DNA of 64,000 nucleotides from a virus. Its lineage: Duplodnaviria; Caudoviricetes. This document shows, piece after piece, positions 1 through 64,000 of this stretch; positions within the stretch are counted from its first letter, which is position 1; every line of letters starts with the position of its first letter. The notes beneath the pieces were generated by a model. It saw only the letters and a list, made by a program, of their open reading frames with translations, did not search any database and had not been told where the DNA came from. The stretch spans positions 1-64,000 of IMG/VR virus record IMGVR_UViG_3300048855_000167, one strand, 5' to 3'. The position numbers were made by a program, and so were the translations under genes.

Positions 1-492
1 TTATGCACCTAACTGGCTCAGTTCTGCGTGGAAACCAACACCGTAGGCCACGAGCGCGATTGCTGCCCACAGACCGATTGAGACGAGGAACGCTGGCCGG
101 AAGCGCCTGACGGGGACGGCGTTCGCCTCCTCAGTCTCCCTCAGCTTTTTCGTGAGATCGTTTTGGCTCCGCACCCGTCTGATGGCGATGTCGATGTCAG
201 CGGGGTCGAGGTTCTGGATGACCTGAAGATCCACCGAGCTGATCAGCACCTTGTGGTCGACGGCTGCCTCGCACATCGTTCTGATCTCTGAAGCCTTCCT
301 CAAACGCGGCCGCAATGGATCGCCCATGGTAACCGCCAGGAGACCGCGGCCGCCGATCAAGCGCCATTCTTCGGTGGCTTTGTCGTAGTCGGATTTGTGT
401 TTGCCGAAGGCGAAAAGGAACGGGTCGATCTTCGACAGCAGATCATAGGTCGAAACCCATGCCATGGCGGACAATGCAGCGGTGCCGGTCAT
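1..492 (-). CDS. Hypothetical protein with C-terminal transmembrane helix
   Basis: 163-aa ORF, stop at 1-3, hydrophobic C-terminus (FLVSIGLWAAIALVAYGVGF), ATGA-coupled to upstream ORF. Confidence 0.65.
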   Translation of the reverse strand: MTGTAALSAMAWVSTYDLLSKIDPFLFAFGKHKSDYDKATEEWRLIGGRGLLAVTMGDPLRPRLRKASEIRTMCEAAVDHKVLISSVDLQVIQNLDPADIDIAIRRVRSQNDLTKKLRETEEANAVPVRRFRPAFLVSIGLWAAIALVAYGVGFHAELSQLGA

Positions 493-656
493 GCTGCACC
501 GCCCTTCAGGCGCTTCACCTTGTCGATGATGATGCGCGGGTAGCGCTGCTTGAAAATGTCCCGGGCCTCCTTCGGGTCTTTGGCGTTGATGTCGATGTGC
601 CCGCCGCCGTCGTAATGGACGCGGAACAGGGTCGATTCCTCAGTCTGAGATTTCAT
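489..656 (-). CDS. Small hypothetical phage protein
   Basis: MKSQTEESTLFRVHYDGGGH; start overlaps stop of 653..1078 (ATGA). Confidence 0.6.
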   Translation of the reverse strand: MKSQTEESTLFRVHYDGGGHIDINAKDPKEARDIFKQRYPRIIIDKVKRLKGGAA

Positions 657-1078
657 TTCGGTTCTCCGGGTTTCGCATTTTTGCGGTTTTGGAAGGGACG
701 GGAGGGCCACTTGCTCTTGCTTGGTGGTGGCTCTTCGCCCTTGTCCTTCGCCAACAAGCGGCGACGGAAGTTCTCCTCTGAGTCAGAGACTCGATGCATT
801 TTTGCGATTTTGCCGACGTCGCCGTCAGCGGTAGTGATCCGTTTCTCCCCGCCGCGCCCGAAGGTCTTTTCCTTGTGCTCGGCGAGAAGCAGCATATCGA
901 TGTGGTCCGGGTCGTTAGCTGGCGGGACCGTGTCACCTGTGTGTGGGTTGATGGGCCGGAGCGCGAGTGCCGGGTTGTGGTCGAACTGAACGTCGGCGAC
1001 GCTCAGTCCGAACCTTCTCAAGGCAGCTATGAGTTTGACGCGGTCCGGTATCGCTTTGCGCTTTACCTTCTCTCGCAT
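653..1078 (-). CDS. HNH-like endonuclease family protein
   Basis: QFDHNPAL...NDPDHIDMLLLAEHKEKT resembles a Cys-less phage HNH core. Confidence 0.55.
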   Translation of the reverse strand: MREKVKRKAIPDRVKLIAALRRFGLSVADVQFDHNPALALRPINPHTGDTVPPANDPDHIDMLLLAEHKEKTFGRGGEKRITTADGDVGKIAKMHRVSDSEENFRRRLLAKDKGEEPPPSKSKWPSRPFQNRKNAKPGEPK

Positions 1079-1083
1079 CTACC

Positions 1084-1281
1084 TCAGAGCCGCCCGCCTC
1101 CGTTCTGGTAATTATTGAGGAGGCTGGCGATGGTCTCCGCCTTGCTCGGGTCAACCATGTGGCAGACCACGCCCTCTTCGTTACCCTCCAAGATATGCCG
1201 ATCGGTGACGTGGGACTCGACCACATAGGTCTGGTCTTCATCGGAGAGGCTGATAGTAATCGTCTTATAGCGAGCCTCCAT
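1084..1281 (-). CDS. Hypothetical protein
   Basis: 65-aa ORF tightly packed in leftward operon. Confidence 0.55.
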   Translation of the reverse strand: MEARYKTITISLSDEDQTYVVESHVTDRHILEGNEEGVVCHMVDPSKAETIASLLNNYQNGGGRL

Positions 1282-1283
1282 GG

Positions 1284-1643
1284 TTAAGCCTCCACGACAC
1301 GGGTGAGGGGCGCCGGGTCATGTTCGGACTCGAGCGGCTTCAGCTTGCGTGTCAGGTGAACCGCCTTGAGGGAAGCGAAGCTGCCGGCCTCGTCTCGGAC
1401 CCACACCATTTCGTCGTGGACCGCGAGCACCGTGACCTTCTCGAGTTCCTTCCCGTCGATGCCAGCGGGGCGCCACGCCTCATCACCAACCGCGAAGAAC
1501 GGGCGGACCAGTTGGATATCGTCGGCAGTTACCGTAAAGCCCTGGTATTGCACGTCGACGAAGACGCTTTCTGGCTTTGACTGATCGTACTTCACGACAC
1601 CTGGCACCAGGACCAGGTCACCTTTGCGAAATTGCTGTTGCAT
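1284..1643 (-). CDS. Hypothetical protein (two SH3/KOW-like beta repeats)
   Basis: Start MQQQFRKGDLVLV after GAGGAGG SD; second repeat FAVGDEAW. Confidence 0.6.
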   Translation of the reverse strand: MQQQFRKGDLVLVPGVVKYDQSKPESVFVDVQYQGFTVTADDIQLVRPFFAVGDEAWRPAGIDGKELEKVTVLAVHDEMVWVRDEAGSFASLKAVHLTRKLKPLESEHDPAPLTRVVEA

Positions 1644-1653
1644 AATCGCCTCC

Positions 1654-2382
1654 TCAAGCGAACGGTGTGCCGGCCAAGCCGCGCGATTGGTTGAGCCAGT
1701 GACGGGCGGTGTGCTTGGCCTCCGCATCGATGTGTGCCGCCTTGTTGACGCACCAATCGAGAAAGCCGAAGTCCATCTCCTCCCACTTTTTCCCGTAGTT
1801 CTGGCCGAACCTGACGGTGAGCTGCAGAACCGGAGCGCCGGTTAGCTCGATCAGCTTTTGCGGATGCTTCATCAGCACTTGCCGCGCGAGTATATGCGCC
1901 GTCACGTAGCAGTCTGGCCCGGCACGGTGCGGGGGGAGCGTCAGCTCGGACCACGCAAAGTCCTCCTCGAGGTTGAGGTAGTACCGGAGGGCTTGGTTGG
2001 AAAAGCTGGGCGCGTCAGGCCACAAGTGCTTGGCGCACTTCATTGTGCAAATCCAGGGGAAGGCCCCGCCGGCAAAGAACGACCGCTCGAACTCTGCATG
2101 GTGAGCGCAGAAGATGTCGCCGGGCTCCATGCCGCCCATCAGGATCATGCAAGCCTTGCCAGGGTCGATCGCGCCGGCCACCATGTCATCGCTGATATGA
2201 TGAACTGCCCGAGCTTCGGGCGGGATCGCGATTCCGGGATTGACGAGCATGGTCGTCGGGCGGGAAACGATCCCTGCCTCATCGACGTCGCAAAACGCGG
2301 CCTCGACGATGCCCACGGCCTTTCCTCTTTGGCGATCTTCCGGCGTCCCGGTAGTTTCGAAGTCAACCACGCGCAATTTCAT
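1654..2382 (-). CDS. DEDDh 3'-5' exonuclease (exonuclease X-like)
   Basis: VVDFETTG, AHHAEFE and HRAGPDCYVT motifs. Confidence 0.9.
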   Translation of the reverse strand: MKLRVVDFETTGTPEDRQRGKAVGIVEAAFCDVDEAGIVSRPTTMLVNPGIAIPPEARAVHHISDDMVAGAIDPGKACMILMGGMEPGDIFCAHHAEFERSFFAGGAFPWICTMKCAKHLWPDAPSFSNQALRYYLNLEEDFAWSELTLPPHRAGPDCYVTAHILARQVLMKHPQKLIELTGAPVLQLTVRFGQNYGKKWEEMDFGFLDWCVNKAAHIDAEAKHTARHWLNQSRGLAGTPFA

Positions 2383-2678
2383 GGCCTCACCTCCACTGCC
2401 GGAGCATCGGCCATTACTGCGGCCTGCAACTGCTCCTTCGCAGCCTGGAGGTCGTCGAGGGCCCATTTCGCGAGGCCTTTCAGGAGCGTCTCGCCCGGGA
2501 AGTGCTCCCGCGCCAGGGCCTCGATGGCTTCCTTCATGGTGTAGTCACCGTGGTCGACGTGGATCGACATACGGTACCGGCCGCCTTCTTTTTCGAACCG
2601 GTGCACCGCATCAAGGACGCGCTCCTGTCGCGCGACCTTCTCGGTGAGTTGGAATATCTCTTCTGTGTATTTTCTCAC
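2379..2678 (-). CDS. Hypothetical protein
   Basis: 99-aa ORF coupled to the exonuclease start. Confidence 0.6.
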   Translation of the reverse strand: MRKYTEEIFQLTEKVARQERVLDAVHRFEKEGGRYRMSIHVDHGDYTMKEAIEALAREHFPGETLLKGLAKWALDDLQAAKEQLQAAVMADAPAVEVRP

Positions 2679-2762
2679 GATTAATCCTCTGCCGTTTCAC
2701 TCCCCAGCATTCGCGCTGAGGTTTACGGAGCCCCGTGCAAGGGCTCCGATTTCAATTCAGGG

Positions 2763-4022
2763 TTAGGGGTATTTGCCGACATTTAACTTTTCGACATCGA
2801 GCAGGGACTTGATTTTGTGGACGAACATAGCGTGTTCGCCGGCCCAAGCTTCTTCCTTCACCTGTTGCTGGATCGCGTAATCGGACATGTCGATGCAGGC
2901 TTTGAGCAGCGGGTGCGTGTAGTCGGGAGTTGCTTCCTTCCAATCGACCGCCGACTTCTTGAGCACACCGCGCCGGCCGGGAGGATCGAGATCCGGGAGC
3001 AGGGCAACGCCGAGCAGCTTCTCAACCGCTTCGACGACCTTCGCCTTGTCGGCGGGGAAAACATCGACGTCGGGGACTGCTGGTGGCGCCAAGTCCTTCT
3101 TGGTCTCGGTCTTGGTCTGCTGATTGTTCCCTGCGTCTTTGTTCTCTGGCTGCCGCTCCTGCTTTCGCGAAGCCTTCCCGTCGCCGGTGTTGTTGTTCCG
3201 CTGCTGGCGCGGCTCATGCTGGCGGTCCGCAGGTTGCGTTTCCCGCGGCTGCTGCATCGGGGTCTGCTTCTTGTGCTCCAGCGCCGGTGTGGCGTTGCCT
3301 TCGAGGACTTCGCCGGTGAACGGGTTGGTCCGCTCGACCACGCGGTTCGGTGTGAAGTCGAAGAGCTCGTCCTGGCGCTCGAGAAGTGCCCGGATCTTGT
3401 CGTTGTTGACCGAAATGTATTTGGCGCCGCGCCGGAGCACGGCCTTCTTGTACATTTCGTTCGTCCAATTCTTCCAAGCCGGGCTGTCGGGCGCTTTCGA
3501 CGCCCTGCGCACTCTCTCGAAGTCCTCGAGGGACATCTTCTCGAGGTGCATCACCCGGTTCTGCTCGTCCCGGAACACGACATAGCCACCAACAACCGGC
3601 CCACGGGCTTCCGCCGTGGCAAAGGGATTGGACTTGTGGGAGAGCGAGTCGGGATCAGCCTCGTCCAGAACGAACTCGTCGTTCTTGTGAACCAGATTGC
3701 AGATGATGTTGAAGACGCCGCCAAGCTCCTTCATCCGCTTGATCATGCCCTGCACCATAGGTTGGTACTGGAGCTCCCCCTTGTAGGGGATCATGGCGGC
3801 TTCCTTATTGTCCGGCACAAGGCCGTCGGCCGCGCACTTTGAGATCTCGCGCTTGATGCTGTTCTCGGAGCATTTGAGAATGTCCGGGTTCTGCTGCACG
3901 GCAATCATAAAGACCGAGCGAAGGCGATCGAAGCTCTTGCCGCTCTCGATAATAAGTGGCTCGAGCTCGACGCGCAGGCCGTCGATCAGGCGGCCGGCAT
4001 CAGCGGTTATTAGGCTGTTCAT
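2763..4022 (-). CDS. recT: RecT-family ssDNA annealing protein with long C-terminal extension
   Basis: CAADGLVPDNKEAAMIPY, YQPMVQGM, W..W..EMYKKAVLRRGAKY motifs. Confidence 0.88.
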   Translation of the reverse strand: MNSLITADAGRLIDGLRVELEPLIIESGKSFDRLRSVFMIAVQQNPDILKCSENSIKREISKCAADGLVPDNKEAAMIPYKGELQYQPMVQGMIKRMKELGGVFNIICNLVHKNDEFVLDEADPDSLSHKSNPFATAEARGPVVGGYVVFRDEQNRVMHLEKMSLEDFERVRRASKAPDSPAWKNWTNEMYKKAVLRRGAKYISVNNDKIRALLERQDELFDFTPNRVVERTNPFTGEVLEGNATPALEHKKQTPMQQPRETQPADRQHEPRQQRNNNTGDGKASRKQERQPENKDAGNNQQTKTETKKDLAPPAVPDVDVFPADKAKVVEAVEKLLGVALLPDLDPPGRRGVLKKSAVDWKEATPDYTHPLLKACIDMSDYAIQQQVKEEAWAGEHAMFVHKIKSLLDVEKLNVGKYP

Positions 4023-5130
4023 ACTGGATTCCTCGATTGTAGGTGGGCATGACCGAAAAATTCAGGCGAAGCGGGGTCTTCGGGGGAGGCGTCCAAAGCT
4101 GGCCCGGGCCGAACTCGTTCATGTATGCGTGGTAGGTTGCGATCGCGTCGGCCACGATGTTCTTCGCGTGGTCGAACATGCGGTCTTCCGTGTCGATCGA
4201 CAGGGTGACGGGGATCATGCCGGAGTCGCGGCGGACCATGACCCAAACCCAATCGACGCCGTCTCCACCGAGGAAGTCCTTGATGAACCCGTCGGTCGGA
4301 GCGTCACCGTAGACAGCGCCGTATGCGAGGAGCTTCTTCGCTTCCGTGAAGACCTGCATGTAAGCCGCGACCTGGACGTCGTAGCACATGTCGTAGACCT
4401 TCCGGATCGCCGCTTCCTCATGGCTGCCACCCTTGAAGGTGGTGAAGGACTTGAGGTCGACGATGAGCGATTTTACCCGGTTGCCGATGGGCGGGATCGC
4501 GTAGTCGAAGCGAGCCTTGCGACGGAGCCCGTCGATGGTGACGATGATCGAGAGCTCCGGCGCACCGTTGATGAGCGACCCGGCAACCATCACGGAGGCA
4601 AGCGTGGGATCGCGCGCCATGTTGCAGACCGCGTCCTCGATCTCCTGCACCTGCCGATCGGACAGGTCTTCGTGGTCCGGGTGCTCGAAGTGCCATCGGG
4701 CAAGGATTTCGTCGAAGAACGGCGGGCAATCATCCAGTTCGCGAGCGCGGGCCATGAGCTCCGGCTTATTGCCGGTGAGCTTCTGGCCGTTCTGGCGGAG
4801 GAAGTCCTTGATCTGGTCGGTGTTGTTGAGCGCGTGCGGATAATCGCCCGGTACCGGCGGGTTGGCATACCGCTCTTCGAACGCTGTCTTGCCTTCCAGC
4901 ACTCGGCAATGCCAGGCGCGGCCCCAGGTCAGATATTCGGGGGTGACATCCTTGCGCGGGCGGAGGCGATCGTACTGCCATTTGCAGGGATCTTTCGCCA
5001 ACGCCATGAACGAGGTGGAGCCGATCGCCGTGTCGGTGTGGTAGATCTCCTCCGGCAGGCCGAAGTAAATGCCGTCTGGCAGCTGGTAGCGGCCCTCAGC
5101 GTCTGGCTTGAAATCGAGATAGGTTTTCAC
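4000..5130 (-). CDS. PD-(D/E)XK exonuclease (RecE/ExoVIII-like, DUF3799)
   Basis: YHTDTAIGST, WGRAWHCRVLE, KARFD...IVDLKS, YDVQVAAY; adjacent to recT. Confidence 0.82.
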   Translation of the reverse strand: MKTYLDFKPDAEGRYQLPDGIYFGLPEEIYHTDTAIGSTSFMALAKDPCKWQYDRLRPRKDVTPEYLTWGRAWHCRVLEGKTAFEERYANPPVPGDYPHALNNTDQIKDFLRQNGQKLTGNKPELMARARELDDCPPFFDEILARWHFEHPDHEDLSDRQVQEIEDAVCNMARDPTLASVMVAGSLINGAPELSIIVTIDGLRRKARFDYAIPPIGNRVKSLIVDLKSFTTFKGGSHEEAAIRKVYDMCYDVQVAAYMQVFTEAKKLLAYGAVYGDAPTDGFIKDFLGGDGVDWVWVMVRRDSGMIPVTLSIDTEDRMFDHAKNIVADAIATYHAYMNEFGPGQLWTPPPKTPLRLNFSVMPTYNRGIQYEQPNNR

Positions 5131-5429
5131 TGCTGAACCTCGTCAAAATCGGGGATGACGACGTCGGGGAGCGCGCCGTCGATCATGTCGGCCAGCGCGC
5201 GCAGGGTGCGCGCCGACTTCTCGGCTTCAATGTGATGGCTGCTGACGCGGGCGTGAAAGTCATACGCGGCGTCAACTCTGAAGGACGTGCCGACCTTGAT
5301 CTGCCTCCCGCCGTTGAGCTTTTCGAACTCCTTACTCCAGGTCGTCGAAAACCCTGCGGCCTTGGCGATTTCATCCTCGTCCATCTCGACGAGGAACTTT
5401 CGATCGGTGATTGCTGCCATGATCTTCAT
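5127..5429 (-). CDS. Hypothetical protein
   Basis: 100-aa ORF with 4-nt overlaps on both sides. Confidence 0.65.
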   Translation of the reverse strand: MKIMAAITDRKFLVEMDEDEIAKAAGFSTTWSKEFEKLNGGRQIKVGTSFRVDAAYDFHARVSSHHIEAEKSARTLRALADMIDGALPDVVIPDFDEVQQ

Positions 5430-5848
5430 GCGTCACCGCCTTTCCGGAGGAGGCTCACGCCGTCGGCGAAGCGCGCGTCCCACATCGACCGGAAGTCGGT
5501 ATCGGGGCTCAAAGTACCGGCGGAGATCGCCTCGAGGAGCGCGACGACTCGGGTTTCGGCAGCCTCGTCGGTCTCCGCCCAGAACTGGTAGCCGTGATTG
5601 GCCGGCTCCAGCCGGTGCATAGGGGGCTCAACCGAGTGGTCCGGATCGAGCGCGAACACCAGGAGCTCGTGCGTCATTCCCTCCTTGTAGAGGGTGGGAG
5701 CCGGCTGGCCCGGGAGCTCGGTGGTGAGGTCGTATAGGAACACGACATAGCAATCCCAAAGAGGGTGCGCCCAAGCCGCCTCGACGATCCACGTCTTGTT
5801 GAATGCGTCGGTGACCGGCGCTGCGGGAATATGTTCGCGGAATGTCAT
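5426..5848 (-). CDS. Hypothetical phage protein
   Basis: 140-aa ORF, coupled; motifs AHPLW and LSPDTDF. Confidence 0.65.
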   Translation of the reverse strand: MTFREHIPAAPVTDAFNKTWIVEAAWAHPLWDCYVVFLYDLTTELPGQPAPTLYKEGMTHELLVFALDPDHSVEPPMHRLEPANHGYQFWAETDEAAETRVVALLEAISAGTLSPDTDFRSMWDARFADGVSLLRKGGDA

Positions 5849-7128
5849 TCGGCTGCCTCCAGCTGGGCGCCGGCAACGCGACCGTCCTCGATGACGATCG
5901 CGGTCTCGCGCGGCGACTGCACGGACTCGAGCCAGATCTGCATGTCGTGCTCTTCCGCGTAGGTGGAGAGCAGCTTCATGGAATCGGTATCGAGCAGCGA
6001 GCCGTCACGCACGCGGATGACGCGCAGCTTCGGGTTCATGGCGCCGGCAACAGCGACCGACACGCGGAGCTGCTCGGCGTCGCTCGCCTGGTCGAAAGGC
6101 TGGCCGTTAACGAGGATGGCATCATCGGTGAGCTCAAGGCCGCCGACCGGGAGCTCGGCTCGCCTGACGGCGCTGGAAGCTGCTTCCTTGCGGTCGTCGA
6201 TGGTCTTGGTGTAGGCGGCGCTCTTCTCCTCGGCCGCCTTCAGTTCGCTCTGCAGCGTTGCGCGCTGTTGCTTGCGATCGACGTAGCGGTTGGTCTCTTC
6301 CGCCTTGGTGATCTGCTGGCGGATGCTCTCGATGTCGAGCTTCTCGCCGCTAGTGTCGATGCCGTCGGCCTCGTCCCGCAGTTCCTCGATCGCCAGTTCG
6401 TCGGCGATGATGGCTGCCTGCAGAGTTTTGATCTGCTGCTTGCGGTCGGCAATGACCGCCTCGATAGACCCGATGCGCTGGTCGATGTTCACCCGCTTGG
6501 TTCTGGCGGCATCGATCTTGCTGTTGTGGTCCATTGCGCTGGACAGTTCGCCCATCAGGGATTCAGCACTGATGCGCTGGTCGGGAGTGTCCTCCGGCAC
6601 GATGATGGCCTCGATGCGGGCCTTCAGATCGCGAACGGTGCGGTTAACTTCGGTCCGTGCCTCGAAGTCCGCCTTGTTCTTGGTGTCGGCGTCCGCGAAG
6701 TCATAGTCCTTCACCAGGGCTCGCAACGCCACGACCTGATCCTGTGGCTTCATGCGAGCGAAGGCGAGGGGGTCGAAGGTGAGGTCGCCGATGAAGGTCT
6801 CGAGCAGCTTGACCGGGCTGTCGGCCTTGAAGCCATCCTTATTCTTCACCGTGAGGGCGATGGTGACGTCGCCGTCAGGCTTCCGCTTGAAGGTCTTGGT
6901 GACGATGTAGTCGCCGAGGTCAAGCTCGACAAAGCCCTTCTCGGCGCCTTCACGGATTGGGCTGGACTGCACCACCTTGTTGGAGTCGAGCGCCCACCAG
7001 ATGGCATCCAGGATGGACGTCTTGCCCTGGCCGTTCTTGCCCGTGATCTCAACAAGATTGCCATCTGGTCGGATGTCGACGGCAACCAGCCGCTTAATAT
7101 TTTCTGCCTGCAATGAAACGATCTTCAC
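5845..7128 (-). CDS. SMC/Rad50-like ABC-type ATPase with coiled coil
   Basis: AENIKRL, Walker A GKNGQGKTS, central coiled coil, signature-like QASDAEQ, degenerate Walker B VRDGSLLD. Confidence 0.85.
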   Translation of the reverse strand: MKIVSLQAENIKRLVAVDIRPDGNLVEITGKNGQGKTSILDAIWWALDSNKVVQSSPIREGAEKGFVELDLGDYIVTKTFKRKPDGDVTIALTVKNKDGFKADSPVKLLETFIGDLTFDPLAFARMKPQDQVVALRALVKDYDFADADTKNKADFEARTEVNRTVRDLKARIEAIIVPEDTPDQRISAESLMGELSSAMDHNSKIDAARTKRVNIDQRIGSIEAVIADRKQQIKTLQAAIIADELAIEELRDEADGIDTSGEKLDIESIRQQITKAEETNRYVDRKQQRATLQSELKAAEEKSAAYTKTIDDRKEAASSAVRRAELPVGGLELTDDAILVNGQPFDQASDAEQLRVSVAVAGAMNPKLRVIRVRDGSLLDTDSMKLLSTYAEEHDMQIWLESVQSPRETAIVIEDGRVAGAQLEAAE

Positions 7129-7131
7129 GAC

Positions 7132-7350
7132 TTAATCCTCAGTTGGATGATCTTCTGCTCTTGCTTCCGCGATGAAATTTTCGCGGACTTTCTCTGGCAA
7201 TCGCCGCCATCGGCGGACGCATGCCTGCTCCGGGGTCTCCGGGATCTGTTTGCCGTTGAGATTGAGCACCAGGCAGGAGCCAACCCCGAAGGCGATGAAG
7301 CGTCGGTAGATTTCGAAGGCTCGCGCCTCAATCAGTTCGTCGTCGATCAA
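7132..7350 (-). CDS. Hypothetical protein
   Basis: TTG start overlapping upstream stop (TTGA) with GGGGTGGA SD; IDDELIEARAFEIYRR. Confidence 0.55.
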   Translation of the reverse strand: MIDDELIEARAFEIYRRFIAFGVGSCLVLNLNGKQIPETPEQACVRRWRRLPEKVRENFIAEARAEDHPTED

Positions 7351-7517
7351 AGATCCACCCCATGCGCTCGTGCGAGGCACTGAACGCGGGATGATTCGAT
7401 GAGCTCTTTCTGCTCGACGGACAGCTGTTCGCCGCGGTGCCATGCCTTAATGGCCTCAACCGTGGCGGAGCGAGCGTCGGTGGCTTTCGCCAATGCAGAT
7501 TGTATCGAGTGATTCAT
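7347..7517 (-). CDS. Hypothetical protein, first gene of pL-like operon
   Basis: MNHSIQSALAK; just downstream of predicted promoter. Confidence 0.45.
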   Translation of the reverse strand: MNHSIQSALAKATDARSATVEAIKAWHRGEQLSVEQKELIESSRVQCLARAHGVDL

Positions 7518-7559
7518 GGGAGCCGCGAAACTGCCGTTATCTACGTATCGAATGACGCA

Positions 7560-7620
7560 GATAATACGCAACGTATTGGGTCTGTCAACGGTGCTCCAAA
7601 TTTATTCGTAACGTATTGAC
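7560..7620 (-). promoter_or_regulatory. pL-like promoter with two repressor operators
   Basis: Minus strand TTGACA-N16-TATTAT; operators AATACGcaaCGTATT (7563-7577) and TATTCGtaaCGTATT (7603-7617). Confidence 0.75.
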
Positions 7621-7640
7621 TGACGGCGCGGGCGGGGAGC

Positions 7641-7683
7641 ATAAAAGAGAAAGCCCCGCACCTCTTTGCAGGAGGTCGGGGCT
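7641..7683 (-). terminator. Intrinsic terminator downstream of cI
   Basis: Minus strand AGCCCCGACCTC...GAGGTGCGGGGCT followed by TTCTCTTTT. Confidence 0.65.
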
Positions 7684-7738
7684 GAGACTGGAAGGCAAAT
7701 TCGTTTCGCGGCGAAGATCTCCAGTAGCGCTGAATATA

Positions 7739-7753
7739 CATACGTAACGTATT
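7739..7753. promoter_or_regulatory. Third left operator
   Basis: CATACGtaaCGTATT. Confidence 0.65.
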
Positions 7754-8214
7754 ATTTCAAGCTACTCGACCTCGCCTTGTTCCAAATCCTGTCCAGTCTG
7801 CATCATGTGAATGACGCGGACCGGTTCGCCCATGATGTAGATACCGAGCAAGAACGGGATTTGATCTGGCTCAAGGGGTTTCTGGCGGCGAAAGCTGGCA
7901 GCCTGCCCTGATCAACGGAGACGTCTCCGAAAAAGAGGCTGATATGGTGGGGCGGACGAACACGCTGCCATCTGTGGGATAAGCGGTGGTCGGCTCGGTC
8001 GGGCAGATACTCCTTCCACTCCAGGGAACACGCTTCTAGTCGGAGCGTGGTTCTTGGTTTGTGGGCATCACAGTGATCTCTCAATCGAGCAGGGAAAGAA
8101 AATCAAGACTCCAGTGAAGGGTAGAGAGGGTATTGATAGACCTCGAGGAGTTCTTGAATTTACGCTTATTGGTTGTCTCAAGCGGGAAATTTAGAAAAAC
8201 GCAGAGCCCGAAAA

Positions 8215-8952
8215 TCAGATCGATCGGCCGAACCACATGACCCGGCCGGCAATGTTGAGCAGATCCACTTCGCCAGAGGTAACTTCTTCCGCCGGGTACT
8301 TAGGGTTGTCGCTGATCAGCTGAAGAGACCCGTTCATCCTTCCGTGGATTCGCTTCACCAGGACCATATCCCCATAGATCACCACATAGATGGCGTTGTC
8401 CTTCACCCGGTTTATCGAGGTGTCGACGAGCAAGACGTCACCGTCTCGAATCGTCTCCTCCATGCTATCGCCGCGGGCGCTGAGGATGCGAGCGGCCGAC
8501 GGATTGACGCCTTTCGCGCGCAGCCAGTGAGATTGGAACGCGAGATATTCTAACGGATCTTCGCCATAGGGAACCAACCCGTTCCCCGCTGATGCCTGGA
8601 CATCAAGACGCGGGATCAACGCGAATTCCTGGGAGCCTCCGCCTTCCGTCTGGAAATAGAAGACGTCGCCGTCGGCTTTTCCTTTAACGAGCGCCGTCAC
8701 CTCGGACTCGGCGCCAATCGAAGTCACTTTATACGCGCCGTCGGGAGTGCCGAACATCAACCATGCGGGGTCTACATTAAAGTGCTCCGCGTATTTGATC
8801 GCAGCCAAGCGGTCGAATTCCCGCGTGCCGTTTTCATGCGCTGTGTAGGTAACGATCTTCGTATTGATCCTGCGAGCAGCATCAGATGCCGTTTTATCAC
8901 CTGCTTTTGCCCGGGCAAAACGTAACCGAGCGTGCGGAGTATCCAACTTCAT
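8215..8952 (-). CDS. CI-like repressor (XRE HTH plus S24 autopeptidase)
   Basis: N-terminal HTH (RLRFARAKAG...YTAHENGTR); RGDSMEETI and MVLVKRI catalytic Ser/Lys; in-frame alternative start at 8985. Confidence 0.92.
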   Translation of the reverse strand: MKLDTPHARLRFARAKAGDKTASDAARRINTKIVTYTAHENGTREFDRLAAIKYAEHFNVDPAWLMFGTPDGAYKVTSIGAESEVTALVKGKADGDVFYFQTEGGGSQEFALIPRLDVQASAGNGLVPYGEDPLEYLAFQSHWLRAKGVNPSAARILSARGDSMEETIRDGDVLLVDTSINRVKDNAIYVVIYGDMVLVKRIHGRMNGSLQLISDNPKYPAEEVTSGEVDLLNIAGRVMWFGRSI

Positions 8953-8982
8953 GCTCTCTGAAACTCCTCTTTTGTGTGGCTT

Positions 8983-9027
8983 CATACGTTACGTATTGAC
9001 CGAATAAAAATGCGTTCCGTATATATT
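8983..9027 (+). promoter_or_regulatory. pR-like promoter with two operators
   Basis: CATACGttaCGTATT (8983-8997) overlapping TTGACC; AATGCGttcCGTATA (9009-9023) overlapping TATATA/TATATT. Confidence 0.7.
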
Positions 9028-9053
9028 ACCTCAAATTGGAGACGTAAAGCCAG

Positions 9054-9335
9054 ATGGAACCCAAAGAACTTGCGGTAAAGGAAAACGGCTACGAGGCCAA
9101 GCTCACGGGGGACCAGGTGCGGTTCATCCGCATGATGCTCAAGGAGAGCCAAGCGACCTTCGCAATGCGCTTCGCAGTTCAGCAGCCGGTCATCTTCCGG
9201 TTGGAGAAAAAGCGGACGGTCGAGCAGGGGCCGCTCATCATCCTCATCGACATGCTGGCGAAGCAGTTCAGCATTGAGGTGCCGGAGAAACCCATCCGCC
9301 GGCCAGATCCCGTGCCGGCCGCGGCGGCTGAATGA
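9054..9335 (+). CDS. Cro-like XRE HTH protein
   Basis: Divergent from cI; SQATFAMRFAVQQPVIFRLEK helix-turn-helix. Confidence 0.75.
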   Translation: MEPKELAVKENGYEAKLTGDQVRFIRMMLKESQATFAMRFAVQQPVIFRLEKKRTVEQGPLIILIDMLAKQFSIEVPEKPIRRPDPVPAAAAE

Positions 9336-9347
9336 GGGAGCCGCGCG

Positions 9348-9686
9348 ATGGGGGCGGTACGAGGGAAAGGGTGGACGAGGGAGCGTGACGGCATCCTTCG
9401 TGACCTGGCAGCGAAGGAATTATCCGCGCGCCAGATAGCAACGAAGATGGGGCTCAGTAACGTCCTCGTCTCGAAGCGCATCAAGAAGCTGGGCTTGCGA
9501 GAGGTCACCGAACCCAAGGCGCCACCCCAGCCCAGCCACATCATCAATTACAAGCGAGCGCGCCGCGGCTTCCATGTGCCGGGTCATCTCGAGAACCAAT
9601 ACTTCGACCTGATCAGGTCCGGAGTTTCCATCGCCGAAGCATGCCGGCGGCTGGAAATCAACGTGCATGCGCCAGCACATAGGTGA
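9348..9686 (+). CDS. GcrA-like HTH protein with second C-terminal HTH
   Basis: WTRERDGILRDLAAKELSARQIATKMG resembles the GcrA N-terminus; SGVSIAEACRRLEI. Confidence 0.6.
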   Translation: MGAVRGKGWTRERDGILRDLAAKELSARQIATKMGLSNVLVSKRIKKLGLREVTEPKAPPQPSHIINYKRARRGFHVPGHLENQYFDLIRSGVSIAEACRRLEINVHAPAHR

Positions 9687-9689
9687 GAG

Positions 9690-10178
9690 ATGATGAGTAA
9701 AGACCACAACCAGAAAACGGAACAGGAGCTCCACGAGGAGCGCGTGTTCCTGAATGCGTACACGGATTTGAAGGGCCACAAGTCCGACATGGCGAGTACG
9801 AAGGGCGACATGGGCGCGATCTACAAGCGCCTGAAGGATCTCGGCTGGTCGAAGGCCGACGTCGAGTTCGCTTTTACCCTCGAAGACAAAGACGTCGGCA
9901 AGGTCGTAGCCGAGTTCGAGCGCCGCATCCGCATCGCCAAGATGTTCGGCCACCAGATCGGCCGGCAGATCGATCTTCTCGACAAGGACCGGACGCCGCA
10001 GGACGAGCGCGCCTACGAGGAAGGCCTTGCCGCCGGCAAGCTTCGCAAGAGCGCGAGCAATCCCTATCAGCCTGGCTCGGAAGAATTCCAGCGTTGGCAG
10101 GAAGGCATGAACGAAGGCACCGCCTGGATCAATGCCGAAACTGACAAGGCCGTCAACGGCGAGCAGGCGCCGGACTGA
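9690..10178 (+). CDS. GapR/DUF2312-like protein fused to an RMF-like motif
   Basis: DMASTKGDMGAIYKRLKDLGWSK; C-terminal AYEEGLAAG...NPY...RWQEG. Confidence 0.5.
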   Translation: MMSKDHNQKTEQELHEERVFLNAYTDLKGHKSDMASTKGDMGAIYKRLKDLGWSKADVEFAFTLEDKDVGKVVAEFERRIRIAKMFGHQIGRQIDLLDKDRTPQDERAYEEGLAAGKLRKSASNPYQPGSEEFQRWQEGMNEGTAWINAETDKAVNGEQAPD

Positions 10179-10234
10179 GACCACCTGCAGACCACCGACT
10201 ACCCCGGCAACAATGCCCCAAATGGAGAAAACCA

Positions 10235-10420
10235 ATGGAAAAGACATTCCAATTCGAGCTCGACGACAAGGTCAGGCTCGAGCTCAGCAACGAGACCGGC
10301 ATGATCATCGGCCGCGCCGAATTCACCACCAAAGATCCCCAATACCTCGTTCGTTACAAGGCTGCCGACGGTCGCCTGGTCGAAACGTGGTGGGATGAGG
10401 ACGCGATCCTCGCGGCCTGA
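10235..10420 (+). CDS. Small SH3-like hypothetical protein
   Basis: FELDDKVRL...GMIIGRAEF...YLVRY...ETWWDE; good SD. Confidence 0.7.
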   Translation: MEKTFQFELDDKVRLELSNETGMIIGRAEFTTKDPQYLVRYKAADGRLVETWWDEDAILAA

Positions 10421-10428
10421 CCCGTGTC

Positions 10429-10809
10429 ATGGCCTACCGCCTCTCACGCTACCAGCAAGCAAGGCTGGATGCCGCATTCGCACGAGCTGATCGCGAGTCG
10501 GCGCTGAGGAAGCAGGACGGGCGCTGCAAGTACTGCCTCTGCAAACTCACCTACAAAAACGTCACCCGGGACCACGTTGTTTCCCGGGCGACAGGTGGCC
10601 TCGACCACCGAAACAACATCGTCGCGGCCTGTCTCCGGTGCAACCGGCTCAAGGGGTCGATGTCGGTCAAGCTGTTCTTGCGTCTGATAACTCACCCGCT
10701 GCCAGGCGAGCACTTGGTCTACCGGATGATCTGGTTCGACCGTCGGCTCAACATCGCGCTCGATGAAATGGAAGCAAATGTATTTCGGGCTGTGGGGATT
10801 AAGCGTTGA
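10429..10809 (+). CDS. HNH endonuclease
   Basis: CKYC, TRDHVV, NIVAACLRCNRLKG. Confidence 0.9.
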   Translation: MAYRLSRYQQARLDAAFARADRESALRKQDGRCKYCLCKLTYKNVTRDHVVSRATGGLDHRNNIVAACLRCNRLKGSMSVKLFLRLITHPLPGEHLVYRMIWFDRRLNIALDEMEANVFRAVGIKR

Positions 10810-11378
10810 GCTCCTGGTTTTTCGATCCGCTGTTGCCGCTCTTCTACGAGCTCATCTCGATCGACGCGCCGTGGGGCTTTGATCTCTACAGTGAAGAGGG
10901 CGCTCGCAAGAGCGCTCTCGCGAAATACGACCTGATGACGGACCAGCAAATCCTGGACCTCCCTGTCGGAAAGTTAGCCTCGATGAACTGCCTGCTCTAC
11001 TGCTGGGCTACCGCGCCGCAGCTCCCGCTCGCGATCGAATGCGTGAAGAGGTGGGGCTTCGAATACAAGTCCGTCATGATGTGGCGGAAGACCACCGCTA
11101 AGGGCAAGGTCCGCATGGGGACCGGCTATCGCGTCCGAACCACCGGCGAGCTCGTCGTCGTCGCCACGCTCGGCAACCCAAAGCAGACCTTCATACCGCA
11201 AACAATATTCGACGGCGTAGCGCGCGAGCACAGCCGCAAGCCGGAGGAATTCTATCAGCTCTGCGACCGTGTGATGCCGCATGCCCGCCGGGCCGACGTC
11301 TTCTCCCGGGAGAGGCGCCCGGGGTGGCACAACTTCGGAAACGAGTCCTCGAAATTCAACGTCGAGGTGGCAGCATGA
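10806..11378 (+). CDS. MT-A70 family adenine methyltransferase
   Basis: DAPW (DPPW variant), LYCWAT, WGFEYK, WRK, REHSRKPEEFY. Confidence 0.88.
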   Translation: MSSWFFDPLLPLFYELISIDAPWGFDLYSEEGARKSALAKYDLMTDQQILDLPVGKLASMNCLLYCWATAPQLPLAIECVKRWGFEYKSVMMWRKTTAKGKVRMGTGYRVRTTGELVVVATLGNPKQTFIPQTIFDGVAREHSRKPEEFYQLCDRVMPHARRADVFSRERRPGWHNFGNESSKFNVEVAA

Positions 11379-12019
11379 AAAGCGCGGCCATTTTCCTCTG
11401 CGACACGACCGGGAATATGGCGCGGCCGTGGGCCGAGGCCGGCGTGGAATGCTACTGCGTCGATATCCAGAACGGGTTCAAGCGCAGCAAGGCGATCGGC
11501 AACATCCATTTTGTGTGGGGTGATGTCCGCAGCTGGACGCCCCCGCGCCGCAAGATCCTGTTCGTTGCGGCATTCCCGCCGTGCACGCACGTCGCCAACA
11601 GCGGCAGCCAGCATTTCGAGCAGAAGGGTGGCGTGATGCTGCGCGACGCGCTCGAGGTCTTCGAGGCGTGCCGTATGGCAGCCGCGTGGTCGGGCGCCCC
11701 ATACTGCATCGAGAACCCCAAGGGGTTCCTGTCGAACGTGCCGCACATCGGCAAGCCTGACTACATGTTCCACCCGTGGCAGTTCGCCGGGTTCCACAGC
11801 GCCGATCACTACACCAAGGAAACCCATCTCTGGACCGGCAATGGCTTCGTCATGCCGCTTCACCGGCCTGACTACGAGAACCCGACGCCTCCGGACAATC
11901 GCATCCACCTGGCGGCCGCCTCCGGTGCCCGCGGCGATGCCCGAAGCAAGACGCCGATCGGCTTCTCCCGTGCCGTGTTCGAAGCCAACGCGCCAGCATC
12001 AATCAGGAGAGCAGCATGA
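11375..12019 (+). CDS. Phage DNA cytosine methyltransferase-like protein
   Basis: FPPCT catalytic PC, ENP motif, YTKETHLW. Confidence 0.7.
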   Translation: MKSAAIFLCDTTGNMARPWAEAGVECYCVDIQNGFKRSKAIGNIHFVWGDVRSWTPPRRKILFVAAFPPCTHVANSGSQHFEQKGGVMLRDALEVFEACRMAAAWSGAPYCIENPKGFLSNVPHIGKPDYMFHPWQFAGFHSADHYTKETHLWTGNGFVMPLHRPDYENPTPPDNRIHLAAASGARGDARSKTPIGFSRAVFEANAPASIRRAA

Positions 12020-12615
12020 ACTACGATCCCAAGGGTGCTCCCGGTTCATATTTCGTCTTCGATCCAGGTCGGACCACGGGCTTCGCATATTGCCTCGCCG
12101 GTGGCGAGCGGATGCGGAGCGGCACCTGGCGCTTCAAGCAAGAGTCGCCGGGCGCAGCCTATGCCGAGTTCGTCGGATACCTGAAACGAATGTTGACGGG
12201 TCTGCCAGATCCGCTGGTCGGCATCGAACTGATGACCGTCGTCGACCATGGCGAAAACGGGAAGTCGGCGATCGACGCGCAGCAGGTGATGTTCTCGTCG
12301 GGCTGGCCGACCCATGCGCAGACGCTTTGCCACACTATGGGCCTTCGCGAGCCGCAACTGATCGCCATCTCAACCTGGCGTTCGAAGACGCACCGCAAGA
12401 TGCGGGTGCCGGACAGCATGAAGAATTTCAAGCAGGCCGATAAATCGAAGTGGCTGAAGCAGCAGGCCAAGGACTACTGCGACCGGCAGGGGTGGGGCTA
12501 CAACTCGGAAGACGAGGCGGAAGCGCTCTGCATGCTCGACGCTCTGCGCATGATGCACGAGCCGTCATACGCCTTCGACAAGGGCGCGTCCTACCAGCAG
12601 GAGTCGTTCCTGTGA
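12016..12615 (+). CDS. RuvC-like Holliday junction resolvase
   Basis: FDPGRTTGFAY, VGIE, ISTWRSK, DEAEALCML. Confidence 0.7.
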   Translation: MNYDPKGAPGSYFVFDPGRTTGFAYCLAGGERMRSGTWRFKQESPGAAYAEFVGYLKRMLTGLPDPLVGIELMTVVDHGENGKSAIDAQQVMFSSGWPTHAQTLCHTMGLREPQLIAISTWRSKTHRKMRVPDSMKNFKQADKSKWLKQQAKDYCDRQGWGYNSEDEAEALCMLDALRMMHEPSYAFDKGASYQQESFL

Positions 12616-12938
12616 CCGGTCGCATTCCGTGCATCAACCCCTGCTGCAAGCGCACGGCCTCGGCTGAGAAATACAGCTGCGAGATCATTTGCGGGAAGTG
12701 CTTCCGCAATCTGCCGGTCGAGATGCGCAACACGCACCGCTTCTACTGGCGCCAGCTCCGCAAATGGGAGCGCCGCGTCACCAAGACCACCGACGAACTG
12801 AAGCGCGAGCGCATGAAGTCGGTCCGCGACATGTGGTCGGACAAGATCGCCCGCCATTGGGACGAGCAGATCAAGGCGACCTTCAGCAGCGAGAAGCCCG
12901 AAGGCATCGACGCCTTCCTCGAAGAGATGGGCCTGTAA
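12612..12938 (+). CDS. Cys-rich zinc-binding hypothetical protein
   Basis: GTG start overlapping upstream stop; CINPCC...ICGKC. Confidence 0.65.
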   Translation: MTGRIPCINPCCKRTASAEKYSCEIICGKCFRNLPVEMRNTHRFYWRQLRKWERRVTKTTDELKRERMKSVRDMWSDKIARHWDEQIKATFSSEKPEGIDAFLEEMGL

Positions 12939-14035
12939 TGCGTTTCACAGATCAGTTTCTCGACGACCTCCGCGAGCGCGTCTCAATCTCCGATGTAGTC
13001 GGTACCCGTGTGACATGGGAGCGGGCCAAGACCCGGCCGCAGCGCGGCGACTATTGGGGGTGCTGCCCGTTCCATGGCGAGTCGCGCCCGTCCTTCCACT
13101 GCGAGGATAAGAAGGGCCGGTACCACTGCTTCGGGTGCGGCGCGTCCGGCAACCACTTCAAATTCTTCATGGATCTGGATGGCGTGACGTTCCCGCGCGC
13201 CGTCGAAATCGTGGCCTCGTTGGCTGGCGTCAGCCTACCGGGATCGGAAGAGACTCCAGCTGAAAAGCGGGAGCGCATGAAGCGAGAGGCGGACCGCAAG
13301 CGCCGCAACGAGCAGAAGGAAGCTGACGACCGCCGGGAGCAGGAGCGCAAGGCGGAGTCGGTGCGCTCCATTTGGGAGGGAGGCGTCGCGATCGCCGGCA
13401 CGCTGGCGGAAACATACCTCCGCGCCCGATCGATTGAGGTGGCCGACTTCCCCGCGGGGACAGTCTGGATGCCGAGCCTTCGGTTTCACTCGCGCCTCAA
13501 GTTGGGGAACGAGCGGCATCCGGCGCTGATCGGCGGGGTGCAGAGCAAGAGCCGGAAGCTGGTCGCCGTGTGGCGCATCTTCCTCGGTCCGGACGGCAAG
13601 GCGATCACCGATGACGAAGGCAAGAAGGTGAAGCTCGGCTTCGGTCCGGCGACCGGCGGAGCGGTGCGGCTTGGCCCGGTGACGGAGACGCTGCGCCTCA
13701 CGGAAGGCATCGAGACCGGGCTCGGCGTCATGCTGCTGACCAAGCCGAACGCCTCGACGTGGGCCACGCTTTCCACCTCCGGAATGATGAATTTCGAAAT
13801 TCCCAACGGCGTGAAGCGCCTCGAGATCTACGCGGATGGCGATCGCCACCGCCTCAATAACAAGACGGGCGACCTGATGGAGCCGCCCGGAATCATCGCG
13901 GCGAAGAAACTCCAGGAACGTGCAAGGCAAGAAGGCGTCGAGGCGGTCGTACACCCGTCGCCTGAACCTGACGACTGGCTGGACGTATGGGTTCAAAGGA
14001 AGAAAGATGAGCAACGCATCTCCCACTATCGGTAA
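12938..14035 (+). CDS. DNA primase (CHC2 zinc finger plus Toprim)
   Basis: CCPFHGESRPSF...YHCFGC; LTEGIETG; IYADGD. Confidence 0.9.
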   Translation: MRFTDQFLDDLRERVSISDVVGTRVTWERAKTRPQRGDYWGCCPFHGESRPSFHCEDKKGRYHCFGCGASGNHFKFFMDLDGVTFPRAVEIVASLAGVSLPGSEETPAEKRERMKREADRKRRNEQKEADDRREQERKAESVRSIWEGGVAIAGTLAETYLRARSIEVADFPAGTVWMPSLRFHSRLKLGNERHPALIGGVQSKSRKLVAVWRIFLGPDGKAITDDEGKKVKLGFGPATGGAVRLGPVTETLRLTEGIETGLGVMLLTKPNASTWATLSTSGMMNFEIPNGVKRLEIYADGDRHRLNNKTGDLMEPPGIIAAKKLQERARQEGVEAVVHPSPEPDDWLDVWVQRKKDEQRISHYR

Positions 14036-15422
14036 CCTCAAGCTCGAGCAGTTGGTGCTCGGCTGCATCCTCCTCAACGAGGAGAACTACTGGCACGTCT
14101 CTGAAATTCTGACGATCGAGCTGTTTGCTTCGGAAGACCACCAGAAGATCTTTGCCATCATCCACGAGCTGGCGTGCGACGGCCGCGCTATCCGCGTTCC
14201 GATCGTCGCCGGCCGCATCGGCAGCCTCAGCGAGGACAAAGATCCGGAAGCCTATGTGTCGATGCTGCTGCATGTGGCATCGCGCGAGGAAGGTATCCCG
14301 CTGCAGGACTACGCCTATGAACTGCGCTCGTCGGCGACTAGGCGCAAGGTGATCGCGCTCGCCGAGAGCATGATCAAGACGGCAAACGACCTGAAGTATG
14401 ACCCCGACCAGATCGTCGACCGGGCATCGGAACGCCTGGCTGATATCTCCCGGGCGTCGGCAATCGAGCATGAGTCGACCGTGTCCAGCACCATCGGGCA
14501 GGTGGTGAAGATGGCGGGCGACAGCAGCAGCTCAATGGCAATCCGCCCCTGCCTCAATGGTCTGGAGAAGATGATCGGATCGCTTGCAACAGGCTCTCTT
14601 GTCCTATGGGGCGGGGCGCCAGGGTCCGGCAAGACGGCGATGGCGATGCAGCAGATGCTGTTCTCCAGCGTTATCCATCCGACATCGTTGTTCGAGCTGG
14701 AGATGGATAACCGGTCTCTGGTGGTGCGCTCGGTCGCTGGTGAAACCGGCGTCTCCATGCGCGACATCATGCGCGGCCTGAACGATGACCAGTTCGAGGC
14801 GCTGGTAGCAGCACAGCGCTCGTTCGCGAACCGCAAGCTGAACATCGTTGCCCCGTCGAAGATGACGATCCAACAGATCCGCAGCCGGGCCTATGCGCAC
14901 AAACGAAAGTTCGGCCTGGATCTTCTTGCGGTCGACCACCTGAAGCTGGTGGACCGACCGAGCAAGACGCGCATGGACCCGGTCGAGCGCGCCTATGAAA
15001 ACGCCCGCGACCTCAAGGCCCTCGCGAAGGATCTCAATTGCTGCGTCATCGGGCTCTGCCAGTTCACCAAGGCGGCGCGTCAGAAGGAACAGCCGGAGCC
15101 TGAGATGGAAGACTTCTATGGCGGCTCGCTCGAAGAGCACGCAGACCTGATGCTCGCCAACTTCAATCGAAACGACTGGCATAAGCGCAATCCGCCGATG
15201 ACCAACAAAGGCAACCTAAAGGAGGAATGGGACCGCAAGGTGCAGAGCACGGCGGGAAAGATCGAAGTCTACAAATTGAAGGACCGCTTCGGATCTCCAC
15301 GCGATCGCCACATCTTCGATTGGGATGGGAAGATCACGCAATTCAAGGACCAAGTTTTCGAAACGCAGACCTCGTTCCTCTCGCAGGACGAGCGTGAGTT
15401 CGACCTGGGAGCAACCGCATGA
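14007..15422 (+). CDS. DnaB-like replicative helicase
   Basis: EQLVLGCIL N-domain, GAPGSGKT, FELEM, AVDHLKLV, LCQF, GSLEEHAD. Confidence 0.88.
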   Translation: MSNASPTIGNLKLEQLVLGCILLNEENYWHVSEILTIELFASEDHQKIFAIIHELACDGRAIRVPIVAGRIGSLSEDKDPEAYVSMLLHVASREEGIPLQDYAYELRSSATRRKVIALAESMIKTANDLKYDPDQIVDRASERLADISRASAIEHESTVSSTIGQVVKMAGDSSSSMAIRPCLNGLEKMIGSLATGSLVLWGGAPGSGKTAMAMQQMLFSSVIHPTSLFELEMDNRSLVVRSVAGETGVSMRDIMRGLNDDQFEALVAAQRSFANRKLNIVAPSKMTIQQIRSRAYAHKRKFGLDLLAVDHLKLVDRPSKTRMDPVERAYENARDLKALAKDLNCCVIGLCQFTKAARQKEQPEPEMEDFYGGSLEEHADLMLANFNRNDWHKRNPPMTNKGNLKEEWDRKVQSTAGKIEVYKLKDRFGSPRDRHIFDWDGKITQFKDQVFETQTSFLSQDEREFDLGATA

Positions 15423-15871
15423 ACGACTTTTCTTACGAGCTTGAAACCGTTGCCACCGTCGGCACTTTCGCGAAGCTTCGGACATCGAGGGACGGGGAGC
15501 TCAAGCCCATCCTCGAAAGGGGCGGCCGGCCAAAAATCTACAAGAGCAGGACCGAGGCAATCCAAGATCTGCTCGACCACATCGTCGCCTACGTCAACGG
15601 CCGCCTGGTCCGTGATGGCGAAATAGCCGGCGAGACGGGAGCAGAAGCGGAGTCGGTATTCAAGGCGCCGCTCCGGCAGAAGGGGAAAACACGGGTGATA
15701 ACCGTAGCTTACAAGGGGCGAGGCAATGGGGAAGACAAAGCACAGCGACAGCAGCATCTACGTGGTGTGGGTTCTATGGCTGATCGGGATGTCGGAGAAG
15801 AAGATCGGCCTCGTCGCTTCGAAGGGCGGCAAGCAGGTGGCCGGCATCGTCTCTCGCTCCCCCTACGCTAA
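15419..15871 (+). CDS. Hypothetical protein; 3' end uncertain
   Basis: Coupled to helicase stop; last 146 nt overlap the next gene. Confidence 0.55.
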   Translation: MNDFSYELETVATVGTFAKLRTSRDGELKPILERGGRPKIYKSRTEAIQDLLDHIVAYVNGRLVRDGEIAGETGAEAESVFKAPLRQKGKTRVITVAYKGRGNGEDKAQRQQHLRGVGSMADRDVGEEDRPRRFEGRQAGGRHRLSLPLR

Positions 15872-16031
15872 CCGATCGGCGATGAGTGACGACCAAAGGC
15901 AGAAAGCGCTCGACGAACTGGCATCGGTGCGGATCGGCGAGGACGGGAAGAAGATGGACGGCGGCATCCTCGACCGCATTCCAATGAAGATCATTCCGCT
16001 GCAGGGGCGGCAGCTGAAAAGGAGCAAATGA
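15726..16031 (+). CDS. Hypothetical protein, possible HTH
   Basis: WLIGMSEKKIGLVASKGGKQVAGIV. Confidence 0.6.
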   Translation: MGKTKHSDSSIYVVWVLWLIGMSEKKIGLVASKGGKQVAGIVSRSPYANRSAMSDDQRQKALDELASVRIGEDGKKMDGGILDRIPMKIIPLQGRQLKRSK

Positions 16032-16032
16032 A

Positions 16033-16854
16033 GTGGCTACCGGACAAGGCATTCTCGAAAGACTGAAGCGCGCGAGGGAGATGCCGCCGGCCGACACTAA
16101 GGCCGGAGTCCTTCCGCTCGTCGCCTTCTATGGCCGCGATCCGCAGCAGGAGGAATTGCGCAACCGCTTCTACGCCGCAATGGAACGGGCGATGGCATTC
16201 CGAGAGGACGACTTCCCGGACCAGATGGGCGGCGGAAAGAAACCGCACTGGACATTGGTCGACCTTCGCGATGCGATCGCGGTGGTCAATGCCAATTCCA
16301 GCCCGATCGAGTTCCTGGTATCGCGCGGGGAGATGCAGACGGGCAGGGATCTCGAGGGGATGGGTGGTGTTCGCTTCCACACTGCACTTCGCCTGCGCGA
16401 TCTCATCGACGGGGGCAGGGTGAACGGCATGAAGTCGCCGAACCTCGAGGGTGGCGGCGGAGGGGGCGGCAAGTCGGCCGACATCCGCGGCTATCAGCTC
16501 GACTGCATCAAGCTCCTCGGCCGGGTGAAGGCCGACATGCCGGAGCAATGGATATTCCCCATGCTCGAGTCGGTAGTGTTCATGGATGAATGGATGGACC
16601 TTTGGCCGGTGAACGACGGTCCGGTAGCAAGGAGGGAGGCGCTGAGGAAGCGGCGGCTGAAGACAATTCAGGCCCTCCACTTCGCTCTCGATCGAGCAAG
16701 CCTTAGCCTGGGGTACATGCAGGAGAATGATTTCAGGCAGCGGTGGGGTCTTGACGCACCAGCCCAGCCTTACGCAGCTCGTCGTCATACTCAGGCGTCC
16801 ACGGCTTCAAACCAGCTCGGACTGCTGACATCGCGAGGCGCTCGGAAACGGTGA
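16033..16854 (+). CDS. Candidate late-gene regulator (DUF6456-like)
   Basis: Last gene of rightward operon, at the Q-like position; MKSPNLEGGGGG linker then helical domain. Confidence 0.5.
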   Translation: MATGQGILERLKRAREMPPADTKAGVLPLVAFYGRDPQQEELRNRFYAAMERAMAFREDDFPDQMGGGKKPHWTLVDLRDAIAVVNANSSPIEFLVSRGEMQTGRDLEGMGGVRFHTALRLRDLIDGGRVNGMKSPNLEGGGGGGGKSADIRGYQLDCIKLLGRVKADMPEQWIFPMLESVVFMDEWMDLWPVNDGPVARREALRKRRLKTIQALHFALDRASLSLGYMQENDFRQRWGLDAPAQPYAARRHTQASTASNQLGLLTSRGARKR

Positions 16855-16993
16855 GCTCTCGCTTGCCGGTGGAGATCAGGCTGGCAGTGTTGCTGCCAGT
16901 GATCCCCATCAGCTCCGCGGCCTGGCTGATTTGCCGGCCGTTGAAGCCGAGCCGGGCAACCCATACCCTGAAGTCATTGATTGCAGTCTTCAT
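16733..16993 (-). CDS. XRE-like HTH protein
   Basis: FRVWVARLGFNGRQISQAAELMGITGSNTASLISTGKRE; ATGA-coupled. Confidence 0.65.
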   Translation of the reverse strand: MKTAINDFRVWVARLGFNGRQISQAAELMGITGSNTASLISTGKRELTVSERLAMSAVRAGLKPWTPEYDDELRKAGLVRQDPTAA

Positions 16994-17439
16994 GTTTCCT
17001 CCTGCATGTCCTGAGTAATCTTCTCGGCGACATCGAAGTTGGCCTTGTTCATCGCCAACAGCTTCGCAAGAACGTGGACGGAGTGCGGGATGTCCTGCTC
17101 TCCGTCCAACCATTTCATGACCCTGCTTTGCGGCACGCCGACCAGCTCGGCGAAGTAGGTGGGGGTCGTATTCATCTCGTCAATGAGCACAGCCAGCTCG
17201 GCGCCGGTCAGCCGGATGTAGCCGCCGGCCTTCCTGGTATCGATCGTGCGGCTTTCGTAGAGGCGGATGACCGCCTCCATCGCCGCAATTTCCGCCATCC
17301 GCTCGTCGTCGAAGGTGCGGACGCCGTTGTCGTCTCGTACCAAGTCAGGGATCAGCCCGGGTAAGGCGAACTGGCCGGCGAACCGGCCGTTGCGGGGTAA
17401 TGCCTTGGCTATAAGGCGGGAGGCAGGCTTGATGCTCAT
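16990..17439 (-). CDS. Protein with C-terminal XRE HTH
   Basis: TPTYFAELVGVPQSRVMKWLDGEQDIP. Confidence 0.7.
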   Translation of the reverse strand: MSIKPASRLIAKALPRNGRFAGQFALPGLIPDLVRDDNGVRTFDDERMAEIAAMEAVIRLYESRTIDTRKAGGYIRLTGAELAVLIDEMNTTPTYFAELVGVPQSRVMKWLDGEQDIPHSVHVLAKLLAMNKANFDVAEKITQDMQEET

Positions 17440-17475
17440 GGTGATCCCTGTGTTCTGCAGCATGTCTGCTTTCTC

Positions 17476-19095
17476 TTAATCTATTTTAGGCCAAGTCGGC
17501 CAATCGTATCGGTCACGCTTCTTGCCGTTTTTGCTGACGGTGATGAAGCCGGTATTCACATGCGTCCCGACCGACGAGAACGAGTTAGGCGGGAGATCTT
17601 CCCACCGTGCGCCCATATCCTCCATCAGCTGGCGGAACGCGACCGACTTGTGTGTCTGTCGGAACTCGGTGCCGGCCGACATGATGGCGATCAACTTCCC
17701 GTCGGGCTTGAGGAAATTCAGGGCGTGGACGACATGGTCAATGTCCCGCTCCCGATCGAAGGGTGGGTTCATGACCACCAGGTCGTACAGCCCGGTGGTC
17801 TCTGGCTCGATCGACATGAAGTCCGCATTGAAGACGCGGCCAAGCTTCCTGGCTTTCAGATCCAGGATCAGGTGCGGCTGGATCTCGATGCAGTCGACGA
17901 CGTGGTCGACGCGGTACCGCTCCTGGTCCCAGCTCTTTTCGTAGTCGGGGTAGCACGCGACGGCGAGGTTGCCGGTACCCGCAGACGGCTCCAGGATCTT
18001 CAGGCGATCGCTCTCTTTCGAGCGGTGCCAGACGGGAGAGTTGCGGAGGATACGCTGCGCAGCGGCCGCCGGGGTAGGGTAGAAGCCGAAGTAGCGGGCA
18101 GGTGCCGTCTTCGCCTTCTCCGGGGAAAGCGGATCGTCGTCCACCTTGCGGCCATCGGCCAGCACTTCGCCATAGTATTCGCCGATCAGCTTGTTCACCT
18201 TGGCGACGAGAGCCTTCCGCGTAAACCATAGGTGAGCGTTGCCGTTCTTGAATATGCGGACCTTGAAATACTCGGTCTCAACTTCGGTCTGGCGAGCGCC
18301 GGTCTGACCGTGGCGGGCCAGGTCGATCTCGCCGATGGTCTTAGTGAAGTAGTCGGCGGGCCGCTTCTGGCGCCGGGCTGCTTCATTTTCCTCGTCCTGC
18401 TTGCGAACCTCGTTCAGCTTGCCGTCAAGGATGGTAAACGTCCGCTCGATATCGATCAGCGTGGAGCGCTCGTCCTTGTGGGAGCTCCAGTTCCAACTGC
18501 CGTAATCATTGAAGCAGCGGGTGAGAATCACGCGGGCTCCAACCTTGAACCCGTCGTGCGATCTGAAGCGACGGTCGAGCTTGGCGAAGGCGTTCGCCAT
18601 GCCGCGCCGGAAGATCATGTCGGCGTCCATCATGAACTGCTCGAGCGTCGCGAGGACGTTTTCGACGGTCACCGGCGGCATGCCCTTGGCGGCCTGCTCC
18701 TCGGTGATCAACTGACCGGGCTCGGTCGGCTCTTCGATGATGTGGGACATCTGCTCGCGCAGCTGATCCTTCGCCTGTCGATCCATCAGGTGCTCGAGCT
18801 CGGTGTGGCTGACCACCCATGCCCACACATTCAAGTCGATGATGTGCCGCTTCTCCCGCATGTAGTCGTCGAGGGGCGAGCGGCTGATCGGGTGGAGCGC
18901 GCGCCGAGTGTCGACCTCATACGCCGCGTTGTAAGCGTTGGTGCGGGGGAAGGCGCGCTTCGCCATGTCGATCGCTGCGAGCTCGGCCTCGTGAGCCTCT
19001 TCGATCTTGGCGTGGGCGATTTCGAATAACTCGAGCGCCTTGTCCCGATAGGCGACGATCTGCTCGACCGTGTTGCGGGGCACAACTGCGTTCAT
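17476..19095 (-). CDS. DUF4942-domain SAM-dependent DNA amino-methyltransferase
   Basis: ILEPSAGTGNL, VMNPPF; N-terminal FKIRIFKNGNAHLW-type region (FKVRIFKNGNAHLWF). Confidence 0.85.
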   Translation of the reverse strand: MNAVVPRNTVEQIVAYRDKALELFEIAHAKIEEAHEAELAAIDMAKRAFPRTNAYNAAYEVDTRRALHPISRSPLDDYMREKRHIIDLNVWAWVVSHTELEHLMDRQAKDQLREQMSHIIEEPTEPGQLITEEQAAKGMPPVTVENVLATLEQFMMDADMIFRRGMANAFAKLDRRFRSHDGFKVGARVILTRCFNDYGSWNWSSHKDERSTLIDIERTFTILDGKLNEVRKQDEENEAARRQKRPADYFTKTIGEIDLARHGQTGARQTEVETEYFKVRIFKNGNAHLWFTRKALVAKVNKLIGEYYGEVLADGRKVDDDPLSPEKAKTAPARYFGFYPTPAAAAQRILRNSPVWHRSKESDRLKILEPSAGTGNLAVACYPDYEKSWDQERYRVDHVVDCIEIQPHLILDLKARKLGRVFNADFMSIEPETTGLYDLVVMNPPFDRERDIDHVVHALNFLKPDGKLIAIMSAGTEFRQTHKSVAFRQLMEDMGARWEDLPPNSFSSVGTHVNTGFITVSKNGKKRDRYDWPTWPKID

Positions 19096-19158
19096 GCTGG
19101 TCTCCTGTAGTGCCATGCTTGGCGGGGTGGTGGTAAGGTCGCGCGAGGAGGCGCGACG

Positions 19159-19365
19159 ATGGTGCAATGCGAGGATTGCCGAGATGCGGGATGGGTGTGC
19201 GAGGCTCACCCGACAAAGCCCTGGACCGGGACGCACGGGTGCGGGTGCGGCGCAGCTGGAATGCCATGCCCGCATTGTTCTCAGGATCTTGCTTGGGACA
19301 AGCCGCCGGACACGTCGAAGATCTTTAGATCCGTGACGCACTTAGCCGGCAAGAAGGTGAATTGA
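19159..19365 (+). CDS. Small Cys-rich metal-binding protein
   Basis: CEDC..WVCEAH...CGCG..GMPCPHC. Confidence 0.65.
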   Translation: MVQCEDCRDAGWVCEAHPTKPWTGTHGCGCGAAGMPCPHCSQDLAWDKPPDTSKIFRSVTHLAGKKVN

Positions 19366-19400
19366 CCTCCGTCAGTGTGGACGGCCGGTCGGGCTATTCG

Positions 19401-20447
19401 TCAGGCCAATTCCATTCCGGCAGATTGGAAATCCGCTACGTTGATGCCGTGGCTACGGAAAGCATACGTACCGTCTGGCTGCTCACCGAAGGCCTGGGCC
19501 AGTCGACGGTTTATGAAGAGCCGGTTTCCTCTGAGCCGCTTCACCAGCTCAGCCTCACCTGCGAAACCATGCGCGACGGGTGCAGGGGGGCACTGATCGA
19601 GATCAGCAGCAAGCCTGGATATGTCGTCCTGGAGCCCATCAAGGAAGCTGGCCGGCCTGAAAGACGAGCGATCGACGTTCGCTACGAGGTCGGTCGCCCG
19701 AGTCCGATAGTTCGCGACGAACGACATCAGATCCTGTTCGGAGAGATTGAGCTCCGGTGAGTTAAGGTTGCACGAGATGCCTAAAGCCCCGAGGTCTCGC
19801 ATGATCTTCGTTCTGTATGACTGCGACGGGAACTCAGAGAGCTTTTGGCGTAGCCCCTCCAGCCCGAGGAATGGAACATGAAGCAGGCCAAGCCCGCTGT
19901 CGGTTCTCATCGGGCGGATCTGGATCAACCGACTGTCAGCGATCGGATACTTAGCGTTATGGTTGCCCATGACAGGCAAGATGTCCCGGAGTTTCCGGAG
20001 GTTGTAGATCAGTTTGCGGGTACTGCTGCGCCAAGTGGTGAATAGGAGCTTCCCCTGTCCGTCCAGCGGACCAGCGGATGTGGGAAAGCCATTGCGCCAC
20101 CTCATGGAAGTGACGGCCGTACCGCGGTGCTCTTCCATGAAAGCTGAAAGGTCAGCCTTAGATTTGAAAGGCAGGAACTCGTCGACGTCCAGCAGGAACA
20201 GGAAGTCGAACTCCCGCTTCAGGTCCAGCTTTTTCAGGAAGTATGCAGCGAAAAGCTCTTGAGCAAAGAGACTGGCCGAAACCCTGAAGGTGTCGATGCC
20301 ATCGCGGGCCAGGCCGCTCAATTGGCGGTCGCTGTTGTGGTCGATGATGATGATCTTATCGACAAGGCGTTGATGATGAGCAATGAAGGCGGGTAGGTAT
20401 CCAAATGAGTTCTTTACTTGAACGACTACGACTGCCTTCATTTCCAC
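19401..20447 (-). CDS. Glycosyltransferase family 2 (Glyco_tranf_2_4-like), moron
   Basis: VKNSFGYLPAFIAHHQRLVDKIIIIDHNS, LLDVDEFL DxD motif, GNH, LLHVP; visibly more AT-rich. Confidence 0.85.
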   Translation of the reverse strand: MEMKAVVVVQVKNSFGYLPAFIAHHQRLVDKIIIIDHNSDRQLSGLARDGIDTFRVSASLFAQELFAAYFLKKLDLKREFDFLFLLDVDEFLPFKSKADLSAFMEEHRGTAVTSMRWRNGFPTSAGPLDGQGKLLFTTWRSSTRKLIYNLRKLRDILPVMGNHNAKYPIADSRLIQIRPMRTDSGLGLLHVPFLGLEGLRQKLSEFPSQSYRTKIMRDLGALGISCNLNSPELNLSEQDLMSFVANYRTRATDLVANVDRSSFRPASFLDGLQDDISRLAADLDQCPPAPVAHGFAGEAELVKRLRGNRLFINRRLAQAFGEQPDGTYAFRSHGINVADFQSAGMELA

Positions 20448-20593
20448 GACCCTTCAAACCCAAACCTGTAAAACTGCTGCAGCGCAAAAAAACGTGTCTT
20501 TATAAGCATTGCTTACACCATACTGTAGAATGTGGCGGACCCAAAGCAAGAAGCGGTTGTGCTTCCTCACCCATTATTTTTTGCAGTTTCGCC

Positions 20594-20892
20594 TCAAGAA
20601 CCTGTTTGAGACGTCAAGGTTCCTGCCCATTGGGCGCCCTCCGTCGGGGAGGCGGCAAGAGCGGCGCGGCCGGCTGCTGTCAGTGTTGTGGTGCTCGTGT
20701 CGAAGCTGGTGTCGTGACTGGTTTGAAGCCAGCCCTTCTCTTGCAACGATTGAAGGTGTCGTCATGCTTACCGTGCACTTCGTCCTAGCAGAACCAGGTG
20801 AGCCAATTGCCCGGATAGTCGCGGCTGTCGGTCCGGCGGCCCATCGCCGCCATGATCTGCAGGAGGATGAATTCCTTCTGCTCAAGCCCCAT
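20594..20892 (-). pseudogene. Disrupted winged-helix-like phage gene
   Basis: MGLEQKEFILLQIMAAMGRRTDSRDYPGNWLTWFC, TAG at 20785-20787, DEVHGKHDDTFNRC, frameshift near 20745, then KGWLQTSHDTSFDTSTTTLTAAGRAAL. Confidence 0.5.
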
Positions 20893-21026
20893 CGCATTCG
20901 GTGCGGGCGATGGGGCCCGTCGTAGATCAACTGCTCGGTCTATGGGGGATTGTGAGCCATCTCTACCTGCAGCCGGGGGTAATTCTTAAGTACCTTTGCG
21001 ACAAATTCCATCGGGATGCCTATTCG

Positions 21027-21512
21027 ATGTCAGGGAAAGTGGAACGAGCCGTGAAGAGCAGGAATAAGTGGGGACTGATCGGGGTCCCGCTGGGTGGGTT
21101 ATGGTCGTTGGCAACGTACTTTTTTGGCGTTGGCGATGTGCCCTACTACGATTGGAAAACGGCTAATTCAGAGATGCTCGGGATGAACATTGGAGCGCTG
21201 TTAGGGGGACCTCTGATTTTCGGCATAATCGGTTTTTTGGCCGGACTAGTTTACGACCTGTTTAAGCGACGCCGCATGCCTAGGTACTACTTCCATGTCC
21301 GAGAGGGCGGTGTCCTCGGGAAAGATCCTAAGGGAACTAAGTTTGCCAACCTCGACGACGCCTACGATTATGCCGTCAAGGCCGCGCGGGAGGTAATTGC
21401 GGAGGTGGGTCTGGCCAACGACGTTATTGACGTGACCCGTTTCGAAATCACCGCCGAGGACGGGACTGTGCTTCGGGAGGTGCTGTTCCGATCCGCAGTT
21501 CAGCTCGACTAG
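21027..21512 (+). CDS. Two-TM membrane segment in frame with a DUF6894 domain (DUF6894 alone from 21276)
   Basis: Hydrophobic N-half, then MPRYYFHVREGG...FANLDDAYDYAVKAAREVI. Confidence 0.65.
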   Translation: MSGKVERAVKSRNKWGLIGVPLGGLWSLATYFFGVGDVPYYDWKTANSEMLGMNIGALLGGPLIFGIIGFLAGLVYDLFKRRRMPRYYFHVREGGVLGKDPKGTKFANLDDAYDYAVKAAREVIAEVGLANDVIDVTRFEITAEDGTVLREVLFRSAVQLD

Positions 21513-21644
21513 TCCGCCCGGTTTCAACTGGGGTGATGGGTCGGAAGCGACGGCAGCGATTGTGCTGGAGACCCTGCTCAACCGGTGACGGGAACGTGTT
21601 TCCCTTCTGGATGTTGGGGAGCTCCCAAGTATGAGAGTTGGAAC

Positions 21645-21896
21645 ATGCATGACCCTAGACGATGGCGTCGACCTGTTATCTACGAAGACGCGAGCGGCCT
21701 TGTCCGTAAAGTCAGCAGCACAGAGGAGGCGGCGGATATCCTGATTTCGTCGTGGCCGGTCAGCACTGGCAGAGAGTTCGAGAAGGCCCGTGAGATTTTC
21801 TTGCAGGTCATGAGCGGGGGACGGCCTCCGAGTGAAGCCCGGGCTGCATTTCTGCGAGCGGCGGAAGAAGCTGACCTCGATGTCAGCGGCAACTAA
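21645..21896 (+). CDS. DUF982 domain protein
   Basis: VSSTEEAADILISSWP...ARAAFLRAAEEA. Confidence 0.8.
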   Translation: MHDPRRWRRPVIYEDASGLVRKVSSTEEAADILISSWPVSTGREFEKAREIFLQVMSGGRPPSEARAAFLRAAEEADLDVSGN

Positions 21897-22004
21897 CCCG
21901 AGATACCGGTGTCCGGGTCGCCGCTCAGGCGCGGAAGTGTACGCTTCTTGACGAACGCGCTCTGCAGCCTTGACGGTTCGCCAAACGTGTTTGAGATTTA
22001 GCTC

Positions 22005-22286
22005 ATGCGAACGTTCTATTTTCACCTGAACCACCTGAGAGAGTTCATTGCCGATCCGGACGGTTCGGAACTCCCGGATCTCGAAGCGGCGAAGTCGGAG
22101 GCCCGCCAGGGTATCCGTGACATAGCGGCTGAATGCCTTCGGGCACGTCGAGAGTTCACACTCTGGAGTGTCCGAATTTGCAACGAAGAAGGTGATTTGC
22201 TGGCCGAAGTCTTGGCTCCCGAAGCCCTTAACGAGGTGCTTACCGGCCACATCTTCGTGTCGTCGAACTCCGACAGTCATGTCTGA
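22005..22286 (+). CDS. DUF6894 family protein
   Basis: FYFHL...DPDGSELPDLEAAKSEA. Confidence 0.8.
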   Translation: MRTFYFHLNHLREFIADPDGSELPDLEAAKSEARQGIRDIAAECLRARREFTLWSVRICNEEGDLLAEVLAPEALNEVLTGHIFVSSNSDSHV

Positions 22287-22291
22287 GCGGC

Positions 22292-22612
22292 TCATTGGCG
22301 GGCCTCCATCGCGGAGGCGGCAAGGGCGCGCGTGATCCTGTTCCAGGCAATAGCCTCGAGGTCGATTTCACTGTCGCTTGGCTTGTTGCCGGCGGCGATC
22401 GTCACCTCGTTCAGGTGGTGCCAGTGGGCGAACTCTTTGACGGTCGTGAGGAGATCACTCGCCACATGTGCCTGGGGCGGTGGGGTGCCGCCATCCTCAA
22501 TCTCCGCCAGTCGAGCAGCGGCCTCACGGCATGCGTCTCGCATATCGACCAGCTGTTTCGGGACTTTCTGTTTGTCTCCCCACCAGCGGAGTCGCTCAAT
22601 CAGTGTCGGCAT
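22292..22612 (-). CDS. Hypothetical phage protein
   Basis: MPTLIERLR...CREAAARLAEIE; follows dnaN. Confidence 0.65.
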   Translation of the reverse strand: MPTLIERLRWWGDKQKVPKQLVDMRDACREAAARLAEIEDGGTPPPQAHVASDLLTTVKEFAHWHHLNEVTIAAGNKPSDSEIDLEAIAWNRITRALAASAMEARQ

Positions 22613-22645
22613 TTCGATCTTCTTTGAGTTTGTCGGATGGTCGGG

Positions 22646-23806
22646 TCAAACCCGCATCGGCATCATGACGTAGGTGACGTCGTCATCGGCGCCGTCCTTG
22701 ACGATGGCCGGGTCGCCCGGTCCTCCGAGCTCAAGCATTGCGCCGCCGTCCAGCTGCGCCAGGATCTCGAGCAGGTAGCCGGCGTTGAAGCCGATCTCGA
22801 GTGTCACGTCGTGGTCGACGGTGATTTCGGTCGATGCGTGGCCGAAGTCCGGATCGTAGCAGGTGACGGCAATCTCGCCCGGGGTCAGCGTCAGCTTTGA
22901 CGATCGGCTCTTCTCGGCCGAGATGGACGAGGCCTGCTTGAGGGCGTCGATAAAGGCTGCCGTCCGGACCGGAACCTTGTGCTCGTTCCGCGTAGGGATG
23001 ACGCGCAGGTAATCCGGGAACGTGCCGTCGACCACCTTCGACTCGAGCAGCTCATCCTCACCGATGAGGAAGGACACGCCGTTGTCCGCGACCGAGACCA
23101 TGATATCGGACGGGCACTCCTTCCGCTTCAGGAGGCGCAGCAGCTCGCCGACTGTCTTCCGCGGGATGATGACGCCGTTCTCGGTCGCTTCCGCACCAGC
23201 CGGCGCCGGGATCTCGAAGCGAGCCAGGCGGTGACCGTCGGTCGCAACGAACGCCAGCCGGTTGTCGTGAGTGAGGTGCATGAAGACGCCGTTGAGATAG
23301 TAGCGCGTCTCCTCGGTTGAGATTGCGAGCTGGATCTTCGACATTGCCTTCAGCAGTGTGGCCGCCGGCACCATGAAGCTGACGTTCGACTTGCCGAGAG
23401 CGGTTCGGAACGCGGCGTCTTCCGGAAACTCCGACCGCTCGTGCTCCTGCTTCAGGGTGAGCTTCAACTTGCCGATCGAGACAGCCAGGCTATCACCGTC
23501 CAGGGTGAAGTTGATGTTGGCTGCGTCCTTCACCTTGTCCATGATGCCCTTCAGCTTGTGGGCATCGACGATCGCGAGGAAGCCGGTGTCAGCCTTACCG
23601 GCGACCAGCGTCGTGCTGTAGAGGTCCATGTCCGTGCCGATGACGTTCACGCCCTTGCGGTTGGAGGTGATGAGCACGGTGTTGAGGACCGGGATCGTGC
23701 TCTTCTTCTCGACCACCTTGCAGGCGTTGAGCATGGCCTTCTTGAAAACCGAATAATCGAGGGAGGCCGTCGACACAGGTGCGGCGATGATGGCGAGTGC
23801 GTTCAT
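22646..23806 (-). CDS. dnaN: DNA polymerase III beta sliding clamp, phage-encoded
   Basis: KSTIPVLNTVL, AISTEETRYYLNGV, VATDGHRLA, GTFPDY, IGFNAGYL, YVMMPMRV. Confidence 0.93.
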   Translation of the reverse strand: MNALAIIAAPVSTASLDYSVFKKAMLNACKVVEKKSTIPVLNTVLITSNRKGVNVIGTDMDLYSTTLVAGKADTGFLAIVDAHKLKGIMDKVKDAANINFTLDGDSLAVSIGKLKLTLKQEHERSEFPEDAAFRTALGKSNVSFMVPAATLLKAMSKIQLAISTEETRYYLNGVFMHLTHDNRLAFVATDGHRLARFEIPAPAGAEATENGVIIPRKTVGELLRLLKRKECPSDIMVSVADNGVSFLIGEDELLESKVVDGTFPDYLRVIPTRNEHKVPVRTAAFIDALKQASSISAEKSRSSKLTLTPGEIAVTCYDPDFGHASTEITVDHDVTLEIGFNAGYLLEILAQLDGGAMLELGGPGDPAIVKDGADDDVTYVMMPMRV

Positions 23807-23905
23807 TGATAGTCTCCGTGGTTCGCATGATTGCGGGGGGCGTACCGGGGGCGATTGACTCTCTTCGCTCTCCGGTTGAGAAACATCTCAAAGAGAGGGT
23901 ATTTT

Positions 23906-24226
23906 ATGCGCGCATTGTTGGTTGTTGTTTTCTTCGCAATCGCCGTCCCGGCGGCAGCATTGTCAGATCTGCAGAGGATGGAGCTAAGCCACAACCTCGG
24001 CATGACCCTTGCCTCAGAGGAACTTTGTGGTCTGCATTATGATCAGGATGCGATCGCAGCTTTCATAGAAAAGAAGGTGCCGGCAGACGATATGTCATTT
24101 GCCGGCTCGCTCAACATAATGACGATAGGTTCCGGGGTTCAGATCAAGGAAATGTCCCCGTCCTCGTTGACCGCGCACTGCGCGCAGATGAAGCGCGTGG
24201 CCAAGAGTTACGGCTTTATCAAGTGA
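23906..24226 (+). CDS. Secreted/periplasmic hypothetical protein
   Basis: Signal peptide MRALLVVVFFAIAVPAAA; two Cys; antisense to the island. Confidence 0.7.
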   Translation: MRALLVVVFFAIAVPAAALSDLQRMELSHNLGMTLASEELCGLHYDQDAIAAFIEKKVPADDMSFAGSLNIMTIGSGVQIKEMSPSSLTAHCAQMKRVAKSYGFIK

Positions 24227-24235
24227 CCAGGCCAC

Positions 24236-25402
24236 CTAGACGGAAATGCTGATCGGCTCACCGAACGGCAGATCCGCCGTCAACTCGTCGAACTTGCGCG
24301 GGTCGCCGTAGACCCCCCACAAAACCGGGATGTCCGGGTCGTCGCCGAAGTCGTAGACCTCCAGGTCGGTGAGGTAGATGATGAAGCGTGCATCCGGGTA
24401 CCGCTCCATGATGACCCTGAAGGAGTCGCGGAATGCGGTGCCGCCGCCGCCAACCGGGCGGAGCTTGAGCTCGTCCCCGTTCTCGAACTCCTCGATCCCC
24501 TGCACCTTGGCGTCGGCGTAGATGACGGTCAGCTTGTCGACCGCGCCCTCCTGGAATGCACCGTTGATTTCCGCGGCGAACGCCTTGCAGGGGACATCGT
24601 CGAAGACGGAGCCGGAGGAGTCCTGCACGATAACGCCGTGGCTGACGCCGTCACTGATCAAGCCCGGGGTGATGTAGCCGAGCGGCAGCATGCGCCGGTT
24701 CGGCTTAGCCCAGCTGAAATCCCTGGTCATGGACTCGTCGATGAAGCGGCGGAGCACCGCGCGCCAGTCCACCTTGGGGCGGAGCAGCTCTTCCACGAGC
24801 TTCGCGATGTTGGCGGGTAGTTTGCCGGCCTGCGCTCCCTTAGCAGCCATGGCGGCCTGCTGGATCTGCACGTTCATCTCCGCCTCGAGCTCGGCAATGG
24901 CCGACTGGTCATGCGGTGCGCAGCCGTCGAGCACACCGCCGCAACCGCCGCCGTCCATGCTGTTCTCGTCGGAGTCGTCGCCGTTGTTCTCATCGTCGAG
25001 GATTCGGTAGATTTCCTCAGCGGAGAGCCCAGTGAAACGCGGCTCAAGCAGCCCGCATTCCGGCATCTTGCCGACCTTGCACTCGACCAGTTCGCCGTTG
25101 ATGGCGTAGTCGGCGGCCTTGTTCCAGCGCCCGGGCTTGCGGTGCTGCCGGCGGGTGTGATGCTTCAGCGCGTTGTGCATGACCTCGTGAGCCAGGACGA
25201 AAACCAGCTCGTCCTTCTTCAGGTCCATGACGAACGGCGTGTGGTAGTAGAGGTGGCGCCCGTCGGTCGCCATCGTGTCGATGCGCGGGTCATTGGTCGC
25301 ATCGATCTTCTTCAGCTGCAGCATGAGCACGCCGAAGAACGGGTGGTCCCATAGCAGGGCCGTCTGCGCGGCGAGGATCTTGTCTTGGACGTTCATGGTC
25401 AT
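24236..25402 (-). CDS. DUF2201-type metallopeptidase plus vWA domain protein
   Basis: TMATDG, AHEVMH (HExxH), WNKAADYAIN, MIDAS-like DSSGSV, GGGGTAF, YLTDL. Confidence 0.88.
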   Translation of the reverse strand: MTMNVQDKILAAQTALLWDHPFFGVLMLQLKKIDATNDPRIDTMATDGRHLYYHTPFVMDLKKDELVFVLAHEVMHNALKHHTRRQHRKPGRWNKAADYAINGELVECKVGKMPECGLLEPRFTGLSAEEIYRILDDENNGDDSDENSMDGGGCGGVLDGCAPHDQSAIAELEAEMNVQIQQAAMAAKGAQAGKLPANIAKLVEELLRPKVDWRAVLRRFIDESMTRDFSWAKPNRRMLPLGYITPGLISDGVSHGVIVQDSSGSVFDDVPCKAFAAEINGAFQEGAVDKLTVIYADAKVQGIEEFENGDELKLRPVGGGGTAFRDSFRVIMERYPDARFIIYLTDLEVYDFGDDPDIPVLWGVYGDPRKFDELTADLPFGEPISISV

Positions 25403-25701
25403 GTCCTTCGTGCATGGTTGCGGGTGATGGAGGCGGCAATGCAGTCGGCGATCACTTCCGCCGGCAGTATTCGGTTGGCGACTTCGGCCGACAGGCTAGG
25501 ACTAAAGGTCCAGTAGTCAGTGGCGAGTTTGGAAGGCACCTTCTCAAGCTCGAAGCATCTTCGCCGGATGAAATACCAGAGATAGTAGGTGCGGATGCCT
25601 CGTTTGATGCCCCATAGCTGTGCGTGAACTGACCGGTCGGGGTTATCGTCATCGAGAGTCAGAGCCGCTAGCCACGCTTGCTTGCGGGCTTCGCTTGTCA
25701 T
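25399..25701 (-). CDS. Hypothetical protein
   Basis: MTSEARKQAW; 4-nt overlaps both sides. Confidence 0.6.
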   Translation of the reverse strand: MTSEARKQAWLAALTLDDDNPDRSVHAQLWGIKRGIRTYYLWYFIRRRCFELEKVPSKLATDYWTFSPSLSAEVANRILPAEVIADCIAASITRNHARRT

Positions 25702-25979
25702 GCCGCCGGCTTCATCGACAGCCGGGTGATGTGCGCCAGCTGGTCGGGCAGCAAGGCGGCGCGAAACTCCCCAATCCTCTCGTCCGTGATGCCTCTGCCC
25801 ATCTCCTTGCCGTGCCGGAACTTCACGAATTTTCGAAGGGTAAACTCTCGCACTTTCGGCTCGTAGGTGAGGCGGTACCGGCTTCGAGGATATTTGCGGG
25901 AGACGGGATCGAAATAGAAACGCACCGTCCCATCCTTCTCCTTCGACCATGGCGCTTTGAAGCGGCCTTTGATGTCCAT
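25698..25979 (-). CDS. Hypothetical protein
   Basis: AAGGAGG SD; 93 aa. Confidence 0.65.
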   Translation of the reverse strand: MDIKGRFKAPWSKEKDGTVRFYFDPVSRKYPRSRYRLTYEPKVREFTLRKFVKFRHGKEMGRGITDERIGEFRAALLPDQLAHITRLSMKPAA

Positions 25980-25982
25980 GGT

Positions 25983-26252
25983 TTACCTCCTTGTGATTGC
26001 CAGCGCCGTCGCCTTCGCGATCTCGGCCGCCGAGAGTTTAGATTTCAGGACGTTGGTGATGGTGTCGTCCATCGTTAAAGTGGTGTCGCCGTCGATAAAC
26101 ATCGTCGGGTGGAGGCAGTCGCCGGCCTCCGGTGAAATGCCCGCGGCGGCAAGTCCGGCCCGGTTCCGGCGCCCCTCGACTGACTGCTTGCCGGTGTGGC
26201 TCGCGGAGAACTTCCTCGCCGACGGCCCCCACACAGCCTTAAATTTAGGCAC
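25983..26252 (-). CDS. Hypothetical protein
   Basis: 89 aa, coupled to upstream gene. Confidence 0.55.
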   Translation of the reverse strand: MPKFKAVWGPSARKFSASHTGKQSVEGRRNRAGLAAAGISPEAGDCLHPTMFIDGDTTLTMDDTITNVLKSKLSAAEIAKATALAITRR

Positions 26253-26613
26253 CCATCTTCCCTCCTCGGATTGAGATCGCCGTCACCTCGGCGATATCTT
26301 CGGGCCTGAGCATCGACTTGAGTGCCACTGCCACGCTGCCTTTTGGGAGCATGCTGCGCAGGATGGCGATCGGGCGGTAAAGGTCCGCGAGATCGTTCGT
26401 GTGAACCTTGTCCCAATGGTTCACGGACAAGGCGGTCGAGGTGAATTTGCGCGTCCTCATGCTGAACGCGAGGTGATATCTGCGTAGTTCACCGGCGGCT
26501 GTCACGCCGATGAACTCCCACTTGCAGATCTCGATCACGCGGTCCGGGAAGGAGCCGGAATCACTCGTCTTGTACGAGATCGGCCCGGCAATCCAATGCA
26601 GGCCTTTATCCAA
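26245..26613 (-). CDS. Hypothetical protein
   Basis: 122 aa, overlaps AAA stop. Confidence 0.6.
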   Translation of the reverse strand: MDKGLHWIAGPISYKTSDSGSFPDRVIEICKWEFIGVTAAGELRRYHLAFSMRTRKFTSTALSVNHWDKVHTNDLADLYRPIAILRSMLPKGSVAVALKSMLRPEDIAEVTAISIRGGKMGA

Positions 26614-27613
26614 GCGTCACGTCCTGGTTCCGCACTGCCCAATCCGTGAAGGTTTGGGTGTGCGAAAGCCCTGCGTCACGGCGGACAGCGTCGACCGCGA
26701 ACATGATCTCGAACTCACGGGCGGGGATGCGTCGGATGTAGGCCATGCCGTTCTCGAACGTCTTGGCATCGACGCGCCGGCCGAGCGCCGCCGAGATTGC
26801 GAACCGTGCCGAAGGATCTTCGGGAAGCGGCGCGCTGTTCGGGTTGGCAAGAACCAGGTCCAGCGAGGGGAGCTTCTGGTAAACCCGAATGAAGCCTTCC
26901 AGCTCGCCGGCCGCACCGTCGCCGACGACGCCCGAGATCAGCGACAGGCGACGTGCCGAGTCCTTCTCGATGTATTTGGCCGCTTGCTCCCATGACCGCG
27001 GCGTCGGGAATGCACGGTCGTCGGACGACTCCGGCATCTTGTGGATGAGGTGCGGCCGGAAGCGGAGGAAGGCAATCATGATCGGGTCCATGCCGATCTT
27101 GTTGAAGTGCTCGACATGCACGTTGTCGTGGCCGGCGCTGGTGTCGGCCTCGATATCAATGTGAGCGAAGCGGTTGGCGAGTGCGGTCGGCATGCGCTGT
27201 GCTGCTGCGCGGTCCGATTGACGATTGCCGGCGGCAACCACGCGCCAGCCATCGGGCAGCTTGTAGTCGCCGACCCTGCGATCGAGGACCAGGCCGAACA
27301 TGGCGGCCATCATGGACGGCGGTGCGGCGTTGAGCTCGTCGAGGAAGAGGATGCCTTCCGGACCGTCGCGCTCCACCTGCGGAAACTCGTCGGGCACCTT
27401 CCATTTCGTGGTGTCGCCGGAGATATCGGGAAGGCCCATGAGGGCAACCGAGTCACGGGTGGAAGCGCGGAAGTCGATCAGGCCCCACTTGCGTTCCGTC
27501 TTGATCTGCACGGTGATTGCGGACTTGCCGACGCCGGGCGGCCCCCACATAAACGCTGGGGTATCTTCGTCGAGGTAGTCGTTCAGATTAAGAGCGGCTG
27601 TCTTAATGTGCAT
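26606..27613 (-). CDS. MoxR/dynein-related AAA+ ATPase
   Basis: WGPPGVGKS, LFLDELNAA, VAAGNR, ALANRFAH, TPRSWE. Confidence 0.92.
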   Translation of the reverse strand: MHIKTAALNLNDYLDEDTPAFMWGPPGVGKSAITVQIKTERKWGLIDFRASTRDSVALMGLPDISGDTTKWKVPDEFPQVERDGPEGILFLDELNAAPPSMMAAMFGLVLDRRVGDYKLPDGWRVVAAGNRQSDRAAAQRMPTALANRFAHIDIEADTSAGHDNVHVEHFNKIGMDPIMIAFLRFRPHLIHKMPESSDDRAFPTPRSWEQAAKYIEKDSARRLSLISGVVGDGAAGELEGFIRVYQKLPSLDLVLANPNSAPLPEDPSARFAISAALGRRVDAKTFENGMAYIRRIPAREFEIMFAVDAVRRDAGLSHTQTFTDWAVRNQDVTLG

Positions 27614-27981
27614 TGGTCGTCTCCTTGTGTGCCATGAGTGGCGATGGTGGGAGTGATGCCGAACCGCACCTGAGTGACGGCGGCGATGTCTAGGGGCAGA
27701 AGCAGCGTGAGCGCTGCATCGGCCAGTTTTTCGCGAGGGAAGCGAGGGAAGCTTTCGCTCGGGTAGGCTGACAGGTCAGAGGGGATGCGGTAGTCGCTGA
27801 AGGGGGCGCCGGGCTTGTTGACCGGGCGACGTCTCGCCTTCAGTTCCTTGTCGTGCTTCCAGAGACCCATTTCATAGCGGTCGATGCCTGCGCCATCGTC
27901 AAGGACGAAGGCAAACCAGAACTTCAGCCGCAATCCTGTCACCTGCCTGGCATAGGGGCCGATCAGGAGTCCGGTGGGCAT
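27583..27981 (-). CDS. Hypothetical protein
   Basis: Start MPTG directly after upstream stop; alternative start 28002. Confidence 0.55.
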   Translation of the reverse strand: MPTGLLIGPYARQVTGLRLKFWFAFVLDDGAGIDRYEMGLWKHDKELKARRRPVNKPGAPFSDYRIPSDLSAYPSESFPRFPREKLADAALTLLLPLDIAAVTQVRFGITPTIATHGTQGDDQCTLRQPLLI

Positions 27982-27982
27982 G

Positions 27983-28345
27983 TCATTTCCAAATGATCTC
28001 ATCCGGGAAGAGGACGGCCGGGCCGCAAATGGGCGGCAGTTCCTCGGGGTCCATCGCTGGGCGCTGGGTCATCATGTTGTTCCGGTAGATCTCGGTCGCC
28101 CTCACGTTTCGGATGTGGCGTTCGTTGATGTTGCTGGTCTCACCGACGAACATGTCGCGGCGCTCGCCTTCGTAGAGGACGGCAACGTGCTCGACGGGCT
28201 CGTCAAACGTGTCCGGCAGGACGCGCTTGATCCAGTCGGAGATTGTCTCTCTGGTGAAGCGTGGCTCCATTTTGCGCTCTTTCGTCTCACCGAGCGCCGG
28301 GATGATCAAAGCCCGGGCAGACGTTCCTGTTCTGAGGCCGGTCAA
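27983..28345 (-). CDS. Hypothetical protein
   Basis: TTG after AAAGGAGA SD; RDMFVGE...NVRATEIY...ICGPAVLF. Confidence 0.6.
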   Translation of the reverse strand: MTGLRTGTSARALIIPALGETKERKMEPRFTRETISDWIKRVLPDTFDEPVEHVAVLYEGERRDMFVGETSNINERHIRNVRATEIYRNNMMTQRPAMDPEELPPICGPAVLFPDEIIWK

Positions 28346-28371
28346 TGGGCTCTCCTTTGTGTGATTGCGAG

Positions 28372-28411
28372 AAAAAGGGCGCCTCCGATATCTCATTTCC
28401 GGAAGCGCCCT
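28372..28411 (-). terminator. Intrinsic terminator inside the island
   Basis: Minus strand AGGGCGCTTCCG-loop-CGGAGGCGCCCT then TTTT. Confidence 0.65.
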
Positions 28412-28519
28412 CGTTGCGGCGTTACTAGTGGACTACATGCGCGCCCTCCGTTCGTTATTGACATTCAGGGTGAGCACCCCTGCCTTCCGGTCTCCACACC
28501 TACCGGGCAGGGATCGGGG

Positions 28520-29416
28520 TTAGGCGAGGAAGTCGGACACGGAGTCCAGAATGCGTTGCGCCTCGGCCGCGGTGTCCTTGCGGATGGCAGCGTCTTCCTT
28601 CAGGGCGGCGGCATCGTATTTCGTGAGCGCCTTCAGCCGCCGGCCCAAGGCGTCCAGCTCGGGCGAGCCGACGATGTTGAGCGACGGCATGACGCTAATC
28701 AGATCGGCGATGTTCTCGACGAGGCTGGAGCGGAAACCGCCGGTTCGTTCGCCGGGGGTGAAGCTGTTGAGGCGGTCGACCATGCGCTCGGTGAGTGTGG
28801 CAATGCGCTGATAGACGTCTCGGACCGCGTTCTCGGTCGCCTTCTGCAGCTGCTCCTCGATGTCGGCCCGGATGAGCGCGGCGTGCGCCTCCGACATGTC
28901 GACGCGGAAATCGGCGGACGAGGGCACCGGCAGGACCGAATAAACGATGCCGAACTTTTCCCGGATCTCGTTGCTGGTCGGGTAGTCGGCGGCCTTGAAC
29001 AGCTTGCCCATGCGCTTTTGCGCGTCGGTGACGTGCTGGTCGAAGTGGTTCACCAGCTTGTCCACCTCGCGCTGAAACTTGGCGGACTGGACGCGCATCC
29101 ACGCGGTGAAGGGGAGATAGCCGTCGGCGCTGATGATGCGGCCGCCGTCGTTGAGCCACGGCAGGGTGCGCTCATAGAAGCCGTTGCGCGTCTCGCTGAC
29201 GAGCGTCTGAATACCGGCGAGCGCTTCCTTGCTCACCAGCAGCTTGTTAACGCGGGAGGCGTCGGACGCGGCGTTGTGGGAGTCGTTGAGCTCCTGCGTC
29301 ACCTGACGGTCGAGGCGGCGGCCGGACCACTGCGAAATCGTCACGCTGACGATCATCGCGCGGCTGGCGAGGGTGGAGGTGGAGGCAGAGAGGGTAGCTG
29401 GGGTCATGGAATTCAC
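28520..29416 (-). CDS. DUF3150-like helical protein
   Basis: VSVTISQWSGRR, TLPW, YPTSNEIREKF, FRSSLVENI. Confidence 0.65.
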   Translation of the reverse strand: MNSMTPATLSASTSTLASRAMIVSVTISQWSGRRLDRQVTQELNDSHNAASDASRVNKLLVSKEALAGIQTLVSETRNGFYERTLPWLNDGGRIISADGYLPFTAWMRVQSAKFQREVDKLVNHFDQHVTDAQKRMGKLFKAADYPTSNEIREKFGIVYSVLPVPSSADFRVDMSEAHAALIRADIEEQLQKATENAVRDVYQRIATLTERMVDRLNSFTPGERTGGFRSSLVENIADLISVMPSLNIVGSPELDALGRRLKALTKYDAAALKEDAAIRKDTAAEAQRILDSVSDFLA

Positions 29417-29455
29417 GTTCAGTCTCCTTTGGTTGCCATTATTGGCGGGGCTGGA

Positions 29456-29644
29456 TCAGTCTTTGACCTGGAGGATTGACTCGATTTGCTCGTCCTCCGG
29501 GTCGCTCTCCTCCCATTCGATTCCGTTGACATGGCGGAAGCCTTTGGCGACCTGGAACCGGGCCGCTTCCATGCTTTCGTCTTCGATGGTGAGTTCTGCT
29601 GTCAGGTGGCGGATGGCGCGCACCTGCACGATAAAGGTGGGCAT
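29456..29644 (-). CDS. Small hypothetical protein
   Basis: MPTFIVQVRAIRH with GGAGA SD and island hairpin motif. Confidence 0.65.
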   Translation of the reverse strand: MPTFIVQVRAIRHLTAELTIEDESMEAARFQVAKGFRHVNGIEWEESDPEDEQIESILQVKD

Positions 29645-29714
29645 TGTCGTCTCCATGGGTGCCATAGTTGGCGGGGAAAGAAGGAACCTACACGGTAGGC
29701 TGCGAGGGGAGAAG

Positions 29715-30026
29715 TCACGGGGCGAAGGCGATGGCGCGCGCGGCGTCAATCTCCTCGCGTCGGCGCATGAACGAATCCCAACGGCCGATCATGTCCAAAT
29801 CGGCATGGCTGTACCATGTGCGGCCGTCGGCGAGCTTCGTTGCTTTCGCCAATACGCCGGCGGCCGTTATCACGCCGTCAAGCTCACCCGAGGGCTTGAA
29901 GATCTTCACTTCCTTGCCGTGCACCTCGTAATAACCGGACGCGGTGCCATCGGGATTGAACAGGGTGTCCACCACGGCGCGCTTGCCGCGCACGAAGGTG
30001 CGGCCGTTAAGCTGGAACGACGTCAT
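29715..30026 (-). CDS. Hypothetical protein
   Basis: MTSFQLNGRTFVRGK. Confidence 0.6.
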   Translation of the reverse strand: MTSFQLNGRTFVRGKRAVVDTLFNPDGTASGYYEVHGKEVKIFKPSGELDGVITAAGVLAKATKLADGRTWYSHADLDMIGRWDSFMRRREEIDAARAIAFAP

Positions 30027-30240
30027 GACCGGGCTCCCACAGGATTTGCAAAACCTCCTCCAGATCCTCGACGTGAGGCGGGAGGCGGACGGCGCGCAGC
30101 TCATGCAGCGTGATGCCGGCGAGCGTGGCGCGGGCATGCATCTGTTGCGCGCACTCGACGGCCGCGGGGCCGTTCGGGAATGGCAGCGATAACGGGACGA
30201 AGTCGCACCAGATGACGGCGAAAATCTCACCTTTGTCCAT
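30007..30240 (-). CDS. Hypothetical protein
   Basis: 77 aa, GAGGA SD. Confidence 0.5.
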   Translation of the reverse strand: MDKGEIFAVIWCDFVPLSLPFPNGPAAVECAQQMHARATLAGITLHELRAVRLPPHVEDLEEVLQILWEPGHDVVPA

Positions 30241-30247
30241 TTAGTCC

Positions 30248-30568
30248 TCACAGGCTTATGCGGATCGACACGGAGAAATCCACCGGAGCGATTTGCGGTG
30301 GCGGGCGGTAGATCGGCGCGGGTTTCGGTTTAGGCGCGCGTTTGGCGGCCTTGACGGGATTCGGGCGCGGCAACGGTGCCGGGCCAGCGATGGGCGGTTC
30401 TGCGAACAGCTCCGGTGCTGGCGCTGGCGGAGCAACAACGGGTGCCAGCGCCACAGGGGCGGGCGCTGGAACGGGTGCGGGCTTGCTGTTGGAGATTATG
30501 CCTGTGGCGCCTTGGAAGAGCACGAGGGCGACGGTCGCAAGCGTGGGGAAGCCGCCAGCGTGACTCAT
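30248..30568 (-). CDS. Membrane-anchored Pro/Ala-rich protein
   Basis: Hydrophobic TLATVALVLF then PAPVPAPAPVALAP repeats; ATGA-coupled. Confidence 0.55.
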   Translation of the reverse strand: MSHAGGFPTLATVALVLFQGATGIISNSKPAPVPAPAPVALAPVVAPPAPAPELFAEPPIAGPAPLPRPNPVKAAKRAPKPKPAPIYRPPPQIAPVDFSVSIRISL

Positions 30569-30798
30569 GCGGCGGTTCGCTCGCGGGACGGCAGGAAGAT
30601 CTCCCACGCTTCCCGGGTCGACAGATAGCGCTCATAGGCGCCACGAAGCGCGGTGCCTGGCTCGCCATGGGCGCGCGGGGTATAGCGGACGTCGCCAGCC
30701 CACTCGCGCGGGAAGGTGCGGCGGATCTCGTCCATCCATTCCTCATCGGCGGCGAGGTGCGCGGCGTAGGCGGCAGCCATGGGGGTGATGTCAGGCAT
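30565..30798 (-). CDS. Hypothetical protein
   Basis: 77 aa, coupled. Confidence 0.6.
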   Translation of the reverse strand: MPDITPMAAAYAAHLAADEEWMDEIRRTFPREWAGDVRYTPRAHGEPGTALRGAYERYLSTREAWEIFLPSRERTAA

Positions 30799-30949
30799 TT
30801 CGGATCTCCTCTCGTGCTTCGCGCAGAATGCGCCAGACGTCCTCTTTCACCTCTGAATTGGTGGGCTCGCGGCCGAGGCGGGCGGTAAGGCGGTTCCAGA
30901 TTGTGTTTTGGTTGTCATTCCGGAACGTGATGCTGACAGTGATCGGCAT
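30791..30949 (-). CDS. Small hypothetical protein (52 aa, not in ORF track)
   Basis: MPITVSITFRNDNQNTIWNRLTARLGREPTNSEVKEDVWRILREAREEIRNA; CAGGAGA SD plus hairpin motif. Confidence 0.7.
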   Translation of the reverse strand: MPITVSITFRNDNQNTIWNRLTARLGREPTNSEVKEDVWRILREAREEIRNA

Positions 30950-31122
30950 GGGATCTCCTGTTTGCATGATTGCGGGGTGTCGCGCGGCGCTGATATCGGG
31001 GGCAGGCAGCGGCGCGCATGGTCCTGCCGGTGGAATGTGAGCGGGCTTTAACGGTTCCCGCGCATGCGTTGCCTCCGTTATGCGGTTGATCGGCGGGCGG
31101 TGGATGACGTGTGAAAACCCAC

Positions 31123-31209
31123 CTATGGAGGCGGATCTTCAGGTTCGGGCAGTAAGGGCGCGGCCAAGGCGGCGGACATGGTGAACAGGAACGCGCGGCG
31201 GGTCATCAT
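31123..31209 (-). CDS. 28-aa peptide resembling an isolated Tat signal peptide
   Basis: MMTRRAFLFTMSAALAAPLLPEPEDPPP; ATGA overlap with a 30-aa hydrophobic ORF (31206-31298). Confidence 0.35.
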   Translation of the reverse strand: MMTRRAFLFTMSAALAAPLLPEPEDPPP

Positions 31210-31300
31210 GTGGGCTTAATCGCTTCCAGATATTCGACCCAGCGAAGCGCGACGACCCATAGGGCGAGGATGAGCGCGGCGCCCTTTCGTAGAGACATGG

Positions 31301-31324
31301 AAAAGGGGAGGCTAATGCCTCCCC
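31301..31324 (-). terminator. Intrinsic terminator
   Basis: Minus strand GGGGAGGC-ATTA-GCCTCCCC then TTTT. Confidence 0.75.
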
Positions 31325-31353
31325 CCATCGATTACGGACCAACCGCGTATCTG

Positions 31354-31923
31354 TCAGGCGGCAATGTCCATTTCCGCCTGCTCCGGTGCGGCCGCCGGTG
31401 CCGTCTTGACGGCCTTCGCCTTGGCAGGCTTTTCCACCTTGACCGGTGCGACGACAACGTTCGGCGTCTTAGCCAGCGTCAAGGCACCCTTGACCGCCTG
31501 CAGAACGCGAGGAGACGCACCCTTTTCCGTCAGGGTCGAGACCACTTTTTCCAGATAGGCGACTTCATCGAATTCCTTTTCGGACGTCGCCTTGCCTGCC
31601 GAGCGTTCATAGTTGGCAGGTGCGATTTCCATCGCCTCATCCATCTTGGAAGCCTTCCCCTTAACGTAGGTGAAGACACTGGTTGCCTTGTCAAACGAGA
31701 CCTTGCCGAAAGCCGTCGACCACGAAACGAGACCCTTGCGGTAGTTGACCGGAGTCACCGCATAAAGCGCGTTGAGGTATTTCGGATCGTTGTGCAATTC
31801 GACATGGTTGAGTGCCGAATATGCAAGCTGATGCTCGCGCTCCGAAAAGGTCGAAACGACCTTGCCGAAACCGTTGATTGCCGAATTGAGCTTGGAACCA
31901 GTGAGAACAACGAACTTAGCCAT
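31354..31923 (-). CDS. Hypothetical early phage protein
   Basis: MAKFVVLTGSKLNSAING; GGAGA SD plus hairpin motif; Ala/Lys-rich tail. Confidence 0.8.
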   Translation of the reverse strand: MAKFVVLTGSKLNSAINGFGKVVSTFSEREHQLAYSALNHVELHNDPKYLNALYAVTPVNYRKGLVSWSTAFGKVSFDKATSVFTYVKGKASKMDEAMEIAPANYERSAGKATSEKEFDEVAYLEKVVSTLTEKGASPRVLQAVKGALTLAKTPNVVVAPVKVEKPAKAKAVKTAPAAAPEQAEMDIAA

Positions 31924-32012
31924 AACCATTTCTCCATTTGTGCCATGATTGGCGGGTTTGAAGCGATTGCTTCACTAAAGGCATGCCGTTGGACATGCCC
32001 TTAAAGCTGCAA

Positions 32013-32189
32013 TCACAAGGCCATTGCGGCCTCATCTTTCCGACGTTCAATTTCCTTCCGGTGAGACCGTGCCGTTTCTTCCGCCGTGATCGATCCGGCT
32101 AAATTACCGTTTCGAAGGTGAGAAGCCGCACGACGTTCCATGTAAGCCGCAAGGTTTTCCAACGCCTGAATTGCCCGTAGTTCTTCCAT
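32013..32189 (-). CDS. Small helical protein, first ORF of the island
   Basis: MEELRAIQALENL after GGAGGGG SD. Confidence 0.55.
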   Translation of the reverse strand: MEELRAIQALENLAAYMERRAASHLRNGNLAGSITAEETARSHRKEIERRKDEAAMAL

Positions 32190-32243
32190 CTCGTTCGCCC
32201 CTCCACTGAAAGAGCAAGGCCGTTCGCCTTGCCGTCGCAATGG

Positions 32244-32700
32244 AAAAGGCCCGCCAGATTGAGACCGGCAGGCCCTTAGAAACTTTGATGTTTCGGTTAT
32301 TCGGTTGTTTGTTCTCTGAAATCCCGTGCCTGTATCGGTTGAGGGTTGCAGCACTGAAGGCATATTGCCTTTGCCAGAGTTGACGCCTTGAACCATGTTT
32401 CCATGGCCTAGCTCTCATCCGATGCAAGTGTTTTCAATCCGCACCTTGCCGCGCGTTCTTCGCCTAACCCGCGCTTTGTCATGAGCGGTAAACCGTCGCC
32501 GGTTTGCGTTGCCTGATTCGTGACCGCGTTTCTCGTTCGCCCAAGCTTTCTTTCAATCGCCAGAAACCACACGAACGAGTGTTCGTCACGTCTCTGGTAC
32601 ACCTGCCGAAAGCTTGGCAAGAAACCGTCATCTTGTTTTCAAAGAACCCGGCGAACCGCCTAACCGGCTTGCCGTCCCGAATGCTTTTCTTCATTCGGTA
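32244..32700 (-). ncRNA. Candidate structured leader or non-coding RNA (about 460 nt) ending in a terminator-like hairpin
   Basis: Nested helices; UUCG, GCGA and GAAA tetraloops; G-U pairs read on minus strand; terminator-like stem at 32244-32274. Confidence 0.55.
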
Positions 32701-32710
32701 TGAACAAGAT

Positions 32711-32725
32711 AATACGTTTCGTATT
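32711..32725. promoter_or_regulatory. Perfect repressor operator at the island promoter
   Basis: AATACGtttCGTATT; context CAATACG-N3-CGTATTATCT same as pL; half site at 32797-32811. Confidence 0.75.
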
Positions 32726-33154
32726 GAGTAAAAGCCCTAAATTACGAAAAACATGCCGAAACCGGATATCATATTGAAAACATTGGAAAAGAAAAATTGC
32801 TGAAACGTATTGCTTCCTGTTCACAGCTGCCAAAAGTAGACCAGTTTTTCAGCCGATATCCGCAAAATTTACCCAATTAAATCAGCGTCTTAGACGAGGA
32901 AAATAGGGTGTCGAGCCGTCCTCCGGTTTGAGGCATGCCAAAAAAGCCAGCAAAACCAATAGGGCGTTCGCCTGGTAGCGAGCCTATACGACGCGAATAA
33001 ACAGCACTCGAAAGGGGCAGGGGGAGGCAAGGGAACGAGAAAGAGCCCCGCTTGCGTGTTAACAGTGCTGCGAGTCACACAAGCTTCCAGAACGTCGGAT
33101 TGCGTCCTGAGTGATCCGGCTTCCAGCTTCCCCCCTTCCATCACCAGCACGCTA

Positions 33155-33423
33155 GGCAGCACCCGCCGCGCATATCCTTCCAAGCCGGGTTAGCGCCATT
33201 CCGCGCACCGTCACCGCTACGCCGCGACCGCTTCACCGCGACCACGCAAGCAAGCGAACCATTGACGCAAGGCAGGTGGAAGGGGGAGGGGCAAGCCCCC
33301 GGAGGGGGAAGGGGCAAGGCACCCGCCACCATGCCAGCGCGTCACCTGCCGGCCTGCCAAGCCGCACCCTTGGCACTCGCCCCCCGGCAGCACCCGCCGC
33401 GACCATAGGCAGACAAGCACCCG
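33155..33423 (+). repeat. GCACCCG direct repeats
   Basis: GGCAGCACCCGCCGCG at 33155 and 33385; partial copies at 33318 and 33417. Confidence 0.5.
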
Positions 33424-33474
33424 TGCCGGGCATTAATTCAATGATATCAATGCGCTAGACACCCCCGCCGGGCT

Positions 33475-33508
33475 AGGTTCTTCCGAGGGGGAGGGGGCGA
33501 CCGCGGGT
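33475..33508 (+). other. Putative lambda-like cos site
   Basis: AGGTTCTTCC...GGGGGCGACCGCGGGT resembles lambda cosQ/cosN; upstream of Nu1/gpA-type terminase. Confidence 0.5.
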
Positions 33509-33592
33509 CGGCGGCAGCGCAGCCTTTGAGCGTTTTTGTTATTTCGAAATTCGCCCTTCCGATTCCCGTTTTTCCAGCGAGAGGAAGCGATC

Positions 33593-33847
33593 GTGTTCAG
33601 ATCTCCATTCAGCATCACGCCGGTGACGGACGGGCGAGGCGTGGTCACTGGCACCAGGTACTTCTTCGACGAGCTCGACGAGGATCAACGTGAGGAAATC
33701 ATTCGCAAAATTCCTCGATCGTTCCGGCTGACGACGAAGAAGAATAATTCTCCGGGTCGGGCAAGAAATGACCAGGCGCCACCGGGCGGATACCCCGCGC
33801 CGTGCGAAATCATTCTACGGATCGCATCACGAGAATGCGCAACGTAG
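33593..33847 (+). CDS. Hypothetical protein
   Basis: GTG after GAGGA SD. Confidence 0.35.
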   Translation: MFRSPFSITPVTDGRGVVTGTRYFFDELDEDQREEIIRKIPRSFRLTTKKNNSPGRARNDQAPPGGYPAPCEIILRIASRECAT

Positions 33848-33873
33848 AACAATCATATCGTTTGGGGTCTCGG

Positions 33874-34563
33874 ATGCGCATCGTGGTCGGTCGATCGAAC
33901 ATGTCGGCGCTTAGGCGCTTCGAGGAAATGGCAAAGCTGCTCGCAAGTCCTCGAGCCAAATCGGAACTGATGCGCGGCGTGATCGACGCAGGCCGCAGGA
34001 CGAAGACGCCAGTGCAGCGCGCGGTCTTTCGGCAGATGGCGCTGAAGCCTGGCAACTACAACAGCTACGTCGTGGCCGGCACGAGAGGCGTACCTCGCAA
34101 GGAGCTCCTGGCTTACGACATCTTCGGTATGAAGGGCGGCGCCAAGATCGAGGCTTACAAGGGCCTGCGCGCAGTAAGCCGAGGCAATAAGCTGAACGTC
34201 GGCCGCAAGGGCGGTGATCGCGGCGTGGTCCGATCCGGCGTCTGGAACAACCCGCGCATCTTCAAGCGCTCGTTCGAAGGCACTGCCGGCGGCTTCTATG
34301 CGATGCGGCCGGCGAGCGCCGGGACATCGAGCCGCGCACCGAAAGCGCTGTGGACGTTCGGCCTGAAGGTCAGCCAGCCGAGAGGCGCGCGCGGACGGTT
34401 CGAAGCGACCAACGTCCAGTATGGCAAGGTCCGCAAGCTCTTCGGCCCGGCGCTGATGAAGGAAATCCCGGAGGACCAGTCGCTCATGACCTTCATGACG
34501 CAAGGCCCGATGCACCTCGAGCAGCAGGTGATGAAGCGGGTAACGAAACTGATGAGGTACTGA
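33874..34563 (+). CDS. gpZ-like minor tail/neck protein
   Basis: Basic protein with KLFGPALMKE motif; start uncertain (33802/33874/33901). Confidence 0.55.
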   Translation: MRIVVGRSNMSALRRFEEMAKLLASPRAKSELMRGVIDAGRRTKTPVQRAVFRQMALKPGNYNSYVVAGTRGVPRKELLAYDIFGMKGGAKIEAYKGLRAVSRGNKLNVGRKGGDRGVVRSGVWNNPRIFKRSFEGTAGGFYAMRPASAGTSSRAPKALWTFGLKVSQPRGARGRFEATNVQYGKVRKLFGPALMKEIPEDQSLMTFMTQGPMHLEQQVMKRVTKLMRY

Positions 34564-35147
34564 TGGTGGCCCGGACTAAAAACGCCGCAGCACCGGTGAA
34601 GTCGTCCACGAAGGCCCTCAAGCCCTTGAAAACCAAGGCGGGGAAGGCGGACGAAAAAACGGCCGTCGACGAGATGGTCGTCAACCAGACCGAAATGGCT
34701 GCCGTCCTGGGCGTGACCACGCGGTGGCTCCGGGAGCAAACCGCGGCTGGCATCGTCCCAACGGAAGGACGAGGGCGCTTCAAGATCGGCGCCGTCGTCC
34801 AAGCATACATCGCCTACTCCAAGGAAGGGGCGGTGAAAAAGACCGGGACCGAGAGCCTGGACGATCTCCGAAAAGAAAAGGCCCTCGACATCCGCCTCGC
34901 TCGAGCGCGGAAGGATCGTGAAGTCATCGCCCTCGACGAAGCCATCAGCACGGCAGAGGAGTTGGCTGGCTTGTTCGTCTCCTCGCTCGTCGGTCTCCCA
35001 GCACAGATAACGGGGGTGCCGAGAGAGCGGCAACGGCTGAATGACATCTTCGACGCAGAGCGCTTACGCCTCACCGATCGTTTCACCAAAAGGATCGCAA
35101 CTCTTCGCACGGGCGAGGAAGATCCTGACTCCACGGCCGAGGACTAA
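34563..35147 (+). CDS. Terminase small subunit (Nu1-like)
   Basis: Winged HTH VNQTEMAAVLGVTTRWLRE, then coiled coil. Confidence 0.8.
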   Translation: MVARTKNAAAPVKSSTKALKPLKTKAGKADEKTAVDEMVVNQTEMAAVLGVTTRWLREQTAAGIVPTEGRGRFKIGAVVQAYIAYSKEGAVKKTGTESLDDLRKEKALDIRLARARKDREVIALDEAISTAEELAGLFVSSLVGLPAQITGVPRERQRLNDIFDAERLRLTDRFTKRIATLRTGEEDPDSTAED

Positions 35148-37113
35148 CCCGGTCGAGTGGGGCAAAACCCGCGAATACAAGGAAACGGCCGGGCATCCCG
35201 GACCGCGCAACCCCTACAAGACGCCGTACATGGTGCCTTTCGCCATGCGGGTTCATGCGCGCACTCACAAGCGCGTCGTCATGGTGGTGTCGGCGCAGTC
35301 CGGAAAATCGGAAACGTTCCTGGACCTGATGGGCGAGCGCCTGGACACGGCGCCGGTGCCGATCATCTACGTCGGCCCCTCGAAGCGATTCATCACCGAG
35401 CAGTGGGAGCCCCGAATCCTCGAGTTGATGACCGAGACGTCGCTCAAGGATCGGGTCGGCGCCAAGAGCCGGCAGACCAAGAGCCGCAAATTCATCAACG
35501 GTGTCCCGCTTCGCCTGGCACACGGCGGCTCGACCGGCGCCATGAAATCCGACCCGTTCGGCATGGCGCTCACTGACGAAGCCGACGAGCTCATGAAGGA
35601 GCTCAAGGGGCAGGGTAACCCGATCGGCCTGATCGATGCGCGCGGCGACACCTACGCAGACTTCGTGCATGCGATCACGTCAACGCCGAGCGAGGGGGTG
35701 GCTGAAGTGGAAGTCGACCCTGAAAGCGGCCTGGAGTTTTGGGGCGAGAGCGATCCGGAAGAGGTCAAGTCGACCGTCTGGCGCCTCTGGATGACCGGCA
35801 CCCGGTACCATTGGGCATGGCCTTGCCCGCACTGTGGCGAGTATTTTATCCCGCGCTTCACCTGCCTCGGCTGGGAAAAGCCGAGGGACAAGGACGACCG
35901 GGAGCTGCCGTCGACGCCGATCATGGCGATGCAGACCGCGCACCTGGTTTGTCCGCACGGCTGCGTGATCTTCGAAAACGAGACGGTCACCGTCGAGCCG
36001 GCCAACCTGCCGGCGAAGGAATGGATGAACACCCGCGGCGTCTATGTTGCCCCAGGCCAGAAGATCCTCGCTGACGGCACAGTCGAGGGCCCCGTCCCGG
36101 AAGCGACAACGGTCAGCTATTGGGTGTCGGGCTTGTGCTCTCCGTTCGTGCCGTGGGGCGAGCGCGCTCAGCGCTACGTGGAAGCGGTACGATCGGGCAA
36201 CCCTGGCGACATCGCGGCCGTCAAGAACCAGGGCTTCGGCGAACTCTATTCGCCAGGTGGCGGCGCGGTACCGGAGTGGAAGGAAGTCGCCGCGCGGGCC
36301 AGCCCGGACTATCGCTGCGATGAGATCGCAGAAGGTGTCCGCGTCCTAACGCTCACTGCCGACGTCCAGAAGGACCGGATCTATTACACAATCCGCGGAT
36401 GGGGAGCGCACGGGACGTCTTGGCTGGTGAAGGCCGGCGAATTGTACGGGTCGACCGAAGAGCTCGAGGTCTGGAACGACCTGGCAGTGGTCGTCACAGA
36501 CACCTACGACGGCATCCCGATCCGGTTGGCGCTGGTCGACTCCGGCTTCCGGCCCGGCAAGAAATTCGTCGTTCCAGAGCACCGTGTCTATGCGTTCGCT
36601 CGTCGCTTCCCCCAGCTTGTGAGGGCGACGAAGGGCGCATCGACAACGATGAGAAAGCCGATCAGCACCAACACGATCGACATCAACATCGACGGCAAGG
36701 ACATCAAGAAGGGCCTCGAGCTGGTCCGCCTCGACACCGATTACTTCAAGAGCTGGGTGCAGCAGAAGATCCGGTGGCTCGATGACCAACCCGGCTCCTG
36801 GTACCTGCCCGAGGATATTTCGGAAGATTACTGCAAGCAGATGGTCTCCGAAGCTCGAGTCCGCGCACCGGGCGGCAAAGTCAAATGGATCATGAAGTCG
36901 AAGGCGAACCACTACTTCGACTGTGAGGCCATGCAGGGCGCAGCGTGCATGCTGCTCAACCTGACGAAACTGAGAGATGGACCGCCGCAGCGTCGGCGCC
37001 CCGTCCAAGAGCAACCAGCATCACCACAAGAATTGGCTCGGCCGGCGCAACCCAACAAGGGGGGCAGCCGTCCCTCCAGCTATTGGGGAGGTGCTTCAGA
37101 CAGGTATTGGTGA
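35041..37113 (+). CDS. Terminase large subunit (gpA family)
   Basis: SAQSGKSE, LTDEADE, STP, CPHCGE, LTADVQ, LVDSG, NHYFDCE. Confidence 0.93.
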   Translation: MTSSTQSAYASPIVSPKGSQLFARARKILTPRPRTNPVEWGKTREYKETAGHPGPRNPYKTPYMVPFAMRVHARTHKRVVMVVSAQSGKSETFLDLMGERLDTAPVPIIYVGPSKRFITEQWEPRILELMTETSLKDRVGAKSRQTKSRKFINGVPLRLAHGGSTGAMKSDPFGMALTDEADELMKELKGQGNPIGLIDARGDTYADFVHAITSTPSEGVAEVEVDPESGLEFWGESDPEEVKSTVWRLWMTGTRYHWAWPCPHCGEYFIPRFTCLGWEKPRDKDDRELPSTPIMAMQTAHLVCPHGCVIFENETVTVEPANLPAKEWMNTRGVYVAPGQKILADGTVEGPVPEATTVSYWVSGLCSPFVPWGERAQRYVEAVRSGNPGDIAAVKNQGFGELYSPGGGAVPEWKEVAARASPDYRCDEIAEGVRVLTLTADVQKDRIYYTIRGWGAHGTSWLVKAGELYGSTEELEVWNDLAVVVTDTYDGIPIRLALVDSGFRPGKKFVVPEHRVYAFARRFPQLVRATKGASTTMRKPISTNTIDINIDGKDIKKGLELVRLDTDYFKSWVQQKIRWLDDQPGSWYLPEDISEDYCKQMVSEARVRAPGGKVKWIMKSKANHYFDCEAMQGAACMLLNLTKLRDGPPQRRRPVQEQPASPQELARPAQPNKGGSRPSSYWGGASDRYW

Positions 37114-37346
37114 TGGCTGACACACCTCCACTCGATTTGCTTACGCCGGAGGAGAAGCAGGGTTTCCTGCGTGATCTGAAGGAAGCCTACTACTCCGGCA
37201 CGCATCGTGTTCGCTTCCGTGAGCGCGATGTCACCTACCGCAAACTCGAAGAGATGAAAGCCATCATCGACGAGCTTGAGGACGCCCTGAAACCGGTCCG
37301 GCGGCCACGCGCTGCTGTCTTCACCACGTTCGGCCGGGGGTACTGA
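37113..37346 (+). CDS. gpW-like head-tail joining protein
   Basis: RVRFRERDVTYRKLEEMK; between terminase and portal. Confidence 0.8.
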   Translation: MADTPPLDLLTPEEKQGFLRDLKEAYYSGTHRVRFRERDVTYRKLEEMKAIIDELEDALKPVRRPRAAVFTTFGRGY

Positions 37347-38905
37347 TGTCCAACTTCCTCGACAGAACCATCGGCTTTTTCAGCCCCGAAAGGGGAGCGA
37401 AGCGGGTTGCAGCACGGAAGCGGATGGAGGTGTTGGATGGAGTTCGTGGATACGAAGGCGCGTCGAGTGGGCGGCTGGCTCAAGGCTGGCGCACGATTGG
37501 CGGAGACGCAAACAGCGAAATTTCGAGAGCGGGTCAAACGCTCCGGGATCGATCGCGCGATGCTGTCCGCAATCATCCGCTCGCGGCAAAGATCGTAACC
37601 ATCCACGCCAACAACTTCGTCGGCTTCGGCATCACGCCGCAGTTCAAAACCGGTGATGCCGACCGCGACAAGAAGCTCACCGAGCTCTTCGACGAGTGGT
37701 CGAAGGTCTGCCACGTCGACGGCTCGACCGATTTCTATGGTCTGGTTTACCTCCTGGCACGCATGATGGTGCAGGACGGCGAGCTCTACATCCGCAAGCG
37801 CACGCGCTTGATGAGCGATGGTTTGCCGGTGCCGCTACAGCTGCAGGTGCTCGATAGCGAGTTCTGCGATTGGGCCAAGACCGTCGTGGTCAGCGGCAAC
37901 CAGGTCATCAACGGCATCGAGTACGACGCGATCGGCCGACGCCGCGGTTACTGGTTCTACCCGCAGAACCCGAAGGGCGGCTTCTCGCTGCTCGGAACGG
38001 TTGGAATCAGCAGCTTCGTCCCGGCAACCGATGTGGCTCACGTCTTCGAGCCGCAGACGAACCAGATCCATGGGGTGCCGTGGCTGGCGCCGGTGCTGAC
38101 CGAGCTGAAAGATCTCAGGGACTACGAGCTCGCGGAGAACATCCGCAAGAAGATCGAGGCCTGCTCTGTGGGCACCGTCGTTCCTGGTGATACCGAGAAC
38201 GACGACGACCCCAACGTGGGTATTGCAGAAACAGCGGTGCCAGGGGTCGATCGGCCGGCGGTCACCGACATCTACGGCAATCCGCTGGAGCGGATGGAGC
38301 CGGGGATGTGGCACGTCCTGACCGGTGGCAAGGACATCAAGTTCAACACCCCGGCGGTTTCGGCGGGCATGGAAGCGTACATCCGCACTCGTCACCGCAG
38401 CATCGCTGCTGGCGCGCGGGTCACCTACGAGCTCATGACCGGCGATTTCAGCCAGGCCAATTTCGCATCGGGCAAGCTCGGCCTGCTCGAGTACCAGCGG
38501 TTCGTAGGTCATGTGCAGTGGCACATCCTGATCCCGCAAGCACTCGACAAGATCGGCGCTTGGTTCATCGAGGCCGCAAAACTCTCCGGGAAACTTCCGG
38601 CGAACGTGGCGGTGAAGATCGAATGGACGCCCCCCGAGGTCGAAAGCATCACCCGTCTCGACGACGCCCGCGCAGATCTCCTCGAGGTCCGCATGGGCAA
38701 GCGCTCCATGCCCGAGATCATCGCCAAGACCGGACGCGATCCAGCGACCGTGCTCAAGGAGACTGACGAGTGGAGCGCCAAGGTCGACGCGACCGCCACC
38801 AAGCTCATCCTCGATTCCGATCCGCGCAAGGTTACCAACCAAGGCCAGCTGCAGATGACGAAACAGGGTGGCGACAACGGAGAAACCGATGCCCCAAGCT
38901 CTTAG
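37346..38905 (+). CDS. Portal protein, lambda family
   Basis: YEGAS, LRDRSRDAVRNHP, HGVPWLAPV, NFASGK. Confidence 0.93.
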   Translation: MSNFLDRTIGFFSPERGAKRVAARKRMEVLDGVRGYEGASSGRLAQGWRTIGGDANSEISRAGQTLRDRSRDAVRNHPLAAKIVTIHANNFVGFGITPQFKTGDADRDKKLTELFDEWSKVCHVDGSTDFYGLVYLLARMMVQDGELYIRKRTRLMSDGLPVPLQLQVLDSEFCDWAKTVVVSGNQVINGIEYDAIGRRRGYWFYPQNPKGGFSLLGTVGISSFVPATDVAHVFEPQTNQIHGVPWLAPVLTELKDLRDYELAENIRKKIEACSVGTVVPGDTENDDDPNVGIAETAVPGVDRPAVTDIYGNPLERMEPGMWHVLTGGKDIKFNTPAVSAGMEAYIRTRHRSIAAGARVTYELMTGDFSQANFASGKLGLLEYQRFVGHVQWHILIPQALDKIGAWFIEAAKLSGKLPANVAVKIEWTPPEVESITRLDDARADLLEVRMGKRSMPEIIAKTGRDPATVLKETDEWSAKVDATATKLILDSDPRKVTNQGQLQMTKQGGDNGETDAPSS

Positions 38906-41102
38906 AGAGGCAATCGAGAAAGAAATCCGCATCCCGAAGAGCTTCGGCGAGGTCGAGGTGCGGGCCGACACCTTCAACGAGAATGATCGCACAGTCGAGG
39001 TTTGCTGGTCCACCGGCGCCAAGGTGAAGCGATATTCCTGGGATGAAGGCTACTACATGGAAGAGCTGCAGGTGGACAAGAAAGCTGTCCGCCTCGATCG
39101 GTTCAGCGCGATGTCGTTGCTCGACACGCACGACAACTACTCCATGGATTCGAGGCTGGGCACTGTCGTCCCAGGCTCGGTTCGCTTCGAGAACGGCAAG
39201 GCTTACGCGCGCATCAAGTTCTCGAGGAAGCAGCGCGCCGAAGAGATCATGCAGGACATCCGCGACGGACATCCCCTGCCGATCTCGGTTGGCTACAAAA
39301 TCCACCGGTACGAGAAGACCGAAGGTGCAGACGGGCAGCTGCCTGTGCTGAGGGCGATCGATTGGGAGCCGCTTGAATTGTCGGCGGTACCGATCCCGGC
39401 GGACGCCGGAGCAATCTCCAGATCCGAGCCGGACGGCAAGGACTTCGAAACCGTCCTGGTCCGGCAGGACTCACCCCACGCGGCCGTGCCCGCAACTACG
39501 AAGGAAAGACCCATGAATAAGCGCGAAGCCGCGAAGCAGTACAAGGGTGATCAGCTGGACGCCCTTGCCATTGGTGCAGGTATTTCCCGCAAGGAAAACG
39601 AGACGGACGAGGCCCTGCGCGCTCGCCTGCTCGATGCCTTCGACAAGGAAGACCGCGCCGCTGAAGAAGCCGAAACGGCTCGTAAGGCTGCCGAAACCGA
39701 AGCCGCTCGCCGCGCCGCTGACGAAGAAACGCAGCGCCGCGCCGGTCAGCAGCAGCAGCAGGTGCCCCCGACGCAGCAGGGCACACTGACCGCGCAGCAG
39801 GCCGCCGAGCAGGCCCGCCAAGCTGTCGAAGCCGAGCGCCAGCGCAACGCTGACATCGAGGCGTTCGCCCGCACCGCGGGCCTGAAGGCTGACGACGAGC
39901 TGGTGAAGAAGGCTCTGAAGGACGGTCAGTCCATGGAGCAGTTCCGCAATGCGGTGCTCGACAAGATGGTGGCCGACCAGGGTCGCTCCCCGACCTTCCC
40001 GCACAGCGAGACCCGTGGCATGCAGGACGCACAGGAAACCATGCGCCGTATGGTCGCCAACGCAATCCTGCACCGCTCCGGCATGGTCGAGAAGCTGGAA
40101 GACGGCGCTCGTGAATGGCGTGCGATGTCGACGATGGACATCGTCAAGGAAATCCTCCGGGCCCGCGGCGAAAGCACCCGAGGCTCTCTGCATGACGTCG
40201 CCGAGCGCGGCCTCCATTCGACGAGCGATTTCCCGATCATCCTCGGCGATATCACCCGCCAGACGCTTCTGACGGCTTACGGTCGCTACGAGAATACCTT
40301 CCAGCTTTTCGCCACCCGGACCCTGCTGTCCGACTTCCGCGAAACGAAGGTTCTCGATATCGGCAGCGCGCCGGATCTGAAGCTGAAGAACGAGCACGGC
40401 GAGTTCACCAGCGGGACGATTCGCGAGAGCGAAGAAGGCATGCGGCTCCAGTCGTATGGTCGCAAGATCGGGTTCACCCGTGAGATGCTGATCAACGACC
40501 AGCTCAATGCCTTTATGTCGCTCGTCTCGAATTGGGGCCTGAAGGCCGCCAAGCTCGAAGGCGACGTCGTGTGGGGCGCCATCATCGACAACGCCAAGCT
40601 GAAGGATGGCAAGGGCCTGTTCCACGCCGACCACAAGAACTTGGCTGCGTCCGGCACCGCGCTCGACAAGGCGAACCTGATCAAGGCGCGCAAGGCCTTC
40701 CGTCAGCAGAAGGATATCGATGGCGAGTCGATCGACATCGCGCCGAAGTATCTGTTCACCGGTTCCGAACTGGAAATCGATGCGCAGACTATCATCGCTG
40801 CCGCCTACACCCCGAACACCGCAGGGGACGTTACTCCGCAGGCGATCAAGTCGCTGGTTCCGGTCTACGAGTATCGTCTCGACAAGATCTCCACCGCTGC
40901 GTGGTTCCTGTTCGCTGAGCAGCAGGCAACGATGGGTCGCGGCATCAAGTACTTGCACCTGGTTGGCTCTGAAGCCCCGCGCACCAATGAGCGCATCGGC
41001 TTCGACGTCGAGGGTGTCGAGTACACGATCGCTCACGATTTCGGCGTCGGCCTGGACGACTACCGGTTCGCCTACAAGAATCCGGGTGTCGCCCCGACCT
41101 GA
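38868..41102 (+). CDS. Prohead protease-major capsid fusion
   Basis: LLDTHD, SVGY, ELSAVPIPAD protease; STSDFPIIL...YGR capsid. Confidence 0.9.
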   Translation: MATTEKPMPQALREAIEKEIRIPKSFGEVEVRADTFNENDRTVEVCWSTGAKVKRYSWDEGYYMEELQVDKKAVRLDRFSAMSLLDTHDNYSMDSRLGTVVPGSVRFENGKAYARIKFSRKQRAEEIMQDIRDGHPLPISVGYKIHRYEKTEGADGQLPVLRAIDWEPLELSAVPIPADAGAISRSEPDGKDFETVLVRQDSPHAAVPATTKERPMNKREAAKQYKGDQLDALAIGAGISRKENETDEALRARLLDAFDKEDRAAEEAETARKAAETEAARRAADEETQRRAGQQQQQVPPTQQGTLTAQQAAEQARQAVEAERQRNADIEAFARTAGLKADDELVKKALKDGQSMEQFRNAVLDKMVADQGRSPTFPHSETRGMQDAQETMRRMVANAILHRSGMVEKLEDGAREWRAMSTMDIVKEILRARGESTRGSLHDVAERGLHSTSDFPIILGDITRQTLLTAYGRYENTFQLFATRTLLSDFRETKVLDIGSAPDLKLKNEHGEFTSGTIRESEEGMRLQSYGRKIGFTREMLINDQLNAFMSLVSNWGLKAAKLEGDVVWGAIIDNAKLKDGKGLFHADHKNLAASGTALDKANLIKARKAFRQQKDIDGESIDIAPKYLFTGSELEIDAQTIIAAAYTPNTAGDVTPQAIKSLVPVYEYRLDKISTAAWFLFAEQQATMGRGIKYLHLVGSEAPRTNERIGFDVEGVEYTIAHDFGVGLDDYRFAYKNPGVAPT

Positions 41103-41180
41103 TCGGCGGATCAACCTTGAAACACGAGGCGCTGGCTAATCACCGGCGCCTTTCCTTTTTGCGAACAACGGGAGATCCCC

Positions 41181-41510
41181 ATGCGCAATTTCATTCAGCC
41201 CGGCAAGGTGCTCACGATGGTGGCGCCGGTCGGTGGTGTCGTCAGCGGCAATTTCTACAAGTTCGGCGCCATCTTCGGCGTGGCCGCCACCTCCGCCGCA
41301 GAAGGCAAGGCATTCGAGCTCTCGACCGGTGAGGTCTACGAGCTGCCGAAGACGTCCGCCGAGGCTTGGGTCACCGGTGACGTGATCTATGCGACCCCGC
41401 TCGGCATCATGACGACCGCCTCCTCGGGTAACACCAAGGTCGGCGTTGCCGTCCAGGCAGCCGCCAATCCGTCCGGCTCTGGTCTCGTTCGTCTGAACGA
41501 CAACTTCTAA
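41181..41510 (+). CDS. DUF2190 capsid cement protein
   Basis: MRNFIQPGKVLT...GEVYELPK...VRLN. Confidence 0.85.
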   Translation: MRNFIQPGKVLTMVAPVGGVVSGNFYKFGAIFGVAATSAAEGKAFELSTGEVYELPKTSAEAWVTGDVIYATPLGIMTTASSGNTKVGVAVQAAANPSGSGLVRLNDNF

Positions 41511-41564
41511 TCGCCTGCCGGCGGCTCTTAGGGACTGCCGCAACTCCCACAAGGAATTAGGAAA

Positions 41565-41828
41565 ATGACGAAGAAGACCGCAGCTAAGGCCGACCTCTCG
41601 AAGGGCTACGTGGCCGCATTGGACACCATCTTCGAAGGCAAGCCGGTTCGCGAAGGCGTGCCTGTCGACGTCAAGGGCATGGCCGAAGAGCGCGTCCAGG
41701 AATACCTCGACGCCGGCTTGATCGAGCTCCCGGACGAGCCGTCGAAGGAGGCCGTGGAAACGAGCAAGCAGCTCTCGGAAGAAGCCGCAAAGATCGACAC
41801 CTCCGGCGACAAGCGCACCGAAAAGTAA
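41565..41828 (+). CDS. Hypothetical (FI-like) head protein
   Basis: Strong SD; position after capsid genes. Confidence 0.6.
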   Translation: MTKKTAAKADLSKGYVAALDTIFEGKPVREGVPVDVKGMAEERVQEYLDAGLIELPDEPSKEAVETSKQLSEEAAKIDTSGDKRTEK

Positions 41829-41838
41829 GGGGCAGGCA

Positions 41839-42261
41839 ATGGCACTCTTCAACCGCCTGGACAAATTGACGAGCCGGGCGGTTGATACCGTCAACGCCAC
41901 CCGCTTCGTGCTCACGCCGATGACGAGCACGCCGAACGGTCGCACCCAACGCGACTCCAACCGGCAGATCATCGATGGCCGCGGCATCTTCGACTATGTC
42001 GAGATGGAATACGGCGTGCAGCTCGGCGTGCGCAAATCTTACCGAGAGGGCAATGACCTTCGGTCCGTCCAGTCTGGACGAGATCCGCAGTTATCGGTTG
42101 ACCGCAAATATTTCGGAAGCTTGTCCGAGGAGGCGCTGCAGGGCGACATCGTCAAGTTTCCGGATGACCCCGACCTTCCAGATTTTCAGGTGACGAAGGC
42201 GCAGCGTGACGGGTTGACCCGCATAAAGCTCGACCTCGTCCAGATAGGAGGACAGGCATGA
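41839..42261 (+). CDS. Head-tail adaptor/closure-like protein
   Basis: Position and beta-rich 140 aa. Confidence 0.55.
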   Translation: MALFNRLDKLTSRAVDTVNATRFVLTPMTSTPNGRTQRDSNRQIIDGRGIFDYVEMEYGVQLGVRKSYREGNDLRSVQSGRDPQLSVDRKYFGSLSEEALQGDIVKFPDDPDLPDFQVTKAQRDGLTRIKLDLVQIGGQA

Positions 42262-43022
42262 GCCTGAACCGCTTGGTAGCGCGGCTCTCCGTCGTGTCCG
42301 CCCTGAACAATTACCTCACGGCGCCCTGGCCGACGCTGGCCGGTCCGAACATCTTCGACTCCAAGATCGAGCCGGTCGAGGATATGAAGCTGGACCGCGC
42401 GTTCCCGTGTGCCGTTGTCTACACCGACTACGACAAGGACCATTGGGCGAAAGCTGACAGCGATCGCAAGCACCGCCTCATGACGGTCACCATCGAACTG
42501 CTGATCGTTCAAGTGGCGGAGCAGATCGAGACAGAAGGTCAGCCGACTCGCTATCAGCTCGAGACGCCGACCACGGACAGCGAGATCGAAACCTCGCTTG
42601 ACATATTCGAGGTGCAGATCTTCCGCGCGCTCAACGCCGGCAACGTGGCGAGCGACTGCTTCAACTATCTGTGCACGTCCTACGACAATGTGATCAGCCG
42701 CCGCGGTGCATCGATTGAGGGCGGCCAGCGCCTGGCAGCGCGCCAGCTCACGCTCGAAATGAAGACGCCGCGGGACAATATCAAAGGGGTCATCCCGGAG
42801 CAGATCGCGGCATTCCTCAACAAGCTGGAGGAGCATGCGGACTACGGAGACCGCGTCGACGACATCCGCGCCATGTTCACCGCTACCGCTTCCGAGACGG
42901 CGGGGGAGAAGGCACGGAAGGCTTACGGCTATTCGACGGATGTCGGCAGGATGCTCGGCTACGAGCCTGGGCCAGAGGTGCTCCTGCCGCCGAACCTGAC
43001 CTTCCAGCTCAAGGGAGGTTGA
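42258..43022 (+). CDS. Tail completion/terminator-like protein
   Basis: PCAVVYTD motif; position. Confidence 0.5.
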   Translation: MSLNRLVARLSVVSALNNYLTAPWPTLAGPNIFDSKIEPVEDMKLDRAFPCAVVYTDYDKDHWAKADSDRKHRLMTVTIELLIVQVAEQIETEGQPTRYQLETPTTDSEIETSLDIFEVQIFRALNAGNVASDCFNYLCTSYDNVISRRGASIEGGQRLAARQLTLEMKTPRDNIKGVIPEQIAAFLNKLEEHADYGDRVDDIRAMFTATASETAGEKARKAYGYSTDVGRMLGYEPGPEVLLPPNLTFQLKGG

Positions 43023-43026
43023 GGAC

Positions 43027-43587
43027 ATGAGCTACGAGGTGGTCTTCCGCCGACTGCTCGACCGTATTGAGCTCCTCGAGCGCACCCTTCAGCGTGTCCA
43101 GACCCGTCAGAACAGCATGTTCCGCGAGGGCGTTGTCACGTCGGTCGATGCTGAAAACTATACCGCGATTGTCGATGCACACGGGATTGAGAGCAAGCCC
43201 GTCCCCTGGCTGCAGCAGGCCGGAGAGATCAACGAATGGACGCCGCCATCAAAGGGGCAGCGGGTCGTCCTCGTTTCGCCCGGCGGGGACATGGGGAAAG
43301 CATTCATTCTGCCCGGAGGCTTCACCGACCAGGTGAAGCAACCGCACGACAAGAAAGCCGAGAAGCGTGTGACGATCGGGGGCTGTGTCCTCACGCAGTC
43401 GGCTTCCGGCGTTGTGCTCGACGTCGACGGCACGAAATTCGAATTCACCGCCGACGGATTCAAGCAGATCGGCGGCGACCAGATCCACGAGGGTGGCAAG
43501 CAAGAGCATGACGGCTTGAACGTCGGCAGCACGCACGTCCACGGCGGCATTCGCGTCGGCGAACAGGACACCAAAACCCCTCACTGA
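43027..43587 (+). CDS. Baseplate spike gpV
   Basis: WTPPSKGQRVVLVSPGGD; C-terminal HVH. Confidence 0.88.
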   Translation: MSYEVVFRRLLDRIELLERTLQRVQTRQNSMFREGVVTSVDAENYTAIVDAHGIESKPVPWLQQAGEINEWTPPSKGQRVVLVSPGGDMGKAFILPGGFTDQVKQPHDKKAEKRVTIGGCVLTQSASGVVLDVDGTKFEFTADGFKQIGGDQIHEGGKQEHDGLNVGSTHVHGGIRVGEQDTKTPH

Positions 43588-43598
43588 AGGAGAAGACG

Positions 43599-43805
43599 AT
43601 GGAAAAGACGATCTATTACGCAGCGGCCGAGGGCCACATCCTGGGCAGCTGGCGTAAAGCCGGCGACCCCGTCGGCGAGCTGACGGATCGCGAAGCGAAG
43701 TATCTGGAGATGCACGGGACGATCTCCAAGACGAAGCCGGAAACGAGACGCAAGCCGCCTGCGCCGGAACCTGACCCGGCAGTGATTGAGCGGAAGACGC
43801 GCTAA
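43599..43805 (+). CDS. Hypothetical protein
   Basis: Strong SD; 68 aa. Confidence 0.65.
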   Translation: MEKTIYYAAAEGHILGSWRKAGDPVGELTDREAKYLEMHGTISKTKPETRRKPPAPEPDPAVIERKTR

Positions 43806-44221
43806 TGTCTCGAGTCGGGTTCGACGCGACGACCGGCCGCCTGCTCTATGGGTGGGACCACTGTGTCCAGAGCATCACCAAGATCCTGACCACTGAACTG
43901 CGCGAGCGGGTGCAGAGGCGGAGCTTCGGCTCCGTTCTCCCAAGAATGATCGACCGTCCACAGAACCAAGAGACGGTGATCGACATCTACATGGCCGTTG
44001 CGGAATCGCTCGAGCCCAGGGTGGTCGAAGGCCATCAGATGGGAGAGCCAGGCTTCGTGCTTCTGAGGACCAGCCTTGATGCTGGACAGGCCGGTCATCT
44101 CATCATGCTCGTCAGCGGCGTGTTTTTCGAGAACGGCCACCTCGGCGACTACAGCAACCCAGCCGCTCGTGAAATCTCCTTCGTGGTCACAAAGGACAGT
44201 TTGGAGATCGCCGCGGCTTAA
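43805..44221 (+). CDS. Baseplate wedge gp25/gpW-like
   Basis: SITKILTT...RVQRRSFGS. Confidence 0.85.
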   Translation: MSRVGFDATTGRLLYGWDHCVQSITKILTTELRERVQRRSFGSVLPRMIDRPQNQETVIDIYMAVAESLEPRVVEGHQMGEPGFVLLRTSLDAGQAGHLIMLVSGVFFENGHLGDYSNPAAREISFVVTKDSLEIAAA

Positions 44222-44238
44222 GCTCGAAAGGAAGGGCG

Positions 44239-45126
44239 TTGTCCATTTCGGCGATCGACATTACCAAATTGCCAGCGCCAAGAGTAATCGAAGAGCTGAA
44301 CTACGAGGCCTATCGAGCTCGCGGCATTCAGGAATTCGTCGCGGTATGGGAAACCATTCGTGTCGATAATCCCTCTCTTGGCCTACCGTCTTACACGGTC
44401 GGCATGCTGGAGACCGACCCTTTCGTCATCCTCAACGAGGCGGAAAGCTATCGCGAGACGCTCCTTCGTGCGCGGGTAAATGCCGCGCTCCGAGCAACTC
44501 TTTTGGCCTTCGCCAAGGGCAGCGACCTCGATCATCTCGCAGCCTTCTATGACGTCTCGCGGATGATCGGCGAGCTTGACGACCGGCTCGTGAGCCGCGT
44601 CATCCTTGCCATCCAGGGGCGATCAACCGGCGGTACCGAACCCCGCTACAAATTCATCGCCATGTCGGCAGATCTGCGCGTCCAGGACGCCAATGTCTAC
44701 ACGGTTGGCCGTAGCCCGCTCATTCACGTTGCTGTCTTCTCAACCTCCCCGGACGGCGTGGCGCAGGAGGATCTCCTAGCTATCGTCAATGCTGCTCTGC
44801 AAGACCCGGCGGTCCGGATGGTCAACGACACCATCGTCGTTGCCTCGGCTGTGAAGCAAGTGGTGAACGTGGTCGCGGATGCTTGGCTGCTGCCAGACGC
44901 CGACGTCGCAACCTTGGACCGGGCCGCAGACAATCTCCGGGCTGCATGGTCTGCCGCTCGGTCGCTAGGCCGCGACTTCACCGTCAGCTGGTGGACGGCG
45001 CAACTGATGATCGCGGGGGTTCACAAAGTGACGCCAATCACGCCGTTCACTGACGTGATTGTGCCGTCGTCAGAGTCAATTTCGATCGGAACGATCACCC
45101 TAAACAACAGAGGACGGGCCTACTGA
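44239..45126 (+). CDS. Baseplate assembly protein J
   Basis: LPAPRVIEELNYE, FAKGSDLDHLAA. Confidence 0.9.
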   Translation: MSISAIDITKLPAPRVIEELNYEAYRARGIQEFVAVWETIRVDNPSLGLPSYTVGMLETDPFVILNEAESYRETLLRARVNAALRATLLAFAKGSDLDHLAAFYDVSRMIGELDDRLVSRVILAIQGRSTGGTEPRYKFIAMSADLRVQDANVYTVGRSPLIHVAVFSTSPDGVAQEDLLAIVNAALQDPAVRMVNDTIVVASAVKQVVNVVADAWLLPDADVATLDRAADNLRAAWSAARSLGRDFTVSWWTAQLMIAGVHKVTPITPFTDVIVPSSESISIGTITLNNRGRAY

Positions 45127-46244
45127 TGACTTCTTTGCTCCCCCTCAACACAGGATTGTTCGAGGGGGCGCAGGAGAAGGCCCTTCAGGTGAGGTGGCCG
45201 CTTCTGGAGTCCGGGGCAGACGCTATCGCTTCCGCGAAAATGGCTCCTCCGCCTTCAGTCCTGCCATTCCTGGTCTACGAATACGGGCTGGGCGAGCTGA
45301 CGCCCTACGTTCCCAACCTCTACACGCTTGTTGTCGATCGGGAGGGCGTGAACTGGCAGCGCATTCGCGGCACGCCAGCCGCAGTTAGGAAGGGGCTTGG
45401 CTGGCTCGGCTATTCCGCCACGATGGAAGATGCCTGGCACGGCAGGGTCTACTGGAACAGCACCCAGCTGCGGTTCCCGGTGCTGCCAGCGAATGACAAT
45501 CCGGATCTGGAGCGCATTGAGGGGATCACCCGCCTTTCGATGCCGCTGCGTTCCCGTCTTCGCCGCGGTGTCCACCGGTATGATGTTGGCGCGCTGGAAG
45601 CAGACGGAAGCCGGCTCGACGACAGCATGCTCGACCGCGAGAGCGGTGTGGCCGTCACGGCCGCCGGCACGCTCTGGTCGTTCGGCCGCACGACGCAGAT
45701 CGATCATCAGTTGACCGAAGCCGAAGGCACAGCGATCGGCAACTGGATTCCGGTACCGGGCGATGCCGGGCTCAAATGGGTCGATATGCAGTACCCGTGG
45801 GTGACTGCAAACTTCCTGTGGGCCGCCAATCCAGCTGCGCAGCGCCGGACGCTGATGGCCGCCTGGTTTGTCGGGCGGGTCCACTACGTCACGTTTCGCG
45901 ACCAGCAGGGCGCTGTTATCGGCCATCGTCGCTGCCGCGCTGATCAAGCGGTTCGCCAGGAAGTCGACGGCGTCTACGAGATCGGCGGTGTCCGCTATCA
46001 GCCGCGACCAGGTGCGACTCGTGTCTATCTCGAAGCCATGACCGACTTCGAAGACGCTTTCGACGTCGAGGCGAAATCAGTCGAGCTGACGGTCGGCGCA
46101 ACCCTCGCGGCCGCCACCAAACCCGGCCGCCTATGGCTGCAGCCCGGCGAACTCATTGGCGGTCATCCGATCGCCGTCACGTCTGTTTCCCTGCCGCTGC
46201 GCAAGACCGTGCGCGAGCAGATCAAAATCCTAATGAGGTTCTGA
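45126..46244 (+). CDS. Phage tail protein I-like
   Basis: SLLPLN...LPFLVYEYGL...RGTPAAVRKGL. Confidence 0.82.
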   Translation: MTSLLPLNTGLFEGAQEKALQVRWPLLESGADAIASAKMAPPPSVLPFLVYEYGLGELTPYVPNLYTLVVDREGVNWQRIRGTPAAVRKGLGWLGYSATMEDAWHGRVYWNSTQLRFPVLPANDNPDLERIEGITRLSMPLRSRLRRGVHRYDVGALEADGSRLDDSMLDRESGVAVTAAGTLWSFGRTTQIDHQLTEAEGTAIGNWIPVPGDAGLKWVDMQYPWVTANFLWAANPAAQRRTLMAAWFVGRVHYVTFRDQQGAVIGHRRCRADQAVRQEVDGVYEIGGVRYQPRPGATRVYLEAMTDFEDAFDVEAKSVELTVGATLAAATKPGRLWLQPGELIGGHPIAVTSVSLPLRKTVREQIKILMRF

Positions 46245-49200
46245 TGTACGAGCACGAAAGCGGCCTGCCGTTCGCGTATGATCGCGCCGCCGGCAAACCG
46301 GAGCAGCAGGGGGTTGTCTTCTATGGTGAGCGTCATTTCATCCAAGGCGCCGATCTGAACGATGCGCAGCGGATCATCCGAGGTCGGCATGACCGGCTCG
46401 GCCGCCTGGTCGCCCGCGAAGGCGACCGCATCGAGCGCGCTGACGCCATCATCGACCTCGAATCCGGTGCAGTCACGCTTGCTTCAGGCAGCATCTACGT
46501 TTCCGGCGACGTGTTCCCGGTTGCTGAGGCTGTGCTGGAAGACGTGCCGATGTCCGGCCGCGTCGAGATCGGCGTTCGCCTCGTTCGCACCTATCTGACG
46601 CACGAGGACGACCCCTCCCTTCTCGGACTCGTCCCCGGTTCTCTAGCCGAAGGCGAGCCTGGGGCCGCTCGTGAGACCGCGAGCATTTCCTGGGCGCTTG
46701 AAGGGGATGGCGGAGAAGGCGCCTTCTATTCCGTCTACACTCTCTTGGACGGCACCATCCTCGACCAGACCGGCCCGTCCATTCTGGAACCGGCGCTGCA
46801 GGCGTTGGCCGCCTACGATCGGCCGAACGGCAACTATATCGTCTCGGGCTGCCGCGTGACGGCGATCAGCGTCAACGCTGGCAACCAGCTTTTCTCGATC
46901 GAGCAAGGCGAGGCCAATATCAACGGTTACAAGCGCACTCGCCTCGCGGCTCTGAGGCATGCCCAGCCTGTGGTTTGGGAAGAAGTCGCGATTCCCGGCG
47001 AGACCCACACCTATGCCGGGGGGGAGGAGTTTACCTTCGCGGTCGACCTGGCGCCGATCGGCGTGATCAACGGCATCCTACTGACCAAGGAAAAGACTGT
47101 CACCCTAACCCGCGGCGCGATCGCCAACGGCTCCGACGGTCTGCCAGACAGCAGCGTTATCTCGGTCTCGGCGGTTGTTCAGGGCGGAACCACTTTCGTC
47201 GCGGGGACTAGCTACAACCTCGTAGCCAACGCAATCGATTGGGCGCCGGCAGGCCCCGAACCGGCCGCTGGAACGACCTATAACGTGACCTATCGTTATC
47301 GGGCTGCTGTGGTCGCGACGTCCAACACCGACACGCACATCACTGTCTCGGGCGGCGCAGCGAATAGCGATATCATCGTCTCCTATACGCAGAAGCTGCC
47401 GCGCATCGACCGCTTGTGCCTCGGGCAAGATGGTTCGCCTATCTACATCAAAGGCCTGCCGGCGCGCAGCAATCCGATGCCGCCGGGTGTGCCGAGCGAT
47501 GTTCTGAAGCTCTGCCAGATCTTCAACGACTGGATGTCTCCGCCGGTAGTCACCAATGACGGCGTCCGGTCGATGACCTATGAGGATCAGTGGCGGTACT
47601 TCAACCGTGTCATCGATTTCGAGCGGCTGTTCCAGCTGGAGCGCCTCAAGAACAACATCGACTTCCGGGAGCCGGTCTCCAAGAAGGGGATCTTCGTCGA
47701 TCCTTTCGTCGACGACAGTTATCGGGATGCCGGTGAGTTGCAGAGCGGCGCGATCGGCAATGGCATGCTGCAGTTCGCCATAACGCCGACCTTCTTCACG
47801 GCGACCCTGACCGCGCCCGTGATGCTGGATCTGATCGAGGAAGTCCTGGTCACTCAGGATCTGAAGACGGGTTGCGAAAAGATCAACCCGTATCAGAACT
47901 TCAATCCGCTGCCAGGCACCTTGCGCCTGACGCCCGGGGTCGACTTCTGGACCGAGGATCGGACGGAATGGCTGTCGGCGCAGACTATCGAGTTCAATCG
48001 CGGTACGCGAACCGATGGCGGGCCGCTTCAGACGGTCAACAGTCAGAACCAGCTGGTTGATCATCGTGTCGAGCAGTTGGAATTCCTTCGGCAGATTCCA
48101 GTCGAGTTTACGATCAGCGGCTTTGGCGTTGGCGAGATCCTTGAAACGTTGACCTTCGACGGCATCGACATCAAGCCCGCCGGCGAACAGGTCGCCAACG
48201 CTCAAGGCGAGATCACCGGCACCTTCACCATTCCGGAGAATGTCACCGCCGGCACGAAGATCGTCTCGGCCAAAGGCGCGGGTGAAACCGAAGCCAACGC
48301 CATGTTCACCGGCCAGGGCACCATCGAGATCGACACGATGCGGCGGGTGACCACTGTCCAGAACTGGTCCGCTCCGCAGCTCGTCCAGTGGGTGCAGGAC
48401 CGGGGAAATCCGGGCTGGGATAACAACAGCACGACCGATGGTACCGGTGGCTCTTCCGATCCGCAGGCGCAGATGTTTGCGGTACCGGAAGTGCGGCAGC
48501 TCGTCGGCGTCGATTTCCACATCTGCCATGTCGGCAACCAGGCCAACCATTTGCTTGTTGACCAGGTCTCAATCAGCAACGGCTATCCGACCAGCAATGT
48601 CGCTGCCGAGGTAGTCGTGCCGATGACCGACGCGGTCCCAGGCTGGAAGTCGGCTCGTTACAATCTGCCTCTGACGACGCCGGCTGACCGGACGCACGCC
48701 TTCGTCATCAAGACAGATGATGCTGACCATTCGGTGTCGTTCGCCAAGCTCGGCGGGTTTGACGAGACTCTGCAGAAGCACGTCACGTCGCACCCCTACG
48801 TGACTGGTCCGCGCTTCTCGTCTGTGAACGCACAGACCTGGACCGCTCATCAGGACGAGGCGCTCACCTTCCGCGTCGTCGCTGCGAGATACCCGGTCAC
48901 CACGAAAACCGTGGAGCTGGGTAGCTTCGACCTCGTGCAGGCATCCGACCTACAGGTTCGTGCAGCGGTCGAGCTTCCCGGGCCCGGCTGCTCGGTTGTC
49001 TTCGAGATCGAGCGGACCAACGGCACGATCTATCGCCTCTTGCCGTACCAGGTGCTGCAGCTCACCGAGTTCATCACCGAAACGGTGGAACTGCGGGCAA
49101 TCCTGACCGGGACGGAGAAACTCTCTCCGATCCTGTTCGCCCCGGTTCAGCTGGTTGCCGGCGAGATCGGCACGTCGCTGACCTACATCACCCGCGCCTT

Positions 49201-49468
49201 CACACTCGGCGCTGCCGTCCGGCTCGCCACCTACTTCAAGGCGTTCCTCCCGGGTGGTGCGTCGGTTGCGATGGATTATCGCAAGGACGGCGGTGCCTGG
49301 ACTGAGCTGCCGTTCGTCAGCGCCGAAGCCTTGGCATTCCCGCTTTGGACGGAACGGAAGCATGAGATCACCGGCCAGACCGGAATGCTCGTGCAACTCC
49401 GCATCACCGGAACCGGAGGGCCAGCGGCTCGGCTCATCATCGGCGATCTTGGCGCCGGCATCTTCTGA
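46244..49468 (+). CDS. Large baseplate/tail structural protein (DUF4815-like)
   Basis: ADLNDAQ N-terminus, KKGIFVDPFVDD, INPY. Confidence 0.75.
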   Translation: MYEHESGLPFAYDRAAGKPEQQGVVFYGERHFIQGADLNDAQRIIRGRHDRLGRLVAREGDRIERADAIIDLESGAVTLASGSIYVSGDVFPVAEAVLEDVPMSGRVEIGVRLVRTYLTHEDDPSLLGLVPGSLAEGEPGAARETASISWALEGDGGEGAFYSVYTLLDGTILDQTGPSILEPALQALAAYDRPNGNYIVSGCRVTAISVNAGNQLFSIEQGEANINGYKRTRLAALRHAQPVVWEEVAIPGETHTYAGGEEFTFAVDLAPIGVINGILLTKEKTVTLTRGAIANGSDGLPDSSVISVSAVVQGGTTFVAGTSYNLVANAIDWAPAGPEPAAGTTYNVTYRYRAAVVATSNTDTHITVSGGAANSDIIVSYTQKLPRIDRLCLGQDGSPIYIKGLPARSNPMPPGVPSDVLKLCQIFNDWMSPPVVTNDGVRSMTYEDQWRYFNRVIDFERLFQLERLKNNIDFREPVSKKGIFVDPFVDDSYRDAGELQSGAIGNGMLQFAITPTFFTATLTAPVMLDLIEEVLVTQDLKTGCEKINPYQNFNPLPGTLRLTPGVDFWTEDRTEWLSAQTIEFNRGTRTDGGPLQTVNSQNQLVDHRVEQLEFLRQIPVEFTISGFGVGEILETLTFDGIDIKPAGEQVANAQGEITGTFTIPENVTAGTKIVSAKGAGETEANAMFTGQGTIEIDTMRRVTTVQNWSAPQLVQWVQDRGNPGWDNNSTTDGTGGSSDPQAQMFAVPEVRQLVGVDFHICHVGNQANHLLVDQVSISNGYPTSNVAAEVVVPMTDAVPGWKSARYNLPLTTPADRTHAFVIKTDDADHSVSFAKLGGFDETLQKHVTSHPYVTGPRFSSVNAQTWTAHQDEALTFRVVAARYPVTTKTVELGSFDLVQASDLQVRAAVELPGPGCSVVFEIERTNGTIYRLLPYQVLQLTEFITETVELRAILTGTEKLSPILFAPVQLVAGEIGTSLTYITRAFTLGAAVRLATYFKAFLPGGASVAMDYRKDGGAWTELPFVSAEALAFPLWTERKHEITGQTGMLVQLRITGTGGPAARLIIGDLGAGIF

Positions 49469-49476
49469 GGATCGAA

Positions 49477-50781
49477 ATGGCAGTCACCGAACACTACGAG
49501 ATCCCGCTTCCGGACCCGGCTGCGGAGGTCGACGATGAATTCTATCGCCTGCAGCAGGCTTGGACTCTCGTCGACTCGGTCCTCTGGCTGCTGGCGCAAG
49601 CCATTGCCGAGAAGGCAAACGTCAACCACACGCAGGCGATGTCGACGGTTGTCGGCTTGGTCGAAGAGTTGGCCGGTAAGATGCCGGCCAACAGGACTTT
49701 CTCCCTCGATGATCTGACGGATGTGAACGGAGCTGCCGGCGCGGCGAACAATTACGTCCTGGTCAAGAACGCCAGTGGGCAATGGGTGCCATCTTCCGCC
49801 ATTGCCGCGCTGGGACCGCACCAGCATGGGGCCGGCGACATCGTCGGTCTAGCGGCTGCAATCAACGCAGCTGTCGCGGCTGTCGTTGGCGCTGCGCCTA
49901 CCACCCTCGACACGCTGAATGAGCTGGCGGCCGCCCTTGGTAATGACCCCAACTTCGCCGCGACGATCATGGCTCTGCTGGGGCAGAAGGCGGCAGCGGC
50001 AGACGTTTACACCAAGGCACAAGTCGATGCGGCTATCGGTGCCATCCAGGGCGTGCCCTCGGGCTTCATCATTGCGGGGGCGACGCCTACGGCTCCGGCT
50101 GGTTGGTTGAAGTGTAACGGACCGGCGATCAGCAGGACGACATATGCCGGCCTGTTCCACGAACTGGTCACGAAACCCGGCTACACTCCGCAAGCTTTCA
50201 CTGTCTCGATTGGCTCGCCGGGTCTTTTCTCGAAGGCCGCTCACGGCTTTCTTGGCGGTGAGCGCCTTCGTTTAAGCACAAACGGCGCGTTGCCAACGGG
50301 GTTGAATACAACCACCGACTACTTCGTCATCTTTGTCAGCGTTGACACATTCTATTTGTCGACCTCTGACATTGCGCCTGTTCCTATCAACACTTCAGGA
50401 ACGCAGTCAGGGACACACACTTACCTGATGAGTTTGTGGGGGCTGGGTGACGGAGTCACGACCTTTAACGCTCCCGATCTTCGCGGTGCGTTCCTTCGCG
50501 GGATGGAGGGATTTGGTCGCGGCCTTGACGTTGGAAGATCCGTGGGTTCGTTCCAGCGAGATGCAATGCAGCCGATTACCGGCAGTGCCGGTGGCACGCT
50601 TCCTGGCGCAGCCAACGGGGCGTTCTTCTACTTCGGCGCGGCCACGGACTCATGGAGCCGAGGCGGCGGCAGCGGCACGGCCACCGCGTCACGCGTGGAC
50701 TTTGACAGCTCCAGGCAAGTGAGGACGGCGGCTGAAACTCGCCCGGTCAACGTCTCCTTGCATTATTTCATCAAGATTTGA
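49477..50781 (+). CDS. Tail fibre with collar domain
   Basis: LDTLNELAAALGNDPNFA; GWLKCNG...SRTTYA...TTFNAPDLRGAFLRG. Confidence 0.88.
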   Translation: MAVTEHYEIPLPDPAAEVDDEFYRLQQAWTLVDSVLWLLAQAIAEKANVNHTQAMSTVVGLVEELAGKMPANRTFSLDDLTDVNGAAGAANNYVLVKNASGQWVPSSAIAALGPHQHGAGDIVGLAAAINAAVAAVVGAAPTTLDTLNELAAALGNDPNFAATIMALLGQKAAAADVYTKAQVDAAIGAIQGVPSGFIIAGATPTAPAGWLKCNGPAISRTTYAGLFHELVTKPGYTPQAFTVSIGSPGLFSKAAHGFLGGERLRLSTNGALPTGLNTTTDYFVIFVSVDTFYLSTSDIAPVPINTSGTQSGTHTYLMSLWGLGDGVTTFNAPDLRGAFLRGMEGFGRGLDVGRSVGSFQRDAMQPITGSAGGTLPGAANGAFFYFGAATDSWSRGGGSGTATASRVDFDSSRQVRTAAETRPVNVSLHYFIKI

Positions 50782-50791
50782 GGCGGCTGCG

Positions 50792-51421
50792 ATGGAAATC
50801 TACCACTACCACCCGGTGACCGGCTCACTGCTGGGAAGAGGGCCGGCTGATCCTGACCCTCTAGATAACCCCCATGGCGATCCTGCCTTGCCGTTTCTCA
50901 TCCCGGCGTATGCGACAACAGTTGCGCCGCCGGAACCCGTCGCGGGCACAGACAGGGCGTTTCGGGACGGGGCGTGGGCCTATGTCGACATCGAGCCACC
51001 GGAAGAAGAGCCGGAGCGAGAGGTGCTTCCGCCTTCCTCGGGAGACGTAGATGCTGAACGGGATCGACGCATCGACGCGGGCTTCACCTTCCAGGGCGTT
51101 CTGTATCAGGCGGACAGCGAGGCAAGGGAAAACATCATGGGCGCGCACAAGGCCGCTTCTGATGCGATGACGCTATTCGGCGCGCAGGAGGGCGATCTCG
51201 CTTGGCAGCAGCTCATCGACCCCAATGCCCCGGCCGAGTTCAAATGGATTGCGGCAGATAATTCGCGGATTCCCATGGATGCGCCCACTGTCCTTCGCTT
51301 CGGCTATGCCGCCTTGGGCCACAAGTCGCGGCACATCTTCGCCGCGAGCGACCTGAAGAGCATGGACCCGATCCCGTCAGACTTCGCCACCAACCCGACT
51401 TACTGGCCGGCGAGCGACTGA
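50792..51421 (+). CDS. Tail fibre assembly protein (DUF4376-like C-terminus)
   Basis: YHYHPVTG, LIPAYAT, ERDRRI, WIAADN. Confidence 0.8.
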   Translation: MEIYHYHPVTGSLLGRGPADPDPLDNPHGDPALPFLIPAYATTVAPPEPVAGTDRAFRDGAWAYVDIEPPEEEPEREVLPPSSGDVDAERDRRIDAGFTFQGVLYQADSEARENIMGAHKAASDAMTLFGAQEGDLAWQQLIDPNAPAEFKWIAADNSRIPMDAPTVLRFGYAALGHKSRHIFAASDLKSMDPIPSDFATNPTYWPASD

Positions 51422-51449
51422 CCGCCTGAAAATCTCACTGACCTTTCTC

Positions 51450-51475
51450 AAGGGGCGCTCCGGCGCCCCTTTTCA
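51450..51475 (+). terminator. Intrinsic terminator
   Basis: AAGGGGCGC-TCCG-GCGCCCCTTTT. Confidence 0.65.
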
Positions 51476-51514
51476 ATTCGCGGGCGCTGATCGCTATCAA
51501 AGGAGACAATTGCA

Positions 51515-52987
51515 ATGGCCGACATCTATCTACACGGCGTGGAAACCGCTGAGAATACCAATGGGCCGCGCCCGGTCATGACCATCGACACCGGTGTCAT
51601 CGGCCTCGTCGGTACCGCACCGGATGCCAGCGACCAGCTCTGGCCGTTGGACACCGTCGTGCCGATCTACGGCTCCAACGGCGCGGTGCAGGGACTCGGC
51701 GCAGACGGCACCCTCAAGGACGCTATCGAAGGAATCTTCGACCAAGCGGGCCGCGTGTCGCAGACAATCTTGGTTGTGCGCGTCGAGCAGGGCGATAACA
51801 TCCTCGAGACGATGGCTAACGTCCTCGGCAACTCGACGCAGTTCACCGGAATGCACGCACTGCGGAAGGCGCCTGGCGAACACGGTTTGAAGCCGAAGCT
51901 GCTCATCGCGCCGGGCTTCACCTCGGTCCGTCCGACCGACGGCATCAAGACCATCGCCAAGGCGACCCCGGGCGCAGGCTATACCTCGGCTCCCACGGTT
52001 ACCATCACGGGTGGCGGCGGGGGTGGCGCCACGGCGGTCGCCACCATCAACAGCGAAACGGGCGAGCTCGACCAGATCGTCATCACCAACCCGGGCTTTG
52101 GCTACACCTCGGCTCCAACGGTCACGCTGACCGGCGGTGGCGCAACCACGCAGGCCACGGCAACGGCAAGCGTCGGCACGGTGGCGAACCCGGTCACGAT
52201 GGAACTGCTCACCCTCGCGAACCGGTTCCGCGCTGGCGTGATCAAGGACTCCCTGGCGACCACCACGTCTGCCGCGATCTCCGATCGGCTGGATTACGAT
52301 ACCGATCGCCTGCTGATCATCGAGCCGATGGCGAAGATCTTCAAGGATGCGGTCGTGGTGCAGGAGCCGCCGTCGGCTCGTGTCGCCGGCCTGCAGGCGC
52401 GGGTGGACTACAGCGAGGGCTTTTGGGTCTCGCCGTCGAACCACGTCATCGAAGGCATTGTCGGCGTGTCCCGCCCGATCGAGCACTCGATCACGGACCC
52501 GTCCGCCGAGTCGCAGCTCCTCAACAAGAACGCGGTCGCTTGCATCGTTCGGTCCCCCAACGGCGGCTTCAAGCTGTGGGGCTCGCGGGTGCCGTCCTCG
52601 GAATCTCTAAAGGCGTTCTGGTCGGTCCGGCGTGCCCACGACACGATCATCGACTCGATCGAGCGTGCGGCCGAGCCGTTCATCGACAAGCCGTTCAGCG
52701 TGCAGGTGCTCGTTGACATCGCTGAGACCGTGAACAGCGCGCTCCGCCGGTGGAAGGCGATGGGGGCAACCCTGGGCGGCCGCGTCTGGCTCGATACCAA
52801 GCTCAATACCAAGGAGACTTGGGCGAGCGGTCAGCTCTTCATTAGCTACGACGGTGAAGCGCCGGCTCCGATCGAGCACATCACGTTCATCTTCAACCGG
52901 AACACCGGCTACTACGAGGAGCTCGGCTCCAGTGCCGTCCGCGAGATCGCCCGCATGGCTGGCACGGCTATCCCTGCCAACGCCTGA
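51515..52987 (+). CDS. Tail sheath
   Basis: YLHGVE, VIGLVGTAP, SPSNHVI, WGSR. Confidence 0.92.
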   Translation: MADIYLHGVETAENTNGPRPVMTIDTGVIGLVGTAPDASDQLWPLDTVVPIYGSNGAVQGLGADGTLKDAIEGIFDQAGRVSQTILVVRVEQGDNILETMANVLGNSTQFTGMHALRKAPGEHGLKPKLLIAPGFTSVRPTDGIKTIAKATPGAGYTSAPTVTITGGGGGGATAVATINSETGELDQIVITNPGFGYTSAPTVTLTGGGATTQATATASVGTVANPVTMELLTLANRFRAGVIKDSLATTTSAAISDRLDYDTDRLLIIEPMAKIFKDAVVVQEPPSARVAGLQARVDYSEGFWVSPSNHVIEGIVGVSRPIEHSITDPSAESQLLNKNAVACIVRSPNGGFKLWGSRVPSSESLKAFWSVRRAHDTIIDSIERAAEPFIDKPFSVQVLVDIAETVNSALRRWKAMGATLGGRVWLDTKLNTKETWASGQLFISYDGEAPAPIEHITFIFNRNTGYYEELGSSAVREIARMAGTAIPANA

Positions 52988-53017
52988 TCACAACCGCACG
53001 CATAAGGAGATCAAACC

Positions 53018-53527
53018 ATGCGGCATATTCTGCAGGGCTTCACCATGTTCATGGATGGGCTCGACTTCGGCATCGACACGGAGGAAGTGGAGCTCCCGCT
53101 GCCGACTCCGGTCACCCAGGAGTACCGGGGAGGCGGCCAGGACTTAGGGATCACTCTTCCCATGTCTGCGATCGAGGCCATCCAAATCACAGTCAAGATG
53201 GCGGGCCACAACCCGGACATCATGGCTGTCATGGCGCAGGCTCCGGGCGTCACCCGTCGCGTCACCTTCCGCGGCGGTGTGATGCGGGAGCAGGACGGCG
53301 GGATCGCAGCTCATGTCTGCATCGTCGAAGGCGCCATCAATGGCAGCTCTCGCGACCGCTGGCAGCGCGGTGAGAAGTCCGGCGTCGAGTTCGTCATGAA
53401 CGGCGTCAAGTATTTCCGCTACGAGGCCGACACCCGCATCATCCATGAGCTTCAGGTCTGGCCTCCGGTCCGGATGATCAATGGCGTCAACCAGCTCGCA
53501 GCTCTCAACCAGGCGCTCGGCTATTAA
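53018..53527 (+). CDS. Tail tube (FII-like)
   Basis: EYRGGG, NGVNQL. Confidence 0.9.
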   Translation: MRHILQGFTMFMDGLDFGIDTEEVELPLPTPVTQEYRGGGQDLGITLPMSAIEAIQITVKMAGHNPDIMAVMAQAPGVTRRVTFRGGVMREQDGGIAAHVCIVEGAINGSSRDRWQRGEKSGVEFVMNGVKYFRYEADTRIIHELQVWPPVRMINGVNQLAALNQALGY

Positions 53528-53556
53528 GCCGAGCCCCCAACCCAAAGGAGAGTGAC

Positions 53557-54024
53557 GTGGTGGATCAGGTCACAAAGGCAATGTCGCAACAGGAAATGGA
53601 TCGCGTCCTGGAGCGCAAGGCAAAAGAGGTGGAGGTGGGTGCTGTTGCCAGCATGGCGCCTCCGGAATTCGTCGAGGGCGCGGTGAGGCACATCAGCGTG
53701 CCCCTCGATTACCCGGTCGTCTTCAACGGCGAAACCATCGACAAGGTCGTCATCCGGCGGCCGACCATGAGGGAATGGCGCGCATACCTTCGGGAATGTG
53801 TCGACGCGGTGAGAGAGAGGGGGCCGGGCGCTGACGACCTTGTCGATCAGGTCTGGCTCAGTGTCCCCGCCGTCGTCCTCGAGAGCCTAGATTTCGTCGA
53901 TGGTTCGCGCGTGGAGAGCGCGCAAGAGGGTTTTTTCGAACGTGCAAAGTCGCCTCCAGAGACGGGGGCGGCGGATTCGTCGTCCAGCACATCCGACACT
54001 GGAGAACCTTCGCCTTCGTCGTGA
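53557..54024 (+). CDS. Tail assembly chaperone; -1 frameshift product ends at 54122
   Basis: PLDYPV...VIRRPT; in-frame slippery heptamer G GGT TTT at 53928-53934. Confidence 0.8.
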   Translation: MVDQVTKAMSQQEMDRVLERKAKEVEVGAVASMAPPEFVEGAVRHISVPLDYPVVFNGETIDKVVIRRPTMREWRAYLRECVDAVRERGPGADDLVDQVWLSVPAVVLESLDFVDGSRVESAQEGFFERAKSPPETGAADSSSSTSDTGEPSPSS

Positions 54025-54129
54025 TGAGGGAGAGCCAGGGCGGCGTGAGCATGGAAACCATTTTGGACGGCACTTTCCCGGATCTCGTCGATCTGTGGGA
54101 GGAGGCCGTCTACATTCGATAGGTGAACA

Positions 54130-56868
54130 ATGGTCAGCCGCACCGCTACCCTCAGACTCCAGCTCATTGACTCGGTAAGCGGCCCCTCAAAGAACGCTGC
54201 CGGCGCGATAGGCAGCATCAACTCGGCGCTCGCCAAGCTCGGCAAGGGTGGATCGCCGGAGATCCGGCGGCTCGCCAAGCAGCTCGAGTACCTTCAGAAG
54301 AAGGCGGGTTCTATCGAGGATTTCACGGCAAACCGCCGTGGCTTCAAGGATCTTGCCACGCAAATGAAGGCGGCGCAGAGCAACGTCTCGCGCCTCGAGG
54401 CCGCGCTTAAGTCCGCATCCAAGCCCACGGCGAAGATGAAGGCGGATCTCGAGTCGGCCAAGGTTTCGCTTCGATCGACGACGCAGGCTTTCAGGGACCA
54501 GGGCAACGCCGTCCGCCAGTCGGAACGCGCGCTGCAGGCCTATGGTGTCGCCGGCCGGCGTGGGATCTCCAGTTCGCAGCAGGCGATCCGCAACGAGATC
54601 GCCAAAACGATCCGTGAAATGCGCCGCCTCGACCAGGAGGCCCGCAAGCCGAAGCCCCTGACGCCTCGGCCGCCACCCAGCCAGCGTCCGCCGGGTGGAG
54701 GGTCTCCAGCCTATGACGCCGTTACGGCGGTGGGCGGCGGCGTGGTCGCCAACACGGGCAAGAATATCGCTCAGAAGTCATTCTTCTTGGGTGTCGATTT
54801 CAATCAGGCCGCCGAATACCAAGCTGCGTTGGGTGACTTCAAAGGCGATGATCGGACCTCGCTCAACCGCCAAGCCGAGAAGATCGGTGGCGACACCCGC
54901 TTCTCAAACGTGGACGTCGTCAGGGCGCAGACCACGATCCTTCAGCGCGGTATCCGCGACGTGAAGCAGATCATGGATTTGACGCAGAAGGTCACCGACT
55001 ACTCGCTCGCCATGGGCGTCACGCTCGAGGAAGGCGCTGAGGCGGTCACCGGCTCGGCACTGTCGAAGCGCATCGACCTCAAGGACACCAAGGCCATCGG
55101 CAACTTCGTCGACTTCATGGTCTGGATGGCGAAAAACGGGGGCATGTCCAACGAAGACGTCAGCCAGTTCGTCAAGTACGGAGGTGCATCCACGACGGGC
55201 GCCAAGCTGTCCGACGAGACTATGGCCGCCATGGGCATGATTCTGCGCCGCTCCGGCGTGCGAGGGGACGAGGCTGGTGTGTTCGCGCGCTCTGCGGCGT
55301 CGAAGCTCGTAGCGCCCACGCAGAAGGGCAAGGACGCCCTGGCAGCAATGGGGATCGACTTCAGCAAGTTCACGGAGATCGACTCCATGAATGAGGCCGG
55401 CATCGGCATCATGATGAAGCAGAAGTTCGGGGCCAATCTAACCGACGACATGAAGGCGAAGGTGAGGGACCTCATCCAGAACGGTGAGTTTACGGACCAG
55501 GAAACCGGTGAGAGCCGATCGGTCATCTCCGATACCGGCGAGTTCACTTCGCAGATGAGCCAGATCCTGGCCCCGCTGTTCGCCGGCAAGAATGGGAAGA
55601 TGTCTGTTCAAGACGCGAAGGCTCTTTCTAAGGCCCTTGCTGACTATCAGAAATATTCCATCGACAGCGTCGACACGATGGGGCTGCTCAACGCGATCGC
55701 CGGCGCCAATCCGGGTATCGGCAACCTCAATGCTTTCTTCACGGACAAGCAGGGCGGCCGCGCCAACACGATCTTCTCGCAGTGGGCGGAGTTCCAAAGA
55801 CTGCTCGGGATGATGCAGAACGTGCCGGGTGGCGTCGCCAACAAGATCGGTACCGAAGCGAACCAGGGCATTTACGGTGATTGGACGAAGCTAACCGGTA
55901 CCATCGAAACGGCCATGACTCGTATCGGTCAGGATTGGGAGTTCGCGACCAGGCCGATGATCAACAAGGCGAACGAGATTGTCGATGGCTTTATTGGCCT
56001 GTCGGACAACACTCGACGCCTCATTGAAGCTTTCGGCGCGGCGACGGCGGTCCTTGCGGGCTATGCTGCCGTCCAGGGTGCCAAGGGGCTGCTGGGCCGG
56101 ATATTCGGTGGCGGTGGCGGAGTCGCGGCCGCTGGAGGCGCAGCCGCCGTTGGTGGTGGGGTGCTATCGAAGGTTTCCAAGGCCGCCCGCTTCCTGGGGC
56201 CGGTGGGGGGCGCGATCACCGCATATCAAGTGGGGAGCACGCTCGGCGAAGGCCTCAATGAGGTAGGCTCCCTTGCGGCCGGCAAACACTGGATGCCCAA
56301 GTCGCAGGAGGATGCTGACGACCTTCGCGCCTTGGCGGAGGAGAAGCGGCAGAAGATCGCGCAGATCCGGAACAACTCGAAAATACCGGAGATGGCGGCG
56401 TCTCTGATTCAGCCGCTTCAGGCGGATCTAGACACGCTGGAGGCCCGCATCCGGGCCTTCGACCAGATCAACGTGAAGCCGACCGTGGACACCGGCAGCA
56501 TCGACGCCGCGCAGTCCAAGGCTGACCAACTGAGGGCTACTCTTGGCGGGCTCGGAGCAAAGACCGCGCCTGCCGGAGATCCACCCACGCCGATCACTGG
56601 CGCTCGTGCAAAGGGCGGCCCCGTTAAGGCGGGGCACAACTACCTCACGGGCGAGAAGGGAGTCGAGGTGTTCACGCCGGGAGCCAACGGCTTCATCACG
56701 CCGAACGACAAGCTGGGCGGTGGTGGTGGCTCGGTCTCAGTGCACCAGGTCAACCACTTCCACGGCGGTCGCGGCAAGGATGACGGCGAGCTTGTTCGCA
56801 CTCTCGATCGCCAACTCAACCGCGCCGCTCAGACAGCGTTCTCGAGCATCAGATACGGAGACAGTTAA
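54130..56868 (+). CDS. Tape measure protein
   Basis: 912 aa Ala/Gly-rich helical; C-terminal RAKGGPV...TGEKGVEVF. Confidence 0.9.
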   Translation: MVSRTATLRLQLIDSVSGPSKNAAGAIGSINSALAKLGKGGSPEIRRLAKQLEYLQKKAGSIEDFTANRRGFKDLATQMKAAQSNVSRLEAALKSASKPTAKMKADLESAKVSLRSTTQAFRDQGNAVRQSERALQAYGVAGRRGISSSQQAIRNEIAKTIREMRRLDQEARKPKPLTPRPPPSQRPPGGGSPAYDAVTAVGGGVVANTGKNIAQKSFFLGVDFNQAAEYQAALGDFKGDDRTSLNRQAEKIGGDTRFSNVDVVRAQTTILQRGIRDVKQIMDLTQKVTDYSLAMGVTLEEGAEAVTGSALSKRIDLKDTKAIGNFVDFMVWMAKNGGMSNEDVSQFVKYGGASTTGAKLSDETMAAMGMILRRSGVRGDEAGVFARSAASKLVAPTQKGKDALAAMGIDFSKFTEIDSMNEAGIGIMMKQKFGANLTDDMKAKVRDLIQNGEFTDQETGESRSVISDTGEFTSQMSQILAPLFAGKNGKMSVQDAKALSKALADYQKYSIDSVDTMGLLNAIAGANPGIGNLNAFFTDKQGGRANTIFSQWAEFQRLLGMMQNVPGGVANKIGTEANQGIYGDWTKLTGTIETAMTRIGQDWEFATRPMINKANEIVDGFIGLSDNTRRLIEAFGAATAVLAGYAAVQGAKGLLGRIFGGGGGVAAAGGAAAVGGGVLSKVSKAARFLGPVGGAITAYQVGSTLGEGLNEVGSLAAGKHWMPKSQEDADDLRALAEEKRQKIAQIRNNSKIPEMAASLIQPLQADLDTLEARIRAFDQINVKPTVDTGSIDAAQSKADQLRATLGGLGAKTAPAGDPPTPITGARAKGGPVKAGHNYLTGEKGVEVFTPGANGFITPNDKLGGGGGSVSVHQVNHFHGGRGKDDGELVRTLDRQLNRAAQTAFSSIRYGDS

Positions 56869-57329
56869 TGCTTATGGCCTGGGGATCATACCGGTTCACC
56901 GTACCGAACTACTCGGTCGAAACGCTCCGGCGGTCCATCGAGGCGAGGGTGGAGCCGCAGAACATCATCGGCGCGGCTCCCTCTCTTCACCGACTCGGGC
57001 CTGGCAACGAAAAGCTCACGCTCTCTTCGACATTCCACCCGCGCCACCTCAACGGGCGCGGGCTGGAGCAGCTGGCGGGGGTGCGCCAGGCCGTCAACGC
57101 ACTCTTGCCTCTGCCGCTTGTCCATATCAACGGAGCCGGCATGAACATCTTCGGCAACTGGATCGCCACCTCGGTGGAGGATGAGCAGACGGTGCTCGAC
57201 AATGCCGGCACGCCGCAGATGGTCACCGTGACCATGAACCTGACGCGCGACGACCCGTCCACGGCCCGGTCGATCGCGATCGCGGCGGTCCTGGGCGGAA
57301 TCAACTTCAGTGTGAGGCTCGGTTTCTGA
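56868..57329 (+). CDS. Tail protein gpU-like
   Basis: MLMAWGSYRF, LGPGNEKLTL. Confidence 0.8.
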   Translation: MLMAWGSYRFTVPNYSVETLRRSIEARVEPQNIIGAAPSLHRLGPGNEKLTLSSTFHPRHLNGRGLEQLAGVRQAVNALLPLPLVHINGAGMNIFGNWIATSVEDEQTVLDNAGTPQMVTVTMNLTRDDPSTARSIAIAAVLGGINFSVRLGF

Positions 57330-58429
57330 TGCCTGTTCCGTATTTCACGATTTCGGCCGATGGCGTGGACGTCACCAGCCGGCTCGCTGGACTCGGCATG
57401 ACCATGACGGTCACCGACGGCGCGGGCCTCAAGTCCGACACACTTCAGATCACCATCGACGATCCGGACGGCTCGGTCGAGCCGCCACGCACAGGCGCCG
57501 TTCTCAACCCGATCGGGGGCTACGAGGGGCGGATGCGGGACTTTGGTCTCTTCTCCGTCGACAGCGTGGTCTATACCGGCTGGCCGCAGAAAATCACAAT
57601 TGACGCCAAGTCGGTGGCGGCGAAATCACTCGCCAAGCAGCGCGAGCCGAAGGCGTACCCGAAAGAGAAGTATCCGACTTACGGGGACATCTTCTCTGAG
57701 ATCGCCGGCAAGATCGGCCTGTCGCTACAGATCTCCGTCGCGATCGGCTCAAAAGGAAATCCGTATGAGGCGCAAGCCGAGGAGGACGCCCTCGAATTCA
57801 CCACGCGCCTCGGCGAGAAGCTGAATGCCTCCGTCTCCGTCAAGTCCGGCCATATGGTCGTGGCGAAGAAGGGATCAGGTGAAAGCGTAAGTGGTGGAGC
57901 GATGGGCGTGATCTTCGTCGCCAAGGGCTACAACATCCTCTCTTACAACGTCACGGAGAAGGATGAGCCGAAGCATTCGGAGGTCGAGGCGACCTACTTC
58001 GACCGGAACAAGAACAAGCGCGAGACTGTCACCGAGTCGACGGGGCTGGACGGCCCGAAATTCCTGGTGCGCACACCCTTCCAGAACAAGGAAGAGGCGG
58101 AGGAGGCGGCCAAGGCTCGCGCCAGCGAACTGGTGCGAATGACGGGCGACGCCAGCTTCGAGATCGACGGCGAACCCTTCGCGCAGGCGGAGTCCTACGC
58201 GGTCGTGAGCGGGTGCCGATCGCGCGTCGATGGCCTGTGGTGGGTGCAGACAGCAACTCACCAGTTCAGCGCCGACGGCCCATACACGACGTCGCTGCAA
58301 TGCGGAGCTCCTACCGATGAGGGCAAGGGCAACGCTTCCGAAGCAGCGTCCGCTGGCGGTGGGCCTCCGGGGAGCGGGTACGAGGCCGGCACGCCTCAGC
58401 TCTCAGGCCCCGGTACCGGCGTGGCGTAA
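57329..58429 (+). CDS. Baseplate hub / late control gpD-like
   Basis: VTDGAGLKSDTL, GY..RMRDFGLFSVD. Confidence 0.85.
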   Translation: MPVPYFTISADGVDVTSRLAGLGMTMTVTDGAGLKSDTLQITIDDPDGSVEPPRTGAVLNPIGGYEGRMRDFGLFSVDSVVYTGWPQKITIDAKSVAAKSLAKQREPKAYPKEKYPTYGDIFSEIAGKIGLSLQISVAIGSKGNPYEAQAEEDALEFTTRLGEKLNASVSVKSGHMVVAKKGSGESVSGGAMGVIFVAKGYNILSYNVTEKDEPKHSEVEATYFDRNKNKRETVTESTGLDGPKFLVRTPFQNKEEAEEAAKARASELVRMTGDASFEIDGEPFAQAESYAVVSGCRSRVDGLWWVQTATHQFSADGPYTTSLQCGAPTDEGKGNASEAASAGGGPPGSGYEAGTPQLSGPGTGVA

Positions 58430-58447
58430 CCTCGAAGGAGCTCCCTA

Positions 58448-58690
58448 ATGAAAGGCCGGTTCATGACTGGCGCCGACGGCTCGGCCATCTACGTCACGAT
58501 TGACGGAGATATGATCGACGCCATCGCGCACGACTATTACGGCAAGCACGCCAGCAATACCGAAGTCCTCCTCGAGGCGAACCGGCACGTCGTCGCGATG
58601 GGCCCCGTCCTGCCGGCGGGCACGGTGATCAAGCTTCCGCAGATCGCCACCACATCGCAGCCGAAGGCCTTCCGGAGGCTGTGGGACTGA
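58448..58690 (+). CDS. Tail protein X (LysM-like)
   Basis: GDMIDAIAHDYYG...LLEANR...LPAG..IKLP...LWD. Confidence 0.88.
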   Translation: MKGRFMTGADGSAIYVTIDGDMIDAIAHDYYGKHASNTEVLLEANRHVVAMGPVLPAGTVIKLPQIATTSQPKAFRRLWD

Positions 58691-58716
58691 CACCCGCCAT
58701 CGGCAACATGATCGCG

Positions 58717-58746
58717 AGCCGCGCCCTCCAGCGCGGCTTTTTTTAT
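58717..58746 (+). terminator. Intrinsic terminator before endolysin
   Basis: AGCCGCGC-CCTCCA-GCGCGGCT then T run. Confidence 0.6.
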
Positions 58747-58768
58747 TCCTGCAAGGGAGAGAACGGTA

Positions 58769-59455
58769 ATGAACAAGGTCGTGAAGGCCGTTCAGCAGCG
58801 GCTCAACAAGCTCGGCTACAATGCCGGCGATGACGATGGAATTCCTGGCCGGAAGACAACAGCCGCCGTCGCGAAGTTTCAGGCAGACAAGAAACTGCCG
58901 ATTAAATACCCCGGCACCATTGGCCCGATTACGCTCGCGGCGCTCAAGATCGACATCGCAACGAACGAGGCGACTCCGCCGTGGATCATCGAGGGACTTC
59001 GCAAGAAGGGCTTGCGCGAGAAGCTCGATAACGCCGAGCTGAAAAAGTACCTGAAGAGCGACGGGCAGACGCTTGGAGATCCAGCGAAATTGCCGTGGTG
59101 CGGCGACTTCATGGAGACGATCATCGCGCTCACTCTGCCGAACGAGCCCATGGTCACCAATCCGTATTGGGCGGCCAACTGGCTGAAGTTCGGTGTCTCT
59201 GTGCCGAAGGACAAGTTCTACCTCGGCGCGATCGGGGTGAAGGCACGTCCTGGCGGCAACCACGTCTTCACGATCGTCGGCCATGACAAGACTTACGTCC
59301 ATGCGCTCGGGGGCAACCAGACCGACTCGGTCAGCATCGTGAAGATCAAGAAGGCCGACATCACGGGCATGCGCTTCCCGTCGACGTACCAGTTCCCCAC
59401 CGAGGAGATGCCGTTCACCACGTTCAACGGCAGCTACGCGGGCCGGGAAGACTGA
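58769..59455 (+). CDS. Endolysin: peptidoglycan-binding domain plus TIGR02594-type Cys peptidase
   Basis: QQRLNKLGY...DGIPG..T..AVAKFQ; PWCGDF, GNHV, LGGNQ. Confidence 0.85.
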   Translation: MNKVVKAVQQRLNKLGYNAGDDDGIPGRKTTAAVAKFQADKKLPIKYPGTIGPITLAALKIDIATNEATPPWIIEGLRKKGLREKLDNAELKKYLKSDGQTLGDPAKLPWCGDFMETIIALTLPNEPMVTNPYWAANWLKFGVSVPKDKFYLGAIGVKARPGGNHVFTIVGHDKTYVHALGGNQTDSVSIVKIKKADITGMRFPSTYQFPTEEMPFTTFNGSYAGRED

Positions 59456-59522
59456 TCGGGTTCAGTCACTCGCCCACCCACCAGCACAGCCGCCGCGAGC
59501 GGCTTTTTCTTTGGAGACCACA

Positions 59523-60032
59523 ATGACCCGCAAGTCTGCAACCTTCTTTGTCCTGGCCCTCGTGCTCGCGCTCGCATCGCCCATCATGGCGGTGGTGGCG
59601 CTGGCGCAGGAGGCCGCGCCCAACACCTCGGTCAACGGTGGCAGCATCTTCGCCATCGTCGAGCCGTACATCCTCGAGGTCGCATCGGTGCTCGTGGCGG
59701 CTATCGTCGCTTGGCTGAGTGCCAAGGTGAAAACGCTGGTCGGCATCCAGATCGAAGCAAAGCACCGGGAAGCTCTCCAGTCCGCGCTGCAGAACGGCAT
59801 CAACTACGGGATGAGCAAGGCCGGCGGCTGGGTCTCGGCAAAGGACTACGATCTGAAGAACAAGGCGTTGGCCGAGGGCATCAACTACGTGCTCTCTTCC
59901 GTGCCCGACGCCATCAAGTTCTTCGGCCTGACCCCTGCAAAGCTGGGCAAGCTGATCGAGGCGAAGCTGCCGACCTACAACGAGCTCGTAGTCGGCGAGC
60001 CGGTAGTAGTGCAGGCGCCGGCCAATGGTTAG
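59523..60032 (+). CDS. Holin-like membrane protein
   Basis: Signal-like and TM segments; ALQSALQNG; directly after endolysin. Confidence 0.55.
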   Translation: MTRKSATFFVLALVLALASPIMAVVALAQEAAPNTSVNGGSIFAIVEPYILEVASVLVAAIVAWLSAKVKTLVGIQIEAKHREALQSALQNGINYGMSKAGGWVSAKDYDLKNKALAEGINYVLSSVPDAIKFFGLTPAKLGKLIEAKLPTYNELVVGEPVVVQAPANG

Positions 60033-60273
60033 CACCTTTCTCTCCTTCCTCTCCACATTCCTCGTCACGCTCCTTCGAGAGTGGTTGGCGGACCGGCGGC
60101 GGGATGCGGAGCTGAAGAAGGCGGGGGCGGCTGAGGCCGCCTCCGAAACCCAAAAGCAGATCGCGGAGGCTGAGAATGTCCAGCACCAGAATGACCTTGT
60201 TGAGCGCGGCGGTGCTGCCGATGTTGCTGGCCGGCTGCGTGACCGCCTCCGAGCCGGTGGCAACGGCGCCTGA
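60025..60273 (+). CDS. i-spanin (Rz-like)
   Basis: N-terminal TM then helical periplasmic region. Confidence 0.65.
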   Translation: MVSTFLSFLSTFLVTLLREWLADRRRDAELKKAGAAEAASETQKQIAEAENVQHQNDLVERGGAADVAGRLRDRLRAGGNGA

Positions 60274-60433
60274 ACTTGCCCGCGTGTGCCCCGCACCTAC
60301 GACCGTGGCTCGCCAAAAGGCGATCCTCCGCCACCTCGAGTCGGCGCCGCCTTCTCCGGATCTTGATGTCCTCGCGACCGAATGGGAACGCCTTGACGAG
60401 GGTGCTCGCAAGGCGAGGGGGCATGGAAAATGA
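60176..60433 (+). CDS. o-spanin lipoprotein (Rz1-like)
   Basis: Lipobox LLAGC; overlaps i-spanin in another frame. Confidence 0.7.
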   Translation: MSSTRMTLLSAAVLPMLLAGCVTASEPVATAPELARVCPAPTTVARQKAILRHLESAPPSPDLDVLATEWERLDEGARKARGHGK

Positions 60434-60729
60434 GCGACGAGGTGCTGACGGAAGCCGGCAAGAAGATCATGGATGCCAGCCCCGTCTACGGGCCGATGCT
60501 GGTGATCCTTGGCCTCGTGATTGTCGCCCTCGTTCTCTGGATCAAGTCGATTTTGAAGGACAAGGACGCGCGGGCAGATGCCCATCTCGAGGACGTTCGC
60601 AAGTATGCCTCGGAGAACGAGACAACCCGTTCGGCCATTGCCGCCAACACTGAGCAGATCCGCGCCAATACGCAGACCATGACAACGATGATCGAAGTAA
60701 TTCGAGAACGGGAAAGGGCGCGCGGATGA
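60430..60729 (+). CDS. Single-TM coiled-coil protein
   Basis: YGPMLVILGLVIVALVLWI; coupled. Confidence 0.65.
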   Translation: MSDEVLTEAGKKIMDASPVYGPMLVILGLVIVALVLWIKSILKDKDARADAHLEDVRKYASENETTRSAIAANTEQIRANTQTMTTMIEVIRERERARG

Positions 60730-60965
60730 CGCTGACTTCAATCCTCGAGAAGATGTTCATCAAGAAAGTGGATCGCGACAAGAGCGCCCACCGCGATCTG
60801 ATCCTCAGTGCCGAGAGGGCAGAGCTCGCGAGAAATCAAGGCCTGCTGAGGGGCGAGGTGAGGCAATACGAGCAGATCGTCGAGTCCAGTTCACGCATCA
60901 TGGACACCATGACGCAAGCCATGATTATGATGGAGACTCCCCGTGGCAGACCAAAAAAACAGTAA
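60726..60965 (+). CDS. Hypothetical protein
   Basis: ATGA-coupled. Confidence 0.6.
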   Translation: MTLTSILEKMFIKKVDRDKSAHRDLILSAERAELARNQGLLRGEVRQYEQIVESSSRIMDTMTQAMIMMETPRGRPKKQ

Positions 60966-61644
60966 CCACCTCATGTGGGCGTCAATCGGTCTCGGTGCCG
61001 GGTATTGGGTCTTGGCTCCCCTGGCCGGAAATCCCCTCCTGTCGATCATCCTATCCATGGCTGTCGGCATCACTTCGTGCGTAGCTCTTTACGAGTATGC
61101 GCCGGAGGCGTGGCAGGTGGTCGTGAAACAAAAGCGAAGCGCGGACCCGCGTGGTCGAGGCAGCCACCTCGCGCTCTACGGATTCTTCCTGTTCTCCTTC
61201 GGCTCTGCATTCGCGTGCGCGTATTCCCTGACCTGGCTCTGGTACGGACAGCCGAACGCATGGATTGGTTCGCCGGCCGCCAACTTTAGCCGCTTCTGCC
61301 ACGCAAGCGGCTTTGCGCTGATGCAGGCAGGGCCCGCCTTGAAGAAGGAAGGCTTTGTCGTGCGGCCCAGCTGGTGGGTGACAGCTATCGCGGCCGCGCT
61401 CCTCGTCCTCCTCGGCTTCTATCTCGGCCTGCAGTTCAAATCGATCGAGGTTTCAGACGTGCGGGAGTGGAAGAGGGTGGTCGCCGGGAGCCCGGGCTGT
61501 TCCCCGGACGAGCCCGTGATCGGTGCCAGGAGCAGGGTCCTCCATACCGAAGTGAGTCCCTACCGGGATAGCGTGGTGCCACGCCGCTGCTTCTCCGATG
61601 CAGACGAGGCCAAGCGCGCAGGCTGCCGGACGATACGGGACTGA
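60943..61644 (+). CDS. Multi-TM protein with C-terminal Ada-like small domain
   Basis: About five TM segments; SRVLHT...RRCFSDADEAKRAGCR. Confidence 0.65.
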   Translation: MADQKNSNHLMWASIGLGAGYWVLAPLAGNPLLSIILSMAVGITSCVALYEYAPEAWQVVVKQKRSADPRGRGSHLALYGFFLFSFGSAFACAYSLTWLWYGQPNAWIGSPAANFSRFCHASGFALMQAGPALKKEGFVVRPSWWVTAIAAALLVLLGFYLGLQFKSIEVSDVREWKRVVAGSPGCSPDEPVIGARSRVLHTEVSPYRDSVVPRRCFSDADEAKRAGCRTIRD

Positions 61645-61841
61645 CGAGATGCGTTCTTGCGACCCGGCGCCTGGGGGTGTTGCGACGAACGCTTGCCCTC
61701 GGCGTAATCCACCACGCCGGGGGCACCGCTTGCGCTCTCGCCCCGGTGCTGGGAGGCGATCGAGCGCGGGGGCCTCCGCCAAAAAGTTCGGCGGAGGCCC
61801 CAACACACTTGCCCTCAAGGGCGGCCGACAAGTTTCACGGC

Positions 61842-62072
61842 TTAATCTCCGAGGTCATATAGGCCATCGTCGCGTGGTTCCTCCGGCTCCCATCGGTCAC
61901 CCTGGTCGGATATCCACTGGCCTAACGCCATCATAGTCGCCTCGTCGACCAGAACGTGATCGAACTCTCCACCCAACGGACCAACGTAGAGCCCATTAAA
62001 GATGGGACTGTCTTCGACACGAAAGCGGCAAGGACGCGCTTGGGCTGCATCCGGTTCAGGCATATGAGGCAT
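61842..62072 (-). CDS. Hypothetical protein
   Basis: 76-aa ORF. Confidence 0.4.
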   Translation of the reverse strand: MPHMPEPDAAQARPCRFRVEDSPIFNGLYVGPLGGEFDHVLVDEATMMALGQWISDQGDRWEPEEPRDDGLYDLGD

Positions 62073-62144
62073 GATTGCACCCTACAGAGTTGATCACCCG
62101 CTGATTCCATGAGCATACTCTATCCGCGATCCACAGCGGACCTG

Positions 62145-62181
62145 GAGCCCCGTAGCCTTCACCGGCTGCGGGGCTTTTTTC
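62145..62181 (+). terminator. Intrinsic terminator
   Basis: AGCCCCGTAGCC-TTCACC-GGCTGCGGGGCT then T run. Confidence 0.7.
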
Positions 62182-62241
62182 TATTTGCACCAGTAGTTCC
62201 GATTGCCGGGCCGCCATTCGCGCGTGGTTCGTGCTTGCGGC

Positions 62242-62559
62242 TCATTTCCGGTCGATCTGGATCTCCGTCCGCGTATCCAGCACGATATGCAGGTCTCGTA
62301 TCATGCCGGCCGACGCCAGGATCGCGGCTCGCACTTCCTCTGAGGTTTTCGCTTCCGCACCTATCGCAGCTACCATCACCTGCAGATCGATGATCTTGTC
62401 GGCGTGAACTAGAGCAGACGGTATCCCGATCGTATCCCTCATATCTCGAATGGCCGTCACGGCGCGGGCAAGTAGGCGCTGGCGTTCAAATTCGCTTAGC
62501 TTCTCGACCTCGTTCGCGGCGCGAACCAGTTCTGCGATGAAGTCGTTGGTCGAACTCAA
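62242..62559 (-). CDS. Hypothetical protein of a rhizobial type
   Basis: TTG start overlapping upstream stop; DFIAELVRAANEV. Confidence 0.65.
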   Translation of the reverse strand: MSSTNDFIAELVRAANEVEKLSEFERQRLLARAVTAIRDMRDTIGIPSALVHADKIIDLQVMVAAIGAEAKTSEEVRAAILASAGMIRDLHIVLDTRTEIQIDRK

Positions 62560-62747
62560 TGCAGTGTCTCCTTGTCGGGCTCCAATTCCGCCGAGTTCAT
62601 GAAGGCGACGAAGGTACCAGCGATATCCTGCGGCAGGTCGCAGTACGGCTTTCCACCAATGATCACCGTCCTGCCGGTGGTGGTGTCGAATATCTCCCAA
62701 GTATGTTCGCCGTCTTTGCGGAGGTCGAAGCGGTCGCGTGTGCTCAT
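62556..62747 (-). CDS. Hypothetical protein
   Basis: RFDLRKDGEHTWEIFDTTTG. Confidence 0.6.
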   Translation of the reverse strand: MSTRDRFDLRKDGEHTWEIFDTTTGRTVIIGGKPYCDLPQDIAGTFVAFMNSAELEPDKETLH

Positions 62748-62777
62748 GCCCGGAAACTGACAAGAAGTTGCAAGGAG

Positions 62778-62996
62778 TCAAGAAGTCGTAGGCGTCGTCG
62801 TCAGGAGTTTCGGCGTCGCGGTCGACGATCCGGCCTGACTATCTGCCGGCAATCCAAGCCTAAAGCGCTGACCGCTCGCATAGGATTCCGCACTGTCCGC
62901 GAAATCGAAGTCTGCTCTCGTTACCGAGCCGTCTTCTGTAACGATGACCTCAAACCGATCGTCAATAGGAACGACCACAACTGATGCGTAACCCAT
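62778..62996 (-). CDS. Hypothetical protein
   Basis: FADSAESYASGQRFRLGL. Confidence 0.55.
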   Translation of the reverse strand: MGYASVVVVPIDDRFEVIVTEDGSVTRADFDFADSAESYASGQRFRLGLPADSQAGSSTATPKLLTTTPTTS

Positions 62997-63331
62997 AGTG
63001 AACTCCCAACATTACAGGGGGTGAGATCTAGAGGTAGTTCAGTAGATTTCGATAATTGATTCTCGAAGAGGCGCGGCGTCCACGACTATCGCCCTTACTG
63101 GGCTCTTGCTTGCTTGGCAAGGAGGCAGAGTAGTCAGTCCGCTATCAGACATAGCGCCGGCCAAGGTTCCGAGACTAATGTTTGGCTTTCGCGAGGTAAG
63201 GGGTGCTGCAGTCGCAACTGAACACACCGAAGCCACTATCACCATGTATACGGCGAATATCGTTCGCATCGGTTCCGGGCGCGGATGGCTAGGAGAACAT
63301 TCATCGCTCTTGCCCCCTAGAGGAGAGAGCT

Positions 63332-64000
63332 ATGCCCGCCCCACATAAATCGTCCCTTCACAATCGCCTCCTGTCTCTGATGACGGATGGAGATCTGCAG
63401 TTATTCGACGGGCTGGAGCCGGTGGATCTTCCGAGAACGTTTGTACTCGCCGAGTTGGACGCCCCGATCGAGCATGTGTATTTCCCAGAATCTGGAATCG
63501 GCTCGGTGATCGCAGTCTCACCGGAGGGTAACAAGGTCGAGGCGGGATTGTTCGGGCGTGACGGTTTCTCACCGGTTCAGTCACTTGTCGGGTCGTCAGC
63601 TCACGGCCAGGAGATCGTCATGCAGGTGTCCGGGCGCGGCCACCGTATCGACATCGGGATATTCCAAAGGGCGATGGATGCCAATCCGGCGCTCGCCAAT
63701 CTCTTGATGCGGTATGCACAAACACTTGCAACGCAGGTTTCCTTTACGGGCTTGTCAAACGCGGTCCACCACGTAGACGAACGCTTGGCACGCTGGATTC
63801 TGATGTGCCACGATCGCGTAGACGGAGACGAGATTGACCTCACTCACGACTACATATCGATCATGTTGGCGGTACGCCGGCCAAGTGTCACAACTTCACT
63901 TCACGTGCTTGAGGGCAACGGTTTGATCCGCTCTTCACGAGGGAAAGTCATCGTCCGAAACAGGGCCGCGCTCGAAGAGTTTGCGCATGACGCGTATGGC
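63332..64000 (+). CDS. Crp/Fnr family regulator, truncated by window end (not in ORF track)
   Basis: Manual translation: HNRLLSLM...HVYFPESG...VEAGLFGRDG...ERLARWILMCHDR...LTHDYISIMLAVRRPSVT. Confidence 0.9.
   Translation, partial: MPAPHKSSLHNRLLSLMTDGDLQLFDGLEPVDLPRTFVLAELDAPIEHVYFPESGIGSVIAVSPEGNKVEAGLFGRDGFSPVQSLVGSSAHGQEIVMQVSGRGHRIDIGIFQRAMDANPALANLLMRYAQTLATQVSFTGLSNAVHHVDERLARWILMCHDRVDGDEIDLTHDYISIMLAVRRPSVTTSLHVLEGNGLIRSSRGKVIVRNRAALEEFAHDAYG

Follow-up and report, generated by a model that had tools for sequence, protein, structure and literature searches.

A covarying hairpin upstream of early-gene Shine-Dalgarno sequences: a very likely RNA control signal shared by a family of temperate phages

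Results and discussion

A short hairpin recurs in front of the early genes of a phage (Duplodnaviria; Caudoviricetes; IMG/VR record IMGVR_UViG_3300048855_000167), of which positions 1 to 64,000 were analyzed as one window of 64 kb. It lies just upstream of the Shine-Dalgarno sequence (SD), is strand-specific, shows compensatory stem changes among related prophages and is restricted to phages. Judged from these sequence features, the hairpin very likely serves these genes as a common control signal in RNA. The explanation to which we give most weight, albeit tentatively, is that of an mRNA operator within the ribosome-binding region that would be read by a dedicated factor.

A recurrent hairpin in front of early genes

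The consensus of the element is CCC-[SSCA]-AYYA-[TGSS]-A, followed by 2–8 nt (mode 6 between stem and SD), GGAG(A), 6–8 nt and the start codon. A stem of four, sometimes three, base pairs encloses a 4-nt A-Y-Y-A loop, with a C-run on its 5′ side, an A on its 3′ side and then a C/A-rich spacer strongly poor in G and U. Counted from the start codon, the hairpin spans about −29 to −18, which places it within the ribosome-binding region, and it is weak by itself (−1.7 to −3.5 kcal/mol). Rfam contained no family matching it, and there was no Rfam match anywhere in the window. A preliminary description of this DNA had listed eight such palindromes, most with a preceding C-run, and two degenerate GCAATCAC copies ahead of the starts at 25979 and 28345. 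All eight are found on the minus strand as described, each with an SD and then a start codon behind it. The degenerate copies are present as well, and the other details given there mostly hold, including a C-run ahead of the stem.

These eight copies lie in a gene island headed by a copy of the repressor-operator palindrome AATACGN3CGTATT (32711–32725). Five further copies of this palindrome flank the S24/HTH repressor gene (7563–9023), and the copy at the head indicates that the island is a repressor-controlled early operon. The first hairpin (31921–31956, 25.5 bits) consists of CCC and GCCA-ATCA-TGGC (31942–31953), with an SD at 31935 and an ATG at 31923, and precedes a 189-aa gene (31354–31923, phrog_1448). 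At 30947–30977 (19 bits), CCC and a 3-bp stem, (C)GCA-ATCA-TGC(A) (30963–30974), are followed by an SD at 30959 and the ATG (30949) of a 52-aa gene (30791–30949). Two copies with CCCC precede a 62-aa gene (29642–29676, 22.6 bits; GCCA-ACTA-TGGC at 29661–29672, SD 29654, ATG 29644) and the gene for a 298-aa DUF3150-like protein (28520–29416; copy at 29414–29450, 20.1 bits; GCCA-ATAA-TGGC at 29435–29446, SD 29428, GTG 29416). The copy at 27611–27645 (21.1 bits; GCCA-CTCA-TGGC at 27631–27642, ATG 27613) belongs to a MoxR-type AAA_5 ATPase gene (26606–27613), and that at 25394–25425 (14.9 bits; 3-bp (C)GCA-ACCA-TGC(A) at 25411–25422, ATG 25396 or 25402) to a DUF2201 metallopeptidase/VWA gene (24236–25402). 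Both had been said to lie inside upstream coding sequence. This holds for the former, which is within the 3′ end of the upstream gene (27583–28002), and is uncertain for the latter, as the open reading frame 25399–25950 fails the codon-position GC test. The remaining island copies, again with CCCC, precede a DnaN-like sliding clamp gene (22646–23806; copy at 23804–23839, 23.6 bits; CGCA-ATCA-TGCG at 23824–23835, SD 23817, ATG 23806) and a DUF4942 methyltransferase gene (17476–19095; copy at 19093–19127, 22.8 bits; GCCA-AGCA-TGGC at 19112–19123, SD 19106, ATG 19095).

The motif had been reported absent from the pL, pR and late operons. Of these, only the late operon lacks it: one copy is situated on the plus strand in the pR operon (10202–10237, 23.1 bits; CCCC, GGCA-ACAA-TGCC at 10206–10217, SD 10224, ATG 10235), ahead of a 61-aa gene (phrog_8618), and another on the minus strand in the pL operon (654–688, 17.4 bits; CGCA-AAAA-TGCG at 674–685, SD 667, ATG 656), ahead of the gene for a 55-aa basic protein. 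These ten copies represent every match to a sequence-only covariance model in the window, with scores of 14.9–25.5 bits versus 7 bits for the next-best match and zero copies at late genes. The pattern GCCAN4TGGC occurs six times in the window (1.6 expected) and a longer pattern including the SD four times (0.04 expected). When the genome was scanned without requiring an SD, eight of nine perfect-stem cores showed the SD and start codon arrangement. Of the two degenerate copies on the minus strand, one (28343–28372; CTCGCAATCAC..AAGGAGA..TTG) has lost its 3′ arm, while its ortholog in a Rhizobium sp. CF080 prophage is an intact (C)GCA-ATCA-TGC(A); the other (25977–26003; GGCAATCAC..AAGGAGG..ATG, start at 25979) is also without a 3′ arm.

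Early genes that lack the motif either overlap or directly adjoin the stop codon before them or sit in a low-GC insert (19.4–22.6 kb). The motif thus stands in front of every early-operon cistron that needs its own ribosome recruitment, and is missing from translationally coupled and recently acquired low-GC genes.

Distribution and covariation in related prophages

The motif is common to myovirus-type prophages of ~55–77 kb in Rhizobium, Ensifer, Brucella/Ochrobactrum, Pseudochrobactrum, Peteryoungia and Devosia, where the genes downstream of it belong to at least 55 unrelated protein families. The hosts of this temperate phage family are root- and soil-dwelling alphaproteobacteria. In a scan of the prophage, its relatives and host chromosomes, the motif was restricted to phages and did not occur at late-gene starts (zero copies at late genes in six proviruses). 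When five host genomes were scanned exhaustively for the pattern, 31 matches fell in prophages, all with complementary stems, versus 11 matches in 25 Mb outside prophages, only two of them with a complementary stem. The motif was missing from four relatives that share the core genes but are more distant.

Compensatory stem changes, proposed from the window, were strongly confirmed. In a set of loci chosen by homology to the DUF3150-like protein, and thus independently of the motif, all 55 matches were on the gene strand. With a model that contains no base pairs, pairing was seen in 98.2% of the stem cells of this set, compared with 74.4% in shuffles (0 of 500 shuffles reached the observed value). 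Both outer stem pairs switch among G-C, C-G and U-A, in agreement with the first set. Orthologous sites carry GCCA/TGGC, GGCA/TGCC or CGCA/TGCG ahead of the 189-aa gene, GCCA/TGGC or TGCA/TGCA ahead of the DUF3150-like gene, and GCCA/TGGC, CGCA/TGCG or GTCA/TGAC ahead of the ATPase gene. Exceptions at the loop-closing pair comprised 12 G.U and no A.C, which fits with base pairs forming in the sense strand. The outermost pair has 20 C.A variants (equivalent to U.G on the antisense strand); in our interpretation these are stems of 3 bp that keep the usual flanking C and A, but they weaken the strand argument.

Sequence is conserved in addition to pairing. The loop ends in A in 84 and starts with A in 68 of 85 distinct copies, consistent with the preliminary description, and loop, inner pairs and flanks keep their specific sequence where the flanking proteins are only ~50% identical. 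This conservation points to a reader rather than to structure alone.

Explanations for the conserved hairpin

The preliminary description had offered three functions: an operator, an RNA processing signal or homology for recombination. A strand-specific, base-paired and start-tied element favors the two RNA-level functions without separating one from the other, and recombination is unlikely to be the primary function. In the operator model, a cis-acting mRNA hairpin would sit in the ribosome-binding region of each self-initiating early cistron, and a dedicated trans-acting factor would recognize the invariant loop together with the inner C-G and A-U pairs, requiring only pairing at the two outer stem positions. 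Its binding would gate 30S access, so that the early accessory set (~10 genes per phage, at least 55 gene families across the phage family) could be switched together at translation.

Alternatively, a host or phage endoribonuclease might recognize the C-run and hairpin and cut just 5′ of them, dividing a 16-kb polycistronic transcript into units whose 5′-terminal stem-loop shields them from 5′-end-dependent decay while the SD is exposed. Position, strand, covariation and sequence conservation fit such processing equally. Each gene unit has the motif at its 5′ edge, and terminator-like hairpins inside the island (~32243–32275, 31301–31325 and 29685–29701) show that its transcript is structurally punctuated; moreover, 5′-terminal stem-loops can stabilize bacterial mRNAs, and RegB of phage T4 cuts early mRNAs at SDs. 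We nevertheless regard processing as less likely than the operator. Protective 5′ hairpins would be expected to have longer stems than 3–4 bp, and no nuclease candidate besides an HNH protein and DNA exonucleases was identified in the early operons. Similarly, the hairpin and its G-poor C/A spacer could act purely in cis, insulating the SD from variable upstream coding sequence or offering a 30S standby or docking site, and so provide a standard initiation rate for any inserted gene. That the motif travels with each gene unit, ahead of so many unrelated protein families, is restricted to sites of de novo ribosome initiation and has a strongly G/U-depleted spacer agrees with this idea. However, the SD opening energy computed for 48 copies remained essentially the same after stem breakage (2.40 kcal/mol for the wild type, versus 2.28 and 2.72 kcal/mol after breaking the 5′ and the 3′ arm, respectively), which argues against an insulator. 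Nor does a structural insulator explain why loop ends, inner pairs and flanks are almost invariant; the loop has no complementarity to host 16S rRNA, and the late genes of the same phage manage without the motif. A module without a reader is therefore improbable.

Explanations at the DNA level fare worse. The ~30-nt conserved leader might mainly be short homology for RecT-type cassette swaps between related phages, as this phage encodes RecT and exonucleases. In seven of eight genome pairs, the upstream ends of homology blocks fell −7 to 0 nt from the stem in 2–4 of 8–16 blocks (none in the eighth pair; expectation ~1%), and between the window and a 97%-identical relative the loops differ ahead of two conserved genes that are 93–97% identical. 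Yet this coincidence of block ends is expected anyway from a conserved leader beside unrelated upstream DNA. Homology requires neither covariation nor a single fixed strand nor fixed SD spacing, and sharp identity changes also occur at motif-less boundaries (for example, from the 120-aa to the 139-aa gene and from the ATPase to the 122-aa gene), all of which makes recombination very unlikely as the primary function. Least probable is a DNA element, either an operator for a dimeric protein such as the operon-end HTH protein acting as a roadblock, or a component of a promoter or of a pause signal ahead of each gene. Viewed as DNA, the motif forms an inverted repeat of 12 bp and is accompanied by an HTH protein, and the internal terminators imply that downstream genes need antitermination or new promoters. 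But the outer half-site positions swap symmetrically between G-C and C-G within one genome; a dimer that reads them would not tolerate such swaps, and one that does not contact them would exert no selection for them. Nor is there a conserved −35/−10 pair upstream of the C-run, a sigma-70 scan gave no promoter at motif sites, and no phage-encoded RNA polymerase was found. In addition, TGGCAC is without a following −12 GC element, and TGCG takes its place in half of the copies.

A candidate reader

For the mRNA operator, we put forward with reserve, and by analogy, a leading candidate reader: the protein encoded by the last gene of the island (16993–17439, minus strand; 149 aa), which has two domains, beta/alpha at the N terminus and an XRE-type HTH at the C terminus, and might act in an Aca2-like manner. 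It was present as a single copy inside the prophage in all nine distinct motif-bearing genomes examined and was not found in the four motif-less relatives; all 13 IMG/VR contigs with an ortholog contained the motif. This co-occurrence may reflect one evolutionary event in one clade, and a 112-aa HTH gene (9348–9686), the HNH gene (10429–10809) and an 89-aa open reading frame (25983–26252) show the same presence/absence pattern. The nearest folds to the HTH domain are SO3848/YdiL, Aca10, Aca1, MqsA, HigA2 and Aca2 (Z 7.8–9.8), a match size common to any XRE domain, and the protein had no sequence match to any Aca family. The island promoter showed no DNA copy of the motif; in Aca systems a promoter DNA site is paired with the RNA site, so its lack here counts against an Aca-like reading.

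Comparison with known systems

Repression of translation by one phage protein that binds mRNA at or beside the ribosome-binding site is well established for T4 RegA and the coat proteins of MS2 and PP7, although no homolog of these was found here. RegA covers many early genes through unstructured sites. In MS2, the operator is a small hairpin with an A at either end of its 4-nt loop, but it occurs only once, carries a bulged A and encompasses the start codon; that the A-Y-Y-A loop of the present motif follows the same pattern may be coincidence. The promoter-early stem-loop (PeSL) cassettes of T4-type phages are likewise repeated short stem-loop elements at early accessory gene boundaries, coinciding with mosaic joints between related phages. 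They join an early promoter to a terminator-like stem-loop and work at the DNA/transcription level, whereas the present element is linked to the SD and lacks a promoter component.

The start-associated sequences (SAS) of Cluster K mycobacteriophages are short repeats with 11–19 copies per genome in a single orientation, a few nt from start codons in the non-structural half of the genome, ahead of many gene families and essentially absent from the host; a role in translation initiation is suspected (Pope et al. 2011, PMC3203893). The analogy drawn in the preliminary description is apt as a description, as the present motif is also a short, one-orientation, start-linked and phage-confined repeat serving many gene families. 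SAS are, however, 13-bp asymmetric sequences that include the SD (GGGATAGGAGCCC), while the specific part of our motif lies upstream of an ordinary SD. For the extended SAS (ESAS), which are imperfect inverted repeats of 17 bp, the variation among copies lends no support to pairing in RNA, and the authors favored DNA binding (PMC3203893); here pairing is backed by compensatory changes. Host phylum and sequence differ as well.

Another parallel is offered by the acr-aca operons. According to the account of Birkholz et al. (2024) given in Feussner et al. (2026, PMC13551039), Aca2 and Aca1 RNA motifs are small covarying hairpins by the ribosome-binding site of phage early or anti-defense genes and are bound by an HTH regulator from the end of the same operon. 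As described there, the acr mRNA hairpins adjoin the ribosome-binding site, Aca2 binding to the 5′ UTR hairpin blocks the ribosome, and such motifs are also predicted between genes inside operons (PMC13551039). The present system differs in that no acr gene was identified, the HTH protein falls outside all Aca families by sequence, the promoter has no paired DNA operator of related sequence, and ~10 copies are distributed along a 16-kb operon instead of 1–3. It resembles the Aca systems in its candidate reader, an operon-end XRE HTH protein whose nearest solved folds include Aca10, Aca1 and Aca2-like proteins.

The mini-hairpin and its position in the prophage

Early genes of the prophage are preceded by a mini-hairpin of the form CCC-[SSCA]-AYYA-[TGSS]-A, followed by an SD sequence (GGAG(A)) and the start codon, of which the window contains ten intact copies. 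The palindromes listed in the preliminary description on the minus strand at 19112, 23824, 25412, 27631, 29435, 29661, 30964, and 31942 were all found at these sites, each followed by an SD sequence and a start codon. Simple motif patterns exceeded chance in the window (6 vs. 1.6 expected), as did a longer pattern (4 vs. 0.04 expected). A covariance model without base pairs, which was built from the ten copies and scanned against both strands of the 64 kb, recovered these copies at 14.9–25.5 bits, and nothing else on either strand exceeded 7 bits. Two copies lie outside the region originally described, one in the pL operon (674–685, stem CGCA/TGCG) and one in the pR operon (10206–10217, stem GGCA/TGCC), and the initial statement that these two early operons lack the motif was thus wrong. 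Its absence from the late operon was borne out by the same scan, which found zero copies there. A search of the whole record for perfect-stem cores, irrespective of any SD sequence or start codon, yielded nine, eight of them with an SD sequence 5–6 nt past the stem and then a start codon; the remaining core, at 53333, lies within a late gene by chance.

The virus record totals 73,950 nt, of which bases 1–64000 form the window, and has a GC content of about 60%. An S24/HTH repressor gene (8215–8985, minus strand) is located between a leftward early operon, encoding an AAA ATPase, a PDDEXK exonuclease, RecT, and an RNase_T exonuclease, and a rightward early operon with genes for small HTH proteins, an HNH protein, an MT-A70 methylase, a primase, and a DnaB helicase. 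The late genes, which run rightward from about 33.8 kb, code for terminase, portal, a head-protease fusion, tail sheath, tape measure, and fibres, and this content indicates a temperate myovirus without an RNA polymerase of its own. Between the replication and packaging genes lies a leftward island of 16 kb (about 32.7 to 17.0 kb). Its products are a 189-aa protein, a DUF3150-like protein, a MoxR-type AAA_5 ATPase, a DUF2201 metallopeptidase/VWA protein, a DnaN-like clamp, a DUF4942 methyltransferase, many small orphan proteins and, encoded by the last gene, an HTH protein. The DUF3150-like, ATPase, and DUF2201 genes (24236–29416) are the universally conserved core of the island, which is kept even in relatives that lack the motif and also occurs in cyanophages, with the DUF3150 protein at 35% identity. 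Among cultured phages, a near-identity search found nothing, and a protein search matched only the distant cyanophage DUF3150 proteins.

Ten of the ~24 island genes bear the motif, eight with intact and two with degenerate copies. The remaining genes are of two kinds. Some overlap or abut the preceding stop codon (e.g., those starting at 30798, 30568, 30240, 28002, 26613, and 26252), which indicates translational coupling, and the others lie within a lower-GC insert at 19.4–22.6 kb that was seemingly acquired recently. The hairpin is thus a mark of the cistrons that have to recruit ribosomes by themselves. It is located roughly at −29 to −18 from the start codon, within the region covered by a 30S subunit. 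The insert itself (19401–22612; GC content 0.56 vs. 0.61) encodes a family-2 glycosyltransferase and two orphan genes, contains no hairpins, lacks homologs in the relatives examined, and resembles foreign DNA that entered the island recently. In the 52-aa gene starting at 30949, the invariant ATG within the hairpin (30965–30967) is in frame and allows an alternative 58-aa reading (30947–30967); this ATG is out of frame in the other copies and hence probably not a conserved start codon.

The palindrome AATACGN3CGTATT occurs six times in the window (0.7 expected). Five copies flank the S24/HTH repressor gene (7563–9023) and the sixth heads the island (32711–32725), which is therefore likely under direct control of this repressor. 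Adjacent to the repressor gene, the segment 7450–8200 is 81–98% conserved among relatives, compared with 30% for the translated repressor; its ORFs appear not to be protein-like, and it may be non-coding regulatory DNA or RNA. The long leader at the island head contains a terminator-like hairpin. Intrinsic-terminator-like hairpins with T-runs are found on the minus strand at 31301–31325, about 32243–32275, and 29685–29701, one in the leader, one directly 3' of the 189-aa gene, and one before the hairpin at 29672. Given these internal hairpins, antitermination or internal promoters are probably required for the 16-kb operon to be transcribed.

Occurrence in related prophages and host genomes

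Many of the matches from a pattern scan of IMG/VR were single and at chance level, and a set of proviruses of 53–77 kb had two to five exact matches each. In five of these proviruses, the model scan gave 8–13 matches each, clustered on one strand in a block of 15–20 kb, with isolated copies at positions equivalent to pL/pR and motif-free late regions. Ascertainment bias was removed by fetching loci solely by homology to the DUF3150-like protein. Motif-bearing prophages were found in Rhizobium sp. CF080, Ensifer, Brucella (Ochrobactrum) pecoris and tritici, Pseudochrobactrum, Peteryoungia, and Devosia, the CF080 prophage being 97% identical to the one described here, and in the loci fetched in this way all 55 matches were on the gene strand. 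The motif was absent, both from the locus and genome-wide, in the Pseudovibrio, Hoeflea, Roseibium, and Burkholderiales MAG prophages, although these share the core genes and are similarly divergent. The 126 motif-led ORFs in 15 genomes or loci fell into 55 protein families, including 37 singletons.

Strong model matches in five host genomes were all within the prophage (150 candidates scored per genome). An exhaustive pattern scan of the same genomes (25.6 Mb) found 31 matches in prophage contigs, all with complementary stems, and 11 outside, two of which were complementary, as expected by chance (about one in four); a reversed control pattern matched twice in the same 25.6 Mb. The motif is therefore not equally frequent at the starts of host or late genes, as had been considered at the outset. 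In Rhizobium sp. CF080, one complete motif-like site whose stem is complementary, CCCGCAACTATGCGAACGAACGGGAG, was found beyond the prophage contig region (G006:C13:1696463-1696488) and could be a chance occurrence or part of a second related element.

In the motif-less Roseibium prophage locus (L083), the orthologous sites before the DUF3150-like, ATPase, and clamp genes carry GC-rich hairpins followed by T-runs, e.g., CCCGCC-ATTGA-GCGGG-TTTTTTT, which look like terminators before each gene in place of the mini-hairpin. In the Hoeflea locus (L082), the leaders of the 189-aa and DUF3150-like orthologs both contain TTTTCC-(T)GCAACC-(T)GAAAA..TGGAGA. This sequence is similar to the 5' arm and loop of the motif but has no 3' arm; its UUUCC could pair with the SD sequence, and the whole may be a decayed form of the signal or a variant of it. 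No Rfam covariance model matched either strand of the 64-kb window at E ≤ 1, and in the literature on the motif, DUF3150 phage operons, and rhizobial prophage intergenic repeats we found no description of it.

Base pairing and strand

Standard pairs occupied 98.2% of the stem cells in the alignment free of ascertainment bias, compared with 74.4% in column shuffles, none of 500 shuffles being as high, and pairing fell to 14–30% when the partner was slid by one to three columns. The first copy set gave the same pairing result. The inner C-G and A-U pairs were invariant, and all stem variation was at the two outer pairs. Among 85 distinct copies, the stems were GCCA/TGGC (44 copies), CGCA/TGCG (23), GGCA/TGCC (6), TGCA/TGCA (3), the 3-bp form (C)GCA/TGC(A) (6), and three single-copy variants, with zero mixed non-complementary combinations; further stems of the family elsewhere were GTCA/TGAC, CTCA/TGAG, and CCCA/TGGG. 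The stem type switches at orthologous sites between genomes, and these changes are thus real compensatory substitutions and not merely the signature of two repeat subfamilies.

Symmetric G-C/C-G swaps within one genome would not be tolerated by a DNA-binding dimer that reads the sequence and would not be selected by one that makes no contact, which argues that the constraint is on a folded single strand. Position and orientation relative to the SD sequence point to the mRNA as the relevant strand. At the loop-closing pair, the sole recurrent exception was G.U (12 cases), and A.C, the wobble of the other strand, did not occur. At the outermost pair, 20 C.A cases, corresponding to U.G on the antisense strand, were accompanied by shorter spacers; they fit a 3-bp stem with the usual C and A flanks but nonetheless weaken the strand argument. 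The isolated hairpin is weak (−1.7 to −3.5 kcal/mol) and was predicted to form in eight of ten native contexts. Near-invariance of the loop ends, inner pairs, 5' C-run, and 3' A persists even next to proteins that share no more than 45–60% identity, and is partly built in because the copy-selecting R1 model was built on those features.

Possible mode of action

Specific bases in the loop and inner stem, combined with pairing alone further out, are typical of a protein-binding RNA operator, which is how we would read this sequence pattern. A purely structural role, such as insulation of the ribosome-binding site, is not supported, as in-silico stem breaking caused no consistent change in SD accessibility (48 copies), and neither is docking to rRNA, as the loop region has no complement in host 16S rRNA. 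The idea of a phage RNA polymerase or a hairpin promoter was discarded: terminase, portal, head-protease, sheath, tape measure, and fibre account for the large late proteins, and a sigma-70 scan stayed at background. A sigma-54 promoter (TGGCAC-N5-TTGC, with GG at −24 and GC at −12) does not match either, since TGGCAC occurs in GCCA-type copies only and is followed by a C/A spacer and GGAG instead of TTGC, while half of the copies read TGCG or TGCC instead.

Two further proposals of the preliminary description were an RNA processing site, which fits the same data as a protein-binding operator, and short homology for cassette shuffling. Among RNA-seq runs, none was found that contains the island sequence. 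Upstream ends of homology blocks fell ≤7 nt from the stem for 2–4 of 8–16 blocks in seven of eight genome pairs (0 in the eighth; about 1% expected), and downstream ends were almost never near the stem, so that the unit of mosaicism is the hairpin plus its gene. However, block ends at the stem are expected of any conserved leader beside unrelated DNA, and sharp identity changes were found at motif-less boundaries as well. For these reasons, shuffling is unlikely to be the primary function of the motif and is better treated as a consequence or side benefit.

If the hairpin is a protein-binding operator, a candidate reader is the 149-aa XRE-type HTH protein encoded by the last island gene (16993–17439, minus strand). 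It is 61–97% conserved (38% in Devosia), exceeding most of its neighbours. Each of the nine distinct motif-bearing genomes examined has a single copy of the gene, located in the prophage, and with the protein as query no ortholog was found in four motif-less genomes. In each of the 13 IMG/VR contigs with an ortholog, the motif lies upstream and on the same strand; in two of these contigs it takes a G.U-closed or CTCA/TGAG form, which the model either missed or gave a low score. This co-occurrence could reflect one evolutionary event in one clade, and several other small early ORFs share the same presence/absence pattern. An AlphaFold model (pLDDT 82.7) consists of an N-terminal beta/alpha domain and a C-terminal XRE-type HTH. 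The nearest solved structures (SO3848/YdiL-type, Aca10, Aca1, MqsA, HigA2, and Aca2; Z 7.8–9.8) match the HTH domain only, and a Foldseek search with the model gave no match at E ≤ 0.001. The protein has no significant Pfam or PDB sequence match and no Aca-family membership by sequence. The island promoter and leader (32.2–32.9 kb) contain no match to the motif model and carry a cI-type operator palindrome instead, and an inverted-repeat search upstream of the first island gene in eight genomes found no shared DNA operator resembling the motif.

Scans of early-operon proteins with Pfam or PHROGs for other potential readers revealed no Hfq, CsrA, ProQ, S1, KH, cold-shock, Com, or RegA-like protein. 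The product of 9690–10178 has a weak RMF match below the family cut-off. A 55-aa basic protein encoded behind the pL copy has just two detectable homologs and thus cannot be a family-wide reader. The parallel between the operon-end HTH protein and Aca2 is attractive, if thinly supported. We consider it rather unlikely that this single antitoxin/Aca-like protein reads ten or more identical mini-hairpins on the 16-kb polycistronic early mRNA, together with the lone copies of the pL and pR operons, and so controls when a whole, freely exchangeable set of accessory or anti-host genes is translated.

The motif is unusually tractable: it is tiny, confined to the phage, and its structure is backed by multiple independent compensatory changes. 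Natural negative controls exist in relatives with the same genes but without the motif and in degenerate copies, and there is one specific candidate reader. If an HTH protein reads the hairpin, RNA binding by HTH regulators would extend from one or two sites in anti-CRISPR operons to a translational regulon spanning a whole operon, and the motif would offer a simple way to mark, in prophages of rhizobia and of Brucella/Ochrobactrum relatives, the early accessory genes, which are probably directed against the host. Reading by this single protein throughout would amount to a phage-wide RNA regulon, in which an incoming gene is regulated simply by its position behind a hairpin. If the element acts in cis alone, it would be a natural, portable, and standardised ribosome-binding cassette for alphaproteobacteria.

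Comparison with known systems

In the proposed mechanism, the motif is closest to the RNA motifs of Aca2 and Aca1. According to one report, Aca2 is an HTH protein that binds 5' UTR hairpins and blocks ribosome binding, and Aca1 binds an RNA hairpin too, such motifs being predicted between genes within operons (PMC13551039). Like the Aca2-type RNA motif, the element described here is a structured, covarying mRNA hairpin that adjoins the ribosome-binding site. It differs in copy number and in a candidate reader that cannot be placed by sequence in an Aca family, and whereas the Aca2-type system pairs the RNA motif with a related inverted-repeat DNA operator in the promoter, no paired DNA site was found here.

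Descriptions of start-associated phage repeats date back to 2011, and the SAS of Cluster K mycobacteriophages has a 13-bp consensus, GGGATAGGAGCCC, which includes the SD sequence and lies 3–7 bp from the start codon (PMC3203893). Our motif does not conform to this consensus, as its conserved part is CCC-SSCA-AYYA-TGSS-A upstream of a separate GGAG(A). Like SAS and ESAS, it occurs in many copies of one orientation at the starts of non-structural genes only and is absent from the host. Hence, the analogy to mycobacteriophage SAS drawn in the preliminary description holds for behaviour, but not for sequence or for the position upstream of the SD sequence. In contrast to the ESAS repeats, which lack it (PMC3203893), the mini-hairpin has clear compensatory support.

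Follow-up and report, generated by a model that had tools for sequence, protein, structure and literature searches.

We find that positions 32245 to 32700 of the window (the whole 64,000-nucleotide stretch of viral DNA analysed here, positions 1 to 64,000 of IMG/VR record IMGVR_UViG_3300048855_000167) encode on the minus strand a real structured RNA that represents a new family, present in approximately 18 related alphaproteobacterial prophages. This RNA lies behind a promoter that carries a repressor operator, contains a boxA-like element identical over 12 bases to the boxA of a host ribosomal RNA (rrn) leader, and is followed by two terminator-type hairpins before the first conserved gene of a long operon. 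Judging from sequence and comparison, we consider it best explained as a cis-acting antitermination leader dependent on boxA and Nus factors, essentially a nut-like site enlarged by a big folded RNA, although we would put the chances of this reading at about even. A preliminary description of this DNA, made from the letters alone, had proposed a structured non-coding RNA of no recognised family behind a repressor operator, and all six of the minus-strand features that it listed are present; the match of boxA to host rrn leaders is new. The features to which we refer below are as follows.

32706 to 32734, minus strand: promoter with repressor operator, the positions of its -35 and -10 elements conserved in relatives
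32245 to 32700, minus strand: the structured RNA as a whole, known from about 18 loci, with a folding z of -4.9, no Rfam match and no conserved ORF
32677 to 32698, minus strand: H1, 5' terminal hairpin CCGAAUG/CAUUCGG, kept as a hairpin in relatives
32650 to 32673, minus strand: H2, two-tier hairpin adjoining boxA with one G between them, a hairpin being found before boxA in 15 of 15 relatives
32632 to 32648, minus strand: boxA-like element GGUUCUUUGAAAACAAG, invariant or nearly so in the family
32647 to 32636, minus strand: 12-mer GUUCUUUGAAAA within the boxA-like element, about 55 nt from the predicted start
32521 to 32630, minus strand: 5' arm of six stacked helices, P1 to P6, covered by covariance model R1, with compensatory changes at 33 of 37 pairs
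32490 to 32505, minus strand: H3, small hairpin AAACCG-GCGA-CGGUUU with a variable, covarying stem
32469 to 32488, minus strand: H4, hairpin with the conserved loop (C)AUGACAAA, kept on differing stems
32455 to 32462, minus strand: CGAAGAAC, which may pair with the boxA core GUUCUUUG as the 3' strand of a candidate long-range helix, P0
32329 to 32454, minus strand: 3' domain, with hairpin H5 (loop GGCAAG) and a candidate long-range helix CUUGCAUCGG / CCGAUACAGG
32278 to 32328, minus strand: G-poor linker with ACCGAAUAACCGAAAC, preceding T1
32245 to 32277, minus strand: T1, terminal hairpin of 13 bp with flanking A/U pairs, followed by UUUU(CC)
32013 to 32189, minus strand: 58-aa cargo ORF between T1 and T2, with Shine-Dalgarno sequence (SD) GGAGGGG, in the window and the Rhizobium sp. 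CF080 prophage only
31966 to 32012, minus strand: T2, second terminator-type hairpin (-22.0 kcal/mol), with compensatory changes in all relatives
31354 to 31929, minus strand: 191-aa gene (phrog_1448, no assigned function), the first of the operon to be conserved

The three-tier nested arm of the preliminary description is real and proves to be the best-supported part of the RNA. In an alignment made with MAFFT and without any structure (A4), 94% of the cells of the six-helix arm are paired and 23 of its 37 pairs show double changes, against 35-56% of cells paired and 3 to 10 double-change pairs in a control in which the partners were slid by one to three columns. We count this comparison first because the alignment of 15 distinct sequences to the covariance model, with 93% of cells paired and compensatory changes at the 33 pairs listed above (10 to 16 when slid), leans towards the model that guided it. 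Beyond the arm, RNAalifold applied to seven full-length sequences gives compensatory changes in 36 of 70 predicted pairs, and for the complete 462-nt RNA the folding energy is -173.8 kcal/mol (z -4.9 against dinucleotide shuffles). The covariation expected among homologues of a structured non-coding RNA is therefore borne out. Moreover, G-U pairs are frequent and two of them are invariant across all 15 sequences, so that the fold is specific to the minus-strand transcript, as had been suggested from a G-U pair that would become A-C on the other strand.

Comparison with known RNAs likewise upholds the earlier impression of an unfamiliar family. None of the 4227 families of Rfam 15 (including GOLLD, ROOL, 6S, RNase P, tmRNA, introns and riboswitches) reaches its gathering score anywhere in the window, a permissive scan of 31800-33300 gives chance-level matches only (E 1.3-6.8, below the gathering score), and Rfam scans of 12 relatives find no match on the RNA. 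ARAGORN reports neither a tRNA nor a tmRNA, and 32245-32700 contains no tandem repeats of the kind that would point to a ToxI-like RNA of a type III toxin-antitoxin system.

It could be argued that the region is not an RNA at all, but rather a small protein gene (the 71-aa ORF at 32694-32479, or a 127-aa ORF from 32396) or a site acting at the DNA level, such as a packaging signal or replication origin. ORFs of 70-127 aa are indeed open across the RNA in the window, and the region lies only about 0.75 kb from a presumed cos region. However, the 71-aa ORF and its neighbours find protein-level matches in near-identical relatives only, though distant relatives keep the DNA; indels of 1 and 2 nt fall inside the internal ORFs among relatives; searches against Pfam and PHROG return no hits; and in public records no gene is called here. 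The in-frame ORF from 32396, whose conservation as protein the preliminary description had named as evidence against an RNA, is among those not conserved at the protein level. Together with the one-strand specificity that the G-U pairs confer on the fold, these data already contradict a reading without RNA, which we regard as highly improbable. The stretch at 32900-33800, between the promoter of the RNA and a 253-aa gene, is itself gene-free, partly very GC-rich and strongly AT-skewed, and holds a 14-nt tandem repeat (33213-33243) as well as a block kept in distant relatives (approximately 33431-33572); cos or a packaging region may lie here.

Within the RNA, conservation of hairpins is frequently accompanied by change in the sequence of their stems. 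H1, seen previously as a 5' hairpin, takes stems such as CGAAAC/GUUUCG or UAUCG/CGAUA in relatives. The letters of the CGG-UUCG-CCG tetraloop that had been described next are present, but the conserved fold at this place is H2, with an outer tier GGC/GCC, an inner tier AGCCG/CGGUU and UUC as a junction, and therefore no tetraloop. In the 5' arm the internal loops are conserved (GGUGUAC / GCGAUUGAA and CGUGAC / GUGUGG) and the terminal loop is variable, reading ACUC, UUU, UUAA, UUCG or CUU. The stem of H3, another of the hairpins reported earlier, covaries through AGC/GCU, AUC/GAU and AGAGAGG/CCUCUCU, and the H4 loop UGACAA is found on stems of different sequence in 11 of the 13 distinct relatives examined. 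The fold of the 3' domain is less certain than that of any other part of the RNA and stands as a candidate only; the domain occurs in at least two forms among relatives that all share the 5' domain. Here the candidate helix CUUGCAUCGG / CCGAUACAGG encloses a variable insert containing CCAUG-GAAA-CAUGG (32406-32393) and AAGGC..GCCUU (32371-32357). The former had been listed among the structural features and does exist, yet it falls in a variable region that accommodates insertions of approximately 120-190 nt in some relatives. A pairing of boxA with UUUCAGAGAAC near the 3' end, which appears in the minimum-energy fold of the window and otherwise in the closest relatives only, was dropped.

Relatives were identified through searches with the 191-aa protein, which recovered IMG/VR prophages and the genomes of Rhizobium sp. 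CF080 and Pseudochrobactrum asaccharolyticum, and pattern scans added three viral contigs to this set. In a large protein database the 191-aa protein has 56 homologues, and the surrounding DNA was examined for eleven, including those of Rhizobium sp. SSA_523, Pseudorhizobium banfieldiae, Brucella sp. TWI432, Ancylobacter sp. 3268 and Pararhizobium sp. BT-229. The covariance model R1, which describes the 5' domain in 143 positions and 37 pairs, matches the gene-free stretch in all loci examined but two. One of these (L202) was missed by R1 although on reading the RNA is present with a diverged arm, and the other (L195) is a remote 30% protein match; a further locus, L224, is an additional member of the family. 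Measured from the predicted start to the terminal hairpin, the RNA is approximately 455 nt long in the window and 424-585 nt in relatives.

The genomic setting of the RNA is constant, as each of the approximately 18 prophages carries it between the terminase genes and the 191-aa gene, and it was seen in this one syntenic slot only across the loci and genomes searched. To its right in the window, on the plus strand, lie the 253-aa gene, a small terminase and a GpA-type large terminase (35041-37113), and to its left, on the minus strand, the 58-aa ORF, the 191-aa gene and a long series of small genes; in relatives the terminase genes are followed by a gene for a protein of about 230 aa, then by 1.1-1.7 kb in which no genes are called, and finally by the 191-aa gene. 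The family is rare, with the RNA in 2 of 151 sampled genomes of the family to which Rhizobium sp. CF080 belongs and the 191-aa protein in 3 of 401 sampled genomes of the order. A blastn search of the region against 50,697 GenBank phage records gave no match, and among the matches listed (at least 120) from a metagenome pattern scan with the boxA 17-mer all were due to chance and none was a family member. Parts of the stretch occur in 15 public sequencing runs, one of which is an RNA library, and the only contig from that library covers the 191-aa gene and not the structured RNA. This contig, from a soil metatranscriptome, is 209 nt long and identical to 31675-31883 within the gene; it may originate from RNA or from carried-over DNA.

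The AT-rich promoter region consists of a -35 element CTTTTA (CTTGCG or CTTGTC in relatives), a 17-nt spacer and a -10 element TATCTT, which would place the start of transcription near position 32700. The spacer is filled by the operator palindrome AATACGaaaCGTATT (32725-32711), of the form AATACG-N3-CGTATT, which occurs at four sites in the window where 0.06 would be expected. The three remaining copies are located beside the gene for a CI-like repressor with a helix-turn-helix and a peptidase S24 domain (8215-8985), and the suggestion that the RNA stands behind a repressor operator is consequently confirmed by a palindrome common to the CI region. Among relatives, the palindrome in the spacer switches type, ATACG-N3-CGTAT versus CGTAC-N4-GTACG, between the window, L012 and L003 on one side and L017, L196 and L201 on the other, while the RNA is kept. 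Such a change of operator type with retention of the RNA would be expected if immunity specificity were swapped independently of the RNA.

The second conserved element of the 5' region is boxA. The 12-mer GUUCUUUGAAAA is identical at 12 of 12 bases to the boxA of the rrn leader in the host genome of one relative (L192), located 200 nt upstream of 16S on the same strand, and at the homologous leader position the Pseudochrobactrum genome has GUUCUUUGAAAU (11 of 12 bases matching) and the Rhizobium CF080 genome GUUAUUUGACAA (9 of 12). In all three host leaders a hairpin ends one base before boxA, and a hairpin likewise directly precedes boxA in the 15 aligned relatives. A site of boxA type occurs once in the 64-kb window. 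The diverged locus L202 carries the variant AUGAUCUUUGAAAA, and position 2 of boxA is U, C or A within the family; known boxA sequences likewise vary at their second position. The phage 12-mer fits the gamma-proteobacterial consensus GYTCTTTAANA (PMC5725501) and also the boxA of B. subtilis, AUGAUCUUUGAAA, which directly follows a small hairpin of the rrn leader, the boxA of E. coli being UGCUCUUUAACA (PMC13753749). Between the RNA and the host rrn leaders boxA (12-13 nt) is the sole matching part, and homology beyond it was rejected. We also considered ATTGCAGC as a signal repeated throughout the operon, but it is not enriched (60 occurrences against 56 expected).

A potential complication is that the sequence CRAAGRAC, complementary to the boxA core, is present approximately 185 nt downstream, just 5' of H5, with both types of 3' domain. 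The conservation of the boxA core could thus be, in part, structural, through pairing in the candidate helix P0. As both strands of P0 are nearly invariant, covariation cannot decide on this helix. Nevertheless, position 2 varies without compensation in the candidate partner strand, and the GAAAA part of the invariant motif lies outside P0, which together count against a purely structural explanation of the conservation.

Downstream of the RNA, T1 and T2 are placed between it and the 191-aa gene in all relatives. T1 (-22.9 kcal/mol, z -4.6) corresponds to the terminal stem and U run of the preliminary description; the stem holds, in an extended form and with compensatory changes in relatives, whereas the U run is less constant, being UUUU in the window and 0 to 5 U in relatives. 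Given that the U tract is weak or absent in L204 and L017, T1 may serve to stabilise the 3' end instead of terminating transcription. T2 is followed by a hairpin GAAGCAAUCGCUUC, a mini-hairpin GCCAAUCAUGGC and the SD of the 191-aa gene. In loci without a cargo ORF, the interval from T1 to the start codon is made up of approximately 100 nt of hairpins with no promoter-like stretch, and the operon therefore seems dependent on read-through from the promoter of the RNA; further hairpins lie between its later genes. We also note that 31930-32012 (minus strand) forms a composite element of AUUGCAGC, T2, GAAGCAAUCGCUUC, CCCGCC, a mini-hairpin GCCA-NNNN-UGGC and the SD, which recurs before the 191-aa gene with covarying stems in L017, L012, L196, L198, L200 and L204 and could act as a further RNA signal that governs processing or translation. 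Cargo is carried between T1 and T2, where the 58-aa ORF of the window gives way to an unrelated 60-80-aa ORF (MDFETAIESN...) in L012, L200, L204 and L205, to other ORFs in L198 and L199, and to no ORF in L017, L196 and L197.

The 191-aa protein has no hit in Pfam, and neither its sequence nor its fold points to a relative of solved structure. It is modelled with confidence as helical (pLDDT 77), ending in a disordered tail rich in Lys, Ala and Pro. Its only similarity is to uncharacterised phage proteins, among them those of lytic podophages that infect Pseudomonas, Rhizobium and Caulobacter, and it therefore offers no clue to the function of the RNA. Further along the leftward arm, also on the minus strand, are genes for an AAA_5 (MoxR-like) ATPase (26606-27613) and a DUF2201 metallopeptidase/vWA-like protein (24236-25402).

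The preliminary description had left a stand-alone RNA and an antitermination or attenuator leader side by side. Because an rrn-type boxA and two terminator-type hairpins precede the first conserved gene, the leader or antitermination branch is favoured, and from this layout we infer Nus factor binding, action in cis and read-through. Under such a model, the RNA would be the untranslated 5' part of the third early operon transcript, of a 16-kb operon under CI-type operator control. Upon loss of the repressor, host RNA polymerase would start near 32700, and about 55 nt into the transcript a hairpin and then GUUCUUUGAAAA, a signal also found in host rRNA leaders, would emerge. The boxA would load NusB-S10, with NusA, NusG and SuhB, onto the polymerase, and the 110-nt six-helix arm and the 3' domain would stay tethered to it, stabilising or extending the complex in the role played by boxB and N in lambda or by the put RNA in HK022. 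The polymerase so modified would pass T1, T2, later hairpins and Rho sites to transcribe the 191-aa gene and approximately 25 further genes, and an unmodified polymerase would halt at T1, releasing an RNA of about 455 nt. The best-supported reading is thus of a nut-like site whose large fold would substitute for boxB and N, or else add a put-like grip on the polymerase. Several observations weigh against a leader. The boxA core could be hidden in the finished fold by pairing with CRAAGRAC, the 3' domain is swapped between its two or more forms, which is odd for one fixed mechanism, and the variable U tract means that T1 may not act as a terminator. The rrn-type complex, moreover, is established mainly as a defence against Rho, and to our knowledge no nut site requires anything approaching 455 nt. 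A search for an N-like protein turned up none that was convincing.

In the main competing view the folded RNA would itself be the product, a stand-alone, trans-acting large non-coding RNA whose transcript normally ends at T1 and which could serve as a decoy, a scaffold or a ribonucleoprotein component early in infection. Its own promoter and conserved GC-rich terminal hairpin fit this view, as do its size, its many helices and its conserved internal loops, which typify RNAs that are functional in themselves, and its modular 3' domains and insertions resemble those of other large phage RNAs of unknown function. In that case boxA would merely shield the untranslated transcript from Rho, or the resemblance would be incidental; boxA is also reported to precede other long untranslated transcripts such as CRISPR arrays (PMC13753749). 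On the other hand, the stretch from T1/T2 to the 191-aa gene shows no recognisable promoter, and the operon accordingly seems to share that of the RNA; the family's confinement to one syntenic slot is not easily accommodated; and a tightly folded transcript should have little need of protection from Rho. We lean towards a leader over a stand-alone RNA, which we rate as unlikely, though as the most serious of the competing explanations.

Alternatively, the leader may be conditional, an attenuator that senses the state of the host (free NusB-S10, another factor or a ligand) and in which exposure of boxA, or its pairing in P0, sets the fraction of polymerases that pass T1. The boxA core and its conserved complementary strand would permit mutually exclusive states, a terminator-type hairpin is present 3' of the RNA, and boxA-dependent control of non-rRNA genes has been described for suhB (PMC5725501). 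Yet a poorly structured linker of approximately 50 nt separates T1 from the conserved core, no alternative pairing with the T1 stem is seen in the folds, and we recognise neither a motif resembling a ligand pocket nor an Rfam riboswitch match, so that we regard attenuation as improbable, more so than a stand-alone product.

Comparison with known antitermination signals helps to delimit what is unusual about this RNA. The nut sites of lambdoid phages (lambda, P22 and phi80 nutL) combine boxA with boxB or a core hairpin and act with N and host Nus factors. As in these sites, boxA here lies approximately 55-60 nt after a repressor-controlled early promoter and before terminators and a long early operon, and the phi80 record, with pL, two hairpins and a boxA annotated about 60 nt into a leader of approximately 400 nt, shares both the two hairpins before boxA and the general leader layout. 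Homology to the phi80 pL leader was rejected, as none was found by covariance model (filters off), by nhmmer or by blastn below E = 1. Unlike lambdoid nut sites, the RNA has no boxB-type hairpin with a conserved loop, the helix after boxA being the base of a 110-nt covarying arm that is followed by another 250-400 nt of structure. In place of the pair nutL and nutR, there is one boxA and a single strong R1 match inside the 64-kb window of a 74-kb record, about 10 kb of which lies outside the window. A credible N protein is also lacking from what was found. The minus-strand ORF 7132-7443 begins with an arginine-rich MAPRRTAVRRAERAHR in its window form, but the alignment with its homologues in five related phages begins no earlier than residue 23-32, and these homologues appear to have later starts; with its arginine-rich start not conserved, the ORF is a doubtful candidate for an N-like protein. 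This ORF is a small gene downstream of the leftward operators near cI, with a conserved core ...ETPEQACVRRWRRLP....

The bacterial rrn antitermination signal comprises a hairpin, boxA and boxC and works with NusB-S10, NusA, NusG and SuhB. The phage RNA has the same boxA sequence as the host leaders with a hairpin directly before it, and differs in heading a phage operon instead of rRNA and in sharing nothing with those leaders outside boxA. With HK022 put, EAR and conAn2 it would have in common the role of a cis-acting folded RNA that heads a long mobile-element operon and allows many terminators to be passed, as we propose here. HK022 put consists of two stem-loops in approximately 70 nt and acts alone on RNA polymerase, without boxA, in contrast to the many helices, the greater length (424-585 nt) and the boxA of the present family. 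No sequence or Rfam relationship of the RNA to put, EAR or conAn2 was found. The conAn2 regions of pLS20-type plasmids, at 260-600 bp, are of similar size and work with a protein, ConAn1, while put and EAR are much smaller and none of these is described with a boxA (PMC8191782). GOLLD and ROOL are large, many-helix prophage RNAs of unknown function with their own promoter and terminator (10.1101/2024.12.08.627333); the RNA described here resembles them in these respects, with T1 as putative terminator, and differs in its lack of an Rfam match, its alphaproteobacterial hosts, its fixed place at the head of an operon and its boxA.

These differences raise the possibility, which we advance tentatively and regard as somewhat doubtful, that the family forms a new class of large (420-590 nt), many-helix alphaproteobacterial phage RNA that is either a self-sufficient antiterminator or a trans-acting early product. 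In the first version, a large RNA domain that grips RNA polymerase would be joined to an rrn-type boxA. In the second, the RNA would be transcribed first from the leading end of the genome as it enters the host and would act in trans on a host target, and here the placement of cos is presumed; the doubt just expressed applies to both versions taken together. Were the first true, it would add a fourth RNA-based processive antitermination system to the three (put, EAR and conAn2) counted to date (PMC8191782).

Few large structured bacterial RNAs are left to find, and the covariation seen here is unusually clear given the small number of sequences. Being large and modular, the RNA is well suited to structure determination, and the promoter, RNA and two terminator-type hairpins form a compact, testable cassette for rhizobial genetics. 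If the RNA proves to act on its own, it would count as a new phage RNA of unknown function that is made as soon as the lytic programme begins. If the antitermination model is true, it would demonstrate early antitermination in temperate phages outside the enterobacteria, in which the host's rRNA boxA has been borrowed and a large RNA added instead of, or besides, an N protein, and would extend RNA-based processive antitermination to the Alphaproteobacteria.
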